Below are positions 1 through 48,659 of a stretch of 48,659 nt of DNA, in pieces. Both the position numbers and the translations under genes were made by a program. The DNA is from Candidatus Pacearchaeota archaeon. Its GTDB lineage: Archaea; Nanobdellota; Nanobdellia; Pacearchaeales; GW2011-AR1. The stretch lies in the NCBI GenBank assembly GCA_023142835.1, contig JAGLIS010000023.1:1-48659 (forward strand). The letters run 5' to 3'. The notes below the pieces were generated by a model. The model saw only the letters and a program-made list of their open reading frames with translations, searched no databases and was not told where the DNA came from. Numbering within the stretch: position 1 is the first letter of the stretch; each line of letters opens with the position of its first letter.

Positions 1-1062
1 TCTTATAAGAAGCTTATGACTAAGAATTTTGAAGTTACAATTATCGACGCTCCAGGTCACAAGGATTTTGTTAAGAATATGATTACGGGTGCTTCGCAAG
101 CAGATGCGGCTTTTTTGACAGTTTCTGCAGATGGTGGTGTTCAACCTCAGACTAAGGAGCATGTTTGGTTGCTTCGAACTATGGGAGTTAAGTCACTTGC
201 TATTTTGGTAAACAAAATGGATGTTGTAGATTATGCTGAAGATAAATACAAGAAAGTTGTAGAAGATGTTTCTGCAGTTATTAAGCAAGCGGGATATAAG
301 CCTGACGAGGTTCCATTCTTAGCAGGTTCTGCTTTGATGGGGGATAACATTGCTAACAAGTCTGACAAGATGGCTTGGTACAAAGGTCCTACTGTTTTGG
401 AGCAGATTGATAAGTTTCCTGCACCAGAGAAACCTACAGGTTTACCTATGAGAATGCCTATCCAAGATGTTTATGAGATTACTGGTATCGGAGTTGTTCC
501 TGTTGGAAAGATTGAAACAGGAATTATGAAAGTCGGTCAGAAGGTAATTGTATTACCTGGTCGAACTGGAACGGGGATAACAGGCGAGGTTCGAAGTATT
601 GAAGCTCATCATGAACAGTTGAAGGAAGGTGAAGCTGGAGATAATGTCGGTATAAGTATTCGAGGTATTGCTAAGAAGGATATGACTCGAGGAGATGTTA
701 TTTGCGACGCTGCTAATCCTGCAAGACTAGTTGAAGAGTTTGAAGCACAGATTGCTGTAATCAATCATCCGACAGTTATTGCTAAGGGATATACACCAGT
801 TTTCCATGTTCACACTGCTCAGGTTCCATGTCAATTTGTAGAAATCAAATCGAAGTTGGATCCAGCTACTGGACAGGTTGCAGAAGAGAACCCAGACTTT
901 TTGAAGAATGGGGATGTTGCTATTGTTAAAATCAAACCGATCGGAAATTTAGTACTTGAGGCAGTTGGAGATAATCCAAATATGGCTCGATTCGCTATCC
1001 GAGACGCAGGTGTTACAGTTGCAGCAGGTGTTTGCAAGAGTTTGGTAGAAAAGAAACTTTAA
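1..1062 (+). CDS. tuf: Translation elongation factor aEF-1 alpha, 5' end outside window
   Basis: Frame open from nt 1. IIDAPGHKDFVKNMITG and NKMD GTPase motifs, plus EF-1A-type domains II/III. Confidence 0.95.
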   Translation, partial: SYKKLMTKNFEVTIIDAPGHKDFVKNMITGASQADAAFLTVSADGGVQPQTKEHVWLLRTMGVKSLAILVNKMDVVDYAEDKYKKVVEDVSAVIKQAGYKPDEVPFLAGSALMGDNIANKSDKMAWYKGPTVLEQIDKFPAPEKPTGLPMRMPIQDVYEITGIGVVPVGKIETGIMKVGQKVIVLPGRTGTGITGEVRSIEAHHEQLKEGEAGDNVGISIRGIAKKDMTRGDVICDAANPARLVEEFEAQIAVINHPTVIAKGYTPVFHVHTAQVPCQFVEIKSKLDPATGQVAEENPDFLKNGDVAIVKIKPIGNLVLEAVGDNPNMARFAIRDAGVTVAAGVCKSLVEKKL

Positions 1063-1078
1063 ATTTGCTGAAAACTTT

Positions 1079-1109
1079 GGGTTGAATAAACCCTTTTTTT
1101 ATTTTTTTA
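1079..1109 (+). terminator. Hairpin plus oligo-T after tuf
   Basis: GGGTT-GAATA-AACCC stem-loop followed by T7 A T8, 17 nt after the tuf stop. Confidence 0.4.
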
Positions 1110-1298
1110 TAATTAAATCCTTGGAGATTTTTTCCAGGGGTTAAGAATTTTTTGATTGTTAGTTAGATGAATATATTTTATTAAGCTTTGGGATTTTTTA
1201 ATCTATCCTAGGTTGTTGCAAACTTTTTGATTTATATGAGTTGATAGAAATAATTTTATCATATAAGTTTTTAAAAAGGATTATTTATTTGGAGAGGT

Positions 1299-1646
1299 AT
1301 GGGATTGTTAGAGAAATTAGTTTTGCCAAAGATTGATAAGGAATTTAAATGTGATGCTGTGGTAATTGAGGGAGAAACTTATATATCAGGTGTAGAAGAT
1401 GTTCGTTTTGTTGGAACGGGGCGTGTAGTTGGATCTGTTTATGTAGATAAAAAATTGGAAAAAAGAGTTACTAGGGAGATTGAGTTTTTGATACCAATTG
1501 CATTAAAACGTGGGTGTGGTTACGAAGAATTTTTAGAATATGTTTCAGATAGCATAGACAGAGAATATTCTAAAATGAGTCAGGAAAATATGGATATTTG
1601 TTTTAAACCTATCTATGACTATTATAGTGATGTGTTTAAATCTTAA
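1299..1646 (+). CDS. Hypothetical protein (115 aa)
   Basis: ATG preceded by GGAGAGG. No motif recognised. Confidence 0.5.
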   Translation: MGLLEKLVLPKIDKEFKCDAVVIEGETYISGVEDVRFVGTGRVVGSVYVDKKLEKRVTREIEFLIPIALKRGCGYEEFLEYVSDSIDREYSKMSQENMDICFKPIYDYYSDVFKS

Positions 1647-1687
1647 TCATATAAATTCTTAAAAACTAATCTTGGTTTTTTTATGTT

Positions 1688-2251
1688 ATGGTAATTCAGG
1701 TGCGTGAGAAGACGATTGAGGAGATTGAGGGCAGGTTAGCGGGGATGGATACTGCGTTGAATAAGATTAATTATTTGGAGTCGGTGTTGAAGGCGACGAG
1801 TTTTAGTTTTGAGATTAAGCGGTTTTTATGGAAAGAGTTGTCTGAGTTGTATGAAGGGCGAGGGATGTTTGAGAAGTCAGCTAAGGCGATGGCGAATAAG
1901 GCTGGGATGGAGATTTCTTTTAGGGAGAAAATTGATAGTTATATAACTGCGGCGGAGTTGTTCTCGAGGGTTGGGAAGGTTGATGATGCTGAGGATATGT
2001 TTGTTCGGGCTGGGCGTGATGCGAATGTTGAACAAAAGCGGATGGTGAAGTTAGCTCGAAAAAATGTTTATATTGTTTCTGCACGTGAGTTAGAACGTAA
2101 GGGAAAACGGGCTGGCGCTGCGAAATTTTATGAGAGATTAATTAAGATGGATTTGGAGGAAGTTGAGAAAGAGGAAATTAAAGGGAAATTAATCCTAACA
2201 TATAATGCGCTTGGTTTGTTTAGAGAGGCTAAGTTGCTTGAAGGTTTTTAA
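1688..2251 (+). CDS. Hypothetical alpha-helical protein (187 aa)
   Basis: Long ORF with helical-repeat-like composition. No family recognised. Confidence 0.5.
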   Translation: MVIQVREKTIEEIEGRLAGMDTALNKINYLESVLKATSFSFEIKRFLWKELSELYEGRGMFEKSAKAMANKAGMEISFREKIDSYITAAELFSRVGKVDDAEDMFVRAGRDANVEQKRMVKLARKNVYIVSARELERKGKRAGAAKFYERLIKMDLEEVEKEEIKGKLILTYNALGLFREAKLLEGF

Positions 2252-2264
2252 TCTAAACTTAAAA

Positions 2265-3071
2265 TTATTTAATTGCTTTAAAATTGTTCCAAGCAATTTC
2301 GAAAAGTTGTTCTAAGGCTTGAGCGAAAAATTCAGTGTTTAACCAAATTCCTATGTCGTAGCTTGGATGAACTTCCTCGTCGTTTAGAAGCATGAACATT
2401 AGCTGTTCACCATCGATTATCATAAATCTTGCTCGAAGGTCTCCAATATCTTTGACTTCTGCAACCTTTGAAAAATCTTTGGCAACTTGTTTATTTTCTG
2501 TAGTTATTGGTGCTGAAATTTTTATTGTAATTCCTCGCTTCTTTGCTTTTTCTAAACTTGGCAAGAGGATTTCTAATTTTCTGTTTAAGCCGTCTGCAGT
2601 TGTTACAATTGTAATTGTCTTTTGTGCTTCTCTTATTAGCATGTCAAGATGGTTGTATATGTTCTGTCTTCCTTTCAATGCTCCAGATAAATCTGATGAT
2701 TCAATATATTTTATACCGTCGGAAAATATTCCGGTTAATTCTTCGAGGATGTCTTCCCCTTTTAATTTTTCTAGTCTCTGTGATTTTTCTTTTGCGGTAA
2801 TTACAAGATTCTTTTTTACTCGTTCAATTACTTCTTCAGGTTTTAATGCAACGAACTTTATTGGTTTACCGAGTTTCATTACGATAAATCCTTTTTTCTC
2901 AAGTGATTCGAGAATGTCATAAGTTCGGGAACGTGGTACGTCGGAAATGGAAGAAAGCTCTCCTGCCGTGGAAGTTCCTCTAGAAAGTAACGCTGTCCAG
3001 ACTTTTACTTCATATAGATTAAGATCAAATATTTTTCTCAGCCTACTTAAAAATTCATCCTTGACTATCAT
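2265..3071 (-). CDS. TrmB-family transcriptional regulator
   Basis: N-terminal wHTH (LYEVKVWTALLSRGTSTAGELSSISDVPRSRTYDILESLEKKGF) plus a TrmB-type C-terminal domain. Confidence 0.8.
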   Translation of the reverse strand: MIVKDEFLSRLRKIFDLNLYEVKVWTALLSRGTSTAGELSSISDVPRSRTYDILESLEKKGFIVMKLGKPIKFVALKPEEVIERVKKNLVITAKEKSQRLEKLKGEDILEELTGIFSDGIKYIESSDLSGALKGRQNIYNHLDMLIREAQKTITIVTTADGLNRKLEILLPSLEKAKKRGITIKISAPITTENKQVAKDFSKVAEVKDIGDLRARFMIIDGEQLMFMLLNDEEVHPSYDIGIWLNTEFFAQALEQLFEIAWNNFKAIK

Positions 3072-3156
3072 GATTGTTTTAGTTTAGAATAGTATTTAAA
3101 TGTTTCTTTGAATTGTCTAGGACTTGAGGAGTGAATAATATATTTTATCGACGCTA

Positions 3157-5982
3157 TTAGATTTTATTAAATTGAATTACGAATGTCTTGTCTTTTATTT
3201 TCCCTTCTTCGGAGTAGCTAAATTTTTTTTCAGCTTTATCAAATGAAATAGTTTTTGCTCCAACTCTTTCTTTTATAAAATCTAATTGAGTTTCCAATTT
3301 GTCATTAAACTCTGAAAAGATTTCTAATTCTATTGTATCTGTTTTTGTAAGTTCGGCTTTTTTCCTCGCTGCTTGTATTTTTCTTGAAATTTCTCTTGCA
3401 AATCCCTCGGCTTCAAGTTCTGGTGTTAGTTTTGTGTCGAGGGTGACTTTGAGTTCTTCGCCTTTTTTGTAAGATAGTTTTTTGATGTTTAGCTCTTCTT
3501 GGATAATTTCATTTAGCTCCTCGCTTGGTTTTATTGAGGATATGATTATCGCTTTTGCTAATGGCCATTTGATTCCGATTTGAGCTTTATCTCTTTCTCT
3601 TAAGGCTGTTGAAACGATGTCTCTAGTTATTTGCATTTCTTGTTCTAATTCTTTATCAATTAATTTTTTATTTTCCTTAGGATAATTCTCTAAATGAACG
3701 GATTTGTCTTTGCTGTTCATATCTTGGTAAATTTTTTCTGTGGCAAATGGGATTATTGGGGCTAAAACTTTTGTCAATTTTTCTAAAACGTATCTTAGTG
3801 TTCTTCTCGCATTATCGTCGTCGCTGTTGAATCTGTCTCGTGAGTTTCGAATATACCATGTTGACAAATCGTCAATATATTTTTTTATAAAGGCACAGGC
3901 TTTTATTGTGTTGTATTTTTCTAAATTTTCCTGAACTACTTCATTTAGTTTTTCTGTTCGCGAGATTATCCATTTGTCCATAATATTGTTTGATTTTTTG
4001 TAATCTTCATCCCCATTTTTCTGGTAATTCTGATAGAAGTTTGAAACGTTGTAGAGTAAGACTGTGATTTTTTTGTAAGTTTCTTCTAATCCTTTTTCTG
4101 AGAAGTTGATATTTTCTCCTCCGATAACTGGAGATGCTAGTATATAAAATCGCAATGTGTCGGCTCCGTATTTGTCCAGAACTTTTAGTGGGTCTGGGTA
4201 GTTTTTTAAGGATTTAGACATTTTTTTTCCATCTTCAGCTTGGATAACACCTGTTGTTAGAACATTTTCAAATGGGATTTTGTCGAAGAGGATTGCAGAT
4301 AGAGTCATCATATAATAGAACCATGCTCGTGTTTGTCCGATGTATTCTGTTACAAATTGTGCTGGGAAATTTTTGTCGAAGTATTCTTTATTTTCAAATG
4401 GATAGTGAAATTGTGCGAATGTCATCGCTCCAGATTCAAACCAGCAGTCTAAAACTTCGGGGATTCGTGTGTATTCTTCTCCGTCGATTTCTAGCTTGAT
4501 TTCGTCTAAGCAATCTTTATGTAAGTCAATTTTTTTTGGTAGTTTTTTTGCGAATTGTTTTAGTTCTTCGATTGAGCCGAGGACTTTTATTTTTCCTGAT
4601 TCAGATTTCCAAATGGGGATTGCAGTTGCCCAGTATCGGTTTCGTGTGATGTTCCAATCTGGTGCGGTTGAGATGTTATGTTGCATTCTGCCTTTCTTGA
4701 GATATTCTGGAATCCAGTTTATTTCGAGATTTAGTTTTAGAAGTTTATCTTTTATTTTTTGTATATTAACGAACCACGCAGGAAGTGCCCGATAGATTAG
4801 CTTTGTATCACATCTATAACAGAAAGGATATTCGTGTTCCATTTTTCGTGACATAATTGCTTTACCTGATTTTTTTAGGTCGATTACTATTTTTTCGTTT
4901 GCTTCGTGGACAAGTTGTTCTGCGTACTCTTTTATTTCTTTGGTAAATTTTCCGTTTTCGTCGACGGGTTGTACTATAGGAATATTATATTTTTTTGATA
5001 TGATATTATCATCTTCTCCAAATGCGGGTGCGATGTGTACAATTCCAGTTCCTTCTTTGGCTGTTACAAAATCTCCCAGTAAAAATTGAAATGAATTTGG
5101 GTTGTCTTTGAAATATGAAAATAGTGGTTCGTATTTTTTGCCTACGAGTTCCTTACCCTTAACTTCTTTTGTGATTGTGTATTCGTCTTCGGATTTGTAG
5201 AAGGATGGAATTAGCTCTTTGGCTAGTAGGTAGGTGTTGTTATCGGATTTGTCTTGGACGTATGCATAGGTCAATTTTGGATTAATTGCTAACGCTAAGT
5301 TTGAGGGGAGCGTCCACGGAGTTGTTGTCCATGCGATTGCGTAGGTGTTATCTTCGTTTTCGAGTTTGAACTTTACTGTTACTGTTAGATCTTTTACTAT
5401 CTTATATGAATTGTCCATTGCAATTTCGGATTTTGCTAATGGTGTCGAACATCGTGGGCAATACATGAGAATCTTTTCTCCCTCGTATAAGTATCCTTTA
5501 TCGTAAAGTTGTTTGAATGCCCACCAGACTGATTCGATGTAGTTTGTGTCCATGGTTTTGTATCCACCTTCCCAGTCAACCCATCTTCCGATTTTGTCTA
5601 TGTATATTTTCCAATCATTGGCGTAGGTTAAAACTTTACTTCGACAATAGTCGTTGAATTTTTTAATGCCCATTTTTTCAATTTCATTTTTAGAATTAAT
5701 TTTCAGATCTTTTTCGGCGATGTTCTCGATTGGGAGTCCGTGGCAATCCCAGCCCCATGTTCTTTTAACGAATCTTCCCTGCATTGTGAAGAATCTTGGG
5801 AAGACGTCTTTTAGGATTGAAGGGAGTAGGCTTCCGTAATGAGGTAGTCCTGTTGCGAATGGAGGCCCATCGTAGAAAATATAAGGTTTACCTTTTTCTG
5901 TTTTCTTTAATGATTTTTCAAATGTCTTGTCCTTTTTCCAGAAATCTAGAATTTCTATTTCTATTTCTTTAATTTCCGCCAT
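3157..5982 (-). CDS. ileS: Isoleucyl-tRNA synthetase
   Basis: PPFATGLPHYGS (HIGH region), WDCHGLPIE, KMSKSLKN. Confidence 0.95.
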   Translation of the reverse strand: MAEIKEIEIEILDFWKKDKTFEKSLKKTEKGKPYIFYDGPPFATGLPHYGSLLPSILKDVFPRFFTMQGRFVKRTWGWDCHGLPIENIAEKDLKINSKNEIEKMGIKKFNDYCRSKVLTYANDWKIYIDKIGRWVDWEGGYKTMDTNYIESVWWAFKQLYDKGYLYEGEKILMYCPRCSTPLAKSEIAMDNSYKIVKDLTVTVKFKLENEDNTYAIAWTTTPWTLPSNLALAINPKLTYAYVQDKSDNNTYLLAKELIPSFYKSEDEYTITKEVKGKELVGKKYEPLFSYFKDNPNSFQFLLGDFVTAKEGTGIVHIAPAFGEDDNIISKKYNIPIVQPVDENGKFTKEIKEYAEQLVHEANEKIVIDLKKSGKAIMSRKMEHEYPFCYRCDTKLIYRALPAWFVNIQKIKDKLLKLNLEINWIPEYLKKGRMQHNISTAPDWNITRNRYWATAIPIWKSESGKIKVLGSIEELKQFAKKLPKKIDLHKDCLDEIKLEIDGEEYTRIPEVLDCWFESGAMTFAQFHYPFENKEYFDKNFPAQFVTEYIGQTRAWFYYMMTLSAILFDKIPFENVLTTGVIQAEDGKKMSKSLKNYPDPLKVLDKYGADTLRFYILASPVIGGENINFSEKGLEETYKKITVLLYNVSNFYQNYQKNGDEDYKKSNNIMDKWIISRTEKLNEVVQENLEKYNTIKACAFIKKYIDDLSTWYIRNSRDRFNSDDDNARRTLRYVLEKLTKVLAPIIPFATEKIYQDMNSKDKSVHLENYPKENKKLIDKELEQEMQITRDIVSTALRERDKAQIGIKWPLAKAIIISSIKPSEELNEIIQEELNIKKLSYKKGEELKVTLDTKLTPELEAEGFAREISRKIQAARKKAELTKTDTIELEIFSEFNDKLETQLDFIKERVGAKTISFDKAEKKFSYSEEGKIKDKTFVIQFNKI

Positions 5983-6136
5983 AATATATGTTATTTGGAG
6001 GGTTATTTAAGATTTGTTATATATTTAAAAATCGAATATTTCTTTCTTTTTTATGGAATTGAGAAGGAATAAGATTTTTTATGATTTTGTTAGAAGTCTT
6101 TCCAATATAGGTATTTGTTCTAAGTTAGCAAGATTA

Positions 6137-6850
6137 TCAGGACTTCAAGTTTCCTAAGGCTTCTTCTTCGAGGAAATGCATTTCGCTTGGGATGATTAGA
6201 CAGAATGGCATTTTGATTTCTATTTCTTTAAGATTGTCTAGAGTTTCGTAGAATATTTTTTGGTTTTGAGTTCCTATGTTTGAGCATGCGATAATTTTTC
6301 CTGGAATTTTAATTTTTTCTTTTTCTGAGGAATTTTTTAATTGATTAATTGCATCTACTATTTTGAGTCCTATATCTGTTAAAATAAGGGTATGTGCTTT
6401 TATGGATTGATTTTCTTTTATGTAATTCATGAAGGAAGTCGGTTTGTTTGTGTGTTCTTCCCAGTTTGGCATCGAAGCTGTTTTTCCGAATTTGTAGAGT
6501 TGAAGTCCTGTTTCTGCGATTGCTGTCATGATTGAAGCGTTATGAAAAATCTGGTATTCGATTTTTTGTTTTTTGCATTCGAGGATTAGTTGAATATGCG
6601 TTGTTGCAGAGAGTGAATCTCCGTAGACTAGGAGCGCTATGTTTTGATTTTTCGCTTCTTTAATGATTGATTCGTTTTCTACCATATCTCTTTTTAATTC
6701 TATGAATTTTAATTTGAGTTCTTTTAGAGCGTAGGGAAAGTTTACAGTGTAATTTTCTAAATAGATTTTATCACAGGTTTTGAGAATTTTTAGGGCGTTT
6801 GCTGAGATTGAATTTTCATTGAGACCTGTACCTATTAAATAGAATGTCAT
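6137..6850 (-). CDS. dph5: Diphthine synthase
   Basis: MTFYLIGTGL...KIYLENYT and YGDSLSATTH, typical of the tetrapyrrole-methylase-fold Dph5. Confidence 0.9.
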   Translation of the reverse strand: MTFYLIGTGLNENSISANALKILKTCDKIYLENYTVNFPYALKELKLKFIELKRDMVENESIIKEAKNQNIALLVYGDSLSATTHIQLILECKKQKIEYQIFHNASIMTAIAETGLQLYKFGKTASMPNWEEHTNKPTSFMNYIKENQSIKAHTLILTDIGLKIVDAINQLKNSSEKEKIKIPGKIIACSNIGTQNQKIFYETLDNLKEIEIKMPFCLIIPSEMHFLEEEALGNLKS

Positions 6851-6932
6851 GTTTGTAAGATGAAATTTGGGATTTTAAGGTTATTGTTTAGAGTATACTA
6901 ATATTTTTAAATTATTTTGAAACAATGACTAA

Positions 6933-7595
6933 ATGGGTAAAATAATAATCAATAGCGATAAATGGAAAATATATGCTGATGCTGTAGGGGATAAGAATCC
7001 GATTCATCGATGTGATGTATTTGCTAAGAATACTATATTAAAAAATGTTATTGCTCCTGGGATGTATTTGGTTTCGCATGTTCAAGGAAATTTTCAGATT
7101 CGAGAAGCTGAATTTAATTTTAGGAAACCTGTTTATGATGGTGATAAAATTTTAAGAGAAGGAGGGTCGTTTTATAATGATAAGGGGATTGTTTGTGAGG
7201 GAAATGTTACTCTTGGAGAACCAACTGGTAAAACTGTTTCTTTGCCTAAAGGAATTTTTTCTTACAATTCTTCGGTAACTAAAGAGAATCTAAAAGACTT
7301 TTATGATTCTATTGGATTTAAGGGAGAGAGAAATTCTCACCCTGAGATGTATTTAATGGCACTTTCTGCTCCAGCTTTGCTTAATTATGGAGAATCTATG
7401 GGGTTTGTGGGAGTTCATGCTTCTCAATCTATAGAGGTTTGTAAGCCTTTTGGCTTGAATGATGTTCGTGTTCGTGTTTCTGTTGAGGAGAAGATAAAAA
7501 TTAATAAGAGGGTGTGTATTTTTAATTTGTATTGGCGTTTGGAAGATGAAGTCGTCGCTGTAGGTGAATCTAAGGTTTTACCGATTTCTATTTAA
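6933..7595 (+). CDS. MaoC-like (hot-dog fold) dehydratase family protein
   Basis: GDKNPIHRCDVFAK...IAPGMY motif. Confidence 0.6.
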   Translation: MGKIIINSDKWKIYADAVGDKNPIHRCDVFAKNTILKNVIAPGMYLVSHVQGNFQIREAEFNFRKPVYDGDKILREGGSFYNDKGIVCEGNVTLGEPTGKTVSLPKGIFSYNSSVTKENLKDFYDSIGFKGERNSHPEMYLMALSAPALLNYGESMGFVGVHASQSIEVCKPFGLNDVRVRVSVEEKIKINKRVCIFNLYWRLEDEVVAVGESKVLPISI

Positions 7596-8373
7596 CTTTA
7601 AATTTTGCTTGCCAACGATATTTGTAAGGTCCTATATCTCCTGCTTTTCTTATTGAGATTTTTCCTATTTTATTTTTGGTGTCTTTTTTTATTTCATTGA
7701 GAACTTCTTCTTTTGTTCCGAAACCATGATAGAAAATTGTTGTTCCTTTTTTTGAAAGTTTAAGTGCAGTTTCTAGAAATGTTTCTTTGAGATTTGGTCT
7801 TGGCATTAAAATAATGTCGAATTTTTCTTTTAACTTTATTGGGAGTTTTTTTGCATTTCCTTCTTCAAGAGTTATATTGTCTGAAAGTTTGTTTAAAGCG
7901 ATATTTTTCCTCCCTGCAATATTTGCTTTTTTGTTTAATTCATTGGAGATTATTGTTGCTTGTTTTTTTGATTGTTTAAGTTTTTTTGCAATGACTATCG
8001 GATATGGAGAGATACCTGCAAACAGAACTAAGATTTTAGTTCCTTTTTTCTTAGATAATTTTACTACTTCGTCGGCGATTATTTTTCTTTCGTTTGAGAG
8101 TCTTGGTGAAAAGTAGGATTCGTTGACGTTATATTTGAAAATGCAGTTGTTTTCCTTGTAAGTAGCTTCTTTTGTTTTTAGACCTGCTAGATGTTTTGTT
8201 TTTAATGTTCTGAGTTTTCCAGAGAATCCTTCTGTTTTTTCTAAGACTGTTTTTATAGTTTTATTTTTATTTAAAAATATTTTAGCTTTAAGTTTTTTTA
8301 TTAACCAAAGTGTTCGTCTTGGGAATTTCAGGATTGCGATGTCGCCGATTATGTCTTGAGGTATTTTTCCCAT
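7588..8373 (-). CDS. trm5: tRNA methyltransferase of the Trm5/Taw22 (Met-10+) family
   Basis: YFSPRLSNERKII and LFAGISPYPIVIAKK, a class I SAM methyltransferase pattern. Confidence 0.7.
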   Translation of the reverse strand: MGKIPQDIIGDIAILKFPRRTLWLIKKLKAKIFLNKNKTIKTVLEKTEGFSGKLRTLKTKHLAGLKTKEATYKENNCIFKYNVNESYFSPRLSNERKIIADEVVKLSKKKGTKILVLFAGISPYPIVIAKKLKQSKKQATIISNELNKKANIAGRKNIALNKLSDNITLEEGNAKKLPIKLKEKFDIILMPRPNLKETFLETALKLSKKGTTIFYHGFGTKEEVLNEIKKDTKNKIGKISIRKAGDIGPYKYRWQAKFKVK

Positions 8374-8447
8374 ATAATTGATTATTAGGAAATTTTATAA
8401 AGGTTGTTGATTTGATTTATTTGAGGTAGGGGATGCAATAAGAGGTT

Positions 8448-8750
8448 ATGGTTAAAAAGAAAAAAGGGATGATGAAGAAAAAGAAGGATGAGAAAAAAGA
8501 TGATTTTTGGTTTAGGAAATCTGTTGATTCTAAGAGTGTTGATTGGGATTGGGTGCCAGTTAACTGGAAGGGAGGGGTTAGTTTATTTTTGTTAGTAGGG
8601 ATTAATGTTTTTGCTGCGAATTATTTTCAGATTAATGAATTGGTTATGAGTTCTTGGTCGAAGTTTGGTGTTGTGTTTTTGGTTTCTCTTTTTGTTTTTA
8701 TTATGATTGCTCGGCGAAAGACGAGGGGTGTTAAGGTTAAGAAGTATTAA
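8448..8750 (+). CDS. Small membrane protein with Lys-rich N-terminus
   Basis: Two hydrophobic segments. No family recognised. Confidence 0.45.
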   Translation: MVKKKKGMMKKKKDEKKDDFWFRKSVDSKSVDWDWVPVNWKGGVSLFLLVGINVFAANYFQINELVMSSWSKFGVVFLVSLFVFIMIARRKTRGVKVKKY

Positions 8751-8813
8751 CCTAAACATTTATTAATTTCTTGTGGTTATATTTTTGTATGGAAGGATGG
8801 TTGAAATTATAAG

Positions 8814-9182
8814 ATGCCACACCAATGCGTTCATTGTGGGAAAATAGTTGAGGTTGGGAGTAGGGAGATTCTTGAGGGTTGTAGTAGTTGTAGTGGGAAA
8901 TTTTTTTTCTATATTCGTGAGGAACAGGTGGCTCAAATAAAGGCTTCGAAGGAGACTTTAATTCCTGAATTTGATACGGTGGATAAGAAACAGATAGAGT
9001 CTGATGTGAGGGCTATTTTGAAAATTGAGGATGAGTTGAAGCCAGTCGTTCTGGATTTGGAAAGTATTAGGGTTTTGAAGCCAGGACAATTTGAGATTGA
9101 CATTGTTTCGTTGATGAATCGGAAACCAATTATTTTTAAGTTACAGGAAGGTAAATACTTAATTGATATTGAAAGGATGTGA
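8814..9182 (+). CDS. Zn-ribbon protein
   Basis: CVHCGK...CSSCSGKFF N-terminal CxxC/CxxC ribbon, similar to conserved archaeal Zn-ribbon proteins. Confidence 0.6.
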   Translation: MPHQCVHCGKIVEVGSREILEGCSSCSGKFFFYIREEQVAQIKASKETLIPEFDTVDKKQIESDVRAILKIEDELKPVVLDLESIRVLKPGQFEIDIVSLMNRKPIIFKLQEGKYLIDIERM

Positions 9183-9224
9183 AGTTTGGAAAGATTAATA
9201 AATCTGTATTTCGTTTAATTTTTT

Positions 9225-10295
9225 ATGAACAAAAGAGGTATCTCAGCAATTGTAGCTACGGTCTTAATAATTTTAGTTACCGTCGCTGGTGTGACGATTG
9301 TTTGGGCGGCGATTATTCCTTTGATTCAGCAGAGCTTCGAGTTTTCTGAGTTGGAAGGAAGGGTCAGCGTCGTGAGTTCTGGAGGTTATACTTCCTATGA
9401 TGCCGACAAGAAACTTGCGATGGTGCAAGTTAAACGAGATGTTGACGACGAGGTCATGGAAAGTATTAAAATTCTTTTTTCCGTCAACGGTTCCAGCTTC
9501 GGGAGTTCGGTTCCAGCGCCAGAATCGGGACTAACTAAAGTTTATACTTTTGATTTAAGCGATTATGGTGAACCCGACTCTGTGAAAGTTGTTCCAATTT
9601 TTGTCGTCGGTAATACTGAAAAAGAAGGGTCGGTGACTTCCGATGTTAGAATGTCAAAGGGAGTAATTTCAGAAGTTGCGGATATTGTTTATGAATTGGG
9701 GGGAGATTATCAAACTCTTAGAAGGTCATGTTTAGAAATTCTCGATGCTGGAGTTTCCGTAGGTGATGGAGTTTACGATATTTTTATTGGAGGGGATTCA
9801 GTTTCCGTTTATTGTGATATGACTACCGACGGTGGGGGGTGGACGAGGATAGATTTTGTTAACGACCTTCCCCATATAAATCGTTGGACAGGTGGAGATA
9901 CGTGGAGATGGTTGCCTTCAAATTTTGAAACAGTTTTGTCTTCAAATCAAATTCAAGCAATACAATCAATTTCAACAGAAGGTAAGCAGAGGTATGATGG
10001 AACTTGTAATGGAGTCTTACATTATTACTTTGTTGATTGGAACACTTATGATTATTCTTTTGGGTTTAGATTTTTAAATGGTGATGTAACAAGTAATGGG
10101 GTTTCAGATTTAGGGGTTGATTTTACAATAGTTTTGGATGATTGTAAAAATAACAACAACAATGTTCTAGAACATACAATTTTAGATATTAATGATATTA
10201 GGGTTCCGATAGTAAATGTAATGAGTCAGGATAATGGGGGATCTGGAGAGATGTTTGGTTCAGCTCTAACGGCAAATCCTGCGTGGTTGAGATAA
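9225..10295 (+). CDS. Archaeal type IV pilin-like protein with fibrinogen-like YCDxxxxGGGW C-terminal domain
   Basis: Class III signal peptide MNKRG|ISAIVATVLIILVTVAG. Later SCLEILDAG..GDGVYDI......VYCDMTTDGGGWTRI. Confidence 0.75.
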   Translation: MNKRGISAIVATVLIILVTVAGVTIVWAAIIPLIQQSFEFSELEGRVSVVSSGGYTSYDADKKLAMVQVKRDVDDEVMESIKILFSVNGSSFGSSVPAPESGLTKVYTFDLSDYGEPDSVKVVPIFVVGNTEKEGSVTSDVRMSKGVISEVADIVYELGGDYQTLRRSCLEILDAGVSVGDGVYDIFIGGDSVSVYCDMTTDGGGWTRIDFVNDLPHINRWTGGDTWRWLPSNFETVLSSNQIQAIQSISTEGKQRYDGTCNGVLHYYFVDWNTYDYSFGFRFLNGDVTSNGVSDLGVDFTIVLDDCKNNNNNVLEHTILDINDIRVPIVNVMSQDNGGSGEMFGSALTANPAWLR

Positions 10296-10353
10296 TGTGT
10301 TTAGGTTATTAATTAGAGAGTAGTTTTAAATAATAGGTTTTACTTTTTTTTGT

Positions 10354-11592
10354 ATGAGTCTGAAAAGTATTTTGAAGGAAGAGCTTGAAATTATTTCTCT
10401 TTTTCGTGAGGAGATTTCGAGTCTACAAAAAGTTGCTAAGGATTTTATTAAACAACTTGCTTCTAAGAATGTAAAAGCTTATTTGGGAGGTAGTTTAGCT
10501 AAGGGGACACTGATTAGAAAACAGAATAAACAAGATGTGGATATTTTTGTAGTATTTGATTCTAATGAAGATATTTTGAAATTTGAAAAAGTTTTGAAGA
10601 CAATTAAGTTGCCTGGAAAATTGAAAAAGGTTCATGGGTCTAGGGATTATTTTCAAATTGTTTGTGATGATATTATATTGGAAGTGGTTCCTGTTGTGAA
10701 AAATAAAAATCCTGAATTGGCGGAAAATGTTACTGATGTTTCGTTGAGTCATGTTAAGTACGTAGGAGATGTTGTAAAAAGAAATCCGAAGATTAGTGGC
10801 GAGATTAAGTTGGCTAAAGCGTTTTGCTGGGCGAATAGGTGTTATGGTGCTGAAGGTTATGTTAGAGGTTTTAGTGGTTATTCTTTAGAAGTTTTAGTAA
10901 TTTATTTTGGAGGTTTTGTTAATTTCTTGAAAAGAATCTCTAGTCGAAGAGTAATTGATCCCTTGAAATATTTCAGAAATGAGCGGGAGGTTTTAAGTGA
11001 GTTAAATGCATCGAAGTTGACTGGTCCGCTTGTTTTAGTTGATCCGACTTATAAATATAGGAATGTGACTGCAGGACTTGGTGATGAAACTTTTGAGAAA
11101 TTTAAAATTATTGTTAAGAATTTTCTGAAATCTCCTTCATTAAAGTTTTTTGAGTTGAAGCCTATTGATGTGGACGGATTAAAAAATCTTGCTAATAAAA
11201 AGAAGGCAGTGTTTATTGAAATTGATTTAGAGATAGATAGGCAAGAGGGAGATATTGCTGGGACGAAGATGAAGAAATTTTTTAATTTTTTAATTAGTGA
11301 GCTTGGAAGGAAACAGCAAAAAGTTTTGGCGAGTGATTTTGATTATTCTGGTGAAGGTAAAAAGGCGAAAGGATATTTAGTTGTTGAAGAAAAAAAGGAA
11401 ATTGAGATTCGAGGTCCTTCGATTGGATTGGTCGATGCTGTTAGGGAGTTTAGAAAGGCAAAAGGCAAGAAGGTTTTTAAGAAAAAAGGTTATTGGTGGT
11501 TTAAAAAAGAAATAGGTATTGTAGAGGTTTTTAGATTTATTAAGAAAGTTGAAAGAGAAATGAGTGTGGGTGCGAAGTTAAATAATTTCTAG
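10354..11592 (+). CDS. cca: CCA-adding tRNA nucleotidyltransferase, archaeal class I
   Basis: AYLGGSLAKGTLIRKQNKQDVDIFVVF nucleotidyltransferase core; length typical of the family. Confidence 0.8.
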   Translation: MSLKSILKEELEIISLFREEISSLQKVAKDFIKQLASKNVKAYLGGSLAKGTLIRKQNKQDVDIFVVFDSNEDILKFEKVLKTIKLPGKLKKVHGSRDYFQIVCDDIILEVVPVVKNKNPELAENVTDVSLSHVKYVGDVVKRNPKISGEIKLAKAFCWANRCYGAEGYVRGFSGYSLEVLVIYFGGFVNFLKRISSRRVIDPLKYFRNEREVLSELNASKLTGPLVLVDPTYKYRNVTAGLGDETFEKFKIIVKNFLKSPSLKFFELKPIDVDGLKNLANKKKAVFIEIDLEIDRQEGDIAGTKMKKFFNFLISELGRKQQKVLASDFDYSGEGKKAKGYLVVEEKKEIEIRGPSIGLVDAVREFRKAKGKKVFKKKGYWWFKKEIGIVEVFRFIKKVEREMSVGAKLNNF

Positions 11593-11961
11593 ATTTTTTC
11601 TGTTTCTAATTGTTAAAATTTTGTTGGTTACTCTTTTTTTCAAATTTTTATCTAGTGTTGCTAAAATAATTTTTTTCTCAGAAATATAATTTTTTATTTT
11701 AATGTCAACATTAGGATTATTTCCTGGGAGTTTTATAATTTTATGGTTGATTGTTTGTAAAATTTCTAAACTTAATTTAGCTGAGTTTTTGTCTAGGATT
11801 TTTATTCCTTTTTTATCTTTTATATTTTTCAATTCATCCAAAACTTCTTGGGGAATAATCCATTCAATTGGTTCGTCAAAGAGGTCGTTTGTGATGCTGT
11901 TAAAATCTATTTTTTGTTTTATACAGGTTAGAATAAAGTTTGTGTCGAGTAATATTTTCAT
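11578..11961 (-). CDS. PIN-domain protein (Fcf1/Utp24-like)
   Basis: MKILLDTNFIL, VLDELKNI, ATLDKNLKKRV. Confidence 0.7.
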   Translation of the reverse strand: MKILLDTNFILTCIKQKIDFNSITNDLFDEPIEWIIPQEVLDELKNIKDKKGIKILDKNSAKLSLEILQTINHKIIKLPGNNPNVDIKIKNYISEKKIILATLDKNLKKRVTNKILTIRNRKNLEII

Positions 11962-12011
11962 ATTATTTATAATTTGAGAAGATTTATATAACTTCTCTTC
12001 TTAATAAATAA

Positions 12012-12572
12012 ATGAAGGAAGTGGGGAATGTTTTGAGGATTTTAAGAGAGACTAAGAAGTTTATGGAAGAGGGTAATTTTCATGAAATAAAAGATTTATC
12101 AAGTCAGACAATTCATTCTGCGACAATTTCTCAAGATGCGGATAATATTATTGTGGCTGTTTTGGTTTATTCTTTGAGTAAGATTCTTGAACGAGAGCAT
12201 TACAGAGATATGGAAGGTTGGTCGGAGTTTTATGATGCTATGACTAAAAATCTTGATTTGGCTATTCAGGCGCTTGAGAAGAATGATGTTGAAAAAACGC
12301 GGGTTTATCTTGGGAAGATTAGAAATTCATTGAATAAAATTTCGGGTGATCTGGGTCAGTATATTAAGGATATTTTTAGGAAGGCGGAAATTAATAAGGC
12401 GTTTAAACTTTATGAGCATGGTTTGTCGTCGGAGCAGACTGCAAAGCTTCTTGGAGTGAGTTTGTGGGATATGGCATCGTATATTGGACAGTCACATATT
12501 GGCGATTCAAAAATTGCGATTAGTATGCCTGTGGCGAAGAGGGTTAAGATTGCAGAGGATATTTTTGGATGA
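12012..12572 (+). CDS. Hypothetical protein with C-terminal HTH-like segment
   Basis: LSSEQTAKLLGVSLWDMASYIG. No family recognised. Confidence 0.5.
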   Translation: MKEVGNVLRILRETKKFMEEGNFHEIKDLSSQTIHSATISQDADNIIVAVLVYSLSKILEREHYRDMEGWSEFYDAMTKNLDLAIQALEKNDVEKTRVYLGKIRNSLNKISGDLGQYIKDIFRKAEINKAFKLYEHGLSSEQTAKLLGVSLWDMASYIGQSHIGDSKIAISMPVAKRVKIAEDIFG

Positions 12573-12634
12573 AGATTCGGAAGGCGAAGAAAGGGGATGA
12601 AATGCGGATTTCTGGTATATTCAGAAGGGGTTAG
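12569..12634 (+). other. Mini-ORF MKIRKAKKGDEMRISGIFRRG, looks like an N-terminal stub of a GNAT-type gene
   Basis: ATG overlaps the upstream TGA (ATGA). The M.IR.A...D start is typical of acetyltransferases. Truncated after 21 codons. Confidence 0.35.
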
Positions 12635-12680
12635 TTGAAATTTTTTACTAAGGTGGATGCAATTCGGAACGAGATGAATC

Positions 12681-12696
12681 GGTAGATTTAAAAGTT
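12681..12696 (+). promoter_or_regulatory. GGTAGATTTAAAAGTT motif (BRE/TATA-like), copy 1
   Basis: Same 16-mer at 32044-32059. Variants at 32092-32105 and 40350-40370. Confidence 0.3.
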
Positions 12697-12849
12697 CTTG
12701 AATTTTGAAGTATCTATGGCAAGTAACCGAAGTATACGGATGAAGAATTTAACTGTTAGTTTGGTCTGTGCTGTTTTGTTCTACGCTGGATAAATGTTGA
12801 TCCCACTTGGGACATTTATGCAAAATCATCTAAATTTTTATTTTACAAT

Positions 12850-14451
12850 ATGATATCTATTAACGATTTTACAAAAAGCTTTGAAAGAGACAATTTATTC
12901 GAAAACATGAATTTAATAATCCATCCGAATAAGCGAATTGCGTTAGTCGGTAAAAATGGTGCAGGGAAAACGACGTTTCTAAGGTGTCTGGTTGGACAGG
13001 AAGAGTTCCAGGGAAGAATCACAACTGACAAAATAAAGATAAGTATAATGGAACAGGAAAACAACTTTGAAAATTTAGATAAAACATTTAACGACTATAT
13101 TAGCGACAAGAAGCAAGGGTTGGAAAAGATGAAAATTGAACTAGAAGAACAGATGAGTGCCCCTGAATTTTATGAAGATGAAAATAAATTTAGTGCATTA
13201 ATGAATCGTTATGATCTTCTTTTGACAGATGGTTCATTTGAATTAGAAAATGCTGATCTAATCGAAATTCTAGACAAGTTAGATATAAATGAGAATGTTC
13301 TAAACCAGAAGATATCTAGCTTGAGCGGCGGGCAAAAGATAAAGTTACGTCTTGCAGAATGTCTTGCGAAAAAGGCCGATCTCTACTTGCTAGATGAGCC
13401 AACAAATCACATAGATTTGGAAACGTCTGAATGGCTGGGAAAACATATTCAAGAAAATATAAAATCTTTAATTGTAATTTCTCATGATAGGTATTTTTTA
13501 AATGAGATTGTAGATGAGGTATGGAAAATCGAAGACAAAAAACTGGAAAAGTATATAGGTAGTTATGACGATTATGAAGAAGAAGAATTTAAACATTTGA
13601 AATTGTTAAGAGAGAAATTCAGGGATGCCACAAGGCGAAAGGAAAAGTTATTGGAATCTGCGAAAGAAAAAAGGCGTTGGGCTTCTATGGCAGGGAGTAA
13701 AAGATTAAAGTCCTTAGCAGATAGATTGGAGCGAGAAGCGGAAAGTATAGAGATAGGAGTGAACCCTGAAGATTTACTTGTTGACATTAAAATAGCATTC
13801 ACAAATAAGAAGCTTCATAAATGTGAGGTCTTCAGATTAGTCGATTTGACTAAAAAGTTCGAAGAGAAAATACTTTTTGAGAATGTTAATCAAGAGATTA
13901 CTAATGGTGAGAAGATTGCGATTATCGGAAGAAATGGAAGTGGGAAGACAACTTTATTGAAAATGCTAATGGGGCATGAGGCAGTAACGGGTGGAGCTAT
14001 GAATAAAAGGCAGGACTTAAAGATAGGTTACTTTGATCAAGAGCTAGGAGATATAGACAAAAAACAAACAGTAATGGAATTTTTAGAAAGCGAGATAGGC
14101 AAAAAGCGAGAAACTCTGACTTCGGCTCTTTCGGGATTTGATTTTGATAAAAAATTTCTTTCTCAAAAAATCAAAAAATTATCTGGCGGAGAAAAGGGAA
14201 GATTAAATATCTTAAGGATAACATTAGAGGATAATGAGATCTTATTATTGGATGAACCAACAAATAATCTAGACATTAATCTAAAAGATTTATTAGAGAA
14301 GGCGATTAGGAAATTTCCCGGGACGGTTGTGATTATTTCTCATGATAGGCATTTTATGGATAAGGTGGCTACGAGAATATTCGAGATTAAAGATAAAAAG
14401 ATAAAAGGTTATAGTGGAAACTATTCTGATTATCTTGAAATTAAAAAGTAG
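12850..14451 (+). CDS. ABC-F family ATPase (two nucleotide-binding domains, no membrane domain)
   Basis: GKNGAGKTT/LSGGQK/LLDEPTNH and GRNGSGKTT/LSGGEKGR/LLDEPTNN, with a charged helical inter-domain linker. Confidence 0.9.
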   Translation: MISINDFTKSFERDNLFENMNLIIHPNKRIALVGKNGAGKTTFLRCLVGQEEFQGRITTDKIKISIMEQENNFENLDKTFNDYISDKKQGLEKMKIELEEQMSAPEFYEDENKFSALMNRYDLLLTDGSFELENADLIEILDKLDINENVLNQKISSLSGGQKIKLRLAECLAKKADLYLLDEPTNHIDLETSEWLGKHIQENIKSLIVISHDRYFLNEIVDEVWKIEDKKLEKYIGSYDDYEEEEFKHLKLLREKFRDATRRKEKLLESAKEKRRWASMAGSKRLKSLADRLEREAESIEIGVNPEDLLVDIKIAFTNKKLHKCEVFRLVDLTKKFEEKILFENVNQEITNGEKIAIIGRNGSGKTTLLKMLMGHEAVTGGAMNKRQDLKIGYFDQELGDIDKKQTVMEFLESEIGKKRETLTSALSGFDFDKKFLSQKIKKLSGGEKGRLNILRITLEDNEILLLDEPTNNLDINLKDLLEKAIRKFPGTVVIISHDRHFMDKVATRIFEIKDKKIKGYSGNYSDYLEIKK

Positions 14452-14476
14452 TTAATTTTTTACTTAAGAATAAAGA

Positions 14477-14545
14477 AATAAATATTTAATTTTCGATGCG
14501 GAGTTGATAATGGGCAGATATTTAAATAGTATTTTACTTATATGA
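14477..14545 (+). pseudogene. Start-less 5' stub of the PIN-like gene at 15922
   Basis: Reads ..KYLIFDAELIMGRYLNSILLI*; the ATG is replaced by AAT. Confidence 0.5.
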
Positions 14546-14622
14546 ATAATATGTTACTTAATGAAAAGGAATTTAAAATTTAATGATGGGGGGAGTCATA
14601 TTTTGGCGATGAAAAAATTAAA

Positions 14623-14679
14623 ATGAAATATTTAATCTTCGACGCAGGATTTAAAATTATGAATGGGGTGTTTGAATGA
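14623..14679 (+). other. Mini-ORF MKYLIFDAGFKIMNGVFE (5' stub of the PIN-like gene)
   Basis: First 23 nt identical to 15922-15944. Its TGA overlaps the nitroreductase ATG. Confidence 0.6.
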
Positions 14680-15254
14680 AATTCCAAGAAGTAATTGACA
14701 AAAGACATACTACGAGAGAATTTGAAGAAAAGAAAGTTTCGTTGAAGACCTTAAAAAAATTAGTCTCGAATGCAACAAAAGCACCTTCTGCAGCAAATTG
14801 GCAGCCAGGGGAATTTTATATAATTCAATCAGAAGAGATGATAAAAAAACTTTCAGAAATATTAGTGAAATTTTTAGGAAAAGAAAATAAAGAATTGAAA
14901 AAACTTCCGAAGAAATTGCAGGGAATAACCAATAAATTTTATTCAACTCTTGGAGGATGTAAAACTGTAATTTTTGTGTATACAAAAAGAAATAAAGATT
15001 TGAGAAAAAGAGATAGTAGTATTATGAGTGTTTCTGCGTCAATTGAGAATTTGTTGCTTAGTGCAGTTGATGAAAATCTTGGGACTTGCTGGATGGGTTC
15101 ATTCAAGATGGTTCAAAAAGAGATTAATGTGCTTTTGAAAATTCCAAAAAACTTTGAAATGGTTGCGGGATTATTAATTGGTTATCCAAAGAAGGGTTAT
15201 ATTCCGCTTAAAAGAAAAAAGAAAAAACTTTCGGAGGTTTTGAGAGTTATATGA
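14676..15254 (+). CDS. Nitroreductase family protein
   Basis: IDKRHTTREFEEKKVS...ATKAPSAANWQP and the C-terminal GYP motif region. Confidence 0.85.
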   Translation: MKFQEVIDKRHTTREFEEKKVSLKTLKKLVSNATKAPSAANWQPGEFYIIQSEEMIKKLSEILVKFLGKENKELKKLPKKLQGITNKFYSTLGGCKTVIFVYTKRNKDLRKRDSSIMSVSASIENLLLSAVDENLGTCWMGSFKMVQKEINVLLKIPKNFEMVAGLLIGYPKKGYIPLKRKKKKLSEVLRVI

Positions 15255-15391
15255 AATATCTAATCTTCTATACGGGAAAAATTAAAAACCAAAACAAATA
15301 TAAACTGAGTTCTATAATAGATTATAATTTAAGTCCTCGGTGTTACCTGCAAGGATATGCTGGGTTTTATATTTTTAAGAGGTGTTTTTGA
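15251..15391 (+). other. 46-codon mini-ORF starting with a second stub of the PIN-like gene (MKYLIFYTGK...)
   Basis: ATG overlaps the nitroreductase TGA. Its TGA is immediately followed by the ATG at 15392. Confidence 0.55.
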
Positions 15392-15925
15392 ATGAAACTA
15401 ATTTATATTTACGGACCTCCTGCTTCGGGAAAACTAACTGTAGCTAAAGAACTAGAGAAACTTACAAAATATAAATTGTTTCATAATCATTTGATTAATG
15501 ATGTTATTTCAGAAATTATGGATTTTGAACATCCTAAATTCTGGAAATTTACTGATAGATTGAAATTGGAGGTTTTTGGTTTAGCTTCTCGATTTAATGT
15601 AGGGGGAATGATTTTTACTCAAACATATGTTGGCGGGAGTTTTCCAAAGAAAGCAAAAAAAATAATTGAAAAGTATGATGGAAGAGTTTATTTTGTAAAA
15701 CTTGAACCGAGCAAAGAGGAATTAATGAAAAGGGTTTGTTATGTTTTTAGAAAGAAATATCAAAAATTTTCTTCAAAAAATGAATTAAAAAAATTTATGG
15801 AAAAAAATGATGCCTATAGGAAAGCTTCTGCAAAAAATCAAATGATCATCGATAATACATGTGTTCCCTCGAAGAAAGTCGCTGAGATGATTGTAAAGAA
15901 TTTTAAATTGAGGAGATTATTATGA
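15392..15925 (+). CDS. P-loop NTPase / small-molecule-kinase-like protein
   Basis: Variant Walker A GPPASGKLT. Paralogue of 17451-17990. Confidence 0.65.
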   Translation: MKLIYIYGPPASGKLTVAKELEKLTKYKLFHNHLINDVISEIMDFEHPKFWKFTDRLKLEVFGLASRFNVGGMIFTQTYVGGSFPKKAKKIIEKYDGRVYFVKLEPSKEELMKRVCYVFRKKYQKFSSKNELKKFMEKNDAYRKASAKNQMIIDNTCVPSKKVAEMIVKNFKLRRLL

Positions 15926-16596
15926 AATATTTAATCTTCGACGCTGGGCCGATAATTTCTTTGACGATGAATGGGATGTTGTATTTGGTTGAGAATTTGA
16001 AGGAAGGGTTTGATGGAGAATTTATTTTGACGCCTCAGGTTAAGAGAGAGGTTGTTGACAGGCCGATGAAAATTAAGAAGTATAAGCTCGAAGCTATTCA
16101 GGTTAATGATATGATTGAGAGAGGTGTTTTTAAGATGTCTTCGGAGATTGTGTCAAATCAGAAATTGGATGTGGAAGTTAAGCGGATTTTGAAAGTTACT
16201 GGAGGAGTTTTAAGAACGGTGCAAACTGGTGAGAAGATAAAGATTATTCATAGTGGTGAAGCGGCGTGTCTCGCATTTTCTAAGTTATGTGGTGCGGAGA
16301 GTGTAATCATTATTGATGAGAGAACTACAAGGATGTTGACGGAGGCACCGCAGAATTTGAAGGAGATGATGGAGAGGAAATTGCATACACCACTTAAAGC
16401 AGAACTGTCGTTGCTGGATGAGTTGAAGGATTTTAAATTCATCCGTTCTGCAGAGCTTCTTTTTGTTGCTTATAAAAAAGGGTTAATACCTATAAAGAAA
16501 AGTAAAGATTTACTTGATGCTTTGCTTTATGGTGTCAAGTTTAAAGGTGCGGCGATTTCTTCTAAAGAGATTGAAGAGATGAAAAAATTGGTTTAG
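15922..16596 (+). CDS. PIN-like nucleic-acid-binding protein (PIN_3/DUF3368-like)
   Basis: IFDAGPIISL, TPQVKREV, HSGEAACLA, IIIDERTTR. Confidence 0.55.
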   Translation: MKYLIFDAGPIISLTMNGMLYLVENLKEGFDGEFILTPQVKREVVDRPMKIKKYKLEAIQVNDMIERGVFKMSSEIVSNQKLDVEVKRILKVTGGVLRTVQTGEKIKIIHSGEAACLAFSKLCGAESVIIIDERTTRMLTEAPQNLKEMMERKLHTPLKAELSLLDELKDFKFIRSAELLFVAYKKGLIPIKKSKDLLDALLYGVKFKGAAISSKEIEEMKKLV

Positions 16597-16680
16597 ATTT
16601 TTAGTTAATAGTTTTTGGATTGTTTGTTGCTCTGTATCGTTGTCTTTCGGATAATTTATTGGATTCGCTGAGAATTAATT

Positions 16681-17358
16681 TTATAAGATTAACTTTGGAA
16701 TTTCGTCTAAAGACTTGACTTGCGAATACTTTTCTAATTTTGAATCAGGAGAATCTGATCTATGAACATATATTCCTTTAGCATTTGCCGGATAATTCTT
16801 CCTTAAATCATCTGCCACAAGAACATCCTCTGCTCTATCTCCAATACAATAGATGTCACCCTCTTGATATTGCATTTTTTTTAACAAATCTATTGCCCCT
16901 TCATACTTTGTTTTTTGGTCATTGGAAACTATACTAATTCTATCTCCAAAATATTCTTCTAATCCCAAATGTCGAATTTTTTGAAGTTGATTGCTTTTAT
17001 TAGAGGATCTTGAAAGTAACCCTAAATTTACTCCATTTTCCATTAAGGAATTTAATATCTTTCTTGTTTCAGAATAAAGAGTTATTTCTCCAGAGTTTAA
17101 AGCACCATCTAGTGTATACAAATTCTTAAAATTCTCTCTGTAGCTTTGATCTAATTCTTCTTTACCAAATCCGTATTGAGCTGCTAATGCATATTTGTCC
17201 TTTTTCCCTTCGGTAACTGCCTGTCTTTCTGTAATGGAAATACCAAGACCTCTGAATGTTTTTATAAGCTCATTAGACATCCATTTGTCAGAATTTACCA
17301 AAGTTCCATCAAGGTCAAATATAGCAACTCTCTTTTTCGATATATCTTTATTTATCAT
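16681..17358 (-). CDS. HAD-superfamily phosphatase
   Basis: VAIFDLDGTLVNS motif I and a GDRAEDV motif IV-like region. ATG at 17358 preferred over TTG at 17373; a TATA-like TTTATATATT lies ~25 nt upstream. Confidence 0.85.
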   Translation of the reverse strand: MINKDISKKRVAIFDLDGTLVNSDKWMSNELIKTFRGLGISITERQAVTEGKKDKYALAAQYGFGKEELDQSYRENFKNLYTLDGALNSGEITLYSETRKILNSLMENGVNLGLLSRSSNKSNQLQKIRHLGLEEYFGDRISIVSNDQKTKYEGAIDLLKKMQYQEGDIYCIGDRAEDVLVADDLRKNYPANAKGIYVHRSDSPDSKLEKYSQVKSLDEIPKLIL

Positions 17359-17450
17359 GTAACTACTAAGCAAGGGTAATATATAAACCTTTTGTTTTCC
17401 AATTTTTTGGGATTACAAAGATATATAAACATTACAATAAATTTAAATAT

Positions 17451-17990
17451 ATGAAATTAATATTTGTTTATGGCCCTCCAGCATCGGGAAAACTTACTGT
17501 ATCAAAAGAATTATCAAAAATTACTGGATATAAATTGTTTCACAATATGCTTACAGTTGACTTGGCGCAAACTGTTTTGGATTGGAATGATAAAAATTTC
17601 GGTGACTTAACAACAAAATACAGACTTATAACTTTTGAAGAGGCAGCAAAAGCAAATGTAGAAGGGATTATATTTACTTATGCTTATGCACCTGGAGTTG
17701 ATGATGATTTTGTAAAAAAAGTTATTAATCAAATGAAATCACATAATGGAGAGATACATTTTGTGCAGATTCACGCAGAAAAAGAAGAACTATTAAAAAG
17801 AGTTGAAAGCGATTCTAGAAAAGAACTCAAAAAATTAATTGATAAATCTGTATTAGAAAAGCAGTTAGTCAAGAGAGATCAATATGCAAAAATTCCTTTT
17901 GTTGAAACTTTTTCTGTTGATACTACCTGCGTTTCTGCAAAAGAAACTGCTGAGAAAATAAAAGAACATTTTAAATTAGTTTCTGATTAA
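17451..17990 (+). CDS. P-loop NTPase / kinase-like protein, paralogue of 15392-15925
   Basis: MKLIFVYGPPASGKLTVSKEL..YKLFHN matches MKLIYIYGPPASGKLTVAKEL..YKLFHN. Confidence 0.65.
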   Translation: MKLIFVYGPPASGKLTVSKELSKITGYKLFHNMLTVDLAQTVLDWNDKNFGDLTTKYRLITFEEAAKANVEGIIFTYAYAPGVDDDFVKKVINQMKSHNGEIHFVQIHAEKEELLKRVESDSRKELKKLIDKSVLEKQLVKRDQYAKIPFVETFSVDTTCVSAKETAEKIKEHFKLVSD

Positions 17991-18240
17991 AAAGTATAAT
18001 TTCTTTTCAAAAAAGAAGACAAAATAAGAACCCCCTATTTTCTTTTTGCCCCAAAGGAGGTACTCTTTAAGCAGAAAAAGAAACATAAAATTATAACTCG
18101 TTTTATTAATTTAAATTTAAAAGTATGGAGTTATAGATTATTTTAGTTAGTTAGGGTGCATTGGATAATGATGGTCTGCTCGGCTCCACAACCTTTTTTG
18201 GGGTACAAATATTTAAATAGCCCATGTCTTAATTATTAAT

Positions 18241-18717
18241 ATGGAATGGACTATTAAGGAGGAGAATGAATTGAAAGAAAAATATTTTTCTTGTGTCAAT
18301 CTTAGAGAACTTGAAATTCATTTGAATCGAAGTGTTCGCTCCATAAAACAAAAGGCCGCAAGACTTGGATTGTCAAGAGGGCGTGCGCCTATCAATAAAC
18401 CGAAAAATAAGAAACATAGAAATATTATAGATAAAAAATATTATGAGAATAACAAAAAGAGAATTTAACACACTAAGACAAAACGATTGAGAAGGATAAA
18501 AGCTGAAATAATAAATTTTTTGGGAGGAAGATGTTCCAAATGTGGTTATGATAAATGTAGGGCGGCGTTGGAATTTCATCACAATACTTCAGATAAGGGT
18601 GGGGATATGGCGTATATAATTAAAAATAAATCTAGAGAGAAGGCTTTAAAAGAAGGAAAGAAATGTATATTATTATGTGCGAATTGTCATAGAGAATTGC
18701 ACAATAGGGGTTCATAG
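18241..18717 (+). pseudogene. HNH endonuclease with N-terminal HTH, interrupted by a single in-frame TAA (18466-18468)
   Basis: ORFs 18241-18468 and 18487-18717 share one frame: ..YYENNKKRI*HTKTKRLRRIKAEIINFLGGRCSKCGY...LEFHH...CANCHRELH. Confidence 0.65.
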
Positions 18718-18778
18718 TTCAAAGGTAGAATTTCGGTCTCCAGAACCGACGATGTGGGTTCGATTCCTGCTGAGCCCA
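18708..18778 (+). tRNA. tRNA-Trp (anticodon CCA), no intron
   Basis: Acceptor GGGTTCA/TGAGCCC, D arm GTTC-AAAGGTA-GAAT, anticodon arm TCGGT-CTCCAGA-ACCGA, T loop TTCGATT. Confidence 0.85.
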
Positions 18779-18824
18779 TCTGCCCTCCCAATACTTTTAT
18801 AAATAAAGTCTTCTTAGTTTTGTT

Positions 18825-19253
18825 ATGGTAAAAAAGAAGGTGGATGATGAAGATTCTAAGGGAGCTGTTGGGAAGGAGCATGTTTCTAAGAAGAGGACTT
18901 CTTCGGAAAAGCGGATGACTGCAAGGGAGCGTGAGGATCTTCTGATTGAAAATTTTGTTGGATTGCAACATGCGATGACAAATCTTTCTGTGAAGTTTGA
19001 ATCTCTTTCAGATAATATTACAAAGTTGCTTCAGGTTTTTGAAGAGGCGGCAAAGAGTTTTGTTTCTGGTGATAAGCTGGATGATAAGTCTATGTTGAAG
19101 AAGATAGATTCTTTATTGGAGCAAAATAAAACTATTGCGAAGGGTTTGATTTTAATGGAAGGAAGTTTAAGGAATCGTTCTGAAGTTGTTGAGCAAGAAT
19201 CTAGTTATTCTGAGACGTCGTATCCAAAACCTAGGCCTCTTCCGAGCCTATGA
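18825..19253 (+). CDS. Hypothetical coiled-coil protein (142 aa)
   Basis: Long ORF with a basic N-terminus. No family recognised. Confidence 0.55.
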   Translation: MVKKKVDDEDSKGAVGKEHVSKKRTSSEKRMTAREREDLLIENFVGLQHAMTNLSVKFESLSDNITKLLQVFEEAAKSFVSGDKLDDKSMLKKIDSLLEQNKTIAKGLILMEGSLRNRSEVVEQESSYSETSYPKPRPLPSL

Positions 19254-19432
19254 TAAATAAATTTTTGGTTGAAGTAGTTTTTAGATTATGCAATGACGGA
19301 GTCCTTGCTGATCAAAAATCGGGGGATTTTTGCTAATGATAAATAAATTTGAAATTGAATGGTTTTCTAGATTATGCAATGGCAAAGCCCTTGCTAATCA
19401 AAAATCTGAAATAAATTTAGGGATTTTTGCTT
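19250..19432 (+). repeat. Two tandem units (86 and 97 nt), each starting with ATGATAAATAAATTT and containing a conserved imperfect hairpin
   Basis: Units at 19250-19335 and 19336-19432; hairpins at 19284-19313 and 19370-19399. Each unit is also a mini-ORF (MINKF...RLCN..LA.QKS..). Confidence 0.8.
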
Positions 19433-20218
19433 ATGAGTTCTGAAGATTTATCCATGATTGCGTTGGAGCCGTTTATTAGTAAATTTGTTTTTGCAATAGT
19501 TCAGAATATTCGTTCACAGAATTTTTCTTATGAAGAGAAGCAGGTTATTAATGCAGATTTTGTGCCTAAGATTTCTGAAAAATCTATGCAGTCTTTTTTG
19601 AAGGATAAAAAGGTTAATTCTACGAAAGAGAGTGTGAATGAATTAGTGGCTTCGATAAGTAAGCCTATTGTTAAGGTTCTTGTTAAGAAGCAAATGCGAT
19701 TTTCATTACCACCACGTATTCAAGATTCTAGGGCGACGCAAGTATTTTCATCACAACCTGTTTTTCCACTTCAGGAGATTTTACCTCCGCAACCACAAAA
19801 AATTTTTTCTAATAGTGAGGTTCCTGTCTCTCCTCAAGTTTTTTCACCTAAGGTTGTGAGTCCTCTAGCTAGTGCTCCGAAGGTTCCTTTAAGTGTTGAG
19901 CCTAGTCAAGGTTATGGGAAGATTTCCCCTCTTTTGAATGATCCTTTGATTTCTTTGATTGAATGTCGTGGGGCGGGAAAACCTGTGATGATTATTAGGG
20001 TAGGTCAGAAGCAACTTACTCGAATAAATTTGAATCCTTTGGAGATTAATGAAATTTTGCAGAAGGTTTCGGATACAATTCATATTCCTTTGCTTGAAGG
20101 GGTTTTCCGAGCTGTTGTTGACGATTTTTCTATTAATGCGATTATCTCTGAGATGGTTGGGTCAAAGTTTGTTATTAGAAAGAATACTCCGTATTCGTTA
20201 CTTGAGAGACAGGTTTAA
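19433..20218 (+). CDS. Hypothetical Pro-rich protein; C-terminal part resembles the N-domain of GspE/FlaI-type ATPases
   Basis: LLNDPLISLIECRGAGKPVMII. No ATPase domain. The ORF track starts at TTG 19427. Confidence 0.45.
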   Translation: MSSEDLSMIALEPFISKFVFAIVQNIRSQNFSYEEKQVINADFVPKISEKSMQSFLKDKKVNSTKESVNELVASISKPIVKVLVKKQMRFSLPPRIQDSRATQVFSSQPVFPLQEILPPQPQKIFSNSEVPVSPQVFSPKVVSPLASAPKVPLSVEPSQGYGKISPLLNDPLISLIECRGAGKPVMIIRVGQKQLTRINLNPLEINEILQKVSDTIHIPLLEGVFRAVVDDFSINAIISEMVGSKFVIRKNTPYSLLERQV

Positions 20219-20242
20219 ATAACTTTTAGATTTTATTCTAGT

Positions 20243-20524
20243 ATGCAAAATGAGATTAGTAGTGAGAAGTTAGAGAAGTATTTTAATTTAACGGAGACAG
20301 CGTTTGTTGAAGTGAAGAAGAATATTTTTGAAGGGAAGGAAGTTGAGGCGAAAGAGATAATTGATATGGTTAGGAATTATATTTCGGATGCGCATCATTT
20401 TGAAGATAAAGGTGATTGGGTTAATGCTTTTGCGGCGTTAAATTATGCGCATGGTTGGTTGGATTCGGGAGTTCGGTTGAAAATTTTTGATGTTGATGAT
20501 GATAGGTTATTTACAATCTGTTAG
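20243..20524 (+). CDS. DUF357-family archaeal protein
   Basis: YISDAHHFEDKGDWVNAFAALNYAHGWLDSGVRL. Confidence 0.65.
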   Translation: MQNEISSEKLEKYFNLTETAFVEVKKNIFEGKEVEAKEIIDMVRNYISDAHHFEDKGDWVNAFAALNYAHGWLDSGVRLKIFDVDDDRLFTIC

Positions 20525-20567
20525 TCTGAGTTTTGTTGCAAGTTGTTAAAAATTAGAAATGAGAGAT

Positions 20568-21065
20568 TTATTTTTGTTCAAGAACTTCTATTTGATAATC
20601 ATTCACGCTTCCAACAGAACCTTTACGATGTAAGTCAAACTCCAATTTATTGATTCTAATTCTTGTTCCTTCATCAATTGCTAAATTTAGTGCTTCAAAT
20701 TTATGAACATAGCGTTCTTCTGTTGCATTATAGTGTCCTTCTATTTGAACTGTATAAATTATTCCCCCATCTGTTCTAAATTTAATAGCATAAGTAGGGT
20801 CACCTTCTGAACGTTCAATACCTTTTTGTCTATCTGGGATTGTGCCAGATTCTTCTAGAACGGTACCATAAATACATTCATACGCTTTATTATTATAATT
20901 AATTAAACCTTTTGCACCAAAATAAAATAAAGATAATCCAATTGCTAATGATATGCAACAACCTATACCTACAGAGGCATCATCAGATGTGGAAGATTTA
21001 TGTTCATCATGTTCTCTAGCTATATAATCTTCAATTCCTTTTGGGGAATGACGTTTAGATTTCAT
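20568..21065 (-). CDS. Membrane-anchored hypothetical protein
   Basis: One TM segment (CCISLAIGLSLFYFGA) followed by a soluble domain. Confidence 0.5.
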   Translation of the reverse strand: MKSKRHSPKGIEDYIAREHDEHKSSTSDDASVGIGCCISLAIGLSLFYFGAKGLINYNNKAYECIYGTVLEESGTIPDRQKGIERSEGDPTYAIKFRTDGGIIYTVQIEGHYNATEERYVHKFEALNLAIDEGTRIRINKLEFDLHRKGSVGSVNDYQIEVLEQK

Positions 21066-21242
21066 AACAAAAAGAATAATGGATACTTTATAAATCTTTG
21101 GTTTCTTTACTACTTAAAAGTTAATAACTTATTTTTTAACAACAAAAAATTCTCAACGAGTTCTGATTTTCTCTTTGAGGTATTATATCAAAATCCTATA
21201 TCAATTCAATAAATATATAAATCCGAATTCATCATTTAGTAT

Positions 21243-21926
21243 ATGGAAAAAGTTTGGGTGATTTCTCTTGGCGGTTCGAGGATTGTTCCCGACGAGGTTG
21301 ATGAGAAATTTCTTGTGAGATTTAAGAAACTGATTGATTCGCATACTTCTCATAAGTTTGTGGCGGTGACTGGAGGGGGTTCTACTGCTAGGAAGTATAT
21401 TTCGGCTTTGAGGAAGTTGGGAAAGACAACGAAGTCGCAATCTATGTCGGGCATTGCAATTACGAGGCTTCATGCAGGATTTATGGCTCGGTTTTTTGGG
21501 AAGAGTGCAAATGAAATTATTCCAGAAAATATGAAGAAGATTAAGAATTTGCTTAATAAAAATCAGATTGTTTTTTGTGGGGGTTTGAGGTATGAAAAGG
21601 ATAATACTTCGGATGGGACGGCTGCGAAAATTTCTGCTTATTTAAAATGTCCTTTTATTAATCTTACGAATGTTAATGGTTTGTATACTTCAAATCCTAA
21701 GAAGAGTAAGAATGCGAAATTTATTGGAAAGATAACTTGGAAGAATTTTTATGATATAGCGAGGAAGATTGAGTTTAAAGCGGGACAACATTTTGTTCTT
21801 GATCAATCTGCGGCAAAGGTTATTTTGGATAAGAAAATTCCTACTTATATTGTTGGGTCACTTGGGGCGATTGATAAGATTTTGAAAGGGAAGAAGGATT
21901 TTGGTGGGACGGTGATATCGGGATGA
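21243..21926 (+). CDS. pyrH: UMP kinase, archaeal type
   Basis: VISLGGSRI and VTGGGSTARKYI, an amino-acid-kinase fold. Confidence 0.85.
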   Translation: MEKVWVISLGGSRIVPDEVDEKFLVRFKKLIDSHTSHKFVAVTGGGSTARKYISALRKLGKTTKSQSMSGIAITRLHAGFMARFFGKSANEIIPENMKKIKNLLNKNQIVFCGGLRYEKDNTSDGTAAKISAYLKCPFINLTNVNGLYTSNPKKSKNAKFIGKITWKNFYDIARKIEFKAGQHFVLDQSAAKVILDKKIPTYIVGSLGAIDKILKGKKDFGGTVISG

Positions 21927-22483
21927 AAGATATAACTTTATTCAAAACGAAAGATTCTATTTATTTAAAGAAAGTAAAATCTAAAACGGATGTTTCTAAG
22001 GAAGAAAATTGTGATGGTTATTTGATTGAGGCTTCGGAGGATGAGGCTAGGAAGATTATTGCTTCGCTTAAGGGTAAGGGAAAAATTATTGCAGTTGTTG
22101 GAGGTGATAGTGTGTTTAATCGTAGGGCTATTGAAACTTTGAAGATAGATTATTTAGTTTCTCCAGAGAGAGGTTTGAAAAAAGATGGATTAAAGCAGAG
22201 GGATTCTGGATTGAATCATGTTGTAGCGAAGGAAGCGACCAAGAAGGGTATAGAAATTATTATTGATTTTGGTGAGGTGTCTAGGCTAGTCGGGAAGGCT
22301 AAAGCTTTGCGTTTGTCTAGGATTATTCAGAATATTGGAATTTGTAGAAAGGCGAAATGTCTGATTAAGATTGCGAGTTTTGCTAAAACAAAGAAAGATA
22401 TTATTGATGAGAGAGGTTTGAAATCTTTTGGGATTAGTCTTGGAATGTCAAGTGAGCAGAGTCGGGATGCGGTCAGGTTTTGA
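21923..22483 (+). CDS. rnp3: RNase P protein component 3 (Rpp30-like)
   Basis: DYLVSPE...GLNHVVAKEATKKGIEIIIDFGEV. Confidence 0.6.
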   Translation: MKDITLFKTKDSIYLKKVKSKTDVSKEENCDGYLIEASEDEARKIIASLKGKGKIIAVVGGDSVFNRRAIETLKIDYLVSPERGLKKDGLKQRDSGLNHVVAKEATKKGIEIIIDFGEVSRLVGKAKALRLSRIIQNIGICRKAKCLIKIASFAKTKKDIIDERGLKSFGISLGMSSEQSRDAVRF

Positions 22484-22521
22484 TTTACTAAACCTTAAAA
22501 AGATAAAATCTATGAGATTAT

Positions 22522-24045
22522 ATGGATGAAAAATTGATTGTAGAGTTTTTGTCTCCTATTGAAAGAGCTACGCTTCCTAAGTTGGGTCTGGATTTTTCTG
22601 ATTTGGAAGATGTTGCGAAGAAAACTTCTCAGGATAAAACTACTGTGCTTCGGGCAATTGGATTTTTGAAGAATAAGGGTTTGATTGAGAGTGAGAGTTC
22701 TGAAGAAGAGGTTGTTAGTTTAGGAATTTTAGGAATTTATTATTTGAAGAAAGAGTTGCCAGAGAGAGTGCTTTTGAATAAGCTTTCTGAGAAGGGAGGG
22801 ATTTTGATTAGTGAGATTCGGAATGTTTGTGGGTTGAATGAGAATGAAGCGAAGATTGCGTTTGGAACATTGAAGAAAAAGGCACTTGTAGAAATTGAGA
22901 AAGGGAAGTTGAATCTTGTTGCGAAATCTAGTGAGGTTACTAAGAAGATGCTGGAGGAATTATTTCTTGAGAAGCTTCCTCTTAATGTTGATTTGATTGA
23001 GGCACAGGATAAATTGGCCTTGCAGAATTTGAAGTCTAGGAAGGATATTATTAAGGTTGAGATTCAGAAGAAAATTAGCGTTAAGTTGACTGAATTGGGT
23101 AAGAAGATTTCATCGAGGGATTTGGATAAGAATTTAATTGAGCAGTTGACTCCTAAGATGATAAAGCAAAATACTTGGAAGGGGAAGAAGTTTCGGAGGT
23201 ATGATTTGTCCTTACCTGTTCCGAGGGTTTATGGGGGAAAAAGATATTTTGTTAATCAAGCGATTGATTATGCTAAGTCGATTTGGTTGGAAATGGGTTT
23301 TAAGGAAATGACTGGGAGTAAGATTGAGACAGGTTTTTGGATTTTCGATGCATTGTTTACTGCACAAGATCATCCAGTTAGAGAAATGCAAGATACGTTT
23401 TATTTGAAAGGTATGGAGGGGAAATTGCCTGATGACAAGAAATTAATTGAGAGTGTGAAGAAAGCACACGAAGGAGGGATTGATGGGAGTAAGGGTTGGC
23501 AATATAAATGGGATGAAGAAAATGCGAAAAAGGTTTTGATGAGAACACATACTACTTCGTTGTCGGCTAGAAAGCTTAGAGAGATTAGAGATACGAAAGA
23601 GTTTCCTGCGAAGTATTTTGCTATTGGAAAATGTTTTAGAAACGAGACTGTTGATTGGTCGCACGGGTTTGAGTTTAATCAAACTGAGGGGATTGTCGTC
23701 GATGAGAATGCGAATTTTAGACAACTACTCGGTTATTTGATTCAATTTTATAAGAAAATGGGTTATGAGAAAATTAGGATAAGACCGGCGTATTTTGCAT
23801 ATACCGAGCCTTCATTAGAAGTCGATGTTTTTCATCCTGTGCATAAGAAATGGGTTGAGCTTGGAGGTGCAGGAATGTTTAGACCAGAAGTAACTATTCC
23901 TATGTTCGGAAAACATATTCCTGTTTTGGCATGGGGGCAGGGATTTGATAGGATTATTACGGAGTTCTTTGAGATTAATGATTTACGAGAAGTTTACAAG
24001 AATGATATAAATAAATTGAGGGAGATGAAGTTTTGGAGAAAATGA
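22522..24045 (+). CDS. pheS: Phenylalanyl-tRNA synthetase alpha subunit (archaeal/eukaryal type)
   Basis: HPVREMQDTFYL, RTHTTSLSAR, FRNETVDWSHGFEFNQTEG, GAGMFRPEV. Confidence 0.95.
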   Translation: MDEKLIVEFLSPIERATLPKLGLDFSDLEDVAKKTSQDKTTVLRAIGFLKNKGLIESESSEEEVVSLGILGIYYLKKELPERVLLNKLSEKGGILISEIRNVCGLNENEAKIAFGTLKKKALVEIEKGKLNLVAKSSEVTKKMLEELFLEKLPLNVDLIEAQDKLALQNLKSRKDIIKVEIQKKISVKLTELGKKISSRDLDKNLIEQLTPKMIKQNTWKGKKFRRYDLSLPVPRVYGGKRYFVNQAIDYAKSIWLEMGFKEMTGSKIETGFWIFDALFTAQDHPVREMQDTFYLKGMEGKLPDDKKLIESVKKAHEGGIDGSKGWQYKWDEENAKKVLMRTHTTSLSARKLREIRDTKEFPAKYFAIGKCFRNETVDWSHGFEFNQTEGIVVDENANFRQLLGYLIQFYKKMGYEKIRIRPAYFAYTEPSLEVDVFHPVHKKWVELGGAGMFRPEVTIPMFGKHIPVLAWGQGFDRIITEFFEINDLREVYKNDINKLREMKFWRK

Positions 24046-24440
24046 ATAAGAAAAAGAAGGATATAATTAAGAAAGTTAGGCTTAGAAGTTTATCTAAGAA
24101 GAATTTGAGATGTGAATTTGTTTTTGGAAAAAGTTTGGAGGTTGTTGATGTGATTGATAAGATTTTAAGTAGATTGGGAGATTTAGAAGAGCTTGATTTA
24201 GCTAATGGGGAATCACGAAAGGTAAAAATTAATGAATGGGTTGATGTAGTTTGTAATATTAAAAATGATGATTATTCTGTTGATGTTTTTTTTGGGAAGA
24301 GCAAGATTGTTTTAGTGATTAACAGTCGAAGGGATAAGCAGAGGGAGATTTCAGAGGCTGTGTTTGAGTTTGTAGAGCTTGAAGATATAACTTCTAAAAA
24401 TTTAAGTAAATTAAACTGGATGAAGTTTTGGAGGAAGTGA
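24042..24440 (+). CDS. Hypothetical protein orfA; C-terminal 13 aa copied from the PheS tail
   Basis: ATG overlaps the pheS TGA. Ends NLSKLNWMKFWRK* (PheS ends DINKLREMKFWRK*). Paralogue of orfB. Confidence 0.6.
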   Translation: MNKKKKDIIKKVRLRSLSKKNLRCEFVFGKSLEVVDVIDKILSRLGDLEELDLANGESRKVKINEWVDVVCNIKNDDYSVDVFFGKSKIVLVINSRRDKQREISEAVFEFVELEDITSKNLSKLNWMKFWRK

Positions 24441-24790
24441 TGGTTAAGTTAAGAAGTACAGACAAGGGAAAATTTAGATGTGAATTTAATTTTGAGAAGA
24501 GTGATGAAGTCATTGACGCTATTACTTCTATAGTGGGAAGGTTGGGAATGAATGAATCTCCAGAGAATAATTTGAGGGATTTGATTTACGACGAAAGAAG
24601 TTCTGGTTTAGGATTTAAGATTGAAGAAGCTGTTGATGAAATATATGGGATGAATAATAAAGATTATTTTGTAAATATTTTTCTTGGAAATGAAAAAATT
24701 ATTTTAGTTGTTAATAGTTTTACTGATAAACAAAAGGAAATTTCTGAAGCGGTGTTTGAGTTTGCGGATTTTGAGGAGGTGAGAAAATGA
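24440..24790 (+). CDS. Hypothetical protein orfB, tandem paralogue of orfA
   Basis: RCEFNFEKSDEVIDAI..DKQKEISEAVFEF matches RCEFVFGKSLEVVDVI..DKQREISEAVFEF. TGATG overlap with orfA. Confidence 0.6.
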   Translation: MVKLRSTDKGKFRCEFNFEKSDEVIDAITSIVGRLGMNESPENNLRDLIYDERSSGLGFKIEEAVDEIYGMNNKDYFVNIFLGNEKIILVVNSFTDKQKEISEAVFEFADFEEVRK

Positions 24791-25161
24791 CAATACTAAA
24801 TAACGGAATAAAAAATATGATTGAAAATAATGCCTTGGGATTTGCGAGTATAGACAAATCTGGAAAGCCTCACAATATTGCAGTTGGTTTTGTAAAAGTT
24901 GTATCTAATAATGAACTAGTTATCTCAGATAATTATCTTAATGAGACTGTTGAAAATATAAAAATAAATCCAAGCGTTTCACTTGTCGTATGGAGTAGGG
25001 ATTGGGAAGAAAACTGTGCAGGGTATGAGTTAAAAGGGACTGTGGAATATTTTACGGAAGGAAACTGGATTGATTTTATCAAGAAAATTCCAGTAAATAG
25101 GAATGAGCCTTGTAAGGGAGCGATATTAGTTAAACTAAATAAGATTAAAATTTTATCTTGA
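24787..25161 (+). CDS. Pyridoxamine 5'-phosphate oxidase-like FMN-binding (split-barrel) protein
   Basis: FASIDKSGKPHNIAVGF...NIKINPSVSLVVW. First 13 nt identical to the pheT start. Confidence 0.7.
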   Translation: MTILNNGIKNMIENNALGFASIDKSGKPHNIAVGFVKVVSNNELVISDNYLNETVENIKINPSVSLVVWSRDWEENCAGYELKGTVEYFTEGNWIDFIKKIPVNRNEPCKGAILVKLNKIKILS

Positions 25162-25162
25162 A

Positions 25163-25216
25163 ATGACAATATTAATATTAAATAAATCAGGGGATATGAG
25201 GTTTTGGAGGAAATGA
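25163..25216 (+). other. Mini-ORF MTILILNKSGDMRFWRK: pheT head fused in frame to pheS tail
   Basis: 25163-25190 resembles the pheT 5' end and 25184-25216 the pheS 3' end. Its TGA overlaps the next ATG. Confidence 0.6.
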
Positions 25217-25782
25217 AAAAATTAATTTTAATCCATGGATGGGGAGGAAGCCCAATTAGTGAATCTTGGTTTGACTTATTGAGAAAAGAATGTGAAGATA
25301 AGAACATTGATTTCATTGCACCAGAGATGCCAAACACAGATAGTCCAAGAGTTGATGAATGGATTTCAAAACTTAGGGAGGTTGCGATAAATTTAGATGA
25401 GGAGACTTATTTTGTGGGTCATAGTATGGGTTGTCAAACTATAATAAGATATTTATCTGAGATTGACAGTGAGATAAAAGTTGGAAGAATAGTTTTTGTT
25501 GCACCATGGACAAAATTAAACGAGAAGTCGATTGAAGAAGAAGGGGAAGAAAGCGAAAAAATCGTTAAATCTTGGGAAGAAGTTCCAATAGATTTTGGGA
25601 AAGCGAAGAGTCATTTAATGAGAGTTTTAGCGATTTTCTCTGATAATGATCCATATGTTCTCTTATCTGAAACGAAAGTTTTCGGAGATAAGTTGGGAGC
25701 AGAGATAATTATTAAACATGATGAGGGGCATTTTAATGAAACAAAAGAGATAAATGAGATAATGGAGTTTATTGAAAGATGA
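25213..25782 (+). CDS. Serine hydrolase of the RBBP9/YdeN alpha/beta family
   Basis: ILIHGWGGSP, GHSMGC nucleophile elbow, DNDPYV, HDEGHF. Confidence 0.8.
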   Translation: MKKLILIHGWGGSPISESWFDLLRKECEDKNIDFIAPEMPNTDSPRVDEWISKLREVAINLDEETYFVGHSMGCQTIIRYLSEIDSEIKVGRIVFVAPWTKLNEKSIEEEGEESEKIVKSWEEVPIDFGKAKSHLMRVLAIFSDNDPYVLLSETKVFGDKLGAEIIIKHDEGHFNETKEINEIMEFIER

Positions 25783-26441
25783 CGATATTAACTGTTAATA
25801 AAAAAGAATTGAGGAAGCCGATGATTGCTGTTTCGATGTCAGGAGTTTTGATTAGTTCTAAGTTTTGGAAGGAGGCTCATGATTTTGGAATGAAGGAACT
25901 TTCGAAGAAAGTAGGTGATTCATCGATATTAAAGGCAAGGGATTCTCCAGACTATTTTAAGAAAGTTGAGGAAGCGTTGGAGAAAATTTATCCGGACTTG
26001 ACATTAGTAGAAAGGATAAAGAAGCGAAGAGAAATTTATTTCGAGAGGGTTGTTAATTCAATTAAGAGGAATTTGGATATTCGAGAAGATGTGACTGATT
26101 GTCTTTGGGGTTTGAAGGAGAATTATCGGTTAGCTTTGGTGACGACGAATAACGAGAAGACGACTTATGAGATTCTTAGGTTTTTGACAGCCAGAGATTT
26201 TTTTGATGTTGTTGAGTTTTCTAAGGATGAGGAGAAGGACGATAAGATTGAGGTAATGAAAAGATTGATTGAGAAAAATGGGAAACCAATCTTGTTCATT
26301 GAGAAGTCAGAGAAGTTGAAGGATTTTTGTGAAGAAGGGAAAATTGCTTATATTAATTTTAATGTTGATTTGGAAGGTGCCATAGATTTGAAAAGTAAAA
26401 TTGAAGAGAAATTAAACCTTGGAGGAAGTGATGGGAATTAG
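25779..26441 (+). CDS. HAD-like protein with degenerate catalytic motif; N-terminus copied from PheT
   Basis: MTILTVNKKEL versus PheT MTILTLDKKEL. SMSGVL sits where DxDGT is expected. LVTTNN. Confidence 0.6.
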   Translation: MTILTVNKKELRKPMIAVSMSGVLISSKFWKEAHDFGMKELSKKVGDSSILKARDSPDYFKKVEEALEKIYPDLTLVERIKKRREIYFERVVNSIKRNLDIREDVTDCLWGLKENYRLALVTTNNEKTTYEILRFLTARDFFDVVEFSKDEEKDDKIEVMKRLIEKNGKPILFIEKSEKLKDFCEEGKIAYINFNVDLEGAIDLKSKIEEKLNLGGSDGN

Positions 26442-26805
26442 AGAATTACAGAATAAGATAAAGGAATTTGATGTTGCTAGAGGTTGGGAGAATCATTGGA
26501 ATATCAAAGATTTGCTCTTGAACATAACTGAAGAGGGTGGTGAACTTTGGAGTTTGATTAAATGGATTGATGAGGATAAGCAAAAGGAAATTGTTGTTTC
26601 TAATAAAGCTGAGGTTTCTGATTATATTGGAGATACTTTGTTTTTGATCTTGAAACTTGCGAATCAAATGGATGTTGATGCTACTGATGCTTTGAATAGA
26701 ACTTTAAATGATTATGAAAAGAGAATGATACCTGAAGTTATGAAGGAGGTTGGACATGCCAATCCCTTGGCAGGTGGGGTTGATAATAAGGAGGCGTTGG
26801 AATGA
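26431..26805 (+). CDS. MazG-like nucleotide pyrophosphohydrolase
   Basis: RELQNKIKEFDVARGW, TEEGGELW, IGDTLFLILKLAN. Confidence 0.75.
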   Translation: MGIRELQNKIKEFDVARGWENHWNIKDLLLNITEEGGELWSLIKWIDEDKQKEIVVSNKAEVSDYIGDTLFLILKLANQMDVDATDALNRTLNDYEKRMIPEVMKEVGHANPLAGGVDNKEALE

Positions 26806-28457
26806 CAATACTAACATTAGATAAAAAAGAATTGGAAAAGAAAGTTGGGAAGATTACGAAGGAGTTGGAAGAGAAGATTACTAAGATGGGAACTCCGATT
26901 GAAGAAGTTAGTGATGATGAATTATCTGTTGAGGTTTTTCCGAATAGGCCTGATTTGTTGTCTCTTGGAAATTTTTCTAAGGCTATTAATCAATTTAATG
27001 GTGTTGGTAAGATTGCGAACTTTAAAATTAATAAGCCAGAGAAAGATTATGTTGTGACTATCGATAGTTCTGTGAAGGCTGTTAGACCGTATACTGTTTG
27101 TGCAATTGCTAAGGGGTTGAAGTTTACTGAAGAGAAGATTAAGGAAATAATTGATGTTCAAGAGAAGTTGCATAATTCGATTGGGCGAAAGAGGAAAAAG
27201 TTAGCGATTGGAATTTATCCTCTAGATAAGATTGCGTTGCCTATTAGGTTTGTAGCGAGGAAGCCTGGAGATATAAAGTTTTTACCTTTGGAGGCTAGTC
27301 AGGAAATGACTGGGACGCAGATTCTTCGAGGACATCCTACGGGGAGGGAGTATGCACATTTGCTCGAGGGTGCAGAAGTTTTTCCTATTTTTATTGATGC
27401 TAGTGATAAGATTTTGAGTATGCCTCCGATTATTAATTCTCATGAGACTGGGAGGATTGATGAGAAGACGCATGAAGTTTTTATTGAATGTTCGGGACAT
27501 AATTTGGCTTATTTAAAAAAGTGTATGAATATTATTATTGCAACAATTTCTGAGATGGGTGGGAAGATTTACGAGATGAATATTAAGGATTCGAAGGAGG
27601 GGAATTTTGTTTCACCTAATATGTCTTGTGAGGAATTGGAATTTAAAATTTTAGATATTGAAAAGACGCTTGGGATAAAGTTGAGTGAGAAGGAAGTAAA
27701 AAATTATTTGGGTCGGATGGGTATTGGTTGTGAGAATAGGAAGGGGAAATCGGTTGCATTAATTCCTGCTTATCGAACAGATATTTTGCATTGGATTGAT
27801 TTGACTGAGGAGATTGCGATTGCTCATGGTTATGAAAATTTTGAACCGGAGATTCCTAATATTTCAACGATTGCGTTTGAAGATCCTGTTGGGAAGACGA
27901 AGAGGGTCATAGGTAATATTCTTGCAGGGTTGGGATTTTTGGAGACGTCTTCGTTTCATTTGACGACGAAGAAAGATATTAAGAAGATGCATTTTGATTA
28001 TAATGATTTTATTGAGGTGGAGGATTCGAAGACGGGGAGGGATGTTCTTAGGATGGATGTACTGACGAATCTTTTGAAGATTTTGTCGGAGAATTCAGAT
28101 GCAGGATATCCTCAGAAAATTTTTGAGATGGGGACGGTTTTCTCTAGGAGTGATTTAGAAAATTCTGCAACTGGAGTGGATGAGATTGAGAGATTAGCTA
28201 TTGCGTTTATTGATGAGAAGCCTAACTTTATGGAATTAAAGCAGGCGGTTGATTATTTATTTAAGATGCTTGGGAAGGAGTATACTTTGGAAAATGTTGA
28301 GAATTCAAATTATATTATTGGACGGTGTGGGAAGGTTATTGTTGAGGGGAAAGATGTTGGTTTTATTGGCGAGGTTGCTCCAAGGGTTTTGAAGAATTGG
28401 AAACTTAAAATGCCTGCAACTGCGATAGAAATTGATTGGGGGTTTTTGTTTCAATAA
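26802..28457 (+). CDS. pheT: Phenylalanyl-tRNA synthetase beta subunit (archaeal type)
   Basis: B3/4 and B5 domain pattern (FPNRPDLLS, PPIINSHETG). 551 aa. ATGA overlap with the upstream gene. Confidence 0.95.
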   Translation: MTILTLDKKELEKKVGKITKELEEKITKMGTPIEEVSDDELSVEVFPNRPDLLSLGNFSKAINQFNGVGKIANFKINKPEKDYVVTIDSSVKAVRPYTVCAIAKGLKFTEEKIKEIIDVQEKLHNSIGRKRKKLAIGIYPLDKIALPIRFVARKPGDIKFLPLEASQEMTGTQILRGHPTGREYAHLLEGAEVFPIFIDASDKILSMPPIINSHETGRIDEKTHEVFIECSGHNLAYLKKCMNIIIATISEMGGKIYEMNIKDSKEGNFVSPNMSCEELEFKILDIEKTLGIKLSEKEVKNYLGRMGIGCENRKGKSVALIPAYRTDILHWIDLTEEIAIAHGYENFEPEIPNISTIAFEDPVGKTKRVIGNILAGLGFLETSSFHLTTKKDIKKMHFDYNDFIEVEDSKTGRDVLRMDVLTNLLKILSENSDAGYPQKIFEMGTVFSRSDLENSATGVDEIERLAIAFIDEKPNFMELKQAVDYLFKMLGKEYTLENVENSNYIIGRCGKVIVEGKDVGFIGEVAPRVLKNWKLKMPATAIEIDWGFLFQ

Positions 28458-28487
28458 ACTTATAAACTTCTTAGCTTGATTAAGTAA

Positions 28488-29099
28488 ATGAGGGTGTCGT
28501 ATATTATCTCGGGGATAGTGATTATTTTGATGATTTTGGTTGGAGTTCTTTTTGTTTTTGGAGATGAGGTTTTACGAACAGCAGATAGTATAATGTCTCC
28601 AGAGGATAGCTCCAACCAAGAAAATATTGTGGAAGCTGAGGAGGGTGAAGGAATGGAAGAGACTGGTGGAGCTAAGGGAGTTGAAGGTTCGGATGTTGGA
28701 GAGAATGATTTTGAAGGTTCGGATGTTGGAGAGAATGATTTTGAAGAAGTAGGAGGGTCTAATTGTAAGATGCAGCAAATTCAATATTCTTTGAGGAATT
28801 TTAAGACTGATGTGGCGTGTACGGATACTGATGCTAATGGATGTATTAGGGTTGTTGTAAGTTGTTCTGTAGAGGTTTACAGCTTTGATAAAGAGGTTGA
28901 TATTTTTGGAATGAGATATTCCTTGGTCGATTCCGAAGATAATGAGTTAGATTTTGAGTTGATTGAAAAAGAAGTTGGATTCGAGACACCAGTTGTTTTT
29001 TCGATAGAGTTTATTAGGAGTGATATCTCGGGTGTCGATGAGGATTTGACTTGTCCGTTTACTGTGGAAACAGTTCCTCGAAGAGAAGTTTGTAGTTAG
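28488..29099 (+). CDS. Membrane-anchored acidic hypothetical protein
   Basis: N-terminal TM segment, then a Glu/Gly-rich region containing an internal tandem repeat. Confidence 0.5.
   Translation: MRVSYIISGIVIILMILVGVLFVFGDEVLRTADSIMSPEDSSNQENIVEAEEGEGMEETGGAKGVEGSDVGENDFEGSDVGENDFEEVGGSNCKMQQIQYSLRNFKTDVACTDTDANGCIRVVVSCSVEVYSFDKEVDIFGMRYSLVDSEDNELDFELIEKEVGFETPVVFSIEFIRSDISGVDEDLTCPFTVETVPRREVCS
28681..28746 (+). repeat. Perfect 30-nt tandem duplication (2.2 copies) inside a CDS
   Basis: TTGAAGGTTCGGATGTTGGAGAGAATGATT x2 plus TTGAAG; encodes FEGSDVGEND twice. Confidence 0.95.
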
Positions 29100-29104
29100 A
29101 TGTG

Positions 29105-29584
29105 TTATCCGAAATAGCCTCGTTCTCGTGGACTAATATCTTCTTCGATATTCTCTTCGAATTTTTCGATAATTCTATTAATTATTTCCTTTAAATTTTG
29201 CCATTCATTAAAAGCGATATTGATGAATTCTGCTTCGGATTGTTCAGAATAAATTGTATCTAATTTTATAGCATTAATTTGTAATTTTGAAAGTTTTTGG
29301 TAAACATCTTTAATTTTTCTCTTGGTATCTTCGTCTATTTTTCTTAATGCAGAAAATATGAACATGGGGGTTGTTGTTGGATTGATAAGGGTTTCAAATA
29401 AATGCATGTAGGCGGACAGTTTTTCGTTGATTGTTCTCCTGACTTCTCTAACTAAGAATGTAGGTTCTTTTTCTATTGTTTTTTCTATGTCGAAATCTTC
29501 TAATAGCTTATTAAACTCGGGTAATGCGTATTTCTGTTTTGGTTTGTCGTAAGCTGTTGTGAGGTTAAAATCTTCATCTTCCAT
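29105..29584 (-). CDS. Hypothetical protein (159 aa)
   Basis: Long ORF. No family recognised. Confidence 0.5.
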   Translation of the reverse strand: MEDEDFNLTTAYDKPKQKYALPEFNKLLEDFDIEKTIEKEPTFLVREVRRTINEKLSAYMHLFETLINPTTTPMFIFSALRKIDEDTKRKIKDVYQKLSKLQINAIKLDTIYSEQSEAEFINIAFNEWQNLKEIINRIIEKFEENIEEDISPRERGYFG

Positions 29585-29676
29585 GATTAGTTCATCAAGA
29601 AAGCATTTATAAATTTAAGGGATGGGGGATTATAATACCCTACCTAATCTATCTTGAATTGGGCGGGGCATGCTAT

Positions 29677-29772
29677 GCCTGATTAGCTCAGTTGATAGAG
29701 CGTCGCATTGGTAAAGACTCTTTGAGAAATCCAAAAATGCGGAGGTCGTGGGTTTGATCCCCATGTCAGGCT
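29677..29772 (+). tRNA. tRNA-Thr (anticodon GGT) with a ~23-nt intron at 37/38 (29714-29736)
   Basis: Acceptor GCCTGAT/GTCAGGC, D arm GCTC-AGTTGATA-GAGC, anticodon stem TCGCA/TGCGG, loop TTGGTA|intron|A. Intron CCAA pairs with TTGG (BHB-like). Confidence 0.75.
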
Positions 29773-29887
29773 TAATTTATACACTAATTGACTTATAATA
29801 TATTGTTGTTAATTTTAAGGTGTGTTTTTTAGTGTGTTGGATAAATTTAAGATTTATTCGTACAATAATTTAATTCGAAATATATAA

Positions 29888-30379
29888 TTATTTAATTAAA
29901 ATATTTATTAAAATTCCTTGTATTATTGAAGCTATGGCTAATACGCAGTAAAGCACGATTATATATTTCAATGAGAAATAAAAAATCAATAGCGGGAAAA
30001 AGGAGATTACAATTGCTTTGCTATATATGTAAGTTGCGACTAGACCAGGGTTTAGCCCATGGTTTTTTAGTTTTGCGAGAAGAGGATACCAAACAAAAAG
30101 GGGACCTACAGATAACACTCCTGCAAGAACCATAAGCAACCATTTTAGAATTCCTTTTTTTGTTGAAAACTTTGTTACTCTTTCTGGAGTTATAAAATAA
30201 TTACTAATTGTAATTAATATAAAAACTAATACGAATGCTGGAATTATTTTTAGTAACAAATCTAGAAATGTACTTGAGGCAGAAAAAAATAATTTTTGAT
30301 TGAAAACTAGCAAAGAAAGGTAGAGTGCAAACACGACTAGAAGAAAATAGCGTTGATTGGATTTATTTTTATTTTTCAT
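29888..30379 (-). CDS. Polytopic membrane protein (putative permease half)
   Basis: 4-5 hydrophobic segments. ATGA overlap with the upstream partner. Confidence 0.5.
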   Translation of the reverse strand: MKNKNKSNQRYFLLVVFALYLSLLVFNQKLFFSASSTFLDLLLKIIPAFVLVFILITISNYFITPERVTKFSTKKGILKWLLMVLAGVLSVGPLFVWYPLLAKLKNHGLNPGLVATYIYSKAIVISFFPLLIFYFSLKYIIVLYCVLAIASIIQGILINILIK

Positions 30380-30804
30380 ATTAGATTAAGTATGGTGATT
30401 GTTATTATCGCGACTATAATTGAAAATACGAACGAGAGAATATTCCTTATTATCGCAAATTTTTTCCCAAAAAAGTGAGTTTCTAATGGCAAGGTTAAAA
30501 CTCCTACACTAATAAATGAAACCATAAAAGCAGTTATAGCAACTAGGCTTACTCCCTCAGAAAGCATTTCTCCCCCTAAAATATAACTTATTGCAGGTCC
30601 TCCTATAGAGATGCTTCCCGCAATACTGCCAATCAGAGGGTCTAAAAGAATATTATCTTTGAAAATATTTGCATAAAATTCCTTAGACAAAAATTGAGTT
30701 AGGATACTAATAAGCATAATCATTCCTATAAGAATTGGAAAAATTCTTGCTATACTTTTTGCAGAACTTGAGGCATGTTGTTTTAGCGTTTTCTTTTTTA
30801 TCAC
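30376..30804 (-). CDS. Polytopic membrane protein (putative permease half)
   Basis: Hydrophobic throughout. Forms a pair with 29888-30379. Confidence 0.5.
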   Translation of the reverse strand: MIKKKTLKQHASSSAKSIARIFPILIGMIMLISILTQFLSKEFYANIFKDNILLDPLIGSIAGSISIGGPAISYILGGEMLSEGVSLVAITAFMVSFISVGVLTLPLETHFFGKKFAIIRNILSFVFSIIVAIITITILNLI

Positions 30805-30985
30805 TTTTCTCTAGACAAGATGAACTATATAAATTTTCTGACAAATTTCTTTTTAATGATTTTCCCAAAAATATTATATTCCCAAACTCAAAAATCGCCA
30901 ATCACTCTTGCTAAATTAAAAATTATTTTTTATATTAACTAAATTAAAATTAGTTATAAAAATTACCAGAAACCATTATAAGAAA

Positions 30986-31003
30986 ATCCCTGTGTCAGGC
31001 TTA
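30986..31003 (+). repeat. Copy of the tRNA-Thr 3' end
   Basis: ATCCCTGTGTCAGGCTTA versus 29757-29774 ATCCCCATGTCAGGCTTA (16/18). Confidence 0.6.
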
Positions 31004-31321
31004 TCTTTTTAATTTGTCTTCGTAAGAATTATTAACCTTAATAGCGTTACCTACTAAATTTGTGGTTTCGGTTCCTATGTCCCATAGCTTACTCGTCGTT
31101 TCTCCAATCCATCCGAAGTAGAGGTATGTTGCTTGAACTATGCCTTGTGGAGAGGTTAAATCTACTTGATCTGATGAAAGTATTCCTACCATAGAAAGAT
31201 AAAACAAGAGACCGATTAAAACAATAATGATGCTTTTAATTAGTTGAATGTGGTGATCCATTTTAAAAATTAAGAATCCTAACAAAACTAAGATTCCAAT
31301 TATAATCCATTGAAGGGCCAT
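31001..31321 (-). CDS. Small membrane protein (106 aa)
   Basis: Two or three TM segments. Confidence 0.5.
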   Translation of the reverse strand: MALQWIIIGILVLLGFLIFKMDHHIQLIKSIIIVLIGLLFYLSMVGILSSDQVDLTSPQGIVQATYLYFGWIGETTSKLWDIGTETTNLVGNAIKVNNSYEDKLKR

Positions 31322-31363
31322 GTTTTGTTAAAGAATCTTTATTATAAAAATGTTTTTATATGG

Positions 31364-32041
31364 ATGAAACTTGGAATTGTTATGGGGAGATATAAGATTT
31401 ATTTATTTAGGCATGGACAGACGACGTTTAATCGGGATGGAAGGTTTACTGGGCAGATGGAGGCGAGGCTGACTGTTGAGGGAAGGAGACATGCGGAGAC
31501 TATTGCGAGGAAGCTTAAGGGTGAGAAATTTCAGGTGGCGATTCATACTAGATTGTCTAGGTCGAAGGATACTTTGAAGCCTGTTTTAAAATTCCATCCG
31601 GAATGTAAATTTATTCTTGAAGATGATAGGATGATTGAGAGGAGTTATGGAGAGTTGCAAGGAACAACGCATGAGCAGTTTATTGATAGAATTGGGGAGC
31701 AAAGTTATGACTTGAGAGTTCATGGAGATGCGATTGAAAATCTTGAGCCAAATTTAAGGGAGGGGGTTGAGGAGTTTTTAGGAGAAGAAGAATATAAGGC
31801 AATTCACAGAGGGTATAATGTTGCGACACCTGGCGGGGAATCATTTAAGGATGTTGAGATGAGGGTGAAAGATTTTATTAAGGATTTAAAAAGGTTTATG
31901 AGAAAGAATAAGGTTAATGTTGCGATTTCGGCGCACGGGAATTCGATTAGATTATTTCGGAAGATTATGGAACGAGCACCTAAGAAGAATGTTGTAGGAT
32001 GGTTTATTCCTTATGATAAAGTATTTGAGTATAGAGTTTGA
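31364..32041 (+). CDS. Histidine phosphatase (phosphoglycerate mutase family)
   Basis: IYLFRHGQTTFN (RHG motif) and SAHGNSIR. The start could also be ATG 31382. Confidence 0.8.
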   Translation: MKLGIVMGRYKIYLFRHGQTTFNRDGRFTGQMEARLTVEGRRHAETIARKLKGEKFQVAIHTRLSRSKDTLKPVLKFHPECKFILEDDRMIERSYGELQGTTHEQFIDRIGEQSYDLRVHGDAIENLEPNLREGVEEFLGEEEYKAIHRGYNVATPGGESFKDVEMRVKDFIKDLKRFMRKNKVNVAISAHGNSIRLFRKIMERAPKKNVVGWFIPYDKVFEYRV

Positions 32042-32043
32042 TA

Positions 32044-32059
32044 GGTAGATTTAAAAGTT
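32044..32059 (+). promoter_or_regulatory. GGTAGATTTAAAAGTT motif, copy 2
   Basis: Identical 16-mer to 12681-12696, 3 nt after a TGA stop. Confidence 0.3.
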
Positions 32060-32197
32060 TTGGAAGTTATACAAATTTAAGGGGTTTGAAAGGTAGATTA
32101 GAAATCTATCATACAAATTTTGTCATACTGAAAAATTTGAAAGTACCTTCGAAGAAGGTTCATAGCAATATTCAAAAAATATTGAAAGGAGGGTTAA

Positions 32198-33115
32198 ATG
32201 AAAAATATAAGTGTATTGTTTTTAGGATTGTTCTTGTTAGTTGGATCTTTAGGATTTGTAGTTGCTGAGGAAGATGATTCTAATGTAGTTGAGATTCCTG
32301 AAGCTAGGGGAGTAGGTTTTTTTGAGGATGTTTTTGATAGGGTAGGGTTTGCTTTTATCTTTAATCGAGAACGAAAAATTGAGCGAGCTTTGGAGTTAGC
32401 TGAGAAAAGATTGGCTGAGGCTGAAGCATTTGCAGAGGAAGATCCTGAGAAAGCTGAGAAAGCTCAAGAGAGATATGGTGGTTTTGTTGCGGAGGCTGAG
32501 GAAATTTTAGAGAAAATTGAGGCGCAGAAATCAAATGATGAGGCTCGTTCGGTAAAGGATATGGAAGAGATGGCGAGGATTCAGAATAGATTTGAGAAGC
32601 ATAGGGAGCAGACAGAAGAAATTCATATTCGTGCTCTTGAGAGATTTAGAAATAACGATGCTAGTGAAGAAAAGATTGAACGGTTTGAAAATTTTTATGA
32701 AAGGGCTTTGAATCGTAGTGATGATATGGAGCAAAAGGTTCTTCAGAAAAAAAAGAATATTATTGAGCAACATAAGGTTTTATCTGGAAAATCTGATGGA
32801 GAACTTAAAGTGATTTTGGAAGAGATTGAATCTAAGGAAGGATTATTAAAATCTCGAGAGGTTAGGCTTGAAAGAGTTGAACAGAGAACTGAAAGAGTTA
32901 TTGTGGTTCATGAATTTGGGCTTGAGAAAGTTCGAACTCGTTTGGAGAATTCTGATTTATCTGATGAACAAAGAGTAAGGGTACAATCAGAACTTGGAAG
33001 ATTGGATCAGAGGTTAGATACTTTTAAGGAAAAATCTGATGAAAGAATTGAATTTGTGAAAGGGAAATTTGATGAAGTGGAAGTCTTTGATATTGCTAGT
33101 AGTGTTACTAATTAA
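32198..33115 (+). CDS. Secreted coiled-coil protein (DUF5667-like)
   Basis: Signal peptide MKNISVLFLGLFLLVGSLGFVVA, then Glu/Arg-rich helices. Confidence 0.6.
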   Translation: MKNISVLFLGLFLLVGSLGFVVAEEDDSNVVEIPEARGVGFFEDVFDRVGFAFIFNRERKIERALELAEKRLAEAEAFAEEDPEKAEKAQERYGGFVAEAEEILEKIEAQKSNDEARSVKDMEEMARIQNRFEKHREQTEEIHIRALERFRNNDASEEKIERFENFYERALNRSDDMEQKVLQKKKNIIEQHKVLSGKSDGELKVILEEIESKEGLLKSREVRLERVEQRTERVIVVHEFGLEKVRTRLENSDLSDEQRVRVQSELGRLDQRLDTFKEKSDERIEFVKGKFDEVEVFDIASSVTN

Positions 33116-33141
33116 TTTTATAGAACAAATTATTTTTATTT

Positions 33142-33166
33142 AGCCCTTAAGGGCTTTATTTTTATT
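33142..33166 (+). terminator. Hairpin AGCCC-TTAA-GGGCT followed by a T-rich run
   Basis: Perfect 14-nt palindrome 27 nt after the stop at 33115. Confidence 0.45.
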
Positions 33167-33288
33167 GAATTAGTAAGTATGCAAGGTGTAATATTGAGAG
33201 TGTTTGATATTTAGTGAAATACAAAAGCTTTTAATAAAGTGAATCTTCTTATTTGAGAAAGAGAGGTGTTTTTGGAAACAAAAAGAAA

Positions 33289-34194
33289 ATGGTGAAATTT
33301 AATGTGGTTAGTTTTGGGAGTGCTGTCGTCGACGCTTTTGTAGATACTGAGTTTAATGAGAAGAGTAATTCGTTTAGTTATCCTGCTGGTTCTAAAATTC
33401 TCGTCGACGATTTGAAGTTTGATATTGGTGGCGGGGCAACAAATGTGGCGGTTGCTTTTGCTCGTTTGGGATTGGAGACTGGCTGTGTTTGTAAGATTGG
33501 CGACGATAATAATGGGCAGGATGTTTTGAATATGTTAAAGGAGGAAAACGTTAAGTTTCTTGGATCGAAGACGAAAGGTAAAACGGGATATTCGATAATT
33601 CTCGATAGTAAGGATAGGAGTAGAACTATTTTGACTTTTAAGGGTCCTGGAAATGATATAGAATTAAGTGAGGTTCCGAAATTTAAAACTGACTGGCTTT
33701 ATTTTTCTTCGGTGCTTGGGGAGAGTCTTAGGACGCAGGAGAAACTTGCGAGGAAGTTGAAAAAAGAAGGGACGAGGTTGGCGTTTAACCCAGGGGAATA
33801 TTTGATTAAGAGAGAGGATTTGATGTCGATTTTAAAGTTGTGTGATGTTTTGATTTTGAATAAACAAGAAGCTGAAATGCTCTGTAAGAAATATAAGAAG
33901 AAAGGGAATTTGATGGTTTGTCTTCAGGAATTGGGACCAAGGATTATTGTTATAACTGATAAGAATAAATTGATAAGTTGTAGCGACGAGGATAAGAATT
34001 ATTTTTTGAAGCCTAATAAGATTAAGGTTGTTGAGAGAACTGGGGCAGGGGATGCGTTTGCTTCGGGATTTGTTGCGGGAGTTATTGCAGGGAAGACGAT
34101 TCCTGAAAGTTTGAAATTGGGTTTGAGGGAGAGTGAGTCTGTGATTAGATATTTTGGAGCTAAGAATAAATTGTTGAGGATGAAATTAAAATGA
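33289..34194 (+). CDS. PfkB-family sugar/nucleoside kinase
   Basis: FGSAVVD, DIGGGATNVAV, TGAGDAFASGF. The ORF track starts at TTG 33253. Confidence 0.8.
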   Translation: MVKFNVVSFGSAVVDAFVDTEFNEKSNSFSYPAGSKILVDDLKFDIGGGATNVAVAFARLGLETGCVCKIGDDNNGQDVLNMLKEENVKFLGSKTKGKTGYSIILDSKDRSRTILTFKGPGNDIELSEVPKFKTDWLYFSSVLGESLRTQEKLARKLKKEGTRLAFNPGEYLIKREDLMSILKLCDVLILNKQEAEMLCKKYKKKGNLMVCLQELGPRIIVITDKNKLISCSDEDKNYFLKPNKIKVVERTGAGDAFASGFVAGVIAGKTIPESLKLGLRESESVIRYFGAKNKLLRMKLK

Positions 34195-34946
34195 TTAAGT
34201 TGAATAAGATAGTTAGAAAAGGTAAGGCATTGTTTTTAGCCTATGACCAAGGGTTGGAACATGGGCCAACAGATTTTAATGATAAGAATGTTGATCCAGA
34301 GTTTATTATAAAAATTGCTAAGAAAGGAAAGTATACTGGAATTATTTTTCAAAAGGGGATAGCAGAAAAATATAGTCGAGAGATAAAGTTAAGCAAGATT
34401 CCTTTGATAGTTAAGCTCAATGGGAAAACTAATTTGGTTATGGGTGAGCCTGTTTCTAGGCAATTGTGTACTGTCGGTGAGGCAATTAAATTGGGTGCGG
34501 TTGCAGTTGGTTATACGATTTATATTGGGAGTAAGCATGAGGATGAAATGTTGTCGGAGTTTGAAAGTATACAAAGAGAGGCGCATAAGAATGGTTTGCC
34601 AGTTATTTGTTGGATTTACCCTCGAGGAAAAGGAGTTTCTGGTAGAAAGAAAAAAGATTTGATGGCTTATGCTGCACGGGTTGGGCTTGAGATTGGTACA
34701 GATATTATTAAGATTCAATCTAATGGTAAGAAAGAGGATTTAGCTTGGGCTGTTAAAAGTGCTGGAAAAACTCGGGTTGTTATTGCAGGTGGGAAAATGA
34801 AAGATGAAAAGGATTTAATTAAGGAGGTAAGGGAATCGATGAATGTTGGATGTATTGGTTTTGCTATTGGTAGAAATGTTTGGCAGAGTAAGAACCCTTT
34901 GAAAATTTCTAATAAAATAAGGGAGGTTATTTGGAAAAATGATTGA
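34191..34946 (+). CDS. fba: Class I fructose-bisphosphate aldolase, archaeal DhnA type
   Basis: FLAYDQGLEHGP, IIKIQ, GFAIGRNVWQ. Confidence 0.85.
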   Translation: MIKLNKIVRKGKALFLAYDQGLEHGPTDFNDKNVDPEFIIKIAKKGKYTGIIFQKGIAEKYSREIKLSKIPLIVKLNGKTNLVMGEPVSRQLCTVGEAIKLGAVAVGYTIYIGSKHEDEMLSEFESIQREAHKNGLPVICWIYPRGKGVSGRKKKDLMAYAARVGLEIGTDIIKIQSNGKKEDLAWAVKSAGKTRVVIAGGKMKDEKDLIKEVRESMNVGCIGFAIGRNVWQSKNPLKISNKIREVIWKND

Positions 34947-35376
34947 AGTAGATTATAAGAATTTGAAGAGGTTATGTGATAAGAAGATAGTCAGGAAGTA
35001 TGCTGATATGAAGGAGAGGTTCTTGTTGGAAGTTAAGGGGAATCCTTTACTTTATACTGTTTATATTAAGGATTTTGAAACTTTTGAAACTGGCTTAACG
35101 GTTATAGAATCTGGGAAAATTGGAAAGGAGTATTTTATGACTAAAGGACATAGACACAAAAAACCTATAGAAGAAGTTTATATGCTTATCGAGGGGAAAG
35201 GAGAACTTTTGATTAAGGAAAAAAATAAGATTAGAAAAATAAATATGAAGAAAGGTAAGGTTTATTTTATTCCTGGAAAGTCTGGACATAGGCTTATTAA
35301 TACTGGAAAGAATCGTTTAGAAGTTTTTACAATTTATAGCAAAAATGGGGGGTATGATTATGGTTTCGAATTCTAA
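34939..35376 (+). CDS. pgiA: Cupin-type glucose-6-phosphate isomerase
   Basis: TKGHRHKKPIEEVYMLIEGKGELLI, GHRLINTG. Confidence 0.7.
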   Translation: MIEVDYKNLKRLCDKKIVRKYADMKERFLLEVKGNPLLYTVYIKDFETFETGLTVIESGKIGKEYFMTKGHRHKKPIEEVYMLIEGKGELLIKEKNKIRKINMKKGKVYFIPGKSGHRLINTGKNRLEVFTIYSKNGGYDYGFEF

Positions 35377-36529
35377 AGATAAAGTAGATTTGTTGAAGAA
35401 GAGTGAAGAAGTTGTTAAGTCTTTACAGTTAAAAAATGGAGGTATACTTGCAACTCCGAAAGATGCGGCTTATCCTTATATTTATACTCGGGATAGTGTT
35501 ATCATTAGTAAGGCTATGAATCGTATAGGGATGGCTGATGCGTCTGAAAAATTTTATTATTTTATGAAGAAGGCTGTTAAAATAGAAAATTACAAAGAGG
35601 TTTTTCAGAGGTATACTTCTTCAGGATTGCCTTCAGTAACAAGAAAGGTGCAAAATGATAATGAAGGATTATTGTTGCATGGGATATATGATACTTATTT
35701 ATATAATAAGAAAGAGACATTTTTAGAGAATATGTGGATGACTGTTGAACAGATTGTTGGGCTTATATTTTCTTATTCAAGGTCGGGATTAGTTAAAACT
35801 AATTCTAGTATTCATGAATTTAAGAAACTGGAAAAGGGATATGATCTTTGGGTTAATTGTGCTTGTTATCGAGGATTAAAAGATGCAGTAAAAATAGCTG
35901 AAATTTTAAATCATAAAAAAGAAAGTAAGGAGTGGGATAAAAAGGCAGAGAAAATAAAAAAGAATATTAAAAAAAGATTGTTCAATAAGAAACTTAAAGT
36001 TTATATTAAAAATAGGAGGTTTCCTGATTCTCCAGATATTTCTCAGTTGGCTCCATTTTATTTTGATGTTGTAGATGATAAGAAAATTTTAAGAAATACT
36101 TTGACTTATTTGCGAAAACATATTTGGGATGGTGAAATCGGAGGGTTTAGGAGATTTAGGAAATTTGAAGTTTGTGATGATTGGCATTGGTATACCGGTG
36201 GTTCTGGGAGCTGGTGTGTCCTTACTGCAATGGTCGCTAGATTTTATAAGAAGTTAAATAACAAGACAGGTTATAATGAATGTGTAAAATGGTTAAGGGA
36301 TGTAGCTTTTTTTTCTGATGGATTTTTACCAGAGCACATTGCGACTAAGGAAGAATATGATGATTGGAAGGTTCATGAAATTGAATTTAATTCTAGAATT
36401 ATAAATGAAATGAATAAGGCTGAAGAATCTGTTAAAAATTTTAAAGGGAAAAAGATGGTTTGTTGGGCGAATCCATTGGGTTGGAGTCATGCTGAATATA
36501 TTTTGTTAAGGAAAGGAGATTTGAAATGA
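35345..36529 (+). CDS. Glycoside hydrolase family 15 (glucoamylase/glucodextranase-like) catalytic domain
   Basis: GGILATPKDAAYPYIYTRDS, WHWYTGGSGSW, NPLGWSHAEYI. Confidence 0.75.
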   Translation: MGGMIMVSNSKDKVDLLKKSEEVVKSLQLKNGGILATPKDAAYPYIYTRDSVIISKAMNRIGMADASEKFYYFMKKAVKIENYKEVFQRYTSSGLPSVTRKVQNDNEGLLLHGIYDTYLYNKKETFLENMWMTVEQIVGLIFSYSRSGLVKTNSSIHEFKKLEKGYDLWVNCACYRGLKDAVKIAEILNHKKESKEWDKKAEKIKKNIKKRLFNKKLKVYIKNRRFPDSPDISQLAPFYFDVVDDKKILRNTLTYLRKHIWDGEIGGFRRFRKFEVCDDWHWYTGGSGSWCVLTAMVARFYKKLNNKTGYNECVKWLRDVAFFSDGFLPEHIATKEEYDDWKVHEIEFNSRIINEMNKAEESVKNFKGKKMVCWANPLGWSHAEYILLRKGDLK

Positions 36530-37155
36530 AACCTCTTGTTGTTGTAAATTTCAAAACGTATAGGCAAGGGAAGGAAGCGATTAATTTAGCTAAGCAGATT
36601 GAAAGAGTTGATGGGAAAATTATCGTCGGTGTGCAGGCAAGTGATGTTTATGAGATTGTTAAGAAAACTAAATTAAAAGTTTATAGTCAGCATGTGGATT
36701 ATTTAGAAAAAGGACGAGCAACGGGATTTATTCTTCCCGAGGCTGTAAGGGGGGATAAGGCTATTGGGAGTTTTTTGAATCATTCGGAGCATAAGTTAGG
36801 GTTTGATGTTTTGAAAAAAACTGTTAAGAGATGTAATGAGGTAGGATTAAAGACTGTGGTTTTTGCTTCATCGTTGAGGGAAGCTTTGAAAATTGAAAAG
36901 TTAAAGCCTGATTATTTGGTAATAGAACCTCCTGAACTTGTTGGGGGAAAGGTTTCTGTTTCTGAATCTAAGCCGGAATTAATAGAGAAGATAAAGAAGA
37001 GTTTGAAAATGGATTTTCTCGTCGGTGCGGGGATTCATTCTTATGAAGATTTGAAGATTGCTATGAAACTTGGAGCGTCGGGTATTGCAGTTAGTTCGGC
37101 TATTTGTAATGTTAAGAATTCTGGGAAGGCGTTGAGGGAGTTGATTGGAAAGTGA
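36526..37155 (+). CDS. tpiA: Triosephosphate isomerase, archaeal type
   Basis: VVNFKTY, LNHSEH, EPPELVGG. Confidence 0.9.
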   Translation: MKPLVVVNFKTYRQGKEAINLAKQIERVDGKIIVGVQASDVYEIVKKTKLKVYSQHVDYLEKGRATGFILPEAVRGDKAIGSFLNHSEHKLGFDVLKKTVKRCNEVGLKTVVFASSLREALKIEKLKPDYLVIEPPELVGGKVSVSESKPELIEKIKKSLKMDFLVGAGIHSYEDLKIAMKLGASGIAVSSAICNVKNSGKALRELIGK

Positions 37156-37577
37156 AGGATAAATTATTGTTAAATATTTTGCATGAGGTGCAAGATAAGG
37201 AAGGTTATCTTTCTGAAAAAAGTTTGAAGAAGATTAGTGTAGAATATAATATTCCGATGTCTAAACTTTATAGCGTCGCTACATTTTATACAATGTTACG
37301 AACTAAGAAACAAGGAAAGTATGTTATAGAATTGTGCGGATCTCCGAGTTGTGTTTTAAATAAAAGTAGGGAGATAGAAAAATTTTTGGAGAGGGAGTTA
37401 AAGATTGAGATTGGTGAGACGAGTAAGGATGATTTGTTTTCGGTTTATAAGACTTCATGTATTGGGTGTTGTGATGAGGCACCTGCGATGTTGGTTAATG
37501 GGGAACCGTATACGAAGTTAACTGTTAAGAGAGTCAAAGAAATTTTAGAGGAATTAAGAAAAAATGCAAATTCTTAG
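37152..37577 (+). CDS. hydC: NuoE/HydC-like [2Fe-2S] thioredoxin-fold subunit
   Basis: ELCGSPSC...CIGCCDEAPAMLVNGE. Confidence 0.8.
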   Translation: MKDKLLLNILHEVQDKEGYLSEKSLKKISVEYNIPMSKLYSVATFYTMLRTKKQGKYVIELCGSPSCVLNKSREIEKFLERELKIEIGETSKDDLFSVYKTSCIGCCDEAPAMLVNGEPYTKLTVKRVKEILEELRKNANS

Positions 37578-38679
37578 AGAGACAAAATTGGAAGGGTTGA
37601 GGTTGGCTAGAAAAGTTGGGCGACAGAAAGTTCTTGAGATTTTGTTGAAGAAAAAATTAGGAGGTCGGGGTGGTGCAAATTTTCCGGTTGCAAAAAAATG
37701 GGAGACAGCACTTGGTGTGAAAGCAGATGAAAGGTATGTGATATGTAATGCAGATGAAGGTGAGCCGGGAACTTTTAAGGATAAATTTATTTTGAAGAAT
37801 AATTTTGAGACGATGATTGAGGGATTGTTAATTGCGGCTTATGTTTTGAGAGCTAAGAGGTGTTTTATTTATCTTCGAGGAGAGTATGATTATTTGAGGG
37901 AAGAACTTGAGGAGAAAATAAAAGAAGTTTTGGAGAAATCTAAAATGAAAGTTTCGATTGAAATTGTTAGAGGTGCTGGGGCGTATATTTGTGGGGAGGA
38001 GACTGCGATTATACAGTCGATAATGGGGAATAGGGGTAGTTCAATGTATAAACCGCCTCATCCTACTATTTCGGGTTTGTGGGGTAAGCCTACTGTTTTG
38101 AATAATGTTGAGACATTGACTTGTGTTCCTCAAGCGTTGGTCTATGAGGATTGGAATCCTGATTATAGGTTGTTTTCTATTTCGGGAGATGTTAATCATC
38201 CAGGAGTTTATGAGTGGGAATTGGGAGTAAAGATGTCTACGATTTTGGATGTTGTCAAACCGAGGGAGAAAATTAAGGCAATGTCTTTTGGTTGTTTTGG
38301 GGGGATTATGCCAGTTAAGAAAAGTTCTTCTGTTTCTCAGGAGACTATCTGTAAGGGTAATTGTCAGCATGGTGCGTTTAGTATTATCTTTATTGGGGAG
38401 AGACATAATATCGTCGATATATGTTTGAGTATCGCAAAATTTTATACTTATGAGTCTTGTGGAAAGTGTACTCCTTGTCGGGAGGGGACGATAAGATTGG
38501 TTAATCTGCTTAAGAAAATAAAAAGTAAAAAGGTAAATGAGGGTGATATAAAATTGTTGAAGGAATTTGCAGAGCATATTCAAGAGACGAGCTTGTGTGG
38601 ATTGGGACAGTCTTGTGGGAATCATATATTGACGAGTCTTAAATATTTTAAGAAAGATTATATGAGGTATATAAAATGA
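37564..38679 (+). CDS. hydB: NuoF/HydB-like flavoprotein subunit (short form)
   Basis: GGRGGANFPVAKKW, CNADEGEPGTFKD, ESCGKCTPCREG, LCGLGQS. Confidence 0.85.
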   Translation: MQILRETKLEGLRLARKVGRQKVLEILLKKKLGGRGGANFPVAKKWETALGVKADERYVICNADEGEPGTFKDKFILKNNFETMIEGLLIAAYVLRAKRCFIYLRGEYDYLREELEEKIKEVLEKSKMKVSIEIVRGAGAYICGEETAIIQSIMGNRGSSMYKPPHPTISGLWGKPTVLNNVETLTCVPQALVYEDWNPDYRLFSISGDVNHPGVYEWELGVKMSTILDVVKPREKIKAMSFGCFGGIMPVKKSSSVSQETICKGNCQHGAFSIIFIGERHNIVDICLSIAKFYTYESCGKCTPCREGTIRLVNLLKKIKSKKVNEGDIKLLKEFAEHIQETSLCGLGQSCGNHILTSLKYFKKDYMRYIK

Positions 38680-40343
38680 GGATAATTCTTGATGGGAAAA
38701 ATTTGGAAGTTGATGGGGAAAAAACAATTTTAGAAATTTGTCAAGGACAAAATATTAAAATTCCTACGTTGTGTTATCATAAGAATTTATTTCCTGAGGC
38801 AAGATGTAGATTATGTTTGGTTGACCTTGATGGGAAATTGGTGACTGCTTGTTCTACTAAGGCAAAAGAGAATTCTAAAATTGTAACCTCTTCTGAAAAG
38901 GTTTTAATGGCTCGACGGAGAAATATGGAATTGATGAATCCTGGTGTTGATATTGGTAAGTTGTCGGATGATTTTGAGGCGAGGGAAATTTATGAGCAGG
39001 TTGGTTTGGATAATGAGAGATTTAAGCCGATAAAAAATTATCTTCCGGAACTTGGAGCTGCACTTGTCAGGGATAATAATAAATGTGTTAATTGTGGACG
39101 GTGTGTTCAGGTTTGTGAAAAGATACAGGCTATTTCGGCGGTTGATTTTGCGAGTCGGGCTCATAATGAACATGTGACTCCATATTTTGAAAAGCATTTG
39201 TCGGATATTGCGTGTATAAAATGTGGGCAGTGTTTGATTAATTGTCCTGTTGGGGCTATTTCTGAGAGGTCGCATTTGAAGGAAGTTGTTGAGGCGTTGA
39301 ATAATCCTAAGAAGCATGTTGTTGCACAGACGGCACCGTCGATAAGAGCGGCGTTGGGGGAGCTTTTTGGTATGGAGGCTGGGACATTGGTAACGGGGAA
39401 GATGGTTACGGCTTTGAGGGGGTGCGGTTTTGATAAAGTTTTTGATGTTGATTTGGGTGCGGATATGACTATAATGGAAGAGTCTGCAGAGTTGTTGAAG
39501 AGGATTGAGAAGGGAGGACCTTTTCCCATGATTACGACTTGTTGCCCGAGTTGGATTTTGATGATGGAACATTTTTATCCCGAGTTGATTCCTAATATGT
39601 CGACGTGCAAGAGTCCTCATGAGATGTTGGGGATGCTTATTAAAACGTATTATGCCGAGAAGGCAAATATAAATCCTAAAGATATTGTCGTTGTAAGTAT
39701 TATGCCTTGTGTCGCGAAGAAGTTTGAGTCTACTCGTCCCGAATTGAATACTGAGGTAGATTATGTTCTTACGACGAGAGAGTTGGGGAGGTTGATTAAG
39801 CAAAGGAAAATTGATTTTGTTAAACTTGAAGATGAGGATTTTGACCCGACTCTTGGGATTGCGAGTGGGGCTGGGGATATTTTTGGAAATGCTGGAGGGG
39901 TGATGGAGGCGGCTTTGAGGACTAGTTATGAGATTGCTACTGGGAAGAAACTTAAGAAAGTTGAGTTCGATAATCTTCGGAATTTTAAAGGGATAAAAAC
40001 TGGTTCGATTAAATTGAATAATAATGTAATAAAATATGCTTGTGCAAGTGGTGGGGCGAACATTAGAGAGTTGTTGAAGAATAAGGATAAGTATCAATTT
40101 TTAGAGATGATGGCTTGTCCTGGAGGATGTATTGGAGGGGGGGGACAGCCAATTTATTTTGATGATAAGGTTTTGGAATTGAGAAGTAAGGCGTTGTATG
40201 AGCAGGATTCAAAAAGGGAATTTAGGAGGTCTCACGAGAATCCGATTGTTAAGGAAATTTATAAGAAGTATTTGGGGAAACCGTTGAGTAAGAAAGCGGA
40301 GAAGTTGTTGCATACGAGGTATCGGGAGAGGGATGGGTTTTGA
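38676..40343 (+). CDS. hydA: [FeFe]-hydrogenase catalytic subunit
   Basis: H-cluster motifs TTCCPSW, MPCVAKKFE, MACPGGCIGGGGQP. N-terminal [2Fe-2S] plus two CxxCxxCxxxCP ferredoxin motifs. Confidence 0.9.
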   Translation: MRIILDGKNLEVDGEKTILEICQGQNIKIPTLCYHKNLFPEARCRLCLVDLDGKLVTACSTKAKENSKIVTSSEKVLMARRRNMELMNPGVDIGKLSDDFEAREIYEQVGLDNERFKPIKNYLPELGAALVRDNNKCVNCGRCVQVCEKIQAISAVDFASRAHNEHVTPYFEKHLSDIACIKCGQCLINCPVGAISERSHLKEVVEALNNPKKHVVAQTAPSIRAALGELFGMEAGTLVTGKMVTALRGCGFDKVFDVDLGADMTIMEESAELLKRIEKGGPFPMITTCCPSWILMMEHFYPELIPNMSTCKSPHEMLGMLIKTYYAEKANINPKDIVVVSIMPCVAKKFESTRPELNTEVDYVLTTRELGRLIKQRKIDFVKLEDEDFDPTLGIASGAGDIFGNAGGVMEAALRTSYEIATGKKLKKVEFDNLRNFKGIKTGSIKLNNNVIKYACASGGANIRELLKNKDKYQFLEMMACPGGCIGGGGQPIYFDDKVLELRSKALYEQDSKREFRRSHENPIVKEIYKKYLGKPLSKKAEKLLHTRYRERDGF

Positions 40344-40349
40344 GTTGGT

Positions 40350-40370
40350 GGTAGATAGATTTAAGATGTT
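40350..40370 (+). promoter_or_regulatory. GGTAGATAGATTTAAGATGTT, variant of the GGTAGATTTAAAAGTT motif
   Basis: Lies 7 nt after the hydA stop and ~20-25 nt upstream of the ATG at 40389, consistent with a near-leaderless promoter. Confidence 0.3.
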
Positions 40371-40388
40371 CTTTTTCTTTTTAAAAAT

Positions 40389-40856
40389 ATGAAATGGGGA
40401 ATTCCTCCGCTAATTAAAGTTTATGAAGCTTTAGGTAGTATCGCCGATAAGAGGATAGAAATTGATGGATTAAAAGCCAAAGTTTATTCTTCGAGTAAGG
40501 GGAAATTTTATAATGTAAGGTACGAATCTGAAACTAATTCTATTATGGTAAATGACAATGGCTCGTATTATAAAGGATATTTGGGATATCCTGCAATTGC
40601 GTATTTGATGAAAATTGGAGAGCTTGAGTTTTCTGAAGAATATGCTGATGCTTTAGCGGGAATTGAGTGGAAGGATATCAATGTCAGGTTTAAGAATGAT
40701 TTTTCTAAAACACAAAAGTATGTGGACGAGATAGTTGAAAGTAAGGGTTTGAATTTAGGTCATTTCTATGATTATTTGGAAAGAGTTTTAGAGCAGATTA
40801 AATCAAAGGATTTGAATTTGTTGGGAAAGAAAGAAGGTCCGCCTAAGGGATACTGA
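40389..40856 (+). CDS. Hypothetical protein (155 aa)
   Basis: Long ORF. No family recognised. Confidence 0.5.
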   Translation: MKWGIPPLIKVYEALGSIADKRIEIDGLKAKVYSSSKGKFYNVRYESETNSIMVNDNGSYYKGYLGYPAIAYLMKIGELEFSEEYADALAGIEWKDINVRFKNDFSKTQKYVDEIVESKGLNLGHFYDYLERVLEQIKSKDLNLLGKKEGPPKGY

Positions 40857-40909
40857 TTTCTACAATTCTAGATAAATAGTTTTTTAAACATCCTAAGCCT
40901 TTCGTTTCC

Positions 40910-41740
40910 ATGAAAGTTTCTAAGGGTGGTAAGATTATTGCTATTGATTTGGGGGGGACGAATATAAGAGTTGCTCTTATTAAAAACAAAAAAATTCTAA
41001 AATATCATAAGGAAAAAACTCCAAAAACTTTGAAGGATATTAATACTAAAATTTTTGAGTTTGTTGAGAGTTATATATCTGATGATGTGAAAGGTATTGC
41101 TGTTGCGGTTCCGGGTTTGTTTAAGGAGGGGGTGATAAAAACTTTACCGAATTTACCTATAAGGAATTATAATTTGGGAGGAGTATTAAAAAATAAGTTC
41201 AAAGTTCCAGTTGTTATTAGGAATGATGCGGATTGTGTTGCTCTTGCTGAATTGGAACTTGGATGTAAGAAGAAGAATTTTATTATTTTGACTCTGGGGA
41301 CTGGGATAGGTGGAGGGATTATTATTGATGGCAAACTTTATCATGGGGAAGGATATGGAGGAGAGCTTGGGCATATTGTTTTGGATGGTGGTAAGGATTT
41401 TGAAAGTTTGGCGGCGTCGAAGAGATTGCGAAGTGTGACGACTAAGGTATTTGGAGAGTCGAAATTGTTTAATGAATTAATAAAAATGAAAGATGTAAGA
41501 GCTAAGAAAATATTAGAAGAGTTTACGAAATATTATGGACAGGGGATTGCGTCGCTTGTTAATTGTTTTGATCCGGAGGTTGTTATTTTAGCTGGAGGTG
41601 TTAGTGAATGTGGAAATGAGTTTTTGAAAATGGTGAGGAAACATTCAGCTAAGTATTTTCATTTTCCAAAGAAGACTCCAATTTTATGGAGTAAGTTAAA
41701 ACATCCCGGAGTTTTGGGGGCGAGTTTGTATTTTGAGTAG
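40910..41740 (+). CDS. ROK-family sugar kinase (glucokinase-like)
   Basis: IAIDLGGTNIRVA, NDADCVALAE, GTGIGGGII, GGELGH. No Cys-rich Zn motif. Confidence 0.8.
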   Translation: MKVSKGGKIIAIDLGGTNIRVALIKNKKILKYHKEKTPKTLKDINTKIFEFVESYISDDVKGIAVAVPGLFKEGVIKTLPNLPIRNYNLGGVLKNKFKVPVVIRNDADCVALAELELGCKKKNFIILTLGTGIGGGIIIDGKLYHGEGYGGELGHIVLDGGKDFESLAASKRLRSVTTKVFGESKLFNELIKMKDVRAKKILEEFTKYYGQGIASLVNCFDPEVVILAGGVSECGNEFLKMVRKHSAKYFHFPKKTPILWSKLKHPGVLGASLYFE

Positions 41741-41776
41741 GAGCTATGTGATATATGTCTGTGGATTGTATACTAA

Positions 41777-42358
41777 TTACTTACACAATCCTCTATCATT
41801 GGGAACCCTTGTACCCTCAAAAAAAATTAACTTTGCCCACCCAACAAAAGGAACCTTAAACAATGCTTTTCCAACAAGTCTATCTTCTTCAATAATTTTT
41901 TCAGAACTTAACTGTCTAGAGTTAGTTTTATAATTATCTCCTTTCGTAGAATAAGTATCTCCAATCTTGATAACTCGATGAATCAAAGGATTTGCACTAC
42001 CTCCATTAAAAATAATTACATCTCCTATCTCGATGTTCTTAGCCTCAACGACGAAAATCATATCTCCTTTGTTAATCCCGTTTTTAAAATCCCAACCAAC
42101 TGTATCCTCTAATGTTATTCCATAATCTTCATAGACCTGACTTTCAAATGTATTCTCGAATCCTGCGTCGTGATGATACATAGAACAGCTTTCAACAATT
42201 ACTAATGGCAAACTCGTTCCAGTTACGAAAGAAAGTCCTGAGAAAAAAACAAATTTTATAATGATAAACGCCAACAACAATGTAACAGCGAAAGAAATCC
42301 AACTGTCTTCATGTAAAAAGTCCCAAAATTTTTTCCAATATTTCTTTAGATTCTTCAT
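41777..42358 (-). CDS. Signal peptidase I, archaeal/eukaryal (S26B) type
   Basis: VESCSM (Ser nucleophile), GDMIFV, IHRVI, TKGDNY. ATG at 42358 preferred to TTG at 42373. Confidence 0.8.
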   Translation of the reverse strand: MKNLKKYWKKFWDFLHEDSWISFAVTLLLAFIIIKFVFFSGLSFVTGTSLPLVIVESCSMYHHDAGFENTFESQVYEDYGITLEDTVGWDFKNGINKGDMIFVVEAKNIEIGDVIIFNGGSANPLIHRVIKIGDTYSTKGDNYKTNSRQLSSEKIIEEDRLVGKALFKVPFVGWAKLIFFEGTRVPNDRGLCK

Positions 42359-42593
42359 CAAAGGTAAAAACAAATTTGCTTTATAATTATATCTTTTTCA
42401 TAACTCTTGTTAAGTCGTGCGAGCGGAATGAAATGGGTGAGAGCCTGCAAGGCGGTACTGAGCCGAAGGAGTTTTCTTTTGCTATTAAAAAATTTAAATC
42501 TTTTATTTTAAAGGCGGGATGGAAATGCGTGCTTTCGTTTTTTTCTAAAAAAGAAGATAAATTTATTAACGAATTTCATTAAACTATATTAAG

Positions 42594-43454
42594 ATGATTG
42601 AAAAACGAAAAGGATTGATATTTGCAGTATTATCTTCAATTCTATTAAGTCTTTCTTACATATTCTTTACAATTTTGTTAAAAACCGAATCTATTTCTAA
42701 AGTCTTGTTTTATTGGTTTTTGATTGCGTTTATTATTTCTCTAATTTTTAGTTTAAAAGAAAACTTTAAAATTTTAAATGAAATTAAAAACAAAAAATTT
42801 CCTTTGATTATTCTTGGATTAGCTGAGGGATTAGCTTCAATTTTGTTTTTGACAGGATTAAAGAGTGTCGGACCAGTTTTGACTTCATTTATAACTCAGT
42901 TCACATTTATCTTTGTATTAATATATTCCATTATATTATTAAAGGAAAAATTCAATCTTCTTGAATTTCTGGGAATAATCTTTGCAATCGTAGGAGTTTT
43001 TATAATTAATTGGAACCAAGGAATTTCTGTTGTAAAAGGAAGTTTTTTAGTTTTATTGGCTTCTTTTCTCTTTGCCACTTCTTCTTTTGTGGCTAAAAAA
43101 TATATCAAAAATATATCTCCAAAAACAATTAACCTAGTTAGATTATTTTTTATTTCTCTTTTTGGATTAGTATATTCATTTATTCAAAAAACTAATTTAA
43201 CATTTGATGCGAACAGCATCCCCATAGTGATATTTGGGTCTTTCTTTTGTGCATTTTTAGGTTTTGAATTATTCTACAACTCCTTAAAATATTTGAAATT
43301 AGGAACTTCCAACACAATAAGGGCCTTATCCCCAATCTTTACAATATTTCTTGCATTTTTTATTTTTTCAGAGATTCCTAATTTCGTTCAGATTATAGGA
43401 AGTTTTTTAATATTGATTGGAATTTTATTATTAATAAAATGGCAGAAAAAATAA
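42594..43454 (+). CDS. EamA/DMT-family transporter
   Basis: Ten hydrophobic segments arranged as a two-EamA repeat. Confidence 0.8.
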   Translation: MIEKRKGLIFAVLSSILLSLSYIFFTILLKTESISKVLFYWFLIAFIISLIFSLKENFKILNEIKNKKFPLIILGLAEGLASILFLTGLKSVGPVLTSFITQFTFIFVLIYSIILLKEKFNLLEFLGIIFAIVGVFIINWNQGISVVKGSFLVLLASFLFATSSFVAKKYIKNISPKTINLVRLFFISLFGLVYSFIQKTNLTFDANSIPIVIFGSFFCAFLGFELFYNSLKYLKLGTSNTIRALSPIFTIFLAFFIFSEIPNFVQIIGSFLILIGILLLIKWQKK

Positions 43455-44044
43455 AAACGATACTTTTTGATTTGGGGGGTGTTTATCTTAATAGGGGTAT
43501 TTGGATATTCAGAGAAGATTATCTTGTTAAAAATTTCAATGTTACAAATCAGCAAGTAATAGATGTAATGATCAAAAAATACTATAAACCATATTTTTCT
43601 GGGAAGATGTCTGAAGAAGAATTTTGGGAAAAAAGCTTAGAAGATTTAAATATTAAAGCAGATTGGAAAGATTTAAGAAAAAAATTATTAGATTCTTTTG
43701 AACCCCAAAAGGGAATGCCCGAACTTATTCGGAATTTAAGAAAATCTTATCGGGTTGGACTTTTGTCTGACCAAACAAAAGAATGGTGGCCATACTTAGA
43801 TAAAAAATACCAAATTTCAAATGATTTTGATTTCACAATAATTTCTTATAAAACTGGTTTCCATAAACCTCAATCTGAAATTTATGATATAGCTATAAAA
43901 GAATCAGGATGTAAACCTGATGGAATTTTATTCATAGATGATTTAGAACACAATTTAGAGCCTGCAAATAGTTTAGGAATGAAGACACTCTTGTTTGAAA
44001 ATCCGACTCAAATAAAAGAAGATTTGAAAAGAAAAGAAATATAA
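43439..44044 (+). CDS. HAD-superfamily hydrolase (subfamily IA-like)
   Basis: ILFDLGGVYL, LLSDQT, LFIDDLEHNL. Confidence 0.8.
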   Translation: MAEKIKTILFDLGGVYLNRGIWIFREDYLVKNFNVTNQQVIDVMIKKYYKPYFSGKMSEEEFWEKSLEDLNIKADWKDLRKKLLDSFEPQKGMPELIRNLRKSYRVGLLSDQTKEWWPYLDKKYQISNDFDFTIISYKTGFHKPQSEIYDIAIKESGCKPDGILFIDDLEHNLEPANSLGMKTLLFENPTQIKEDLKRKEI

Positions 44045-44084
44045 ATCAGAAAAATTTGGTGAAGCCTAGACTATGTGTCTGAAG

Positions 44085-44168
44085 GACTAGCACGTTTTTG
44101 TTTGGAGTAGGAATATATATTGGAAATTTAAACTTTTAGTAGAAGAAAAAAGCCGAAGGCTTAGTTAA
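44085..44168. repeat. 84-nt direct repeat, copy 1 (flanks the methyltransferase gene)
   Basis: GACTAGCACGTTT..ATATATATTGGAAATTTAAA..AGAAGAAAAAAGCCGAAGGCTTAGTT versus 45359-45442. Confidence 0.75.
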
Positions 44169-44233
44169 ATTTTCACGTTAATAAATTTCTCCGCAGGAGA
44201 CTATATATCTGAAGGACGAGGGGGATTTTTCGT

Positions 44234-45181
44234 TTAAACACCATATCTTGTTGGTTGAACCATTGAAAGAAGATATCCTCTATCCTCTGTGGTGGTAAGA
44301 AGTTCAGTTCTAAAGCCCACATCAGATAATAATTTTGTAATAGTCCATTCTGTAAACTTTACTGATCTTGATAGCAATATCTGTTCGTCTTTTTCCAATG
44401 TGAAATTTTCAGAACCGATTTTTACATTTGAATTCTTTTTCAAGATTACTTTAACTTCCACTTGATTCAATTTATCATTCCAAGAAACATCATATTCAGT
44501 ATCATTTCTTTTTATTCCAACGTTGTCTGGGATAAAATAAAGGAAATTCTCAGGGAGTTTTCCTTTGTAGTGTGGAAGAATTTTGTTTATTTTTGAAAAA
44601 TTTGTTAATTCAACCCCTAGGATAAAAAAGTCTTCCGAAGACATAGAATCTCTAAAGTTTGTTAAAACTCTTTGTCTGTCAGAATGGTTTCCTAATGTGC
44701 TTCCAAGAAACAATAATAAGTTTGAATAACCGTCTTCTTTTAATTCAAACATAATGTCTGAAAAATTTCCCATTTCGAAATCTAATTCAATTGGTTTAAT
44801 TTGAATATTTTTGTATTTATTTTTAACAAATTTTTCTGCCATACTTAACATATTTGAGCTTATGTCTATTGGGACATATCTTAATTGAATGTTTTGTTCG
44901 GTTAGAATATCTAAAATTGGAACTACTGGTTCTCCATTCCCACAACCAACATCAATAATGTTAAGTTTTTTGCAATTTGGAAAACTAGAAATAAAATTAT
45001 TTATCTTCTTTCTTAATAATTCAGCTTCAACAGAATTAATTCCATTAATTTTATCACTTCTTTGTTTTACTATTGCATCCCAATTTTTTGCCCCTTCATC
45101 TAAATAGGCAAATTTAAGAGGAATTTCACCTCTTCCCTTAATGGATGCAATAAGTTCGTATTGTTGTTTTTTGGTAAGCAT
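44234..45181 (-). CDS. SAM-dependent methyltransferase (EgtD/Methyltransf_33-like)
   Basis: IPLKFAYLDEGAKNWD..., IIDVGCGNGE motif I. Confidence 0.65.
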   Translation of the reverse strand: MLTKKQQYELIASIKGRGEIPLKFAYLDEGAKNWDAIVKQRSDKINGINSVEAELLRKKINNFISSFPNCKKLNIIDVGCGNGEPVVPILDILTEQNIQLRYVPIDISSNMLSMAEKFVKNKYKNIQIKPIELDFEMGNFSDIMFELKEDGYSNLLLFLGSTLGNHSDRQRVLTNFRDSMSSEDFFILGVELTNFSKINKILPHYKGKLPENFLYFIPDNVGIKRNDTEYDVSWNDKLNQVEVKVILKKNSNVKIGSENFTLEKDEQILLSRSVKFTEWTITKLLSDVGFRTELLTTTEDRGYLLSMVQPTRYGV

Positions 45182-45358
45182 AATAATTTGATTAAGATAC
45201 AGGGTTTAATAAAGTTTTCTTTTAAAAGTCAGTAAGGATAAAAATCTCCCTCTTTTTGTTTCTTTTTTTCTAAAAAAGAAGTTAATTTTTGATGTTTATT
45301 GGAATATGGCGAAACCTGCAAAAATATAAATTAGAAAAAAATTGGGTGTAACGAAATG

Positions 45359-45442
45359 ACTAGCGCATTTATTTTTTGGGAAGTATATATTAGAGATTTA
45401 AATTTTTAACAGAAGAAAAAAAGCCGAAGACTCAGTTCAAAA
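45359..45442. repeat. 84-nt direct repeat, copy 2
   Basis: GACTAGCGCATTT..GTATATATTAGAGATTTAAA..AGAAGAAAAAAAGCCGAAGACTCAGTT. Roughly three quarters identical to copy 1 by eye. Confidence 0.75.
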
Positions 45443-45552
45443 AATATTTTTCGTTCTTATTCTTTATTATGGGCTTTCCTTAATTTTATAAATTTGATTT
45501 TTCCATTTTAAAAAATGAAAGAAGGATTAGTGGTAAATTCCAGTTTCTAAAT

Positions 45553-46431
45553 TTATCTTCTTGCATCTTTTCTTTTAAAGGGTGGCTTAGAATTATTATC
45601 AGATAATATTTCATATAAATGAGGTCTACGATAAGCATCTCCCCAAATTTCTTTTTTCCTATATTCTCGCAATTCACTTAAATTAAATTCAGCTATAAAA
45701 ATATTCTCAGAACTATCACCCATCACTATAAGCGGACTGTATTCCTCTCCTTTTTTTCGCATACCATCAAATGCCACTGATTTTCCATTAAACCTTGGAT
45801 AATTTGCCATAGCCACACCAACCATATTTTCAAATCCTCTTGATTGGAATTGTGCAATACGATTATTTTCGAGTATACATGCATTTGGAACAAGAATTAA
45901 CTCAGCTCCATGTAACATTAAAATTCTTGCTACTTCCGGGAATTCCCTGTCATAGCAAATCATAACACCAATTTTAACTATTCCTTCGCTAGTTTTTAAT
46001 TCTGCAACAGGGAATTTTTCTCCTGCTACAAACATTGACTCCCAACCTTTATCTACTAAATGGGTTTTACGATAATGAAGAACCGTTTTACCATTTGCAT
46101 CAATTAATGTGGCAGTATTGTAAAACTCTGTTTTTCCTTGGTTGGATTCTAAAAATGTAAAAACTATAGCTATCCCAATTTCTTTTGCTAGTTTTGAATA
46201 TCTTTCATATTCTTTATGTCCAACCCATATTGATTTTTCTTTCCATACATGGCGTTTTTCTTTATCAGTTGGATATTCTTCATACCCAATAGTCCACATC
46301 TCAGGGAATAATGCAATATCTACTCCCTTCTTTTTTGCAATTACTAACGCTTTTTCTGCTTTAGAAAAAAGTCTTTCTTTGTTATTTGCACCATCTAACT
46401 GTAATAAGGCTATTTTAATTTTATGATCCAT
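45553..46431 (-). CDS. Carbon-nitrogen hydrolase (nitrilase superfamily)
   Basis: Catalytic E/K/C contexts FPEMW, YRKTHL, MICYDREFPE. Confidence 0.85.
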   Translation of the reverse strand: MDHKIKIALLQLDGANNKERLFSKAEKALVIAKKKGVDIALFPEMWTIGYEEYPTDKEKRHVWKEKSIWVGHKEYERYSKLAKEIGIAIVFTFLESNQGKTEFYNTATLIDANGKTVLHYRKTHLVDKGWESMFVAGEKFPVAELKTSEGIVKIGVMICYDREFPEVARILMLHGAELILVPNACILENNRIAQFQSRGFENMVGVAMANYPRFNGKSVAFDGMRKKGEEYSPLIVMGDSSENIFIAEFNLSELREYRKKEIWGDAYRRPHLYEILSDNNSKPPFKRKDARR

Positions 46432-46558
46432 ATAATAAAAAACATTTGTTTAATTTATAAATAAATCGTTTTCTAGTACCTGTTAACAGTTTTCATATTT
46501 ATCCTAATTCAAAAACTCAAAACTCAATTGCCTTGCCCCCAAATATAAAAAGCAATTA

Positions 46559-46680
46559 GCTCACGGAGGACACGGATCAAGACAAGAAGATTTCAAATAT
46601 ATATCTATAAAACTCAAATAACCCTAGCTTAAATATCCCCAAAATCCGTGTACGCCGAAGGTGTCGTGTAATCCGTGAGC
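46559..46680. other. Nested inverted repeats flanking a 65-nt AT-rich core (origin-like, MITE-like or structured RNA)
   Basis: GCTCACGGA (46559) pairs with TCCGTGAGC (46672), and ACACGGAT (46570) with ATCCGTGT (46644). Inner hairpin ACGCC-GAA-GGTGT. Confidence 0.5.
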
Positions 46681-46861
46681 CATATTTCCCCTGCCCCCAT
46701 GTATTCTAAATTCTATCTTGGTTAGCAAGTACAAAACAACAGCCTTGCACAATAAATCCAATTTCGCACAATAAGAAAACATTTTAAAGGAAGAAGATTT
46801 TAAAAGACTAGCTAATCTCTACATTGAAAAGTTCAAGAGGTTATCTAAGGCAAATAAGAAA

Positions 46862-48659
46862 ATGGCAAAGAAAAAAGAAGAATCAAACGGAACAATCAAA
46901 CTAAGAGTTGTAGAAGCATTGCAAGACGACGCCTACAAAGGGATAGTCAGAATTGACGCAGATTTAATGAAAGAACTCCAACTTGAAAGAGGAGATATTA
47001 TTTTTATAAAAGGGGGCAGAGAAACTTACTCCATAGTGGATAGAGCATATCCTGCAGATATGGGTGAGGAAATTATTCGAATGGATGGTATAGTTAGGAA
47101 GAACTCTAAAACTGGAATTGGAGAACAAGTAGAAATTAAAAAGGCAAGAATAAAAGAAGCAAAGAAAATAACAATTGCACCTGCCCAACAAGGTATTCGG
47201 GTTCAAGGAGACCCTGAAAATTTTAAAAAAGGACTTTTAGGAAAACCAGTTATAAAAGGAGATATAGTTGTTATGGGTGGAACTCAGCGTCGACAAGATT
47301 TGATGTCTGATGGATTTGGAGATTTATTTGGAGGAGATATGGGAGAGATTTTTAGTCAAATGGGATTTGGAGGTATGTCTGGGGGATTAACTCAAGTTAG
47401 GTTCGCGGTTGTTTCTACAAACCCAAATCAACCTTGCATCATAACAGAAAACACGGAAATAATTCTAAGTCCAAAAGCAGTAGACATCTCGGAAGAATCC
47501 ATTCCCCAAATAACTTATGAAGATATCGGAGGGCTAAGGGAAGAAGTTAAGAAAGTTAGAGAGATGGTTGAGCTTCCATTAAAGCGACCAGAGATTTTTT
47601 CGAGATTAGGAATTGAACCTCCTAAAGGAGTCTTACTTTACGGACCTCCTGGAACTGGTAAAACTCTTTTAGCAAAAGCTATAGCAAACGAATCTGAAGC
47701 ACATTTCATATTATTAAATGGTCCAGAAATTATGTCCAAATTTTATGGGGAATCCGAAAAGAAAATCCGTGAGATTTTTGAAGATGCGGAAAAGAACGCT
47801 CCCTCAATTATCTTCATTGATGAAATAGATTCACTTGCACCTAAGCGGGAAGAAACTGGTGGAGAGGTTGAGCGAAGAGTAGTTTCACAATTATTAACTA
47901 TGATGGATGGGCTGAAAACTCGTGGAAGGGTTGTAGTTATAGGGGCAACTAATCGTCCGAATTCCCTCGACCCGGCATTAAGACGTCCAGGACGTTTTGA
48001 TAGAGAAGTAGAAATATCTGTCCCTGATAAAACTGGAAGACTTTCTATTTTAAAAATTCATACTCGAGGAATGCCTTTGACAAATAAAGTTAATTTAGAT
48101 GAAATAGCATCGAAGACTCACGGGTTTGTTGGAGCCGATATTAATTCTTTGGCAAAGGAAGCTGCAATGATTGTTCTTCGAAGGAATCTCCCGAAATTTA
48201 ATCTTGAAGAGGACAAAGAAATCCCTCAAGAAGTTTTAGAGGAATTAAAAGTTTCACAGAAAGATTTTGATGAAGCGTTAAAAGTTGTTAGACCTTCAGC
48301 GATGCGAGAAGTTCTTGTAGAAACTCCAAATACTAAATGGGAAGACATCGGTGGAATTGATGGTGTCAAGAGAGATTTGAAGGAAGCAGTAGAATGGCCA
48401 TTAAAATTTCCAGCATCATTTACGCGAATGGGGATTAATCCTCCAAAAGGAGTTTTGCTTTATGGACCTCCGGGAACAGGTAAAACTCTTTTAGCAAAAG
48501 CCGTCGCCAATGAATCAGAAGCAAATTTTATTCAAGTAAAAGGTCCAAGTCTATTGAGTATGTGGGTAGGGAAGTCTGAGGAAGGAATTAGGAAAATATT
48601 TGAGAGAGCAAGGCAGGTTTCACCTTGTATAGTTTTCTTCGATGAAATAGATTCTCTTG
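46862..48659 (+). CDS. cdc48: Cdc48/VCP-type AAA+ ATPase, 3' end outside window
   Basis: Not in the ORF track because no stop falls in the window. N-domain ([20 protein letters not shown]), D1 GPPGTGKT...IIFIDEID, and the start of D2 GPPGTGKT...VFFDEIDS. Confidence 0.95.

What the first reader, a model, noticed from the sequence alone, without database searches (positions are those of the whole stretch)
14474..15950. Second locus with the same architecture: the 5' end of a PIN-like gene occurs four times, bracketing a nitroreductase and a P-loop gene
The head of the gene at 15922 (ATGAAATATTTAATCTTCGACGCTGGG, MKYLIFDAG) recurs at 14623-14648 (first 23 nt identical) and at 15251-15276 (21/27, MKYLIFYTG). 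It recurs again without a start codon at 14477-14512 (KYLIFDAELI). The nitroreductase and the P-loop gene each sit between two head copies. Both end in an ATGA overlap with a head copy. Both are preceded by the same GGTGTTT(TT)GAATGAAA (14667-14681, 15381-15397). The repeating unit is head stub, spacer, tail-like motif, ATG, gene, ATGA, which mirrors 25163-25782 at the pheS/pheT locus. Two independent loci argue for a recurrent process rather than a one-off rearrangement.
Basis: partly seen in the sequence, partly recalled or inferred. Interest (0 to 1): 0.85.

Follow-up and report, generated by a model that had tools for sequence, protein, structure and literature searches.

The report
Gene-cassette pile-up at a conserved gene junction
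In this tiny archaeon (Pacearchaeota), accessory genes have been inserted one after another at the exact joint between two conserved, overlapping genes, and each insertion left a short copy of the downstream gene's start, which records how a streamlined genome gains genes without a recognisable mobile element.

Summary
The first 26-35 nt of the DUF3368/PIN-like gene (15922) recur at 14477, 14623 and 15251, and these are the only significant matches to a head profile in the 48.6-kb window. Three independent assemblies carry the same sequence.

In 56 of 77 related genomes the PIN gene directly follows, with an ATGA overlap, the 186-aa gene at 12012-12572. ABC-F, the nitroreductase and the P-loop gene are therefore all inserts (3.35 kb), and a GNAT gene remnant lies beside them.

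The same joint holds different genes in 21 of 42 closer relatives. Four of those also carry PIN-head stubs, one a perfect 58-nt duplication.

The pheS|pheT joint in the window shows the same pattern, with four pheS-tail copies and four pheT-head copies. These two genes are directly adjacent in a relative.

Stub end points vary from +13 to +58. No recombinase gene, attC site or terminal inverted repeat was found.

Best reading: cassettes accrete by recombination anchored in the conserved flanking gene, with one illegitimate joint. This resembles Rhs/T6SS displacement arrays. Most stubs persist as short ORFs that keep the chain translationally coupled.

I rate it a new variant of a known kind and moderately interesting.

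The parts
12012..12572 (+). Conserved upstream partner gene ('up186', 186 aa, weak UPF0175/HTH hits). Its stop overlaps the next start codon (ATGA).
   Evidence: Lies directly upstream of the PIN homolog in 56 of 77 related loci. Pfam hits are weak.
12569..12634 (+). Head stub of a GNAT acetyltransferase cassette (21-codon ORF, MKIRKAKKGDEMR...). It starts in the ATGA overlap with up186.
   Evidence: 68% identical over 19 residues to the N-terminus of the L023 GNAT, and 50-71% over 14-18 residues to other GNATs that occupy this position in relatives.
12850..14451 (+). ABC-F ATPase cassette. It is an insert, not a conserved neighbour.
   Evidence: Absent within 6 kb of PIN in all 80 relatives apart from one weak hit in L033. 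Passes the NCBIfam NF000355 cut-off. ABCFs are nearly absent from Archaea (PMC6723617).
14477..14511 (+). Stub 0: PIN-head copy without a start codon, homologous to about +35 and eroded.
14623..14679 (+). Stub 1: an 18-codon mini-ORF (MKYLIFDAG|FKIMNGVFE*). It consists of the PIN head to +26, then a segment resembling the up186 3' tail. Its stop overlaps the nitroreductase ATG (ATGA).
14676..15254 (+). Nitroreductase cassette.
   Evidence: Pfam PF00881. Homologs sit at up186|PIN in L100 and between porA and porB in L098/L099, with overlapping stops and starts.
15251..15391 (+). Stub 2 plus leader: a 46-codon ORF. It holds the PIN head (clear to +18/26, to about +36-39 by homology with L041) followed by the conserved leader. 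It starts in an ATGA overlap with the nitroreductase stop, and its own stop abuts the P-loop ATG.
15278..15394 (+). Conserved ~100-nt leader. It has a TATA-like AAACAAATATAAAC (15292-15305), a hairpin (15335-15364), a T-rich tract and a GAGGTG Shine-Dalgarno sequence.
   Evidence: nhmmer E 1e-18 to 1e-30 against L041, L004 and L002. The 8-bp outer stem pairs in all 4 sequences, and its 3 varying pairs change only on one side. No third-position bias. The TATA resembles other promoters in the window. No Rfam hit.
15392..15925 (+). P-loop kinase-like cassette. It is 43% identical to the paralog at 17451-17990.
   Evidence: A nonsense variant occurs in a second sample at 15786.
15922..16596 (+). 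Intact DUF3368/PIN-like gene, the conserved downstream anchor whose head is copied.
   Evidence: 786 homologs, with an invariant N-terminus MKYL(I/V)FDAGPIISL among the 23 aligned.
24024..24045 (+). Second locus: native pheS 3' tail (…MKFWRK*). Copies lie at 24419-24440, 25195-25216 and (shorter) 26419-26431.
   Evidence: The 13-nt core occurs 4 times in the window, all in this interval. The 22-nt version occurs 3 times against 0.01 expected.
25163..25216 (+). Second locus: a 17-codon chimeric mini-ORF (MTILILNK|SGDMRFWRK*). The pheT head is fused in frame to the pheS tail. Its stop overlaps the hydrolase ATG.
26802..28457 (+). Second locus: pheT. Its head is copied at 24787 (13/13 nt), 25163 (21/24) and 25779 (27/33, now the N-terminus of a HAD gene).
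   Evidence: pheS and pheT are directly adjacent in L009.

Best explanation
This is a hotspot where accessory genes accumulate at the stop-start overlap between two conserved, co-translated core genes of Pacearchaeota. These are the 186-aa gene and the DUF3368/PIN-like gene. The pheS|pheT joint behaves the same way.

Proposed steps:

1. DNA from a relative, in which some accessory gene already sits at this junction, recombines with the resident chromosome.
2. One crossover is homologous, in the highly conserved downstream gene.
3. The other end joins illegitimately a few dozen nucleotides inside the resident copy of that gene's 5' end. This is homology-facilitated illegitimate recombination. 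An equivalent route is single-crossover integration of a circularised tail-gene-head unit through the short junction homology.
4. The incoming piece brings its own junction: a remnant of the upstream gene's tail, ATG, the cassette, and ATGA plus an intact head. The resident head is therefore left behind as a stub.
5. Repetition gives stub-cassette-stub-cassette-gene.

Fate of the stubs. Stubs that happen to form short ORFs running from the previous stop to the next start are retained, because they pass ribosomes along the chain. Other stubs erode. Recombination between head repeats can delete cassettes and restore the clean junction.

What is shown: the ancestral adjacency, recurrent insertion of unrelated genes, the head and tail copies, variable stub end points, cassette homologs at other junctions, and open relay ORFs.

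What is inferred: the recombination route and the relay function.
For: Ancestral adjacency: 56 of 77 relatives, including the closest one (L001/L102), have up186-ATGA-PIN.

Recurrence: 21 of 42 closer relatives carry 155-1790 nt of unrelated genes at that joint. These include several GNAT types, a deaminase, NYN, a kinase, a membrane protein and a SnoaL-like protein.

Stubs elsewhere: L002, L004, L016 and L041 carry head stubs. L016 has a perfect 58-nt duplication around an 84-nt insert. A degenerate 17-nt head pattern hits 40 times in 789 kb of the 80 loci. That is 35 true heads plus 5 stubs, and all 5 stubs lie inside the 13.6 kb of insert intervals.

Variable end points: stubs end at +13/17, +23, +26, +35, +39 and +58. 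For pheT they end at +13, +24, +33 and +56.

Head-to-tail joints, in frame: MKYLIFDAG|FKIMNGVFE* and MTILILNK|SGDMRFWRK*. pheS-tail copies occur only in the pheS-pheT interval. pheS and pheT are adjacent in L009.

Cassette mobility: nitroreductase homologs lie at up186|PIN in L100 and at porA|porB in L098/L099. The same stub+leader unit precedes NYN in three genomes and the P-loop gene here.

No recombinase or transposase domain was found among the 37 window ORFs scanned.

Relay ORFs: 8 of 11 stubs are open exactly up to the next start codon. Per-stub shuffle probabilities are 0.02-0.29. All length differences in the body of the stub+leader ORF are multiples of 3 nt, yet there is no third-position bias.

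Precedent: the same mechanism was proposed for T6SS, Rhs and CDI displacement arrays (PMC5361080). Hotspots without mobile elements that turn over by recombination in flanking core genes are documented (PMC5635113).
Against: No recombination event is observed directly.

All stub end points lie within about 60 nt of the start codon. That is narrower than expected for unconstrained illegitimate joints. It needs either selection or a more specific mechanism.

Most relatives with inserts have clean ATGA-gene-ATGA boundaries without stubs, so stubs record only a minority route or a transient stage.

A mosaic-ancestry test on the PIN and up186 genes was uninformative, because the nearest relatives are about 15% diverged.

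The tail remnant before the nitroreductase and P-loop genes is weak and overlaps a ribosome-binding motif.

DNA uptake and recombination have not been studied in these organisms.

The relay-ORF statistics are modest, and the four stub+leader units are not independent.
Confidence: 0.55

Rival explanations
1. A dedicated site-specific system, integron-like or Xer-exploiting. A recombinase encoded elsewhere in the genome recognises the junction or head sequence as an attachment site and inserts circular single-gene cassettes that carry their own copy of it. The head copies are attL/attR-type repeats.
For: Direct repeats flank each cassette. Cassettes are single genes of 0.5-1.6 kb stacked in one orientation. 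The head contains a 10-nt perfect palindrome, TAAATATTTA. The same stub+leader junction (+39) is shared by four genomes. The head|tail chimeras are what a circular tail-gene-head cassette would generate. The perfect 58-nt duplication in L016 looks like a single concerted event.
Against: Stub end points vary from +13 to +58. The repeats at the two loci (PIN head and pheT head) are unrelated in sequence. There is no attC-like spacer, since cassettes abut by ATGA overlaps. No recombinase domain was found in the 37 ORFs scanned. Neither the head nor the NYN cassette is on any viral contig. The shared +39 junction is explained by common descent of that unit.
Confidence: 0.15
2. Purely local rearrangement. 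Tandem duplications have one end in the downstream gene's head and the other in the upstream gene's tail. They copy junction plus cassette, and the duplicated cassettes later diverge or are replaced.
For: A head|tail novel joint is the classic signature of a tandem duplication. c1 and c2 at 24042-24790 are tandem paralogs (48% identity), and c1 ends with a pheS-like tail. The P-loop cassette has a paralog 1.5 kb away.
Against: Neighbouring cassettes are unrelated genes: ABC-F, nitroreductase, P-loop; PNPOx, hydrolase, HAD, MazG-like. In L016 the sequence upstream of the two head copies is not duplicated. Nitroreductase homologs occur at other junctions in other genomes. ABC-F is a gene family almost unknown in Archaea, which points to import. 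The P-loop paralogs share only 43% identity.
Confidence: 0.15
3. The stubs are not scars but selected regulatory upstream ORFs or leader peptides. They resemble the PIN head only because that sequence is an efficient translation-initiation region.
For: 8 of 11 stubs are open ORFs that end at the next start codon. The stub+leader ORF keeps its frame across four genomes.
Against: Identity to the resident head reaches 25/26 and 58/58 nt, including synonymous positions. Stub 0 has lost its start codon. At the other locus the stubs copy a different gene's head, pheT. Convergence cannot explain locus-specific copies. This reading complements the scar origin rather than replacing it.
Confidence: 0.1
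4. Chance AT-rich similarity or a mis-assembly.
For: The genome is about 33% G+C. 13.5% of random 27-mers have a 20/27 match somewhere in the window.
Against: Profile E-values go down to 3.5e-7. The copies are in register with start codons and gene ends. Three independent assemblies from at least two samples are identical. The same architecture is found in other genomes.
Confidence: 0.01

Closest known systems
Displacement ('orphan') arrays at Rhs, CDI and T6SS effector-immunity loci, attributed to homology-facilitated illegitimate recombination (PMC5361080 and references therein)
   Same: A conserved gene acts as the homology anchor. Successive incoming modules push older material aside. Fragments of the conserved gene are left repeated along the array. 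The cargo is heterogeneous and no integrase is involved.
   Different: In those arrays the anchor lies upstream and 3' gene ends are displaced. Here the 5' head of the downstream gene is repeated, and at pheS/pheT also the 3' tail of the upstream gene. The cargo here is ordinary metabolic or housekeeping-type genes, not toxin/immunity pairs. The host is a DPANN archaeon. The scars are tiny (13-58 nt) and mostly survive as in-frame mini-ORFs that keep stop-start coupling.
Horizontal-transfer hotspots between core genes that lack mobile elements (Oliveira, Touchon & Rocha 2017, PMC5635113)
   Same: The same interval between two core genes holds different accessory genes in related genomes. Turnover is high and there is no integrase or transposase. 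Recombination in the flanking core genes is the proposed driver.
   Different: The hotspot here is not an intergenic spot. It is the 4-nt overlap of two translationally coupled genes, inside an operon. Inserts are single genes fitted stop-to-start. Junction-duplication scars are visible.
Integron cassette arrays, including those reported in archaeal MAGs (PMC9668308)
   Same: Single promoter-less genes are stacked in one orientation at one site. The array grows at a fixed entry point. Cassettes are shared among lineages.
   Different: No IntI was found, and there are no attC hairpin sites between cassettes. The repeats are copies of host gene ends and differ between loci.
Integrative elements that target the end of a tRNA or protein gene and carry a replacement copy of it
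   Same: The target gene stays intact because the insert supplies a new copy of the interrupted end. Direct repeats of that end flank the insert, and tandem accretion is possible.
   Different: Those elements are kilobases long, encode an integrase and recombine at a fixed core sequence. Here the units are single genes, no integrase is present and the end points vary.

Membership tests
Integron / CALIN cassette array | Integron integrase (IntI, tyrosine recombinase) next to the array | tested here: not met
   No recombinase domain in the 37 window ORFs scanned with Pfam. The rest of the genome was not available.
Integron / CALIN cassette array | attC recombination sites (imperfect inverted repeats of about 60-140 nt) after each cassette | tested here: not met
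   The nitroreductase|stub 2 and P-loop|PIN boundaries are 4-nt ATGA overlaps with no spacer. The only conserved hairpin (15335-15364) lies in one leader, not after each cassette. No attC covariance model was available.
Site-specific integrative element with att duplication | Direct repeats of the target sequence flank the insert | tested here: met
   Head copies flank the nitroreductase and P-loop cassettes. L016 has a 58/58-nt repeat.
Site-specific integrative element with att duplication | Fixed crossover position and a cognate integrase | tested here: not met
   Stub end points lie at +13/17, +23, +26, +35, +39 and +58. No integrase found. No viral copy found.
Transposon / IS / MITE | Terminal inverted repeats, a transposase, and a short target-site duplication of fixed length | tested here: not met
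   No convincing terminal inverted repeats bound the units. No transposase found. Duplications are 13-58 nt and variable.
HFIR-type displacement array | A conserved anchor gene lies next to the variable array, and fragments of it are repeated within the array | tested here: met
   PIN is 54-90% identical at the protein level across the closer clade (42 loci) and its N-terminus is invariant among the 23 aligned homologs. Three stubs lie here and five in relatives, all inside arrays.
HFIR-type displacement array | Illegitimate joints at variable positions, with donor-derived flanking sequence next to the joint | tested here: inconclusive
   Variable end points are met. Donor-tail remnants are clear at pheS/pheT but weak at the PIN locus. 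Donor ancestry of the intact head could not be resolved.
HFIR-type displacement array | Uptake of foreign DNA and one-sided homologous recombination demonstrated | not testable with these tools
   Needs read-level population data or genetics in an uncultured DPANN archaeon.
Core-gene-flanked HGT hotspot | The same core-gene interval holds different accessory genes in related genomes | tested here: met
   21 of 42 closer relatives have inserts of at least 10 gene families, and 56 of 77 relatives have none. The pheS|pheT interval is 0, 0.56, >1.7 and 2.75 kb in L009, L035, L103 and the window.

The most novel reading that the evidence does not exclude
Pacearchaeota, and perhaps other DPANN archaea, may possess a general 'operon-junction' gene-capture system that needs no integron. 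The tail-ATGA-head sequence of any tightly coupled conserved gene pair would serve as the attachment site. Single genes would circulate between genomes and between junctions as tail-gene-head units, possibly as circles excised by recombination between head repeats or by an unidentified enzyme. The head|tail chimeric mini-ORFs would be functional adaptors that keep every captured gene translationally coupled to the host operon.
Probability: 0.15. Interest if true: 0.85.

Novelty: new variant of a known kind. Interest (0 to 1): 0.6.

Why it matters
DPANN archaea have tiny, streamlined genomes, and how they gain genes is poorly understood. This locus and its pheS/pheT twin show accessory genes being slotted singly into the 4-nt overlap between conserved co-translated genes, without inactivating either gene. 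One of these accessory genes is an ABC-F ATPase, a family almost unknown in Archaea.

The scars are still legible, so the entry route can be reconstructed. The pattern can also be searched for genome-wide by looking for copies of a core gene's first 15-60 nt upstream of it. Metagenome reads can test it by looking for excised or deleted variants.

If the short stub ORFs really relay ribosomes, they would show how newly acquired genes become expressed inside an existing operon without their own promoter. If the process proves site-specific, it would be a new kind of cassette platform.

Tried and rejected
1. An unanchored profile of the up186 3' tail found no significant copy before the cassettes (the motif gave E>50). 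Simple motif searches were not above chance. Only the anchored rank test gives support.

2. I considered that the 3' ends of the nitroreductase and P-loop genes derive from the up186 tail, as suggested by the nhmmer extension. I rejected this. The nitroreductase C-terminus is conserved in homologs from other contexts. The P-loop C-terminus aligns with its paralog. Both rank about 30th of 81 in the anchored test.

3. I considered that the region after stub 0 (14513-14622) is a second, decayed leader. I rejected this, because 12% of genomic 110-mers score as well.

4. I tested whether the stub+leader ORF encodes a conserved small protein. Variable sites are not enriched at third codon positions (5/9/5), so conservation is at the nucleotide level.

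5. A metagenome scan with a leader DNA pattern returned 17 loci that are chance matches only.

6. Viral contigs contain neither the PIN head pattern nor the NYN cassette.

7. Rfam gave no hit in 14300-16100.

8. A mosaic or donor-ancestry test on PIN and up186 was uninformative at about 15% divergence.

9. GC3 is lower in most cassettes (0.17-0.27) than in the flanking core genes (0.35-0.42), but it overlaps with other core genes. This is suggestive only.

10. Contexts of P-loop homologs showed variable neighbourhoods but no junction scars.
Full report
OBSERVATION

The four copies exist. The PIN-like gene starts at 15922 with ATGAAATATTTAATCTTCGACGCTGGG.
- The copy at 14623 differs at 2 of 27 positions, and no shuffle of the window produced such a match.
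- The copy at 15251 matches 21/27.
- The copy at 14477 matches 21/27 and lacks the ATG.

A 20-21/27 match is not rare in this 33% G+C sequence, since 13.5% of random 27-mers have one. I therefore built profiles of the gene head and of the whole junction from relatives. Their only significant hits in the window are the real head and these three places. Whole-window E-values are 7e-6, 0.02 and 0.04. Local E-values are 3.5e-7, 8e-5 and 0.004.

The nitroreductase (14676-15254) and the P-loop gene (15392-15925) each end in an ATGA overlap with a head copy.

The arrangement is not an assembly artefact. An ENA scaffold and a Logan contig are 100% identical across it. A contig from a second sample differs by one base. 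Two more samples have P-loop|PIN contigs.

WHAT THE NEIGHBOURHOOD SHOULD LOOK LIKE

The PIN-like protein is identical to a Candidatus Pacearchaeota MAG protein. It has 786 homologs, most carrying a precomputed DUF3368 hit, and the N-terminus MKYL(I/V)FDAGPIISL is invariant among the 23 aligned.

I fetched 80 species-level loci.
- In 56 of the 77 loci where both genes were found, the 186-aa gene at window 12012-12572 lies directly upstream of PIN. The junction is usually ...GAGGATATTTTTGGATGAAATA..., in which its stop overlaps the PIN start.
- This holds for the closest relative (L001/L102, 89% identity), which is otherwise syntenic with the window.

ABC-F is therefore not the conserved neighbour. 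It is one of three intact genes in a 3.35-kb insertion.

Directly after the 186-aa gene's ATGA the window still has a 21-codon ORF, MKIRKAKKGDEMR.... This matches the N-terminus of the GNAT acetyltransferases that occupy this position in about ten relatives. An earlier GNAT cassette was therefore largely overwritten.

RECURRENCE

In the closer clade (PIN >=54% identical), 21 of 42 genomes have 155-1790 nt inserted at this joint. In the distant clade none of 35 does.

The inserted genes are unrelated. They include several GNAT types, a cytidine-deaminase-like gene, an NYN-domain gene, a different P-loop kinase, a DUF, a membrane protein and a SnoaL-like protein. Most are fitted stop-to-start (ATGA) on both sides, with no scar.

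Four relatives do have head stubs:
- L002 and L004 have one each, and L041 has two.
- In L016 an 84-nt G+C-rich non-coding insert at PIN +58 is flanked by a perfect 58-nt duplication of the head.

A degenerate 17-nt head pattern occurs 40 times in the 789 kb of the 80 loci. That is 35 true heads plus 5 stubs, and all 5 stubs lie inside the 13.6 kb of insert intervals.

CASSETTE MOBILITY

Nitroreductase homologs are rare: 16 proteins, with the best at 50-61% identity.
- One lies between an up186-like gene and a DUF3368 gene in another genome (L100), without stubs.
- Another lies between the two subunit genes of pyruvate:ferredoxin oxidoreductase in L098/L099, with ATGA overlaps on both sides.
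- A third follows a por gene in L101.

The C-terminus of the nitroreductase is conserved across these contexts, so its 3' end is its own.

The copy at 15251 is part of a larger unit. The head (to about +39) is followed by a ~100-nt leader that is conserved in L041, L002 and L004 (nhmmer E 1e-18 to 1e-30). There the unit precedes an NYN gene. Here it precedes the P-loop gene, and homology stops at the start codon.

The leader has these features:
- a TATA-like AAACAAATATAAAC that resembles other promoters in the window;
- a hairpin whose 8-bp outer stem pairs in all four sequences, with three one-sided (wobble) changes and either a UUCG or a GCAA loop;
- a T-rich tract and a GAGGTG.

No Rfam family matches it.

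The P-loop cassette carries a nonsense mutation in one sample, which suggests it is dispensable.

ABC-F passes the NCBIfam cut-off for ribosomal-protection-like ABC-F. This family is absent from almost all Archaea (PMC6723617), so it is probably imported.

THE SECOND LOCUS

The mirror is real and clearer.
- pheS and pheT are directly adjacent in L009 (…MKFWRK*, TAAATG). They are separated by 0.56 kb in L035, by more than 1.7 kb in L103 and by 2.75 kb (six small genes) in the window.
- The pheT head (ATGACAATACTAAC…) recurs at 24787, 25163 and 25779, with homology ending at +13, +24 and +33. L103 has a 56-nt pheT-head stub in front of an antitoxin/ParE pair.
- The pheS 3' tail also recurs. The 13-nt core TTGGAGGAARTGA occurs four times in the window, all at cassette boundaries in this interval. 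The 22-nt version occurs three times against 0.01 expected.
- One cassette ends with a 49-residue pheS-like C-terminus, and the HAD gene begins with a pheT-like N-terminus.
- At 25163-25216 the pheT head is fused in frame to the pheS tail (MTILILNK|SGDMRFWRK*), and its stop overlaps the next start codon.

At the PIN locus the analogous mini-ORF is MKYLIFDAG|FKIMNGVFE*. The up186 tails of relatives read IKIAEDIFG*, VGIAEGVFG* and IKIAEDIFE*.

An anchored score against the up186 tail ranks the 30 nt before the nitroreductase start 1st of 81 gene starts, and those before the P-loop start 3rd of 81. The unanchored search was not significant. The motif also contains a Shine-Dalgarno sequence, so this point is suggestive only.

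RELAY ORFS

Of 11 stubs examined, 8 are open from a start codon at the previous gene's stop to a stop overlapping or abutting the next start codon. They are the window stubs at 14623, 15251 and 25163, plus those in L016, L041 (two), L002 and L004.
- Shuffles reach this state in 2-29% of trials per stub.
- The four stub+leader units keep a 46-48-codon frame despite about 20% divergence, and all length differences in the ORF body are multiples of 3 nt. Variable sites nevertheless show no third-position excess.
- This fits selection for being translated rather than for a peptide.
- Three stubs are not relays: 14477, the GNAT stub and L103.

MECHANISM

The scars are direct repeats of the junction, with head|tail novel joints and variable end points (+13 to +58). 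The repeats are locus-specific, being the PIN head at one locus and the pheT head and pheS tail at the other. Among the 37 ORFs scanned, none has a recombinase, transposase or integrase domain. There is no attC-like spacer and no viral copy.

The simplest route is recombination with DNA from a relative that already carries a gene at this junction. One crossover lies in the conserved downstream gene, and one illegitimate joint lies just inside the resident head. The resident head is stranded, and the incoming segment supplies tail remnant, cassette and a new head. This is homology-facilitated illegitimate recombination, as proposed for T6SS, Rhs and CDI arrays (PMC5361080).

The clean inserts in most relatives fit ordinary double homologous exchange in the flanking core genes, as in MGE-free hotspots (PMC5635113). 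Alternatively, they reflect later compaction.

Single-crossover integration of circular tail-gene-head units gives the same product and cannot be excluded. Recombination between head repeats would delete cassettes and restore the ancestral ATGA, which would explain the patchy distribution.

What remains odd is that every joint lies within about 60 nt of the start codon. Selection for short, non-toxic relay-competent stubs may explain this, but a more specific process is not ruled out.

COMPARISON AND VERDICT

It works like a displacement array or a core-flanked HGT hotspot. It is not an integron, a transposon or an integrase-borne island, because their defining features were tested and not met.

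The new aspects are:
- the host, a DPANN archaeon;
- the site, a 4-nt stop-start overlap inside an operon;
- the single-gene, stop-to-start packing;
- the repetition of 5' heads, and at the second locus also 3' tails;
- the persistence of scars as coupling mini-ORFs.

I rate it a new variant of a known kind, with interest 0.6. The main caveats are that all evidence is comparative, the relatives are at least 11% diverged, and the enzymology is inferred.

Noticed in passing
window 12850-14451: The ABC-F ATPase scores above the NCBIfam cut-off for 'ribosomal protection-like ABC-F' (451.8 against 380). ABCFs are reported absent from almost all Archaea, so this is probably a bacterial gene captured by a Pacearchaeote.
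   Followed up: partly
L004 6379-6456; also proteins P0002, P0006, P0008, P0009, P0051, P0064, P0081: Some PIN homologs carry one or two tandem in-frame 39-nt G+C-rich units (…TLANSDKKAGARC…) at the same position in an otherwise highly conserved protein. This may be an in-frame mini-repeat or mobile element.
   Followed up: no
L016 2881-3027 (also 2372-2446), L030 5465-5545, L041 5100-5240, L020 5040-5075: Short G+C-rich, partly palindromic or tandem inserts sit at the same up186|PIN junction in AT-rich genomes. In L016, one is flanked by a perfect 58-nt duplication of the PIN head and ends in a Shine-Dalgarno sequence.
   Followed up: partly
window 15786: A contig from a second sample (L106) has T->A here. 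This turns codon 132 of the P-loop cassette (TTA) into a stop, so the cassette seems to be decaying in part of the population.
   Followed up: yes
window 15278-15394 (hairpin 15335-15364): A conserved ~100-nt leader has a promoter-like TATA and a hairpin. The hairpin loop is UUCG in two genomes and GCAA in two, while the outer stem stays paired. No Rfam family matches it. Its function (promoter with structured 5' UTR, or terminator) is untested.
   Followed up: partly
window 9225-10295, 16681-17990 and 22522-33115, compared with L102: The closest relative lacks several parts of the window. It lacks the 356-aa gene with weak collagen/fibrinogen C-terminal hits, the HAD and second P-loop genes downstream of PIN, and the whole block from pheS to the DUF5667 gene between RNase P p30 and PfkB. 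Gene-content flux is therefore widespread along this contig.
   Followed up: partly
window 24042-24790: Two tandem paralogous genes of unknown function (48% identity) lie here. The first ends with a 49-residue copy of the pheS C-terminus.
   Followed up: partly
window 12012-12572 and 15922-16596: The conserved pair resembles a UPF0175-antitoxin/DUF3368-PIN toxin module. However, it is conserved like a core operon (54-90% protein identity in the closer clade, 36-46% in the more distant Woesearchaeota-labelled loci). The 186-aa protein has a weak match to PDB 8vd6 ('CAP repeat').
   Followed up: no

Follow-up and report, generated by a model that had tools for sequence, protein, structure and literature searches.

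The window analysed here, a stretch of 48,659 nt from a Candidatus Pacearchaeota archaeon, carries two short tandem units between an ORF of 142 aa and a gene of 261 aa. The features discussed below are listed by window position; u1 and u2 denote the two units, HP1 and HP2 their hairpins, and L numbers denote loci from related genomes.

18825..19253, + strand: upstream host ORF, 142 aa, without a match to known families; the presumed original ATG overlaps its TGA stop (19251-19253); 71% identical to L001:394-855
19250..19252, + strand: presumed original start codon of the downstream gene and start of mini-ORF 1; the insertion point would lie directly 3' of it, judging from filled versus empty sites
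19250..19336, + strand: mini-ORF 1, 28 aa, MINKFLVEVVFRLCNDGVLADQKSGDFC; the TAA stop and the ATG that comes next overlap (TAATG, 19334-19338)
19253..19338, + strand: u1, candidate element copy of 86 nt with its own ATG (19336-19338) at the end, 81.9 bits in the covariance model; variable 5' part 19253-19282, core 19283-19338
19284..19313, + strand: predicted HP1 of u1, GATTA(T)GCAA(T)GAC-GGA-GTC(C)TTGCTGATC, 12 pairs with a bulged U and a U.C mismatch in the minimum-free-energy RNA fold
19314..19331, + strand: predicted HP2 of u1, AAAAATC-GGGG-GATTTTT, with a G-rich, Shine-Dalgarno-like loop and followed by GCTA and ATG (minimum-free-energy fold)
19336..19443, + strand: mini-ORF 2, 35 aa, with its stop 8 nt beyond the new ATG of the host gene
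19339..19435, + strand: u2, candidate element copy of 97 nt ending in the ATG (19433-19435) that is the present start of the host gene, 93.6 bits in the covariance model
19370..19399, + strand: predicted HP1 of u2, GATTA(T)GCAA(T)GGC-AAA-GCC(C)TTGCTAATC, from the minimum-free-energy fold and pair counts
19400..19428, + strand: predicted HP2 of u2, arms AAAAATC (19400-19406) and GATTTTT (19422-19428) around an enlarged loop
19433..20218, + strand: host gene, 261 aa, whose current start is the ATG from u2
22497..22524, + strand: unoccupied candidate target site, the spacer of the leaderless pheS promoter plus ATG (22522-22524); the same position is filled in L004 and L107

A preliminary description had reported that both units begin with ATGATAAATAAATTT, at 19250 and 19336, and the positions and sequences that it gave all check out. 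The first ATG overlaps the TGA of the 142-aa ORF, the second overlaps the TAA of mini-ORF 1, and both translations were confirmed. Independent repeat detection and alignment placed the repeat units at 19250-19335 and 19336-19432, with 80% identity over 71 nt and a spacing of 86, and nhmmer scored the repeat far above chance (E = 1e-23 to 1e-25). The greater length of the HP2 loop in u2 stems from an 11-nt insert (about 19409-19419). The two-unit arrangement is present in three independent assemblies (NCBI DAOWEC010000016.1, Logan SRR13892588, and ENA ERZ23498442), which excludes an assembly artefact. Mini-ORF 2 is annotated as a gene in a public record (L104 9904-10011, 35 aa). By Foldseek, the C-terminal domain of the 261-aa host protein is similar to the N-terminal domain of FlaI/GspE/CpaF ATPases (E = 2.6e-6 to CpaF, GspE, and FlaI). 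A weak relative of the units proposed at 15318-15337 proved unrelated to them (p about 0.6 by local alignment); what lies at 15251-15391 is the relic of a paralogous gene's start.

The units, the mini-ORFs, and the hairpin thus all exist as first described; what had been overlooked is their apparent nature as insertions at start codons, which is seen from empty sites in relatives and from copies elsewhere. The roles first suggested for the hairpin (terminator, attenuator, protein binding, or recombination) may still apply. In the two closest relatives, L001 and L107, the flanking genes overlap directly as ATGA with nothing between them. The filled window reads CCGAGCCTATGA, the units, and GTTCTGAAGAT, as compared with CCGAGCACATGAGTTCTGAAGAT at the empty site in L001 and CCAAGCATATGACTTCGGAAGAT in L107. 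Searching ~1.4 Mb of related DPANN DNA, together with one metagenome scan, yielded three further copies of the core, at pheS in L004, at pheS in L107, and at the S12 gene in L100, giving a total of five copies at three sites. Further contigs contributed one of these copies (L107) and several empty sites, and the metagenome pattern scan contributed another (L100, the one genuine match out of five). All five copies are in sense orientation and lie exactly between the original ATG of the host and a new ATG supplied by the element, which ends in ...GGATTTTTGCTAATG so that its ATG is the start of the host gene. At pheS in L004 and L107, the copy sits between the conserved leaderless promoter with its ATG and the new ATG; promoter and ATG adjoin directly in the window, in L001-L003, and in more than 15 other MAGs, and PheRS is 90% identical between the filled L004 and the empty L001. 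The copy in L100 likewise separates the S12 promoter and its ATG from the S12 ATG, and the site is empty, with promoter and ATG adjoining, in L103, the closest S12 relative of L100, and in several N-terminally extended gene calls. Presence and absence at the same sites among relatives is the sole ground on which we call the element mobile.

The left flanks of the five copies read CTATG, TATATG, or ACGATG, and only ATG is common to the three sites. An ATG (possibly ATGR) stands on both sides of all copies; as the right-hand one follows the element-borne TGCTA or TGTTA, it may be part of the element. There was no unambiguous target-site duplication at the five copies. Neither the window nor any fetched locus contains a gene for a transposase or recombinase, including TnpA/TnpB and Y1 (HUH) transposases, and a longer element sharing the observed ends was absent from the ~1.4 Mb of related DNA. 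Looser DNA patterns had no match in phage or plasmid collections, and their matches in a viral collection (17 to an 18-mer; 1 and 6 to two gapped patterns) were all attributed to chance. The core of u1 is 98% identical to that in L107 and 94% to that in L100, but only 89% to its neighbour u2. Because u1 is nearer to copies from other genomes than to u2, a recent local tandem duplication was rejected, and u1 and u2 probably represent two separate insertions. The promoter spacers of L004 and L107 are alike, and their pheS copies may therefore go back to one ancestral insertion. Five copies at three sites amount to at most four or five independent events, so both the generality of the pattern and its target specificity rest on small numbers.

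The five copies, which range in length from 86 to 114 nt, scored 79-94 bits in a covariance model, and the next best match in 0.98 Mb reached 21.7 bits. Each has a 57-nt core of two adjacent predicted hairpins followed by TGCTAATG, which is 85-98% identical between copies (53 aligned nt), and a 5' part of 30 nt, which is only 13-73% identical at the DNA level. The hairpins described at 19284-19313 and 19370-19399, with their bulged T and T/C mismatch, correspond to the minimum-free-energy RNA folds of the cores (z about -2), and the hairpin is retained in homologues from other genomes, four of the five copies folding alike. HP2 has seven pairs, all of them paired in the four copies counted, and its loop is GGAGG in L100 and L107. 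Between the HP1 of u1 and that of u2, the change from A-T to G-C and that from T.G to T-A are real, but the claim that the hairpin is kept by compensatory changes lacks statistical support: there is one fully compensatory pair among the five copies, and a shuffle control was not significant (132/500). A search against Rfam gave no family match to the element (best, snoR53 with 24.8 bits where the gathering score is 70, E = 0.3), the sole matches at gathering score in the window being two tRNAs. Inspection by eye against the sequence, the folds, and Rfam found that none of C/D-box, H/ACA, K-turn, split-tRNA, CRISPR, or bulge-helix-bulge intron fits.

The mini-ORFs had been taken for paralogues. 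Their frame is indeed kept open: the five 5' parts contain no stop in the frame of the old ATG, as against 7 and 11 in the other two frames (shuffle product p = 0.0016). The distance from this ATG to the core is 33 nt in four copies and 39 nt in the fifth, and in each of the five copies the mini-ORF ends -18 to +8 nt relative to the new ATG, three times as TAATG. The peptide, on the other hand, is not conserved, as the substitutions between the cores of u1, L100, and L107 alter amino acids; all are non-synonymous, and synonymous sites are invariant. The 3' block GGATTTTTGYTWATG is conserved though it is read in different frames or situated past the stop. When three of the peptides were concatenated and compared with 5.8 billion proteins, there was no shared word, even of 5 residues. 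As far as these comparisons go, the mini-ORF peptide is without conserved function and the constraint on the core acts at the nucleotide level. An origin of the L100 5' part by copying from the S12 coding start was discarded, the two sharing only an 11-mer that was judged to be chance.

We consider it probable that the units represent copies of a small insertion element, non-autonomous and present in a clade of Pacearchaeota-like DPANN archaea, and that expression of the host gene is kept up by a translational relay. Across the upstream regions of 46 genes of the window, genes that come first in an operon have TATA boxes at about -32 to -24, and internal genes have GGAGG-like motifs at -13 to -10; most first genes are leaderless, their TATA box standing about 25-31 nt ahead of the ATG, and within operons ATGA overlaps couple the genes. 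Given this organisation, ribosomes would still initiate at the old ATG. They would then read the mini-ORF across both hairpins, stop at or close to the new ATG (TAATG), and start again from it, possibly aided by the G-rich HP2 loop as a Shine-Dalgarno site. In the window, the relay would run from the 142-aa ORF through u1 and u2 to the 261-aa ORF. It would make an insertion nearly harmless, and its loss difficult except through exact excision.

We infer the relay from the layout, which resembles that of overlapping gene pairs (ATGA/TGATG). The upstream ORF joins u1 by ATGA (19250-19253) and u1 joins u2 by TAATG (19334-19338), so that stop and next start overlap in both cases; in L107 and L100, the mini-ORF stop overlaps the new ATG of the host gene, also as TAATG. 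Such stop-start overlaps couple translation in Haloferax and E. coli, and termination-reinitiation at ATGA/TGATG overlaps has been demonstrated experimentally in an archaeon (PMC6728339). The pairs at our locus differ in that the upstream partner is an insertion-borne ORF of 28-35 codons with no conserved peptide, and coupling across it is deduced from layout. Compared with what is typical in this genome, the Shine-Dalgarno-like run stands 2-4 nt farther from the ATG, and in u2 and L004 it is weak. Alternatively, HP2 followed by its T5 run could be an archaeal terminator. Three copies have a TATA-like octamer about 31 nt before HP1, which makes an internal transcription start possible, but an internal promoter was rejected as inconsistent across copies. 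The relay does not account for the strong sequence conservation of HP1; the core is constrained either by recognition by a mobilising enzyme or by the translational dependence of the host gene on it. In favour of the relay, we observed the same layout in an unrelated insert of roughly 94 nt between S12 and S7 (L148 and L149) and in the relic ORF at 15251-15391.

The element shares several properties with prokaryotic MITEs and similar small repeats (Correia, ERIC, RUP, and REP/REPIN), which are short, structured, non-coding in the ordinary sense, present or absent among relatives, adjacent to genes, and able to alter expression signals. It differs from them by its lack of terminal inverted repeats, its very low copy number, its strict sense orientation, and its nucleotide-exact position at the start codon with a replacement ATG. 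Its 5' end ATAAATAAATTT and the reverse complement of its 3' end TAGCAAAAATCC agree at no more than 5-6 of 10-11 positions, which are AT-rich. REP/REPIN sequences with RAYT are a family known from bacteria, marked by a GTAG-type 5' tetranucleotide with a hairpin and by tens to hundreds of copies; the element contains no GTAG motif, and we counted two adjacent copies in the 48.6-kb window and five in ~1.4 Mb of related DNA together with one metagenome scan. Neither start codons nor ribosome-binding sites come up in a 2024 review of prokaryotic MITEs (PMC10969869). Rickettsia palindromic elements are likewise small and palindromic, and translation passes through them in a frame that is kept open (PMC10969869). 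They sit inside ORFs and join the host protein, whereas the element described here precedes the host ORF and carries a separate mini-ORF with its own stop; indeed, alignment of N-termini with those of relatives showed that the host proteins start unchanged at the new ATG. Tentatively, and with less confidence than in the insertion and relay themselves, we suggest that the element may represent an undescribed selfish class that homes to the start codons of leaderless or coupled genes, inserts directly after the ATG, brings a built-in relay by which essential genes stay expressed, is lost only by exact excision, and is moved by an enzyme or an RNA-level process outside the known transposase types.

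Among other explanations, the one that fares best is still unlikely in our view. It holds that the units are an RNA leader of the host that regulates in cis (as a protein-binding operator, attenuator, thermosensor, or riboswitch-like element), was recruited by several genes via recombination, and is conserved on account of this regulation, with mobility incidental and the mini-ORF a by-product. Such a leader would explain why the core is conserved beside a fast-diverging 5' part, and it agrees with a sense-strand structure that shows G.U-type changes. Of the three host genes, two serve translation (pheS and the S12-S7-EF2 operon); the third encodes the protein with the FlaI/GspE-like domain, a non-translation function that also speaks against a translation regulon. 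There is precedent in the putative mobile promoters of Nijveen, Matus-Garcia and van Passel, in which unrelated genes are preceded by stretches of 50 nt or more with an identity of 80% or more; some of these stretches are riboswitches (PMC3575422). The core, which precedes the 261-aa gene, pheS, and the S12 gene, shows this pattern across genomes and not within one; moreover, its copies lie downstream of the host promoter, between two ATGs, and need not carry a promoter. An attenuator with a leader peptide was rejected, as the pheS-linked peptides contain 2-4 scattered Phe and no run of cognate codons, and the core stands before the S12 gene and an unrelated gene as well. The leader reading is further opposed by presence and absence among relatives as close as L004 and L001, by the many relatives (most of them) that lack the element at the same genes, and by the missing Rfam match, and it leaves the nucleotide-exact ATG-to-ATG boundaries and the open frame unexplained.

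More improbable still is an origin as a PATE, a miniature version of an IS200/IS605-type single-strand transposon. Such an element would insert 3' of a short target, xATG, create no duplication, and have its own cleavage site, WATG, at its end; a Y1 transposase would recognise it by its imperfect hairpin, in which a T is extrahelical. This proposal addresses the mobilisation step only and is thus compatible with the relay. IS608 is described as having no inverted repeats, one orientation, a hairpin with an unpaired T, and exact empty sites (PMC3201880), and the element resembles IS200/IS605 transposons and PATEs on each count: terminal inverted repeats are absent, orientation is strictly one-way, insertion is always 3' of a short sequence, here ATG, with the element always ending in ATG, a bulged T is conserved in the imperfect hairpin, and empty sites appear exactly restored. 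The details differ, however. IS608-type elements have similar hairpins at both ends (PMC3201880), whereas HP1 (GATTATGCAATGAC...) and HP2 (AAAAATC...GATTTTT) are unrelated in sequence. Pairing between guide and cleavage site fails as well, since neither the 4 nt before HP1 (TTTA, TCTA, or GAAA) nor the GATC before HP2 is complementary to the xATG/WATG sites, and the distances are 33 and 7 nt as against 19 and 10 in IS608. The hairpins are weak as DNA (-1.4 to -7.4 kcal/mol), and the fetched loci contain no TnpA/TnpB gene.

Slightly less credible again is an independent small-RNA gene in each unit, in which a TATA-like ATAAATAA about 31 nt before HP1 would drive an RNA of about 48 nt, composed of HP1 and HP2 and ending at T5. 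An octamer (TAAATAAA or TAATTAAA) does occur in u1, u2, and L004 at a distance from HP1 that equals the genuine promoter-to-ATG distance in this DNA, and HP2 with T5 looks like a terminator. Yet L107 and L100 have no good TATA box at that spacing, and such octamers are expected by chance in AT-rich DNA (motif observed 17 times versus 15.6 expected). The conserved TGCTAATG would fall past the T5 run and thus outside the RNA, a terminator immediately before essential genes would be costly, C/D, H/ACA, and other Rfam signatures are lacking, and the open frame is again unexplained. Least plausible of all is that the mini-ORFs form a functional paralogous micro-protein family whose peptide dictates the nucleotide conservation: all five copies have the open frame, the peptides have a common RLCN..(V/A)LA(D/N)QK motif, and one is annotated as a gene, but synonymous positions are invariant while codon positions 1 and 2 change, the opposite of purifying selection on a protein, C-termini vary in frame and length, the N-terminal third is as divergent in DNA as the 5' part, and the collection of 5.8 billion sequences shares no word with them.

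The element matters for annotation, because gene callers put TTG starts inside it or call the mini-ORF a gene; if our reading is right, it is a source of spurious annotated small proteins. It would also provide a natural test system for archaeal termination-reinitiation and for the switch from leaderless to Shine-Dalgarno initiation, and would indicate that DPANN archaea have a site-specific mechanism of insertion yet to be described. Overall, if this holds, mobile DNA can persist in extremely compact, mostly leaderless archaeal genomes by landing exactly at start codons and passing ribosomes on through a translational relay.

The preliminary description had reported two tandem units between two genes, and all of its features were found at their coordinates. 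The flanking genes are a 142-aa ORF and the gene of a 261-aa protein (the host gene). The units, u1 (19250-19335) and u2 (19336-19432), are 80% identical, u2 carries an 11-nt insert relative to u1, and both mini-ORFs translate as claimed. The same tandem arrangement occurs in DAOWEC010000016.1 (GCA_030638705.1) and two other assemblies. This chromosomal window comes from a DPANN archaeon of low GC content and carries the genes for RNase P p30, DUF357, archaeal UMP kinase and both PheRS subunits. Nanoarchaeota/Pacearchaeota MAGs have PheRS-alpha proteins 86-88% identical to its own.

The units are very probably insertions at start codons. At the first site, the orthologous 142-aa-type and 261-aa-type ORFs overlap as ATGA without intervening sequence in two related loci, L001 and L107, and the overlap is also present in more distant relatives; L001 reads CCGAGCACATGAGTTCTGAAGAT, and the window reads CCGAGCCTATGA, the two units, GTTCTGAAGAT. 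A profile and a covariance model, both derived from the window units, identified copies at a second site, pheS, in L004 and L107. Each of these copies fits precisely between two start codons, the ATG behind the highly conserved leaderless pheS promoter and a new ATG from which pheS begins, and the promoter leads directly to the ATG, with no element, in the window, L001-L003 and more than 15 other MAGs. A pattern scan of metagenomes located a copy at a third site, the S12 gene of L100, with the S12 promoter and an ATG on one side and the S12 ATG on the other. The nearest S12 relative, L103, has TTTATAAA, then 23 nt, then the S12 ATG, and this empty arrangement is also found in several gene calls extended at the N-terminus. 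Comparison of filled and empty forms therefore shows one sequence occupying the start codon in three unrelated genes. The searches covered ∼1.4 Mb of related DNA in all; the five copies scored 79-94 bits, and the next best match scored 21.7 bits. Every copy is in sense orientation and is bounded by the host ATG at the left and by the element's own ATG at the right end. A copy consists of the following parts:

Left end: the host ATG
5' part: ∼30 nt, 57-73% identical among four copies and 13-27% identical to L100
Core: 57 nt, comprising two predicted hairpins (HP1 and HP2) and TGCTAATG

Cores from different genomes are 85-98% identical over the 53 core positions alignable in all copies. In its core, u1 matches L107 at 98% and L100 at 94% identity but the adjacent u2 at only 89%; judged by these identities, two insertions at the same ATG explain the tandem pair better than a recent local duplication does. 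The PheRS of L004 is 85% identical to that of L107 and 90% to that of the empty L001, so L004 and L107 are not each other's closest relatives despite their common element site; their pheS promoter spacers are similar. The two pheS copies could stem from one gain and exact losses, from two gains, or from recombinational transfer.

Substitutions among the cores of u1, L100 and L107 are confined to the two loops and one closing pair and are all non-synonymous in the mini-ORF frame, every synonymous site being invariant. The block GGATTTTTGYTWATG is conserved despite two different reading frames and lies past the stop in L004. The invariant synonymous sites and the retention of this block across frames place the constraint on the nucleic acid and not on a peptide. 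No protein sharing a word with the mini-ORF peptides was found in a collection of 5.8 billion sequences. The 5' parts contain no stops in the frame of the host gene's original start codon (old ATG), whereas the two alternative frames contain 7 and 11 (shuffle product for the open frame 0.0016, an optimistic figure because the copies are related). The ATG lies 33 nt from the core in four copies and 39 nt in the fifth, and the mini-ORF ends between 18 nt before and 8 nt after the new ATG, with TAATG in three copies.

The preliminary description had also proposed that a hairpin in each unit is kept by compensatory changes. These hairpins (19284-19313 and 19370-19399) are the minimum-free-energy RNA fold in both cores, and a second hairpin, AAAAATC-loop-GATTTTT, follows immediately. 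HP1 and HP2 were predicted in four of the five copies. Pairs were counted on four copies, leaving out L107, whose arms are identical to those of u1; 98.7% of cells in this alignment are paired. One pair is fully compensatory, three changes are one-sided and of the G.U type, and L004 has one break. The shuffle control was not significant (132/500), and covariation lends the hairpin thin support; the observation was confirmed, and the interpretation of the units holds in part. Changes of the G.U type are consistent with sense-strand pairing, and the hairpins are weak when folded as DNA. On these predictions the hairpin is plausible, and the mostly conserved sequence of its arms points to sequence-specific recognition.

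Expression signals were read from the sequences preceding 46 genes. In first genes a TATA box (TTTATAAA, TTTAAATA, CTTAAAAA) stands ∼24-32 nt ahead of the ATG; these genes show no Shine-Dalgarno motif and are therefore leaderless; operon-internal genes overlap their predecessor or have a GGAGG-like motif at -13 to -10. Upstream of pheS (window 22480-22524; L001-L020), the promoter (c)TTTACTAAACCTTAAAAA(g), with the ATG ∼24 nt further on, is near-invariant in more than 15 DPANN MAGs whose PheRS proteins are only 70-88% identical; for a promoter, such conservation is unusually strong.

At a leaderless host gene the transcript would still start at the old ATG, and at the first site the old ATG is still overlapped by the upstream stop (ATGA), so that ribosomes should translate the mini-ORF. 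They would melt HP1 and HP2, stop at or beside the new ATG and reinitiate. Experiments in an archaeon have demonstrated termination-reinitiation at ATGA/TGATG overlaps (PMC6728339). The G-rich HP2 loop (GGAGG in L100 and L107, GGGGG in u1) may act as a Shine-Dalgarno site; it lies 2-4 nt farther from the ATG than usual in this genome and is weak in u2 and L004. Such a relay would explain the open yet unconserved frame, the stop position, the orientation and the survival of insertions before essential genes, and we lean slightly towards it.

The element's layout recurs in two unrelated sequences. In L148 (3437-3533) and L149 (1594-1649), a ∼94-nt insert unrelated in sequence to the element separates the S12 stop from the S7 start and has a TAATG overlap, a 30-aa mini-ORF (MEMNISPSARAWKRKFKLSGVEKYLEVVLK) and the Shine-Dalgarno motif GAGGTGGT, followed by the S7 ATG. 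An 11-nt direct repeat of the S7 start, ATGGAGATGAA, lies on either side of the insert, which is absent from the relatives L103, L121, L123 and L138. A relic 46-codon ORF between two window genes (15251-15391) has an upstream ATGA overlap and a downstream TGAATG. It opens with a decayed copy of the MKYLIF... beginning of the paralogous genes at 14622 and 15922 (p < 0.002) and is unrelated to the units. The layout shared by this ORF and the S12-S7 insert suggests that it is what selection allows through in these genomes. L148 (2730-3014) and L149 (887-1171) also have a 286-nt GC-richer spacer between the NusA and S12 genes, where relatives have ∼30-45 nt; this spacer may represent an RNA gene or a further insertion.

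Sequence searches of Pfam, NCBIfam and PDB gave no match for the 261-aa host protein (19433-20218). By structure, the 100 residues at its C-terminus (pLDDT > 90) match the domain that CpaF/GspE/FlaI secretion ATPases carry at the N-terminus (Foldseek E = 2.6e-6), the ATPase domain itself being absent, and the family is conserved beside DUF357 in many DPANN genomes. A 41-nt junction sequence, ..AAATAAATT..GATGAAGTTTTGGAGRAARTGA, occurs three times (24005-24045, 24400-24440, 25176-25216). It encodes the C-terminus ..NKL.EMKFWRK* both of PheRS-alpha and of the next ORF, and it is also present in an intergenic spacer. The last bases of every copy are the following gene's start codon, and the repeats look like gene-junction segments copied together with tandem paralogues. 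Two 150-nt repeats (47576-47725, 48398-48547; 77% identity, 822 nt apart) probably belong to a large repetitive gene running off the window, near whose end no complete ORF is listed. The segments 15392-15487 and 17451-17546 are the first 96 nt of two paralogous P-loop kinase genes (AAA_18/KTI12-like), and these segments are 79% identical as DNA. GC skew on the + strand is strongly positive (0.2-0.5) over most of 1-48659, in agreement with gene orientation, and the gene of the origin-associated protein OapC lies at 8814-9182. A 96-nt tRNA detected by Rfam (29677-29772; 45.3 bits) and missed by ARAGORN is probably an intron-containing archaeal tRNA. Genes for NuoE-like, NuoF-like and [FeFe]-hydrogenase large-subunit proteins (37152-40343) adjoin sugar-phosphate metabolism genes, and the cluster is also found in L119.

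The element copies have no terminal inverted repeats, the ATG at both ends is ambiguous as a duplication, and no transposase or recombinase gene was found in the window or any fetched locus. Like IS200/IS605 elements, it inserts 3' of a short motif in a strand-specific manner, has an imperfect hairpin that leaves a T unpaired and shows exact empty sites, but it lacks similar hairpins at both ends and guide sequence-cleavage site pairing, defining traits as described for IS608 (PMC3201880). Rickettsia palindromic elements also stay open to translation; however, they fuse into the host protein, which this element leaves unaffected. No Rfam family matched the element. It fits the loose notion of small non-autonomous repeats and, by the operational criteria of PMC3575422, also qualifies as a reused upstream region. 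Neither start codons nor ribosome-binding sites are mentioned as insertion sites in a recent review of prokaryotic MITEs (PMC10969869).

Overall, the data are best explained by a rare mobile cassette with start codons as its insertion sites, which would carry a translational relay. We count the element as a new variant among small mobile elements, and it may represent a new kind of start-codon-homing element.

Follow-up and report, generated by a model that had tools for sequence, protein, structure and literature searches.

A chimeric mini-ORF in the pheS/pheT insertion hotspot of a Pacearchaeota archaeon is probably a recombination seam

Homology-facilitated illegitimate recombination, in which one homologous anchor is combined with one microhomology joint, operates in Acinetobacter and Streptococcus. 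To our knowledge, it has no experimental demonstration in archaea of the group studied here. Transfer hotspots that are flanked by core genes and hold no mobile-element genes are best explained by housekeeping recombination on the flanking anchors (Oliveira, Touchon and Rocha 2017, PMC5635113). Overlapping gene pairs are coupled by termination-reinitiation (Huber et al. 2019, PMC6728339; 2023, PMC10666635), and in Haloferax volcanii and E. coli the coupling is almost lost at about 20 nt (PMC10666635). Small repeats that can be translated include Rickettsia palindromic elements, MITEs and REP-like sequences (reviewed in PMC10969869).

The locus described here lies on a stretch of 48,659 nt, which we call the window. 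Like the hotspots of PMC5635113, it is formed by one core-gene pair, pheS and pheT, with accessory genes that vary among lineages and with no integrase or transposase. Unlike those hotspots, it coincides with a stop/start overlap of 1-4 nt between subunit genes in a DPANN operon, its cargo consists of single small genes with native stop/start joints, and partial copies of the flank ends record additive, non-replacing events. Joints formed by tandem duplication or illegitimate recombination offer a second comparison. Here as there, pieces are joined head to tail at a short microhomology, the sequence between the breakpoints is duplicated and one intact copy of each flanking gene remains. In contrast to such joints, the partners at this locus would have carried different cargo, leading to gene gain and not to simple duplication.

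Six genes are inserted between pheS and pheT in the window. Their boundaries are marked by partial copies of the flanking gene ends (three of the pheS tail, plus a short remnant of the Shine-Dalgarno sequence only, and three of the pheT head). The array reads as follows:

22522-24045, forward strand: pheS, archaeal PheRS alpha, 507 aa (PF01409)
24005-24045, forward strand: pheS tail T0, the last 41 nt, ending NKLREMKFWRK-stop, from a repeat search
24042-24440, forward strand: inserted gene A, 132 aa, no Pfam family, ATGA joint to pheS
24396-24440, forward strand: tail copy T1, the last ~45 nt of gene A, in frame, ending KLNWMKFWRK-stop, a repeat at 78%
24440-24790, forward strand: inserted gene B, a paralog of A (48% amino acid identity), TGATG joint to A
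24787-25161, forward strand: inserted gene C, PNPOx-like, whose first 13 nt, ATGACAATACTAA (H2), are identical to the pheT head
25163-25216, forward strand: mini-ORF of 17 codons, the probable seam, an in-frame fusion of pheT-head copy H3 and pheS-tail copy T3
25213-25782, forward strand: inserted gene D, Ser_hydrolase
25779-26441, forward strand: inserted gene E, HAD-like
25779-25817, forward strand: head copy H4, the first 13 codons of gene E, MTILTVNKKELRK, closest to the L060-type head
26408-26431, forward strand: tail remnant T5, TTGGAGGAAGTGA, read out of frame by the 3' end of gene E
26431-26805, forward strand: inserted gene F, MazG-like
26802-26834, forward strand: pheT head H6, MTILTLDKKEL
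26802-28457, forward strand: pheT, PheRS beta, 551 aa

The mini-ORF at 25163-25216 translates as MTILILNKSGDMRFWRK followed by a stop. Its ATG at 25163 lies at +1 from the stop of gene C (25159-25161), and its TGA (25214-25216) overlaps the ATG of the hydrolase gene D (25213) by 4 nt, which bears out the geometry given in the original prediction. The same prediction had read the peptide as a PheT-like head fused to a PheS-like tail. This resemblance is real, as a repeat search found the 41-nt pheS tail three times (24005, 24400 and 25176) and the pheT head at four positions (24787, 25163, 25779 and 26802). In the mini-ORF, the opening 8 codons of pheT run on, in frame, into the final 11 to 13 codons of pheS. 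H3 (25163-25186) agrees with the window's own pheT head at 21 of 24 positions and with the pheT head of a relative, L061, at 22 of 24. T3 (25176-25216) agrees with the pheS tail at 21 of 24 positions and carries the GGAGG, 5 nt upstream of the ATG, and the ATGA joint that are used by gene D. The crossover between H3 and T3 falls within the microhomology ATTAAATAA: alignments of the left half match the joint between the C end and the pheT head in L061 up through this stretch, and the right half matches the pheS tail and the joint between the pheS tail and the D head in L069. The mini-ORF is the C/pheT joint seen in L061-63 and the pheS/D joint seen in L069, crossed over in frame.

The seam sequence is identical in separate assemblies from at least three samples (L002, L075 and L076), and the copies, at 78-88% identity, are too diverged to collapse; an assembly chimera is therefore rejected. 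Only these 100% identical contigs of the same strain share the mini-ORF, and it is not conserved in any relative. The strain is present in samples SAMN18200491, SAMN18200493 and SAMN18200494 and in run SRR13892588.

The junction was compared among relatives, with 38 metagenome loci and L060-70, in all of which pheS is co-linear with pheT. The two genes abut or overlap, with gaps of -1 to +1, in about 20 of them (L004, L007-9, L024-30, L032-34, L036-37, L039, L042, L048 and L060). In about 20 other loci, 144-2756 nt of small accessory genes lie between them; filled junctions, with 144-2089 nt of inserted sequence, were counted in 17 of the 38 metagenome loci and in L061-70. Since accessory genes are present in the one group and absent from the other, the pheS stop/pheT start overlap is a recurrent insertion hotspot in these Pacearchaeota-like archaea. 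The inserted genes encode MazG, PNPOx, Ser_hydrolase, NUDIX, ASCH and GNAT proteins, a methyltransferase and ParE pairs. MazG-like genes are the commonest residents, with at least seven lineages (L003, L005, L010, L020 and L064-66 by Pfam, and L043 by a tblastn match to gene F). Homologs of gene C stand alone between pheS and pheT in L061-63 and L006, homologs of gene D with 64-69% amino acid identity are found there in L067, L068 and L069/70, and L051 has an A/B homolog in this slot. For gene E, no homolog was found in any fetched locus.

Copies of the flanking gene ends are also present in the relatives (head 23/24 and tail 19/24 in L003, tail 19/24 in L020, 21/24 in L068). L051 and L067 have head copies of 32 codons, which are followed by a GC-rich segment with no match in the window or the other loci. 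The copies vary in length, from 13 to 95 nt for heads and from 15 to 45 nt for tails.

We consider it probable that 25163-25216 is a recombination seam and not a gene, with two insertion variants of the hotspot stitched together. Its composition is chimeric, its parental joints exist in relatives, the hotspot recurs, the copies differ in length and recombinase genes are missing. From this we infer a crossover between lineages rather than a duplication in situ. Lineages would differ in the small accessory genes at the pheS/pheT junction, each attached to pheS and pheT through native stop/start joints, and at least two such versions would have been concatenated here. One would be a C-bearing version (pheS-...-C/pheT, as in L061-63), the other a D-bearing version (pheS/D-...-pheT, as in L069). 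An illegitimate crossover may have led from pheT codon 8 in the C version to roughly the 12th codon from the pheS end in the D version, at 9-10 nt of microhomology (TTAAATAAA / ATAAATAAA) that encodes asparagine-lysine (N-K) in frame in both genes. As the microhomology is in frame in both parents, an in-frame fusion would follow, and it has a one-in-three chance anyway.

Such a crossover would leave one intact pheS and one intact pheT, add up the cargo and leave a head-to-tail stub. The start of the stub would be the former pheT start, at +1 from the C stop, and its end the former pheS end, with ATGA over the D start, so that the pheS-borne GGAGG would now serve D. Beyond carrying this ribosome-binding site, the stub appears to have no selected function. 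The other array boundaries, where A and E carry tail copies and C and E carry head copies, may be alike in origin, and the PIN-head and tail copies at 14452-15391 may have arisen in the same manner. DNA that was taken up may, for instance, have been joined by homology on one side and illegitimately on the other, or a fragment may have been circularised and then integrated. The variable copy lengths and the lack of an integrase or transposase argue for general recombination over a site-specific system.

No relative was found to carry the exact parental arrays A-B-C and D-E-F, so the two-parent history is a reconstruction. Gene E, flanked by a head copy on one side and a tail remnant on the other, calls for a further step, either as captured filler or from a third parent, and the support for the H2-C fusion amounts to just 13 nt. 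Within the flanking pheS and pheT, the sole hint of excess recombination is the likeness of the head and tail copies to the ones found in other lineages.

A tandem duplication in situ could also produce such a stub. The segment from pheS tail to pheT head would have been duplicated together with a resident gene, after which the copies diverged and captured or replaced genes, with no DNA from a foreign lineage. Tandem duplications classically leave a novel joint of the head-to-tail kind, and the paralogs A and B are separated by a tail copy at a spacing of 395 nt. However, the blocks that flank the seam share no homologous genes, and other lineages have homologs of C, D, F and A/B in this same slot. 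The end copies point the same way, as H3, H4 and T1 are nearer to the heads or tails of other lineages than to the window's own: H4 matches the L060-type head at 31 of 36 positions, and T1 in its final 21 nt is of the L068 tail type and has GGAGG, where the pheS tail of the window has GGAGA. Moreover, the identity between A and B is merely 48%, versus about 80% between T0 and T1. This gap fits separate acquisition, although constraint on the ribosome-binding site could also account for it. We therefore regard duplication in situ as unlikely. Local duplication as such does occur in this genome, as shown by two tandem copies of a small element elsewhere in the window:

19250-19432, forward strand: two tandem element copies of 86 and 98 nt, about 75-80% identical, with a palindromic core, in the ATGA overlap of g142 and g261
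19250-19336 and 19336-19443, forward strand: mini-ORFs

This element is not of the same kind as the head/tail seams. The g142/g261 junction is uninterrupted, as CCTATGAGTTCT, in L004 and L011. Eight copies of the element are found in four genome backgrounds (two in the window, one in L064/L071, three in L072 and two in L073), and the one in L064 sits upstream of pheS; viral contigs held no further copies. The palindromic core has 12 pairs and one compensatory change. We rejected a C/D-box sRNA because the box spacing does not fit, a CRISPR repeat because the copies are separated by spacers with mutual homology, and an Rfam family for want of a match; L072 and L073 likewise gave no Rfam matches at E<=1. 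A protein search with the concatenated element peptides returned one 91-aa fusion ORF.

Rickettsia palindromic elements, MITEs and REP-like sequences share several traits with the element, which is 86-116 nt long, multi-copy, palindromic at its core, present at unrelated sites and often in tandem. Like the Rickettsia elements, it may tend to keep an open reading frame across it. Unlike them, it lies between genes, in stop/start overlaps or directly before a start codon, and not inside genes. It has no known partner transposase, no terminal inverted repeats visible by eye and no unambiguous target duplication, the flanking ATGA/TAATG being either a target duplication or part of the element. At six of seven copy ends, the ORF stops on the downstream ATG or runs into it in frame (chance per copy 0.05-0.13); the shared core is itself open in two frames, however, and only 3-4 of the ORF solutions are independent. 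One might picture the seams and the element together as 'translation-transparent' spacers. DNA in a stop/start overlap of these compact operons would then persist only if ribosomes could pass, each spacer would contain a relay ORF that starts on the preceding stop and either stops on or fuses with the following start, and the element would represent a novel type of mobile insert, fitted to gene boundaries as the Rickettsia palindromic elements are to gene interiors. We think this picture quite unlikely to be correct.

The original prediction had interpreted mini-ORFs at several loci as insertion scars that are kept intact by selection, either for termination-reinitiation coupling or as micropeptides. 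Besides 25163-25216 and the two mini-ORFs of the element, these include a second locus and an isolated case upstream of it:

12569-12634, forward strand: mini-ORF beginning MKIRKAKKGD, what is left of the 5' end of the GNAT gene located after g186 in L004 (MKVRNAKKED)
14452-14675, forward strand: spacer after the ABC-F gene, holding a chain of five mini-ORFs (14510-14679)
14480-14511, forward strand: U1, a decayed junction copy of upstream-gene tail and PIN head
14510-14545, 14542-14583, 14583-14612 (MMGGVIFWR-stop), 14609-14626 (MKKLK-stop) and 14623-14679, forward strand: the five ORFs of the chain
14610-14672, forward strand: U2, a decayed junction copy with a 9-nt in-frame deletion relative to PIN
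14676-15254, forward strand: inserted nitroreductase, C-terminus LRVI-stop
15240-15391, forward strand: U3 region, with a third tail/PIN-head junction copy (15240-15268), then ~90 nt without detectable homolog
15251-15391, forward strand: ORF of 46 codons that reads through the U3 region
15392-15925, forward strand: P-loop kinase-like gene
15922-16596, forward strand: PIN-like gene, whose 5' end is the sequence copied upstream

All ten mini-ORFs (25163-25216, those at 12569, 15251, 19250 and 19336, and the five at 14510-14679) have the translations that were predicted for them. They are also rightly called insertion scars, since relatives show uninterrupted junctions and the mini-ORFs are copies or remnants of flanking gene ends; the genes from g186 and GNAT through PIN, for example, are all ATGA-joined in L004 and L011.

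Selection on these scars is another matter. If they served as relay ORFs, selection would keep them open and in phase, and ribosomes would terminate and reinitiate on the stub, coupling pheS through pheT. Such coupling needs overlaps, which are enriched where two genes encode partners in a heteromeric complex, as PheS/PheT do (PMC10666635). Around the stub and in the genes next to it, the spacings are like those of coupled gene pairs, at ATGA (-4), TGATG (-1) and near-zero distances. The pairs studied by Huber et al., however, are evolutionarily conserved real genes, whereas here the upstream partner is an unconserved chimera of 17 codons and the downstream gene D has a strong Shine-Dalgarno sequence of its own. 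With its GGAGG 5 nt upstream of the ATG, independent initiation of D is plausible, and Shine-Dalgarno-like sequences also precede the nitroreductase (GGGGTG), the P-loop gene (GAGGTG) and the PIN-like gene (GAGGAG).

Co-directional gene pairs in the window are bimodally spaced, with 17 overlaps, none at 0-20 nt and 23 at 24 nt or more. With the mini-ORF counted, the joints from pheS to pheT form an unbroken series of -4, -1, +1 or -11, in which the stub fills the only gap, as a relay model predicts. Yet the -11 joint, where the stop of gene E falls 11 nt inside gene F, is not a -4 or -1 overlap, and gaps of 24-700 nt between pheS and pheT are tolerated in several relatives.

A spanning ORF was present in 1.4% of trials when the 51-nt spacer was shuffled, but in 29% (P=0.29) when both native joints were kept and the interior alone was shuffled, so the mini-ORF at 25163-25216 is unremarkable given its origin. 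Its relay-like look arises mainly because both parent pieces already had start and stop signals. In addition, the TGAATGA and TAATGA motifs stop two frames and continue the third, which makes phase compatibility nearly automatic. The chain at 14510-14679, on the other hand, is non-random: it appeared in 0.02% of dinucleotide shuffles (P about 2 × 10−4) and is the sole chain of at least three among 145 real co-directional spacers from the window and relatives. The ORF at 15251-15391 was open in 1.35% of interior shuffles (P=0.0135), and the read-through ORFs at six of seven element copy ends would likewise fit a relay. Against this, relay chains are not generally over-represented in the 145 real spacers (mean 0.19 versus 0.125 in shuffles). 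The chain at 14510-14679 starts 58 nt after the ABC-F stop and is thus not anchored to the previous gene. It is built of decayed PIN-gene junction copies, which explains its oddness only partly. TATA-like stretches lie at 14650-14660 and 15365-15372.

Measured to the next ATG, the ends of nine scar ORFs lie at -4 or 0 in five cases, at +14 in two, and at +114 and +215 in one case each. The last is 12569-12634, which ends 215 nt before the next gene and does not act as a relay. The mini-ORF 19336-19443, described as stop-anchored, overshoots the next start by 11 nt instead of fitting it exactly. Neither coupling nor micropeptides as an object of selection was supported by the tests made here; at 25163-25216 the fit is inherited from two native joints and the stub is unconserved. 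Ribosome-relay selection for these mini-ORFs is unproven, and we consider it quite unlikely. The stretch MMGGVIFWR aligns weakly to the 5' region of the PIN gene (P=0.03), and its FWR is probably not a pheS-tail copy. We rejected MMGGVIFWR/MKKLK as a copy of the pheS-tail/D-head joint in favour of a decayed PIN 5' region and a former upstream-gene tail (compare AKLK-stop/PIN in L011), which is likelier on weak support. The LRVI end of the nitroreductase resembles the LRRLL end of the P-loop gene and may be a tail copy. No homolog was found for the interior of 15251-15391, either as a remnant of a known gene or as the region upstream of a paralogous P-loop gene, and 12600-12850 was dismissed as a structured RNA (z-score -1.3, no Rfam match). 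Rfam gave no matches at E<=1 in 12400-15500, and two tRNA matches only in the window at the gathering threshold.

The direct repeats at both loci could also recall an integron-like system, in which the pheS/pheT junction would be the attachment site for circular single-gene cassettes. The nitroreductase lies between two direct copies of the tail/PIN-head junction, gene E between a head copy and a tail copy, and the head-copy joint of a ParE toxin-antitoxin cassette in L003 recurs in a second lineage, L067; direct repeats would also permit excision through host recombination. Nevertheless, B, D and F lie within the junction and not between copies of it, and cassette ends lack attC-like inverted repeats, the boundaries being direct copies of pheS and pheT ends. 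No integrase or transposase was found among the window genes by Pfam scans or precomputed Pfam tables, which covered all but the right-end ORF (CDC48-like by translation). With no recombinase gene and with boundary positions this variable, we rejected a site-specific system as very improbable. We give next to no credence to functional micropeptides: the ORFs are intact and a gene caller reports 19336-19443, but MTILILNKSGDMRFWRK is a chimera of two enzyme termini with no homolog beyond its parents, the peptides of the second locus are 5-18 residues from decayed gene ends, and none of the mini-ORFs is conserved in relatives.

If 25163-25216 is indeed a recombination seam, an ultra-small, packed archaeal genome would gain genes without mobile elements, with accessory genes spliced into the overlap of essential subunit genes. 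The inserted genes would reuse the ribosome-binding site and start/stop signals of their neighbours, and short end copies would record each event. The pheS/pheT slot may thereby provide a natural marker locus for gene flow in Pacearchaeota. For annotation, stop-anchored mini-ORFs in such genomes would usually be seams or gene remnants and not genes. A relay, if true, would constrain where and how DNA inserts in translationally coupled operons.

Finally, 24-nt probes from all gene heads and tails in the window gave 10 and 10 matches, where internal probes averaged 5. The strong matches all fell in the two loci already flagged, so we rejected a genome-wide habit of head/tail duplication and conclude that the habit is local.

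Six genes, A-F, are inserted between pheS and pheT in this part of a metagenome scaffold (ZHAN22-2_SAMN18200491 scaffold_26), and its PheT protein has close relatives labelled Candidatus Pacearchaeota or Nanoarchaeota by their sources. The window has a G+C content of approximately 33% and a strong G>C skew, and no integrase or transposase is encoded among its genes. The array is composed as follows.

22522-24045: pheS, archaeal-type, ending in ...EMKFWRK*
24042-24440: A, without a Pfam family
24440-24790: B, paralog of A (48% amino acid identity)
24787-25161: C, PNPOx-like
25163-25216: mini-ORF of 17 codons, reading MTILILNKSGDMRFWRK*
25213-25782: D, Ser_hydrolase
25779-26441: E, HAD-like
26431-26805: F, MazG-like
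26802-28457: pheT, starting with MTILTLDKKELEKK

The mini-ORF occupies the sole gap in the A-F array, starting 1 nt past the stop of C and ending in a TGA that overlaps the ATG of D. All mini-ORFs named in the original prediction, this one included, translate as claimed, and its claim of insertion scars is confirmed: duplicated pheS and pheT termini mark the seams, and relatives show the ancestral joints.

A repeat search found the 41-nt pheS tail (T) at 24005, 24400 and 25176 and the pheT head (H) at 24787, 25163, 25779 and 26802. With a further tail remnant in E (T5), the array order is pheS-T0 / A-T1 / B / H2-C / H3-T3 / D / H4-E-T5 / F / H6-pheT. A terminates in ...NWMKFWRK* (T1), the first 13 nt of C are identical to pheT (H2), and E begins with MTILTVNKKELRK (H4). 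Of the three tail copies T1, T3 and T5, two are in frame; at T5, the last codons of E cross TTGGAGGAAGTGA out of frame and E stops 11 nt within F. Elsewhere, the copies range from 13 to 95 nt for heads and from 15 to 45 nt for tails, a variability that speaks against a fixed recombination site. H3 is most similar to the C-bearing lineage's head (22/24) and H4 to a head of the L060 type (31/36), L060 being the closest relative. T1 and T3 have GGAGG, as in other lineages, unlike the GGAGA of the window's own pheS tail. This is mild evidence suggesting that the array pieces derive from different lineages. In E, PMIAVSMSGVLISS comes after the 13-codon pheT head (25779-25860), and HAD motif I, judged only by eye, apparently has SxS in place of the usual DxD, pointing to a possibly inactive or divergent enzyme.

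Relatives comprise 57 loci (L numbers) collected by PheT similarity, with more obtained via exact-protein look-ups. The pheS stop and pheT start overlap or abut in about 20 loci (TGATG, TAATG or TAAAATG; gap -1 to +1), including L060, whose PheT is 89% identical. Of the 38 metagenome loci with both genes, 17 have inserts of 144-2089 nt between them, as do L061-70. The genes in this slot are listed here.

MazG-like genes: L003, L005, L010, L020, L064-66
C homologs, with no other insert: L006, L061-63
D homologs: L067-70
A/B homolog: L051
NUDIX: L011
ASCH/DUF3850: L003, L012
GNAT: L038
Methyltransferase: L020
ParE toxin-antitoxin pairs: L003, L067

Further slot ORFs, identified from translation only (without a Pfam scan), are MazG-like in L022 and L051, NUDIX-like in L019 and ASCH-like in L017. 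Transfer hotspots between core genes, without mobile elements, turn over through housekeeping recombination (PMC5635113), and the pheS/pheT slot fits the same pattern.

Two loci, L051 (8533-8640) and L067 (5938-6048), contain a 32-codon pheT head copy followed by a GC-rich segment of ~100 nt that is homologous between them (GAGCGAC..GTCGCAGGTGGT..GGTCGCT..AGGATGA), not derived from pheT and absent from the window. In both, the head-copy ORF of 65-66 codons finishes in ATGA over the next gene. L003 (1106-1648) and L067 (5294-5851) share a homologous cassette of antitoxin and ParE with a pheT head copy upstream that has the same joint in both; the head-copy ORF (...IMKGGRFKYP*) stops 14 nt ahead of the antitoxin ATG. 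Cassette and head copy apparently move, or are retained, together as a unit. The ParE pair of L068 is located downstream of pheT instead.

The two ends of the mini-ORF each have a counterpart in these relatives. The C/pheT joint reads TAA-A-ATGACCATATTAACATTAAATAAAAAAG... (pheT start) in L061-63, versus TGA-A-ATGACAATATTAATATTAAATAAA in the window, and the pheS/D joint, where the pheS end runs into the D start, reads ...GTTTGGAGGAAGTGATGGCG... in L069, versus ...GTTTTGGAGGAAATGAAAAAA... in the window. Alignment of the window with relatives places the switch from the first joint to the second inside ATTAAATAA, which is TTA-AAT-AAA (L-N-K) in pheT and ATA-AAT-AAA (I-N-K) in pheS, both in frame. 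As a result of this switch, the seam runs from a native start codon to a native stop/start overlap, and the mini-ORF owes its open frame to the in-phase joining of two coding segments. Sequence comparison shows the mini-ORF to be a chimera, combining two joints that are separate in relatives. The scars are gene termini that were duplicated at the seams when additive recombination, presumably general or illegitimate, took place in a recurrent hotspot flanked by core genes. Such a mechanism is of a known kind; new examples of it are provided by the locus, the host group and the record left in the seams.

Other copies of the mini-ORF were found only in identical same-strain contigs, from separate assemblies and at least three samples. 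One 1.5-kb contig from another sample (L075) matches the window exactly, starting at 24057 in codon 6 of A and continuing past the mini-ORF into D. Upstream of 24057, the pheS tail is replaced by 114 nt of unrelated sequence that is GC-rich in part (L075 1-114 versus window 23928-24056). This difference reflects a structural variant at the pheS/A seam or else a chimera at the contig end.

It had been proposed that scar ORFs are kept open by selection for termination-reinitiation coupling, or encode micropeptides. Several points favour coupling. Termination-reinitiation requires overlaps and is almost abolished at ~20 nt (PMC10666635). Gene spacing in the window is bimodal, with 17 overlaps, no pair separated by 0-20 nt and 23 pairs separated by at least 24 nt, and with the mini-ORF present, all joints from pheS through pheT are short. 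Still, neither coupling nor a micropeptide is supported for 25163-25216, and we consider relay selection on it quite improbable; its fit is inherited from native joints. A spanning ORF occurs in 1.4% of shuffles of the whole 51-nt spacer, but the mini-ORF is still open in 29% when the two inherited joints are fixed and only the interior is shuffled; the prior for an in-frame fusion is 1/3, and higher given in-frame microhomology. Furthermore, D carries GGAGG 5 nt upstream of its own ATG, one of the three tail copies is out of frame, and pheS-pheT gaps of 24-700 nt occur in L051, L067 and L068. Nine scar ORFs from the window and relatives were compared for the position of their stop with respect to the next ATG: it is -4 in four and 0 in one, but +14 in two (of the same origin), +114 in one and +215 in one.

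The chain of five mini-ORFs (14510-14679) at a second locus (12569-16596) is real; it arises in 0.02% of shuffles and has no second case among 145 real spacers. It begins 58 nt past the ABC-F stop, and each real gene downstream of it has a Shine-Dalgarno-like motif. Gene order is g186, GNAT, cytidine-deaminase-like, PIN in L004 and GNAT, GNAT, PIN in L011, with ATGA joints throughout. The window has g186, a GNAT-head remnant, ~215 nt, ABC-F, a 224-nt spacer, nitroreductase, a 46-codon ORF, a P-loop gene and a PIN-like gene, with the following remnants.

12569-12634: GNAT-head remnant, 21 codons (MKIRKAKKGD versus MKVRNAKKED)
14480-14511: U1, copy of the junction between upstream tail and PIN head
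14610-14672: U2, copy of the same junction
15240-15268: U3, copy of the same junction

U1, U2 and U3, located in the spacer and the 46-codon ORF, are significant, the observed alignment score being reached by 0 of 300 shuffles for each. Part of the chain's rarity stems from these stacked copies, each of which supplies an ATGA. Motifs like TGAATGA or TAATGA close two frames while the third reads on. The 46-codon ORF (15251-15391) is open in 1.35% of shuffles, and a homolog search with its interior was empty. The stretch of ~215 nt that follows the GNAT-head remnant and precedes ABC-F (12635-12849) has a G+C content somewhat above its surroundings and no matches, ORF or Rfam match (E ≤ 1), and its folding z-score of -1.3 is unremarkable. 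Two paralogous P-loop (AAA_18-like) genes (15392-15925 and 17451-17990), 2 kb from each other, share 79% identity across the first 96 nt. The downstream copy forms a block with a HAD gene (16681-17358, minus strand); this block is missing between PIN and g75 in L004 and is another strain-specific insertion.

The ORFs at 19250-19443 belong to an object of a different kind from the head and tail seams. The genes g142 and g261 overlap as CCTATGAGTTCT in L004 and L011, and in the window this exact site holds an insertion of two units in tandem, of 86 and 98 nt. Copies of this element are located as follows.

Window, 19250-19432: two, in tandem
L064, 8045-8159: one, directly upstream of pheS; same placement in L065, L066 and L071
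L072 (Nanoarchaeota MAG), 4797-4880, 6241-6338 and 6339-6436: three, two of them identical and tandem, with TAATG joints to both neighbours
L073, ~387-541: two

The element measures 86-116 nt, is frequently in tandem and has no match in an Rfam search. Its core is a conserved imperfect palindrome of 12 pairs with one compensatory change (GATTATGCAATGAC...GTCCTTGCTGATC), a second arm pair (CAAAAATC...GATTTTTG) surrounds a loop of variable length (at least 4-29 nt), and a start codon always directly adjoins its 3' end, TTTTTGCTAATG. The usual element ORF (MINKFEIEGFFRLCNDKVLADQKSG..DFC*) finishes on the downstream ATG. Six of seven copy ends have an ORF, at least 28 codons long, that either terminates on the downstream ATG or continues into it in frame (chance 0.05-0.13 per copy); L064 and the third L072 copy use a different frame of the core. 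The core common to the copies is open in two frames, and no more than three or four solutions are independent, which makes the signal suggestive rather than decisive. These ORFs offer the best support left for relay; the relay or micropeptide possibility is left mainly here and, more weakly, at the five-ORF chain. The case resembles that of Rickettsia palindromic elements (PMC10969869), which are in frame, except that the present element is located at gene boundaries.

The window contains two tRNAs. tRNA-Trp (18708-18778) was found by Rfam and ARAGORN alike, while a 96-nt Rfam tRNA match (29677-29772) is absent from the ARAGORN output, and its length suggests an intron. GC skew on the + strand is strongly positive across nearly the whole window. 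The gene at 8814-9182 has a Pfam match to OapC (origin-associated protein), and a replication origin may lie nearby.

What the first reader, a model, noticed from the sequence alone, without database searches (positions are those of the whole stretch)
33289..41740. Glycolytic/starch-degrading genes and a NuoE-NuoF-HydA [FeFe]-hydrogenase in one tightly overlapping archaeal gene string
The PfkB kinase, class I FBA, cupin PGI, GH15, TPI, HydC, HydB and HydA genes are co-directional, and most joints overlap (ATGA or GTGA). A ROK kinase follows 570 nt downstream. HydA has all three H-cluster motifs (TTCCPSW, MPCVAKKFE, MACPGGCIGGGGQP). [FeFe]-hydrogenases were long considered bacterial or eukaryotic, and to my knowledge have only recently been reported from archaeal metagenomes. 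A direct genetic fusion of sugar breakdown to H2 production suggests a compact fermentative module. No HydE/F/G maturases lie in the window.
Basis: partly seen in the sequence, partly recalled or inferred. Interest (0 to 1): 0.75.

Follow-up and report, generated by a model that had tools for sequence, protein, structure and literature searches.

The report
Glycolysis operon with minimal archaeal hydrogenase
A tiny (DPANN, Pacearchaeota) archaeon encodes the sugar-splitting half of glycolysis and a stripped-down three-subunit [FeFe] hydrogenase as one apparent operon; this enzyme family is already published, but its sequence suggests it burns NADH alone rather than 'bifurcating' electrons as the literature assumes.

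Summary
Eight co-directional genes run from 33289 to 40343: PfkB kinase, class-I aldolase, cupin PGI, GH15-like glycosidase, TPI, HydC, HydB and HydA. All seven junctions overlap. HydA carries all three H-cluster motifs. The window is archaeal and holds no HydE/F/G.

The archaeal [FeFe] hydrogenase itself is not new. The identical proteins are in GenBank (MCK5449649-52, Candidatus Pacearchaeota), and the DPANN trimeric enzyme was described by Huang 2021 and Greening 2024 as "electron-bifurcating group A3".

Two points go beyond that.

1. HydB is only 371 aa, a bare NuoF core. This holds in all 34 DPANN relatives. It lacks the N-terminal [2Fe-2S], the C-terminal 2x[4Fe-4S] and the Zn hinge. It has T70/K72 and no GGPSG, which is the published non-bifurcating signature. 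HydA has also lost the His-ligated [4Fe-4S]. The enzyme is therefore most likely NADH-only, like Syntrophomonas wolfei Hyd1ABC, and workable only at low H2.

2. Linkage to glycolysis recurs across species in three different layouts, including hydCBA-GAPDH-PGK. No non-glycolytic window neighbour recurs beyond the closest relatives.

Both points are inferred from sequence and have not been tested biochemically.

The parts
33142..33166 (+). GC hairpin (AGCCCTTAAGGGCT) followed by a T-run. It looks like a terminator closing the upstream DUF5667 gene and marks the 5' boundary of the unit.
   Evidence: Terminator-like site; sequence.
33229..33236 (+). TATA-like box TTTTAATA, about 53 nt upstream of the PfkB ATG. 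It is the putative archaeal promoter of the operon (inferred).
   Evidence: Sequence read directly. The sigma-70 scan does not apply to archaea.
33289..34194 (+). PfkB/ribokinase-family sugar kinase, inferred to be an ATP-phosphofructokinase. The mechanical ORF starts at TTG 33253.
   Evidence: PF00294, 142 bits. No NCBIfam equivalog reaches its cutoff. The best PDB matches are ribokinases at only about 49 bits. A conserved PfkB-FBA-TPI triad occurs in 10 loci.
34191..34946 (+). Class-I (DhnA/FbaB-type) fructose-bisphosphate aldolase. It overlaps PfkB by ATGA.
   Evidence: PF01791, 145 bits. NF040816 archaeal class-I FBA scores 192 bits and the ADH-synthase subfamily 208 bits, both below cutoff.
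34939..35376 (+). Cupin-type phosphoglucose isomerase, shortened to 145 aa. The metal-binding motif positions GHxH...E.Y...H are retained.
   Evidence: PF06560, 61 bits. Thermococcus/Pyrococcus cPGI structures match at E 1e-20 to 1e-18, with an alignment.
35345..36529 (+). Single-domain GH15-like (alpha/alpha)6 glycoside hydrolase, probably a glucose-releasing exo-alpha-glucosidase. Its substrate is unknown.
   Evidence: PF00723 and PF22422 score just above cutoff. There is no PDB sequence hit. The AF2 model has pLDDT 91.7. The top Foldseek hits are a 371-aa single-domain glycosidase (5z3a family, TM 0.72-0.77), a dextran dextrinase (9ju0), GH116 beta-glucosidases and a bacterial glucoamylase (1lf6). 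Y47, E158 and E330 are invariant.
36526..37155 (+). Archaeal-type triosephosphate isomerase.
   Evidence: NF003302, 202 bits (cutoff 132); PF00121.
37152..37577 (+). HydC, a NuoE-like subunit of 141 aa with one [2Fe-2S] (Cys62, 67, 103, 107). It has a GTG start overlapping the TPI stop (GTGA).
   Evidence: PF01257, 147 bits. Present in 33 DPANN loci.
37564..38679 (+). HydB, a minimal NuoF-like diaphorase of 371 aa. It has an NADH/FMN site and one [4Fe-4S] (C299, C302, C305, C345). It has no N-terminal [2Fe-2S], no C-terminal 2x[4Fe-4S] and no Zn hinge. It carries the EPGTFKD motif (T70/K72) and lacks GGPSG.
38676..40343 (+). HydA, a group A [FeFe]-hydrogenase catalytic subunit of 555 aa. It has an N-terminal [2Fe-2S], two [4Fe-4S], the H-cluster domain and a small-subunit-like tail. 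The His-ligated [4Fe-4S] (FS4C/A4) is missing.
40369..40382 (+). Oligo-T tract (TTCTTTTTCTTTTT) 26 nt after the hydA stop. It is the probable archaeal termination signal and 3' boundary of the operon (inferred).
   Evidence: Sequence read directly.
40389..40856 (+). 155-aa protein of unknown function (Pfam UCP014422). No homologue was found in any of the related hyd loci examined. It is probably not part of the module.
   Evidence: No family. PF27709 is on record. No homologue in 37 related loci.
40910..41740 (+). ROK-family sugar kinase, inferred to be a glucokinase. It is the gene most often linked to hydCBA in relatives (15 loci) and probably has its own promoter here.
   Evidence: PF00480, 151 bits. 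The ROK glucokinase subfamily scores 123 bits, below cutoff.
31310..32041 (+). Histidine-phosphatase-superfamily protein, possibly a phosphoglycerate mutase, 1.2 kb upstream. Its link to the module is loose.
   Evidence: PF00300, 107 bits. Homologues lie near hydCBA in 4 loci.

Best explanation
The region 33289-40343 is a single translationally coupled operon of a Pacearchaeota (DPANN) archaeon.

**Sugar half.** The cluster encodes the whole preparatory half of Embden-Meyerhof glycolysis:
- the GH15-like glycosidase releases glucose;
- the ROK kinase just downstream makes glucose-6-phosphate;
- cupin PGI makes fructose-6-phosphate;
- the PfkB kinase makes fructose-1,6-bisphosphate;
- the class-I aldolase and TPI yield two glyceraldehyde-3-phosphate.

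**Hydrogenase half.** The same operon encodes a minimal three-subunit [FeFe] hydrogenase, HydCBA. This enzyme disposes of the NADH made at the next step. GAPDH is not in this window, but it lies next to hydCBA in relatives.

**Proposed electron path.** NADH -> FMN (HydB) -> the single HydB [4Fe-4S] -> the HydA N-terminal [2Fe-2S] -> two [4Fe-4S] -> H-cluster -> H2. The HydC [2Fe-2S] sits off the path, like cluster N1a of complex I.

**Why NADH-only.** Every cofactor site that known enzymes use to take electrons from ferredoxin is absent. These are the HydB C-terminal 2x[4Fe-4S] with its Zn hinge, the HydB N-terminal [2Fe-2S], and the His-ligated FS4C of HydA. The enzyme is therefore most likely NADH-only and not electron-bifurcating. 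It would resemble Syntrophomonas wolfei Hyd1ABC but be smaller, with a predicted 22 Fe against 30.

**Consequence.** H2 production from NADH alone works only at low H2 (tens of Pa). That would tie the cell to H2-consuming neighbours.

**Shown versus inferred.**
- Shown: gene content, overlaps, cofactor motifs, domain absences and synteny.
- Inferred: co-transcription, the PFK and glucokinase specificities, the NADH-only mechanism and the syntrophic consequence.
For: **Anatomy and families.**

**HydB is a bare NuoF core.**
- Only PF01512 and PF10589 match.
- It aligns to residues 182-556 of 626 in T. maritima HydB, 179-559 of 630 in T. kivui HydB and 162-528 of 599 in A. woodii HydB.
- The MAFFT alignment shows it starting about 40 residues before the GRGG motif. 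It ends at ...YFKKDYMRYIK, where A. woodii HydB continues with H...CPAGVC and two CxxCxxCxxxCP motifs.
- The AF2 model (pLDDT 88) covers Aquifex NuoF well (TMt 0.77) but only about half of bifurcating HydBs (TMt 0.53-0.58).

**The signature splits cleanly between the two groups.**
- All 34 DPANN HydBs are 368-394 aa. EPGTFKD is present in 33 of 34 (1 miss), the FMN-site Tyr motif was matched in 27, and none has GGPSG.
- The full-length HydBs of the Clostridial relatives are mostly 596-656 aa (range 507-701). They carry DPGAFMD, GAGAFVCG and GGPSG plus the ferredoxin tail.
- The same covariation appears among the top 40 of 13,154 homologue cluster representatives.
- All 120 best HydB clusters are 351-410 aa and have no Fer4 domain.

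**Published criteria.** The discriminating criteria come from Losey 2020 (PMC7311640), Losey 2017 (PMC5626996), Schut 2022 (PMC9304861) and Furlan 2022 (PMC9499530).

**HydA.**
- The FS4C motif HxxxCxxCxxxxxC is absent from all 35 DPANN HydAs whose N-terminus is present, and present in all 44 bacterial relatives.
- HydA scores best against the NCBIfam model 'NADH-dependent [FeFe] hydrogenase, group A6' (721.5 bits).

**No substitute ferredoxin module.** No ferredoxin-type CxxCxxCxxxC[P/A/G] motif occurs anywhere else in the window. The same is true within +-10 kb of hydA in 34 of 35 DPANN loci.

**Linkage to glycolysis.**
- ROK recurs in 15 loci, TPI in 13, PfkB in 10, FBA in 10, GAPDH in 5 and PGK in 5.
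- Non-glycolytic window genes turn up only as single hits, mostly in the closest relatives L001/L004.
- In L027 the order is hydCBA-GAPDH-PGK, co-directional and nearly contiguous.

**Expression.** Woesearchaeota hydrogenase genes are expressed in situ (PMC11606122).
Against: - No biochemistry exists for this clade.
- The discriminating criteria rest on few characterised enzymes, with only two non-bifurcating hydrogenases among them.
- One of Losey's criteria (F versus Y at T. maritima position 367) cannot be scored, because the position lies in an 8-residue deletion.
- HydA is below the curated cutoff of the 'A6' model (721.5 against 765).
- The closest solved homologue of HydA is the bifurcating T. 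kivui HydA1.
- Three papers assign the DPANN trimeric enzymes to bifurcating group A3.
- A clade-specific Cys3-His constellation in HydB (C244, C263, C267, H269) could bind an unrecognised cofactor.
- GAPDH, PFOR and ferredoxin could not be looked for in the rest of this genome.
- No HydE/F/G is present, so how the H-cluster is matured is unknown.
- Tight overlaps are common in this genome. The PheRS string, for example, has 6 of 7 junctions overlapping. Overlap alone therefore does not prove functional coupling.
Confidence: 0.65

Rival explanations
1. This is the literature's reading. HydCBA is an electron-confurcating group A3 enzyme that oxidises NADH and reduced ferredoxin together to make H2, like the Thermotoga, Acetobacterium and Thermoanaerobacter HydABC enzymes.
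For: - The gene set is trimeric, hydC-hydB-hydA, which is the HydDB criterion for A3.
- The best solved homologue of HydA is the bifurcating T. kivui HydA1 (551 bits).
- Huang 2021, Greening 2024 and the Lake Dziani Dzaha study all assign it this way.
- The conserved Cys3-His site in HydB could be an unrecognised cofactor site.
Against: [quoted passage not shown]
- It also lacks the N-terminal [2Fe-2S] and the Zn-hinge ligands.
- It fails the Bfu-family definition, which requires a ferredoxin-type domain in BfuB.
- It has T/K rather than A/M at T. maritima positions 232/234, and no GGPSG.
- No separately encoded ferredoxin-like module lies nearby.
Confidence: 0.2
2. The enzyme works mainly in the uptake direction. 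It would use H2 from neighbouring cells to reduce NAD+, supplying reducing power to a cell with little metabolism of its own.
For: - S. wolfei Hyd1ABC is reversible.
- H2 oxidation with NAD+ is thermodynamically favoured at ambient H2 above about 70 Pa.
- DPANN cells live attached to or among other anaerobes.
Against: - Repeated genetic linkage to NADH-producing glycolysis, including GAPDH directly after hydA in L027, points to NADH disposal.
- A fermenter needs an electron sink rather than a source.
- No obvious NADH-consuming pathway is encoded alongside.
Confidence: 0.08
3. The hydrogenase is not catalytically matured. No HydE/F/G is present, so the cluster would encode an inactive or repurposed redox protein.
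For: - No maturase is in the window.
- Only 5 of 130 hydrogenase-bearing archaeal genomes have a full maturase set (Greening 2024).
Against: - All H-cluster ligands and proton-path residues are strictly conserved across 35 species, which indicates purifying selection on catalysis.
- Archaeal [FeFe] hydrogenases from maturase-less genomes are active once loaded with the cofactor.
- The cultured maturase-less Ca. Prometheoarchaeum syntrophicum is described as hydrogenogenic.
- The genes are transcribed in situ.
Confidence: 0.05
4. This is an assembly or binning artefact, with bacterial hydrogenase genes joined to an archaeal contig.
For: - The hydCBA segment has a slightly higher GC content (0.38 against about 0.34).
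- Its tetranucleotide correlation with the rest of the window is lower (0.91), though it is only 3.2 kb long.
Against: - Archaeal marker genes lie on both sides on one contig.
- The operon as a whole correlates at r = 0.96 with the rest of the window.
- The same string occurs in four independent assemblies.
- 37 DPANN loci, including contigs of 0.58-0.92 Mb and a closed chromosome, carry the same clade of genes.
- The nearest bacterial HydAs are only 44-48% identical.
Confidence: 0.01

Closest known systems
DPANN (Woesearchaeota/Pacearchaeota/Micrarchaeota) trimeric 'group A3' [FeFe] hydrogenase of Huang et al. 2021 (PMC8421398) and Greening et al. 2024 (PMC11216029)
   Same: This is the same clade. 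The identical HydA is GenBank MCK5449651.1. All named relatives among the top 120 hits are DPANN. The nuoE-like/nuoF-like/hydA gene order is the same. The maturases are missing in the same way.
   Different: Those papers infer electron bifurcation. In the main text searched, they do not comment on the truncated HydB, on the loss of the His-ligated cluster in HydA, or on the linkage to glycolysis genes.
[quoted passage not shown]
   Same: It is also a trimer of HydA, a short NuoF-like HydB (407 aa) and a NuoE-like HydC. Its HydB also lacks the N-terminal [2Fe-2S] and a C-terminal cluster. Non-bifurcating beta subunits as a class carry T/S and K/S/A at the NADH site and lack GGPSG. The implied physiology is the same: H2 from NADH only at tens of Pa.
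   Different: The window enzyme is archaeal and smaller. HydB is 371 aa with a single [4Fe-4S], and HydA lacks FS4C. The predicted iron content is about 22 Fe, against 30 predicted and 29.2 measured for S. wolfei.
Electron-bifurcating HydABC of Thermotoga maritima (7P5H), Thermoanaerobacter kivui (8A6T) and Acetobacterium woodii (7Q4V)
   Same: All three subunits are homologous. HydA scores 551 bits against T. kivui HydA1. The main FMN-to-H-cluster wire (B2, A3, A2, A1 in Furlan's nomenclature) is conserved.
   Different: Clusters A4 (His-ligated), B1, B3 and B4 and the Zn hinge are missing. So is A5, the C-terminal HydA domain of T. maritima. The residues diagnostic of bifurcating enzymes are also absent.
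NuoE-NuoF-NuoG N-module of respiratory complex I (Aquifex aeolicus NuoEF, 6HL2/6Q9C)
   Same: Aquifex NuoF is the best sequence match (253 bits) and the best structural match (TM 0.86/0.77) for HydB. Both share the EPGTFKD and GAGAYICG motifs. HydC corresponds to NuoE, and the HydA N-terminus to the NuoG N-terminus.
   Different: The electron acceptor is an H-cluster domain fused to the NuoG-like part, not a quinone module. HydB carries three extra deletions (9, 8 and 5 residues) and a clade-specific Cys3-His set.

Membership tests
[FeFe] hydrogenase, group A (catalytic subunit HydA) | H-cluster binding motifs L1 (TSCCPxW), L2 (MPCxxKxxE) and L3 (ExMxCxxGCxxGGGQ) | tested here: met
   TTCCPSW is at 287-293, MPCVAKKFE at 343-351 and EMMACPGGCIGGGGQP at 479-492. 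The motifs are conserved in the DPANN relatives, apart from one L2 miss in L035.
[FeFe] hydrogenase, group A (catalytic subunit HydA) | Profile match above the curated threshold | tested here: met
   TIGR02512 scores 506.8 bits against a 405.95 cutoff. PF02906 scores 311 bits and PF02256 scores 75 bits.
[FeFe] hydrogenase, group A (catalytic subunit HydA) | Proton-transfer residues (CpI E279/E282, S319, C299, K358) | tested here: met
   MEESAEL is at 267-273, CKSPH at 311-315, the CC at 289-290 and K348 in MPCVAKK. The mapping to CpI numbers rests on the alignment and on my own knowledge.
Group A3 as defined by HydDB (genetic organisation) | hydA adjacent to nuoF-like (hydB) and nuoE-like (hydC) genes | tested here: met
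   hydC, hydB and hydA are contiguous and overlapping. The same holds in 33-34 DPANN loci.
Electron-bifurcating HydABC / Bfu family (functional class) | HydB/BfuB carries a C-terminal ferredoxin-type 2x[4Fe-4S] domain (IPR017896; clusters B3/B4) | tested here: not met
   There is no Fer4 Pfam hit. The protein ends before the domain begins. None of the 120 closest clusters has it.
Electron-bifurcating HydABC / Bfu family (functional class) | N-terminal [2Fe-2S] thioredoxin-like domain in HydB | tested here: not met
   The first 160-180 residues of the T. maritima, T. kivui and A. woodii HydBs have no counterpart.
Electron-bifurcating HydABC / Bfu family (functional class) | Zn-hinge ligands (3 Cys + 1 His) at the end of the four-helix bundle | tested here: not met
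   HydB terminates at ...YFKKDYMRYIK, where A. woodii HydB has EAHIRDKKCPAGVC. The exact ligand identities were not checked against the structure.
Electron-bifurcating HydABC / Bfu family (functional class) | A/E at T. maritima HydB position 232 and M at 234 (the 'GAFMD' motif) | tested here: not met
   The window has T70 and K72 in EPGTFKD. The mapping comes from the offset and the alignment. The same holds in 33 of 34 DPANN HydBs.
Electron-bifurcating HydABC / Bfu family (functional class) | GGPSG motif (T. maritima 427-431) | tested here: not met
   The window has SFGCFGG at 241-247. GGPSG is absent from all 34 DPANN HydBs.
Electron-bifurcating HydABC / Bfu family (functional class) | F at T. 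maritima position 367 | tested here: inconclusive
   The position falls in an 8-residue deletion after 'DW' in the DPANN clade, so neither F nor Y is present.
Non-bifurcating NADH-dependent [FeFe] hydrogenase (S. wolfei Hyd1ABC type; NCBIfam 'group A6') | Short NuoF-like beta subunit without the accessory FeS domains | tested here: met
   HydB is 371 aa (S. wolfei 407 aa), and only the N3-type cluster motif is present.
Non-bifurcating NADH-dependent [FeFe] hydrogenase (S. wolfei Hyd1ABC type; NCBIfam 'group A6') | T/S at position 232 and K/S/A at 234; no GGPSG | tested here: met
   T70 and K72 are present and GGPSG is absent.
Non-bifurcating NADH-dependent [FeFe] hydrogenase (S. wolfei Hyd1ABC type; NCBIfam 'group A6') | HydA reaches the curated score of NF040763 | tested here: not met
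   This is the best-scoring model, but 721.5 bits is below the 765 cutoff. A 62%-identical DPANN homologue is named 'group A6' by NCBI (P0118).
Non-bifurcating NADH-dependent [FeFe] hydrogenase (S. wolfei Hyd1ABC type; NCBIfam 'group A6') | H2 evolution from NADH without ferredoxin | not testable with these tools
   This needs enzyme assays.
Cupin-type phosphoglucose isomerase (Thermococcales cPGI) | Profile match plus the metal-binding GHxH...E...H motif | tested here: met
   PF06560 scores 61 bits (cutoff 20.7). The alignment to 1j3p shows TKGHRH, EEVY and GHR at the ligand positions.
GH15 glucoamylase | Catalytic (alpha/alpha)6 domain with two catalytic Glu; usually also an N-terminal beta-sandwich domain; starch or maltooligosaccharide specificity | tested here: inconclusive
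   The fold is supported and invariant E158 and E330 are candidate catalytic residues. However, the N-domain is absent, the Pfam score is marginal (33 bits), TIGR01577 scores 97 bits against an 821 cutoff, and there is no PDB sequence hit. Substrate specificity was not tested.

The most novel reading that the evidence does not exclude
The whole DPANN clade of trimeric [FeFe] hydrogenases, currently catalogued as electron-bifurcating group A3, may in fact be a distinct, ultra-minimal, NADH-only hydrogenase. It would carry about 22 Fe, with no FS4C and no accessory HydB clusters, but a clade-specific Cys3-His site in HydB. It is genetically hard-wired to glycolysis. These archaea could then ferment sugars only while a partner keeps H2 at tens of Pa. 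That would be a mechanistic basis for their dependence on other cells, and a correction to published metabolic reconstructions.
Probability: 0.55. Interest if true: 0.6.

Novelty: new member of a known kind. Interest (0 to 1): 0.45.

Why it matters
DPANN archaea make up a large share of archaeal diversity, and why they depend on other cells is an open question.

**If the enzyme is NADH-only.** Published energy and redox budgets for Woesearchaeota and Pacearchaeota assume NADH plus ferredoxin go to H2 at high H2 partial pressure. Those budgets would need revision. Sugar fermentation by these cells would become thermodynamically dependent on H2 scavengers such as methanogens or sulfate reducers. 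That gives a concrete, testable basis for syntrophy.

**As an enzyme.** It would be the smallest NADH-linked [FeFe] hydrogenase known: a straight NuoEF-to-H-cluster wire. That makes it attractive as a minimal model for NADH-driven H2 production, and as a natural negative control for what bifurcation requires.

**The recurrent linkage.** Glycolysis genes and hydCBA are linked in three different gene orders. That is unusually direct genomic evidence for which redox carrier the enzyme serves.

**What is not new.** An [FeFe] hydrogenase in an archaeon, and the lack of HydEFG, are both already published.

Tried and rejected
1. **Chimeric contig or contamination.** Rejected on flanking archaeal markers, the tetranucleotide signature and four independent assemblies.
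2. **TrmB regulation through a Thermococcales glycolytic motif.** A TrmB-family regulator lies at 2265-3071. The motif TATCAC-N5-GTGATA gave 19 matches at up to 3 mismatches, against 16.5 expected, and none sits in the operon's promoter region.
3. **Bacterial sigma-70 promoter scan.** It showed no enrichment and does not apply to archaea.
4. **A possible alternative maturation cluster.** Just beyond the window's end lie genes for a ParA/CbiA protein with a 4Fe-4S domain, a Nitro_FeMo-Co protein, DUF134 and DUF123. None of these recurs near hydCBA in 37 related loci.
5. **A separately encoded ferredoxin module replacing the missing HydB domains.** No CxxCxxCxxxC[P/A/G] motif occurs outside HydA in the window, or in 34 of 35 DPANN loci.
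6. **My own mapping error.** I first mapped Losey's 'F367 versus Y' criterion onto the GAGA[F/Y]xCG motif. Residue counting showed it belongs to the 'GAEWF' / 'WEEY' region, which is deleted in DPANN HydB. GAGA[F/Y] is kept only as my own covarying marker.
7. **Walking the 90-kb contig to look for HydEFG, PFOR and GAPDH.** Look-ups are limited to window-encoded proteins, so only about 8 kb beyond the window was seen.
8. **PDB sequence search for the GH15-like protein.** It found nothing. A structure prediction plus Foldseek search was used instead.
9. **Geometry of the Cys3-His site.** It could not be checked, because model coordinates are not returned.

Full report
**1. What is there**

The window carries an unbroken run of + strand genes between 33.2 and 41.8 kb. 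Pfam and NCBIfam identify them as follows:

| Gene | Coordinates | Length |
|---|---|---|
| PfkB-family sugar kinase | ORF from TTG 33253; homologues start at the ATG at 33289 | - |
| DhnA/FbaB-type class-I aldolase | 34191-34946 | - |
| cupin phosphoglucose isomerase | 34939-35376 | - |
| GH15-like six-hairpin glycosidase | 35345-36529 | - |
| archaeal triosephosphate isomerase | 36526-37155 | - |
| HydC, NuoE-like | 37152-37577 | 141 aa |
| HydB, NuoF-like | 37564-38679 | 371 aa |
| HydA, [FeFe]-hydrogenase catalytic subunit | 38676-40343 | 555 aa |
| protein with no match in the tool's Pfam/NCBIfam libraries | 40389-40856 | 155 aa |
| ROK sugar kinase | 40910-41740 | - |

All seven junctions from PfkB to HydA overlap. 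There are three ATGA and one GTGA overlaps, and three longer ones of 8, 14 and 32 nt. Elsewhere in the window 10 of 32 co-directional pairs overlap. Overlap is therefore a habit of this compact genome, but this run is the longest.

The unit has recognisable boundaries:
- A hairpin plus T-run lies at 33142-33166.
- A TTTTAATA box lies at 33229-33236, ahead of the first gene.
- A TTCTTTTTCTTTTT tract lies at 40369-40382, after hydA.

I read 33289-40343 as one operon, and the 155-aa ORF and ROK as separately promoted. This is inferred, not shown.

**2. Provenance**

The window is archaeal throughout.
- It encodes EF-1alpha, a TrmB regulator, diphthine synthase, Trm5/TYW2, an archaeal CCA-adding enzyme, RNase P p30 and archaeal PheRS alpha and beta.
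- It carries a tRNA with a 25-nt insertion at the canonical intron site.
- CDC48 lies just beyond the window's end.

The tetranucleotide signature of the operon matches the rest of the window (r = 0.96, against 0.97-0.98 for other 8-kb pieces).

The identical HydC, HydB, HydA and ORF155 proteins are in GenBank as MCK5449649-MCK5449652 from a 'Candidatus Pacearchaeota archaeon', on a 90-kb contig.

A scan of one genome per species found 37 DPANN loci whose HydA is 51-90% identical. These are labelled Pacearchaeota, Woesearchaeota, Nanoarchaeota, Micrarchaeota, Aenigmarchaeota and a 'Diapherotrites', and a few carry 'uncultured Methanosarcinales' labels. They include contigs of 0.58-0.92 Mb. Identity then drops to Clostridia at 44-48%. 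A chimera or binning artefact is excluded.

**3. Is the hydrogenase intact?**

HydA has the following features:
- an N-terminal [2Fe-2S] motif (C33...C59);
- two CxxCxxCxxxC motifs (137-147 and 180-190);
- the three H-cluster motifs, TTCCPSW, MPCVAKKFE and EMMACPGGCIGGGGQP;
- the proton-path residues.

The H-cluster motifs are conserved in the DPANN relatives, apart from one L2 miss in L035. No radical-SAM or HydF-like protein is in the window. That matches Greening 2024, where only 5 of 130 hydrogenase-bearing archaeal genomes had a full maturase set.

**4. What is already known**

Huang et al. 2021 (PMC8421398) and Greening et al. 2024 (PMC11216029) already describe this trimeric enzyme in Woesearchaeota and other DPANN. 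Both assign it to 'group A3', the electron-bifurcating class. A 2024 Lake Dziani Dzaha study does the same and shows the genes are transcribed.

**5. What the sequence says about mechanism**

HydB is the key.
- It matches only the NuoF FMN domain and the NuoF [4Fe-4S] domain.
- Against solved structures it covers residues 182-556 of 626 in T. maritima HydB, 179-559 of 630 in T. kivui HydB and 162-528 of 599 in A. woodii HydB. Its best hit is plain Aquifex NuoF.
- In a multiple alignment it starts about 40 residues before the GRGG motif.
- It ends at ...YFKKDYMRYIK. That is exactly where A. woodii and Clostridial HydBs continue with H...CPAGVC and two ferredoxin motifs.
- It also carries three further deletions, of 9, 8 and 5 residues.
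- The AF2 model (pLDDT 88) overlays Aquifex NuoF at TM 0.86/0.77 but covers only about half of bifurcating HydBs.

Three sources define what bifurcation requires:
- Schut 2022 defines the bifurcating Bfu family by a ferredoxin-type domain in BfuB. That paper notes that non-bifurcating homologues such as the S. wolfei enzyme lack clusters B2-B5.
- Losey 2020 gives residue criteria.

Against Losey's criteria, the window has T70/K72 where bifurcating enzymes have A/M. It has SFGCFGG where they have GGPSG. The third position (T. maritima F367) lies in a deletion and cannot be scored.

The split is clean in my data. All 34 DPANN HydBs are 368-394 aa. EPGTFKD is present in 33 of 34 (1 miss), the FMN-site Tyr motif was matched in 27, and none has GGPSG. 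The full-length HydBs of the Clostridial relatives are mostly 596-656 aa (range 507-701). They carry DPGAFMD, GAGAFVCG, GGPSG and the ferredoxin tail.

The same covariation holds among the 40 best of 13,154 homologue clusters. All 120 closest HydB clusters are 351-410 aa without a Fer4 domain.

**6. HydA is also reduced**

The His-ligated [4Fe-4S] (FS4C in CpI, A4 in T. maritima HydA) has the motif HxxxCxxCxxxxxC. It is replaced by NPGVDIGKLSDDFEA, which has no Cys or His. The motif is absent from all 35 DPANN HydAs whose N-terminus is present, and present in all 44 bacterial relatives.

In T. maritima this cluster wires two protomers together. [quoted passage not shown]

No ferredoxin-type motif occurs anywhere else in the 48.6-kb window, or within 10 kb of hydA in 34 of 35 DPANN loci.

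What remains is a straight wire: NADH, FMN, one [4Fe-4S], one [2Fe-2S], two [4Fe-4S] and the H-cluster, with the HydC [2Fe-2S] to the side. That totals about 22 Fe. S. wolfei Hyd1ABC has 30 predicted and 29.2 measured.

HydA scores best against the NCBIfam model 'NADH-dependent [FeFe] hydrogenase, group A6', at 721.5 bits. That is just under the 765 cutoff.

I therefore think the enzyme is NADH-only and non-bifurcating, with confidence of about 0.65. I found no paper in the library that links 'non-bifurcating' with DPANN. Greening 2024 does not use the term.

**7. Linkage to glycolysis**

I compared all 48 window genes against the 37 DPANN loci. Only glycolytic genes recur beside hydCBA: ROK in 15 loci, TPI in 13, PfkB in 10, FBA in 10, GH15-like in 4 and cPGI in 3. 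Non-glycolytic window genes turn up only as single hits, mostly in the closest relatives L001/L004.

De novo clustering of all ORFs in those loci adds GAPDH (5 loci), PGK (5 loci) and a His-phosphatase (4 loci).

Three layouts exist:
- **Layout A.** The window's co-directional string, seen in L001-L004 (HydA 88-90% identical).
- **Layout B.** ROK is divergent upstream, and a convergent string TPI-FBA-PfkB lies downstream. PGK and GAPDH extend that string in L008, L013 and L016.
- **Layout C.** hydCBA-GAPDH-PGK are co-directional in L027, and hydCBA-GAPDH in L030.

Linkage that survives rearrangement, and that includes the NADH-producing step, argues that the hydrogenase serves glycolytic NADH. 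Neither main text of the two key papers mentions this. Their supplementary gene maps may show it.

**8. The sugar genes**

- **cPGI** is well supported. It matches Thermococcus and Pyrococcus structures at E 1e-20 to 1e-18, with metal ligands in place.
- **The GH15-like protein** is a divergent, roughly 380-aa single-domain family found in Pacearchaeota, Nanoarchaeota and Patescibacteria.
  - It has no PDB sequence hit.
  - Its AF2 model (pLDDT 91.7) best matches a 371-aa single-domain glycosidase (the 5z3a series). From memory, I believe that protein is a GH15 isomaltose glucohydrolase.
  - A dextran dextrinase (9ju0), GH116 beta-glucosidases and a bacterial glucoamylase (1lf6) come next.
  - 'Starch-degrading' is therefore plausible but unproven.
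- **The PfkB kinase** matches no NCBIfam equivalog and matches ribokinases only weakly. Its role as a phosphofructokinase rests on the conserved PfkB-FBA-TPI triad.

**9. Consequence and verdict**

By analogy with S. wolfei, H2 production from NADH alone stalls at tens of Pa. That enzyme gave 17-40 Pa measured and about 70 Pa at equilibrium. A confurcating enzyme allows more than 1000 Pa. Sugar fermentation by these cells would therefore need an H2-consuming neighbour.

The finding is real, correctly read and largely already published. The added value is a testable reinterpretation of the mechanism, and the recurrent linkage between glycolysis and the hydrogenase.

Noticed in passing
window 37564-38679 (HydB residues C244, C263, C267, H269): HydB carries a clade-specific Cys3-His constellation in the segment that replaces the GGPSG loop. 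Among 35 DPANN HydBs, C244 is conserved in 32, C263 in 31, C267 in 35 and H269 in 27. Aquifex NuoF and bifurcating HydBs lack it. It could be a structural Zn site or an unrecognised cofactor site.
   Followed up: partly
window 29677-29772 (+): Rfam finds a 96-nt tRNA with a 25-nt insertion right after the anticodon loop, at the canonical archaeal intron position. ARAGORN did not call it.
   Followed up: partly
window 40389-40856 (+): A 155-aa ORF (Pfam UCP014422) sits between hydA and ROK. It has no homologue in any of the 37 related loci. In the closest relatives L002-L004, ROK follows hydA after about 50 nt.
   Followed up: partly
window 35345-36529; proteins P0145, P0172, P0175: The compact, roughly 380-aa GH15-like family is shared at 58-64% identity between Pacearchaeota/Nanoarchaeota and Patescibacteria (CPR bacteria). 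This suggests gene exchange between the two groups of ultra-small organisms.
   Followed up: no
window 22522-28457 (+): The PheRS alpha and beta genes are separated by five unrelated small genes: two unknowns, a PNPOx-like protein, a serine hydrolase, and HAD and MazG proteins. The string has 6 of 7 junctions overlapping.
   Followed up: no
window 2265-3071 (-): A TrmB-family sugar-responsive transcriptional regulator lies 30 kb from the operon. The Thermococcales glycolytic motif is not enriched in the window (19 matches against 16.5 expected).
   Followed up: yes
L081:395-2517 (about 5-8 kb beyond the window's 3' end on the source contig): A cluster encodes a ParA/CbiA-family protein with a 4Fe-4S domain, DUF123, a Nitro_FeMo-Co (NifX/NifB-like) protein and DUF134. 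I tested it as a possible alternative FeS or H-cluster assembly system. It does not recur near hydCBA in other DPANN loci.
   Followed up: yes
L017, L018, L024, L025, L027, L028, L029, L031, L033 (e.g. L028:7295-7918): In nine more distant DPANN loci, a 180-207-aa multi-pass membrane protein with no Pfam match is a recurrent neighbour of hydA (immediately downstream in L028, the one locus whose position was checked). It is probably the 'hyd6TM' protein of Greening 2024. It is absent from the window lineage.
   Followed up: no
L005, L006, L007, L010, L011, L014, L015, L026, L034 (upstream of ROK; the GHMP kinase also in L016): A GHMP-family kinase (10 loci), a 740-770-aa GT4 glycosyltransferase and a mannose-6-phosphate-isomerase-type cupin (9 loci each) recur next to the ROK-hydCBA block. 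This hints at a wider sugar-metabolism island.
   Followed up: partly
window 21000-41000: GC skew is very strong and sustained (+0.4 to +0.53) wherever genes lie on the + strand. This reflects purine-rich coding strands. It falls to about 0 where the gene orientation flips.
   Followed up: no
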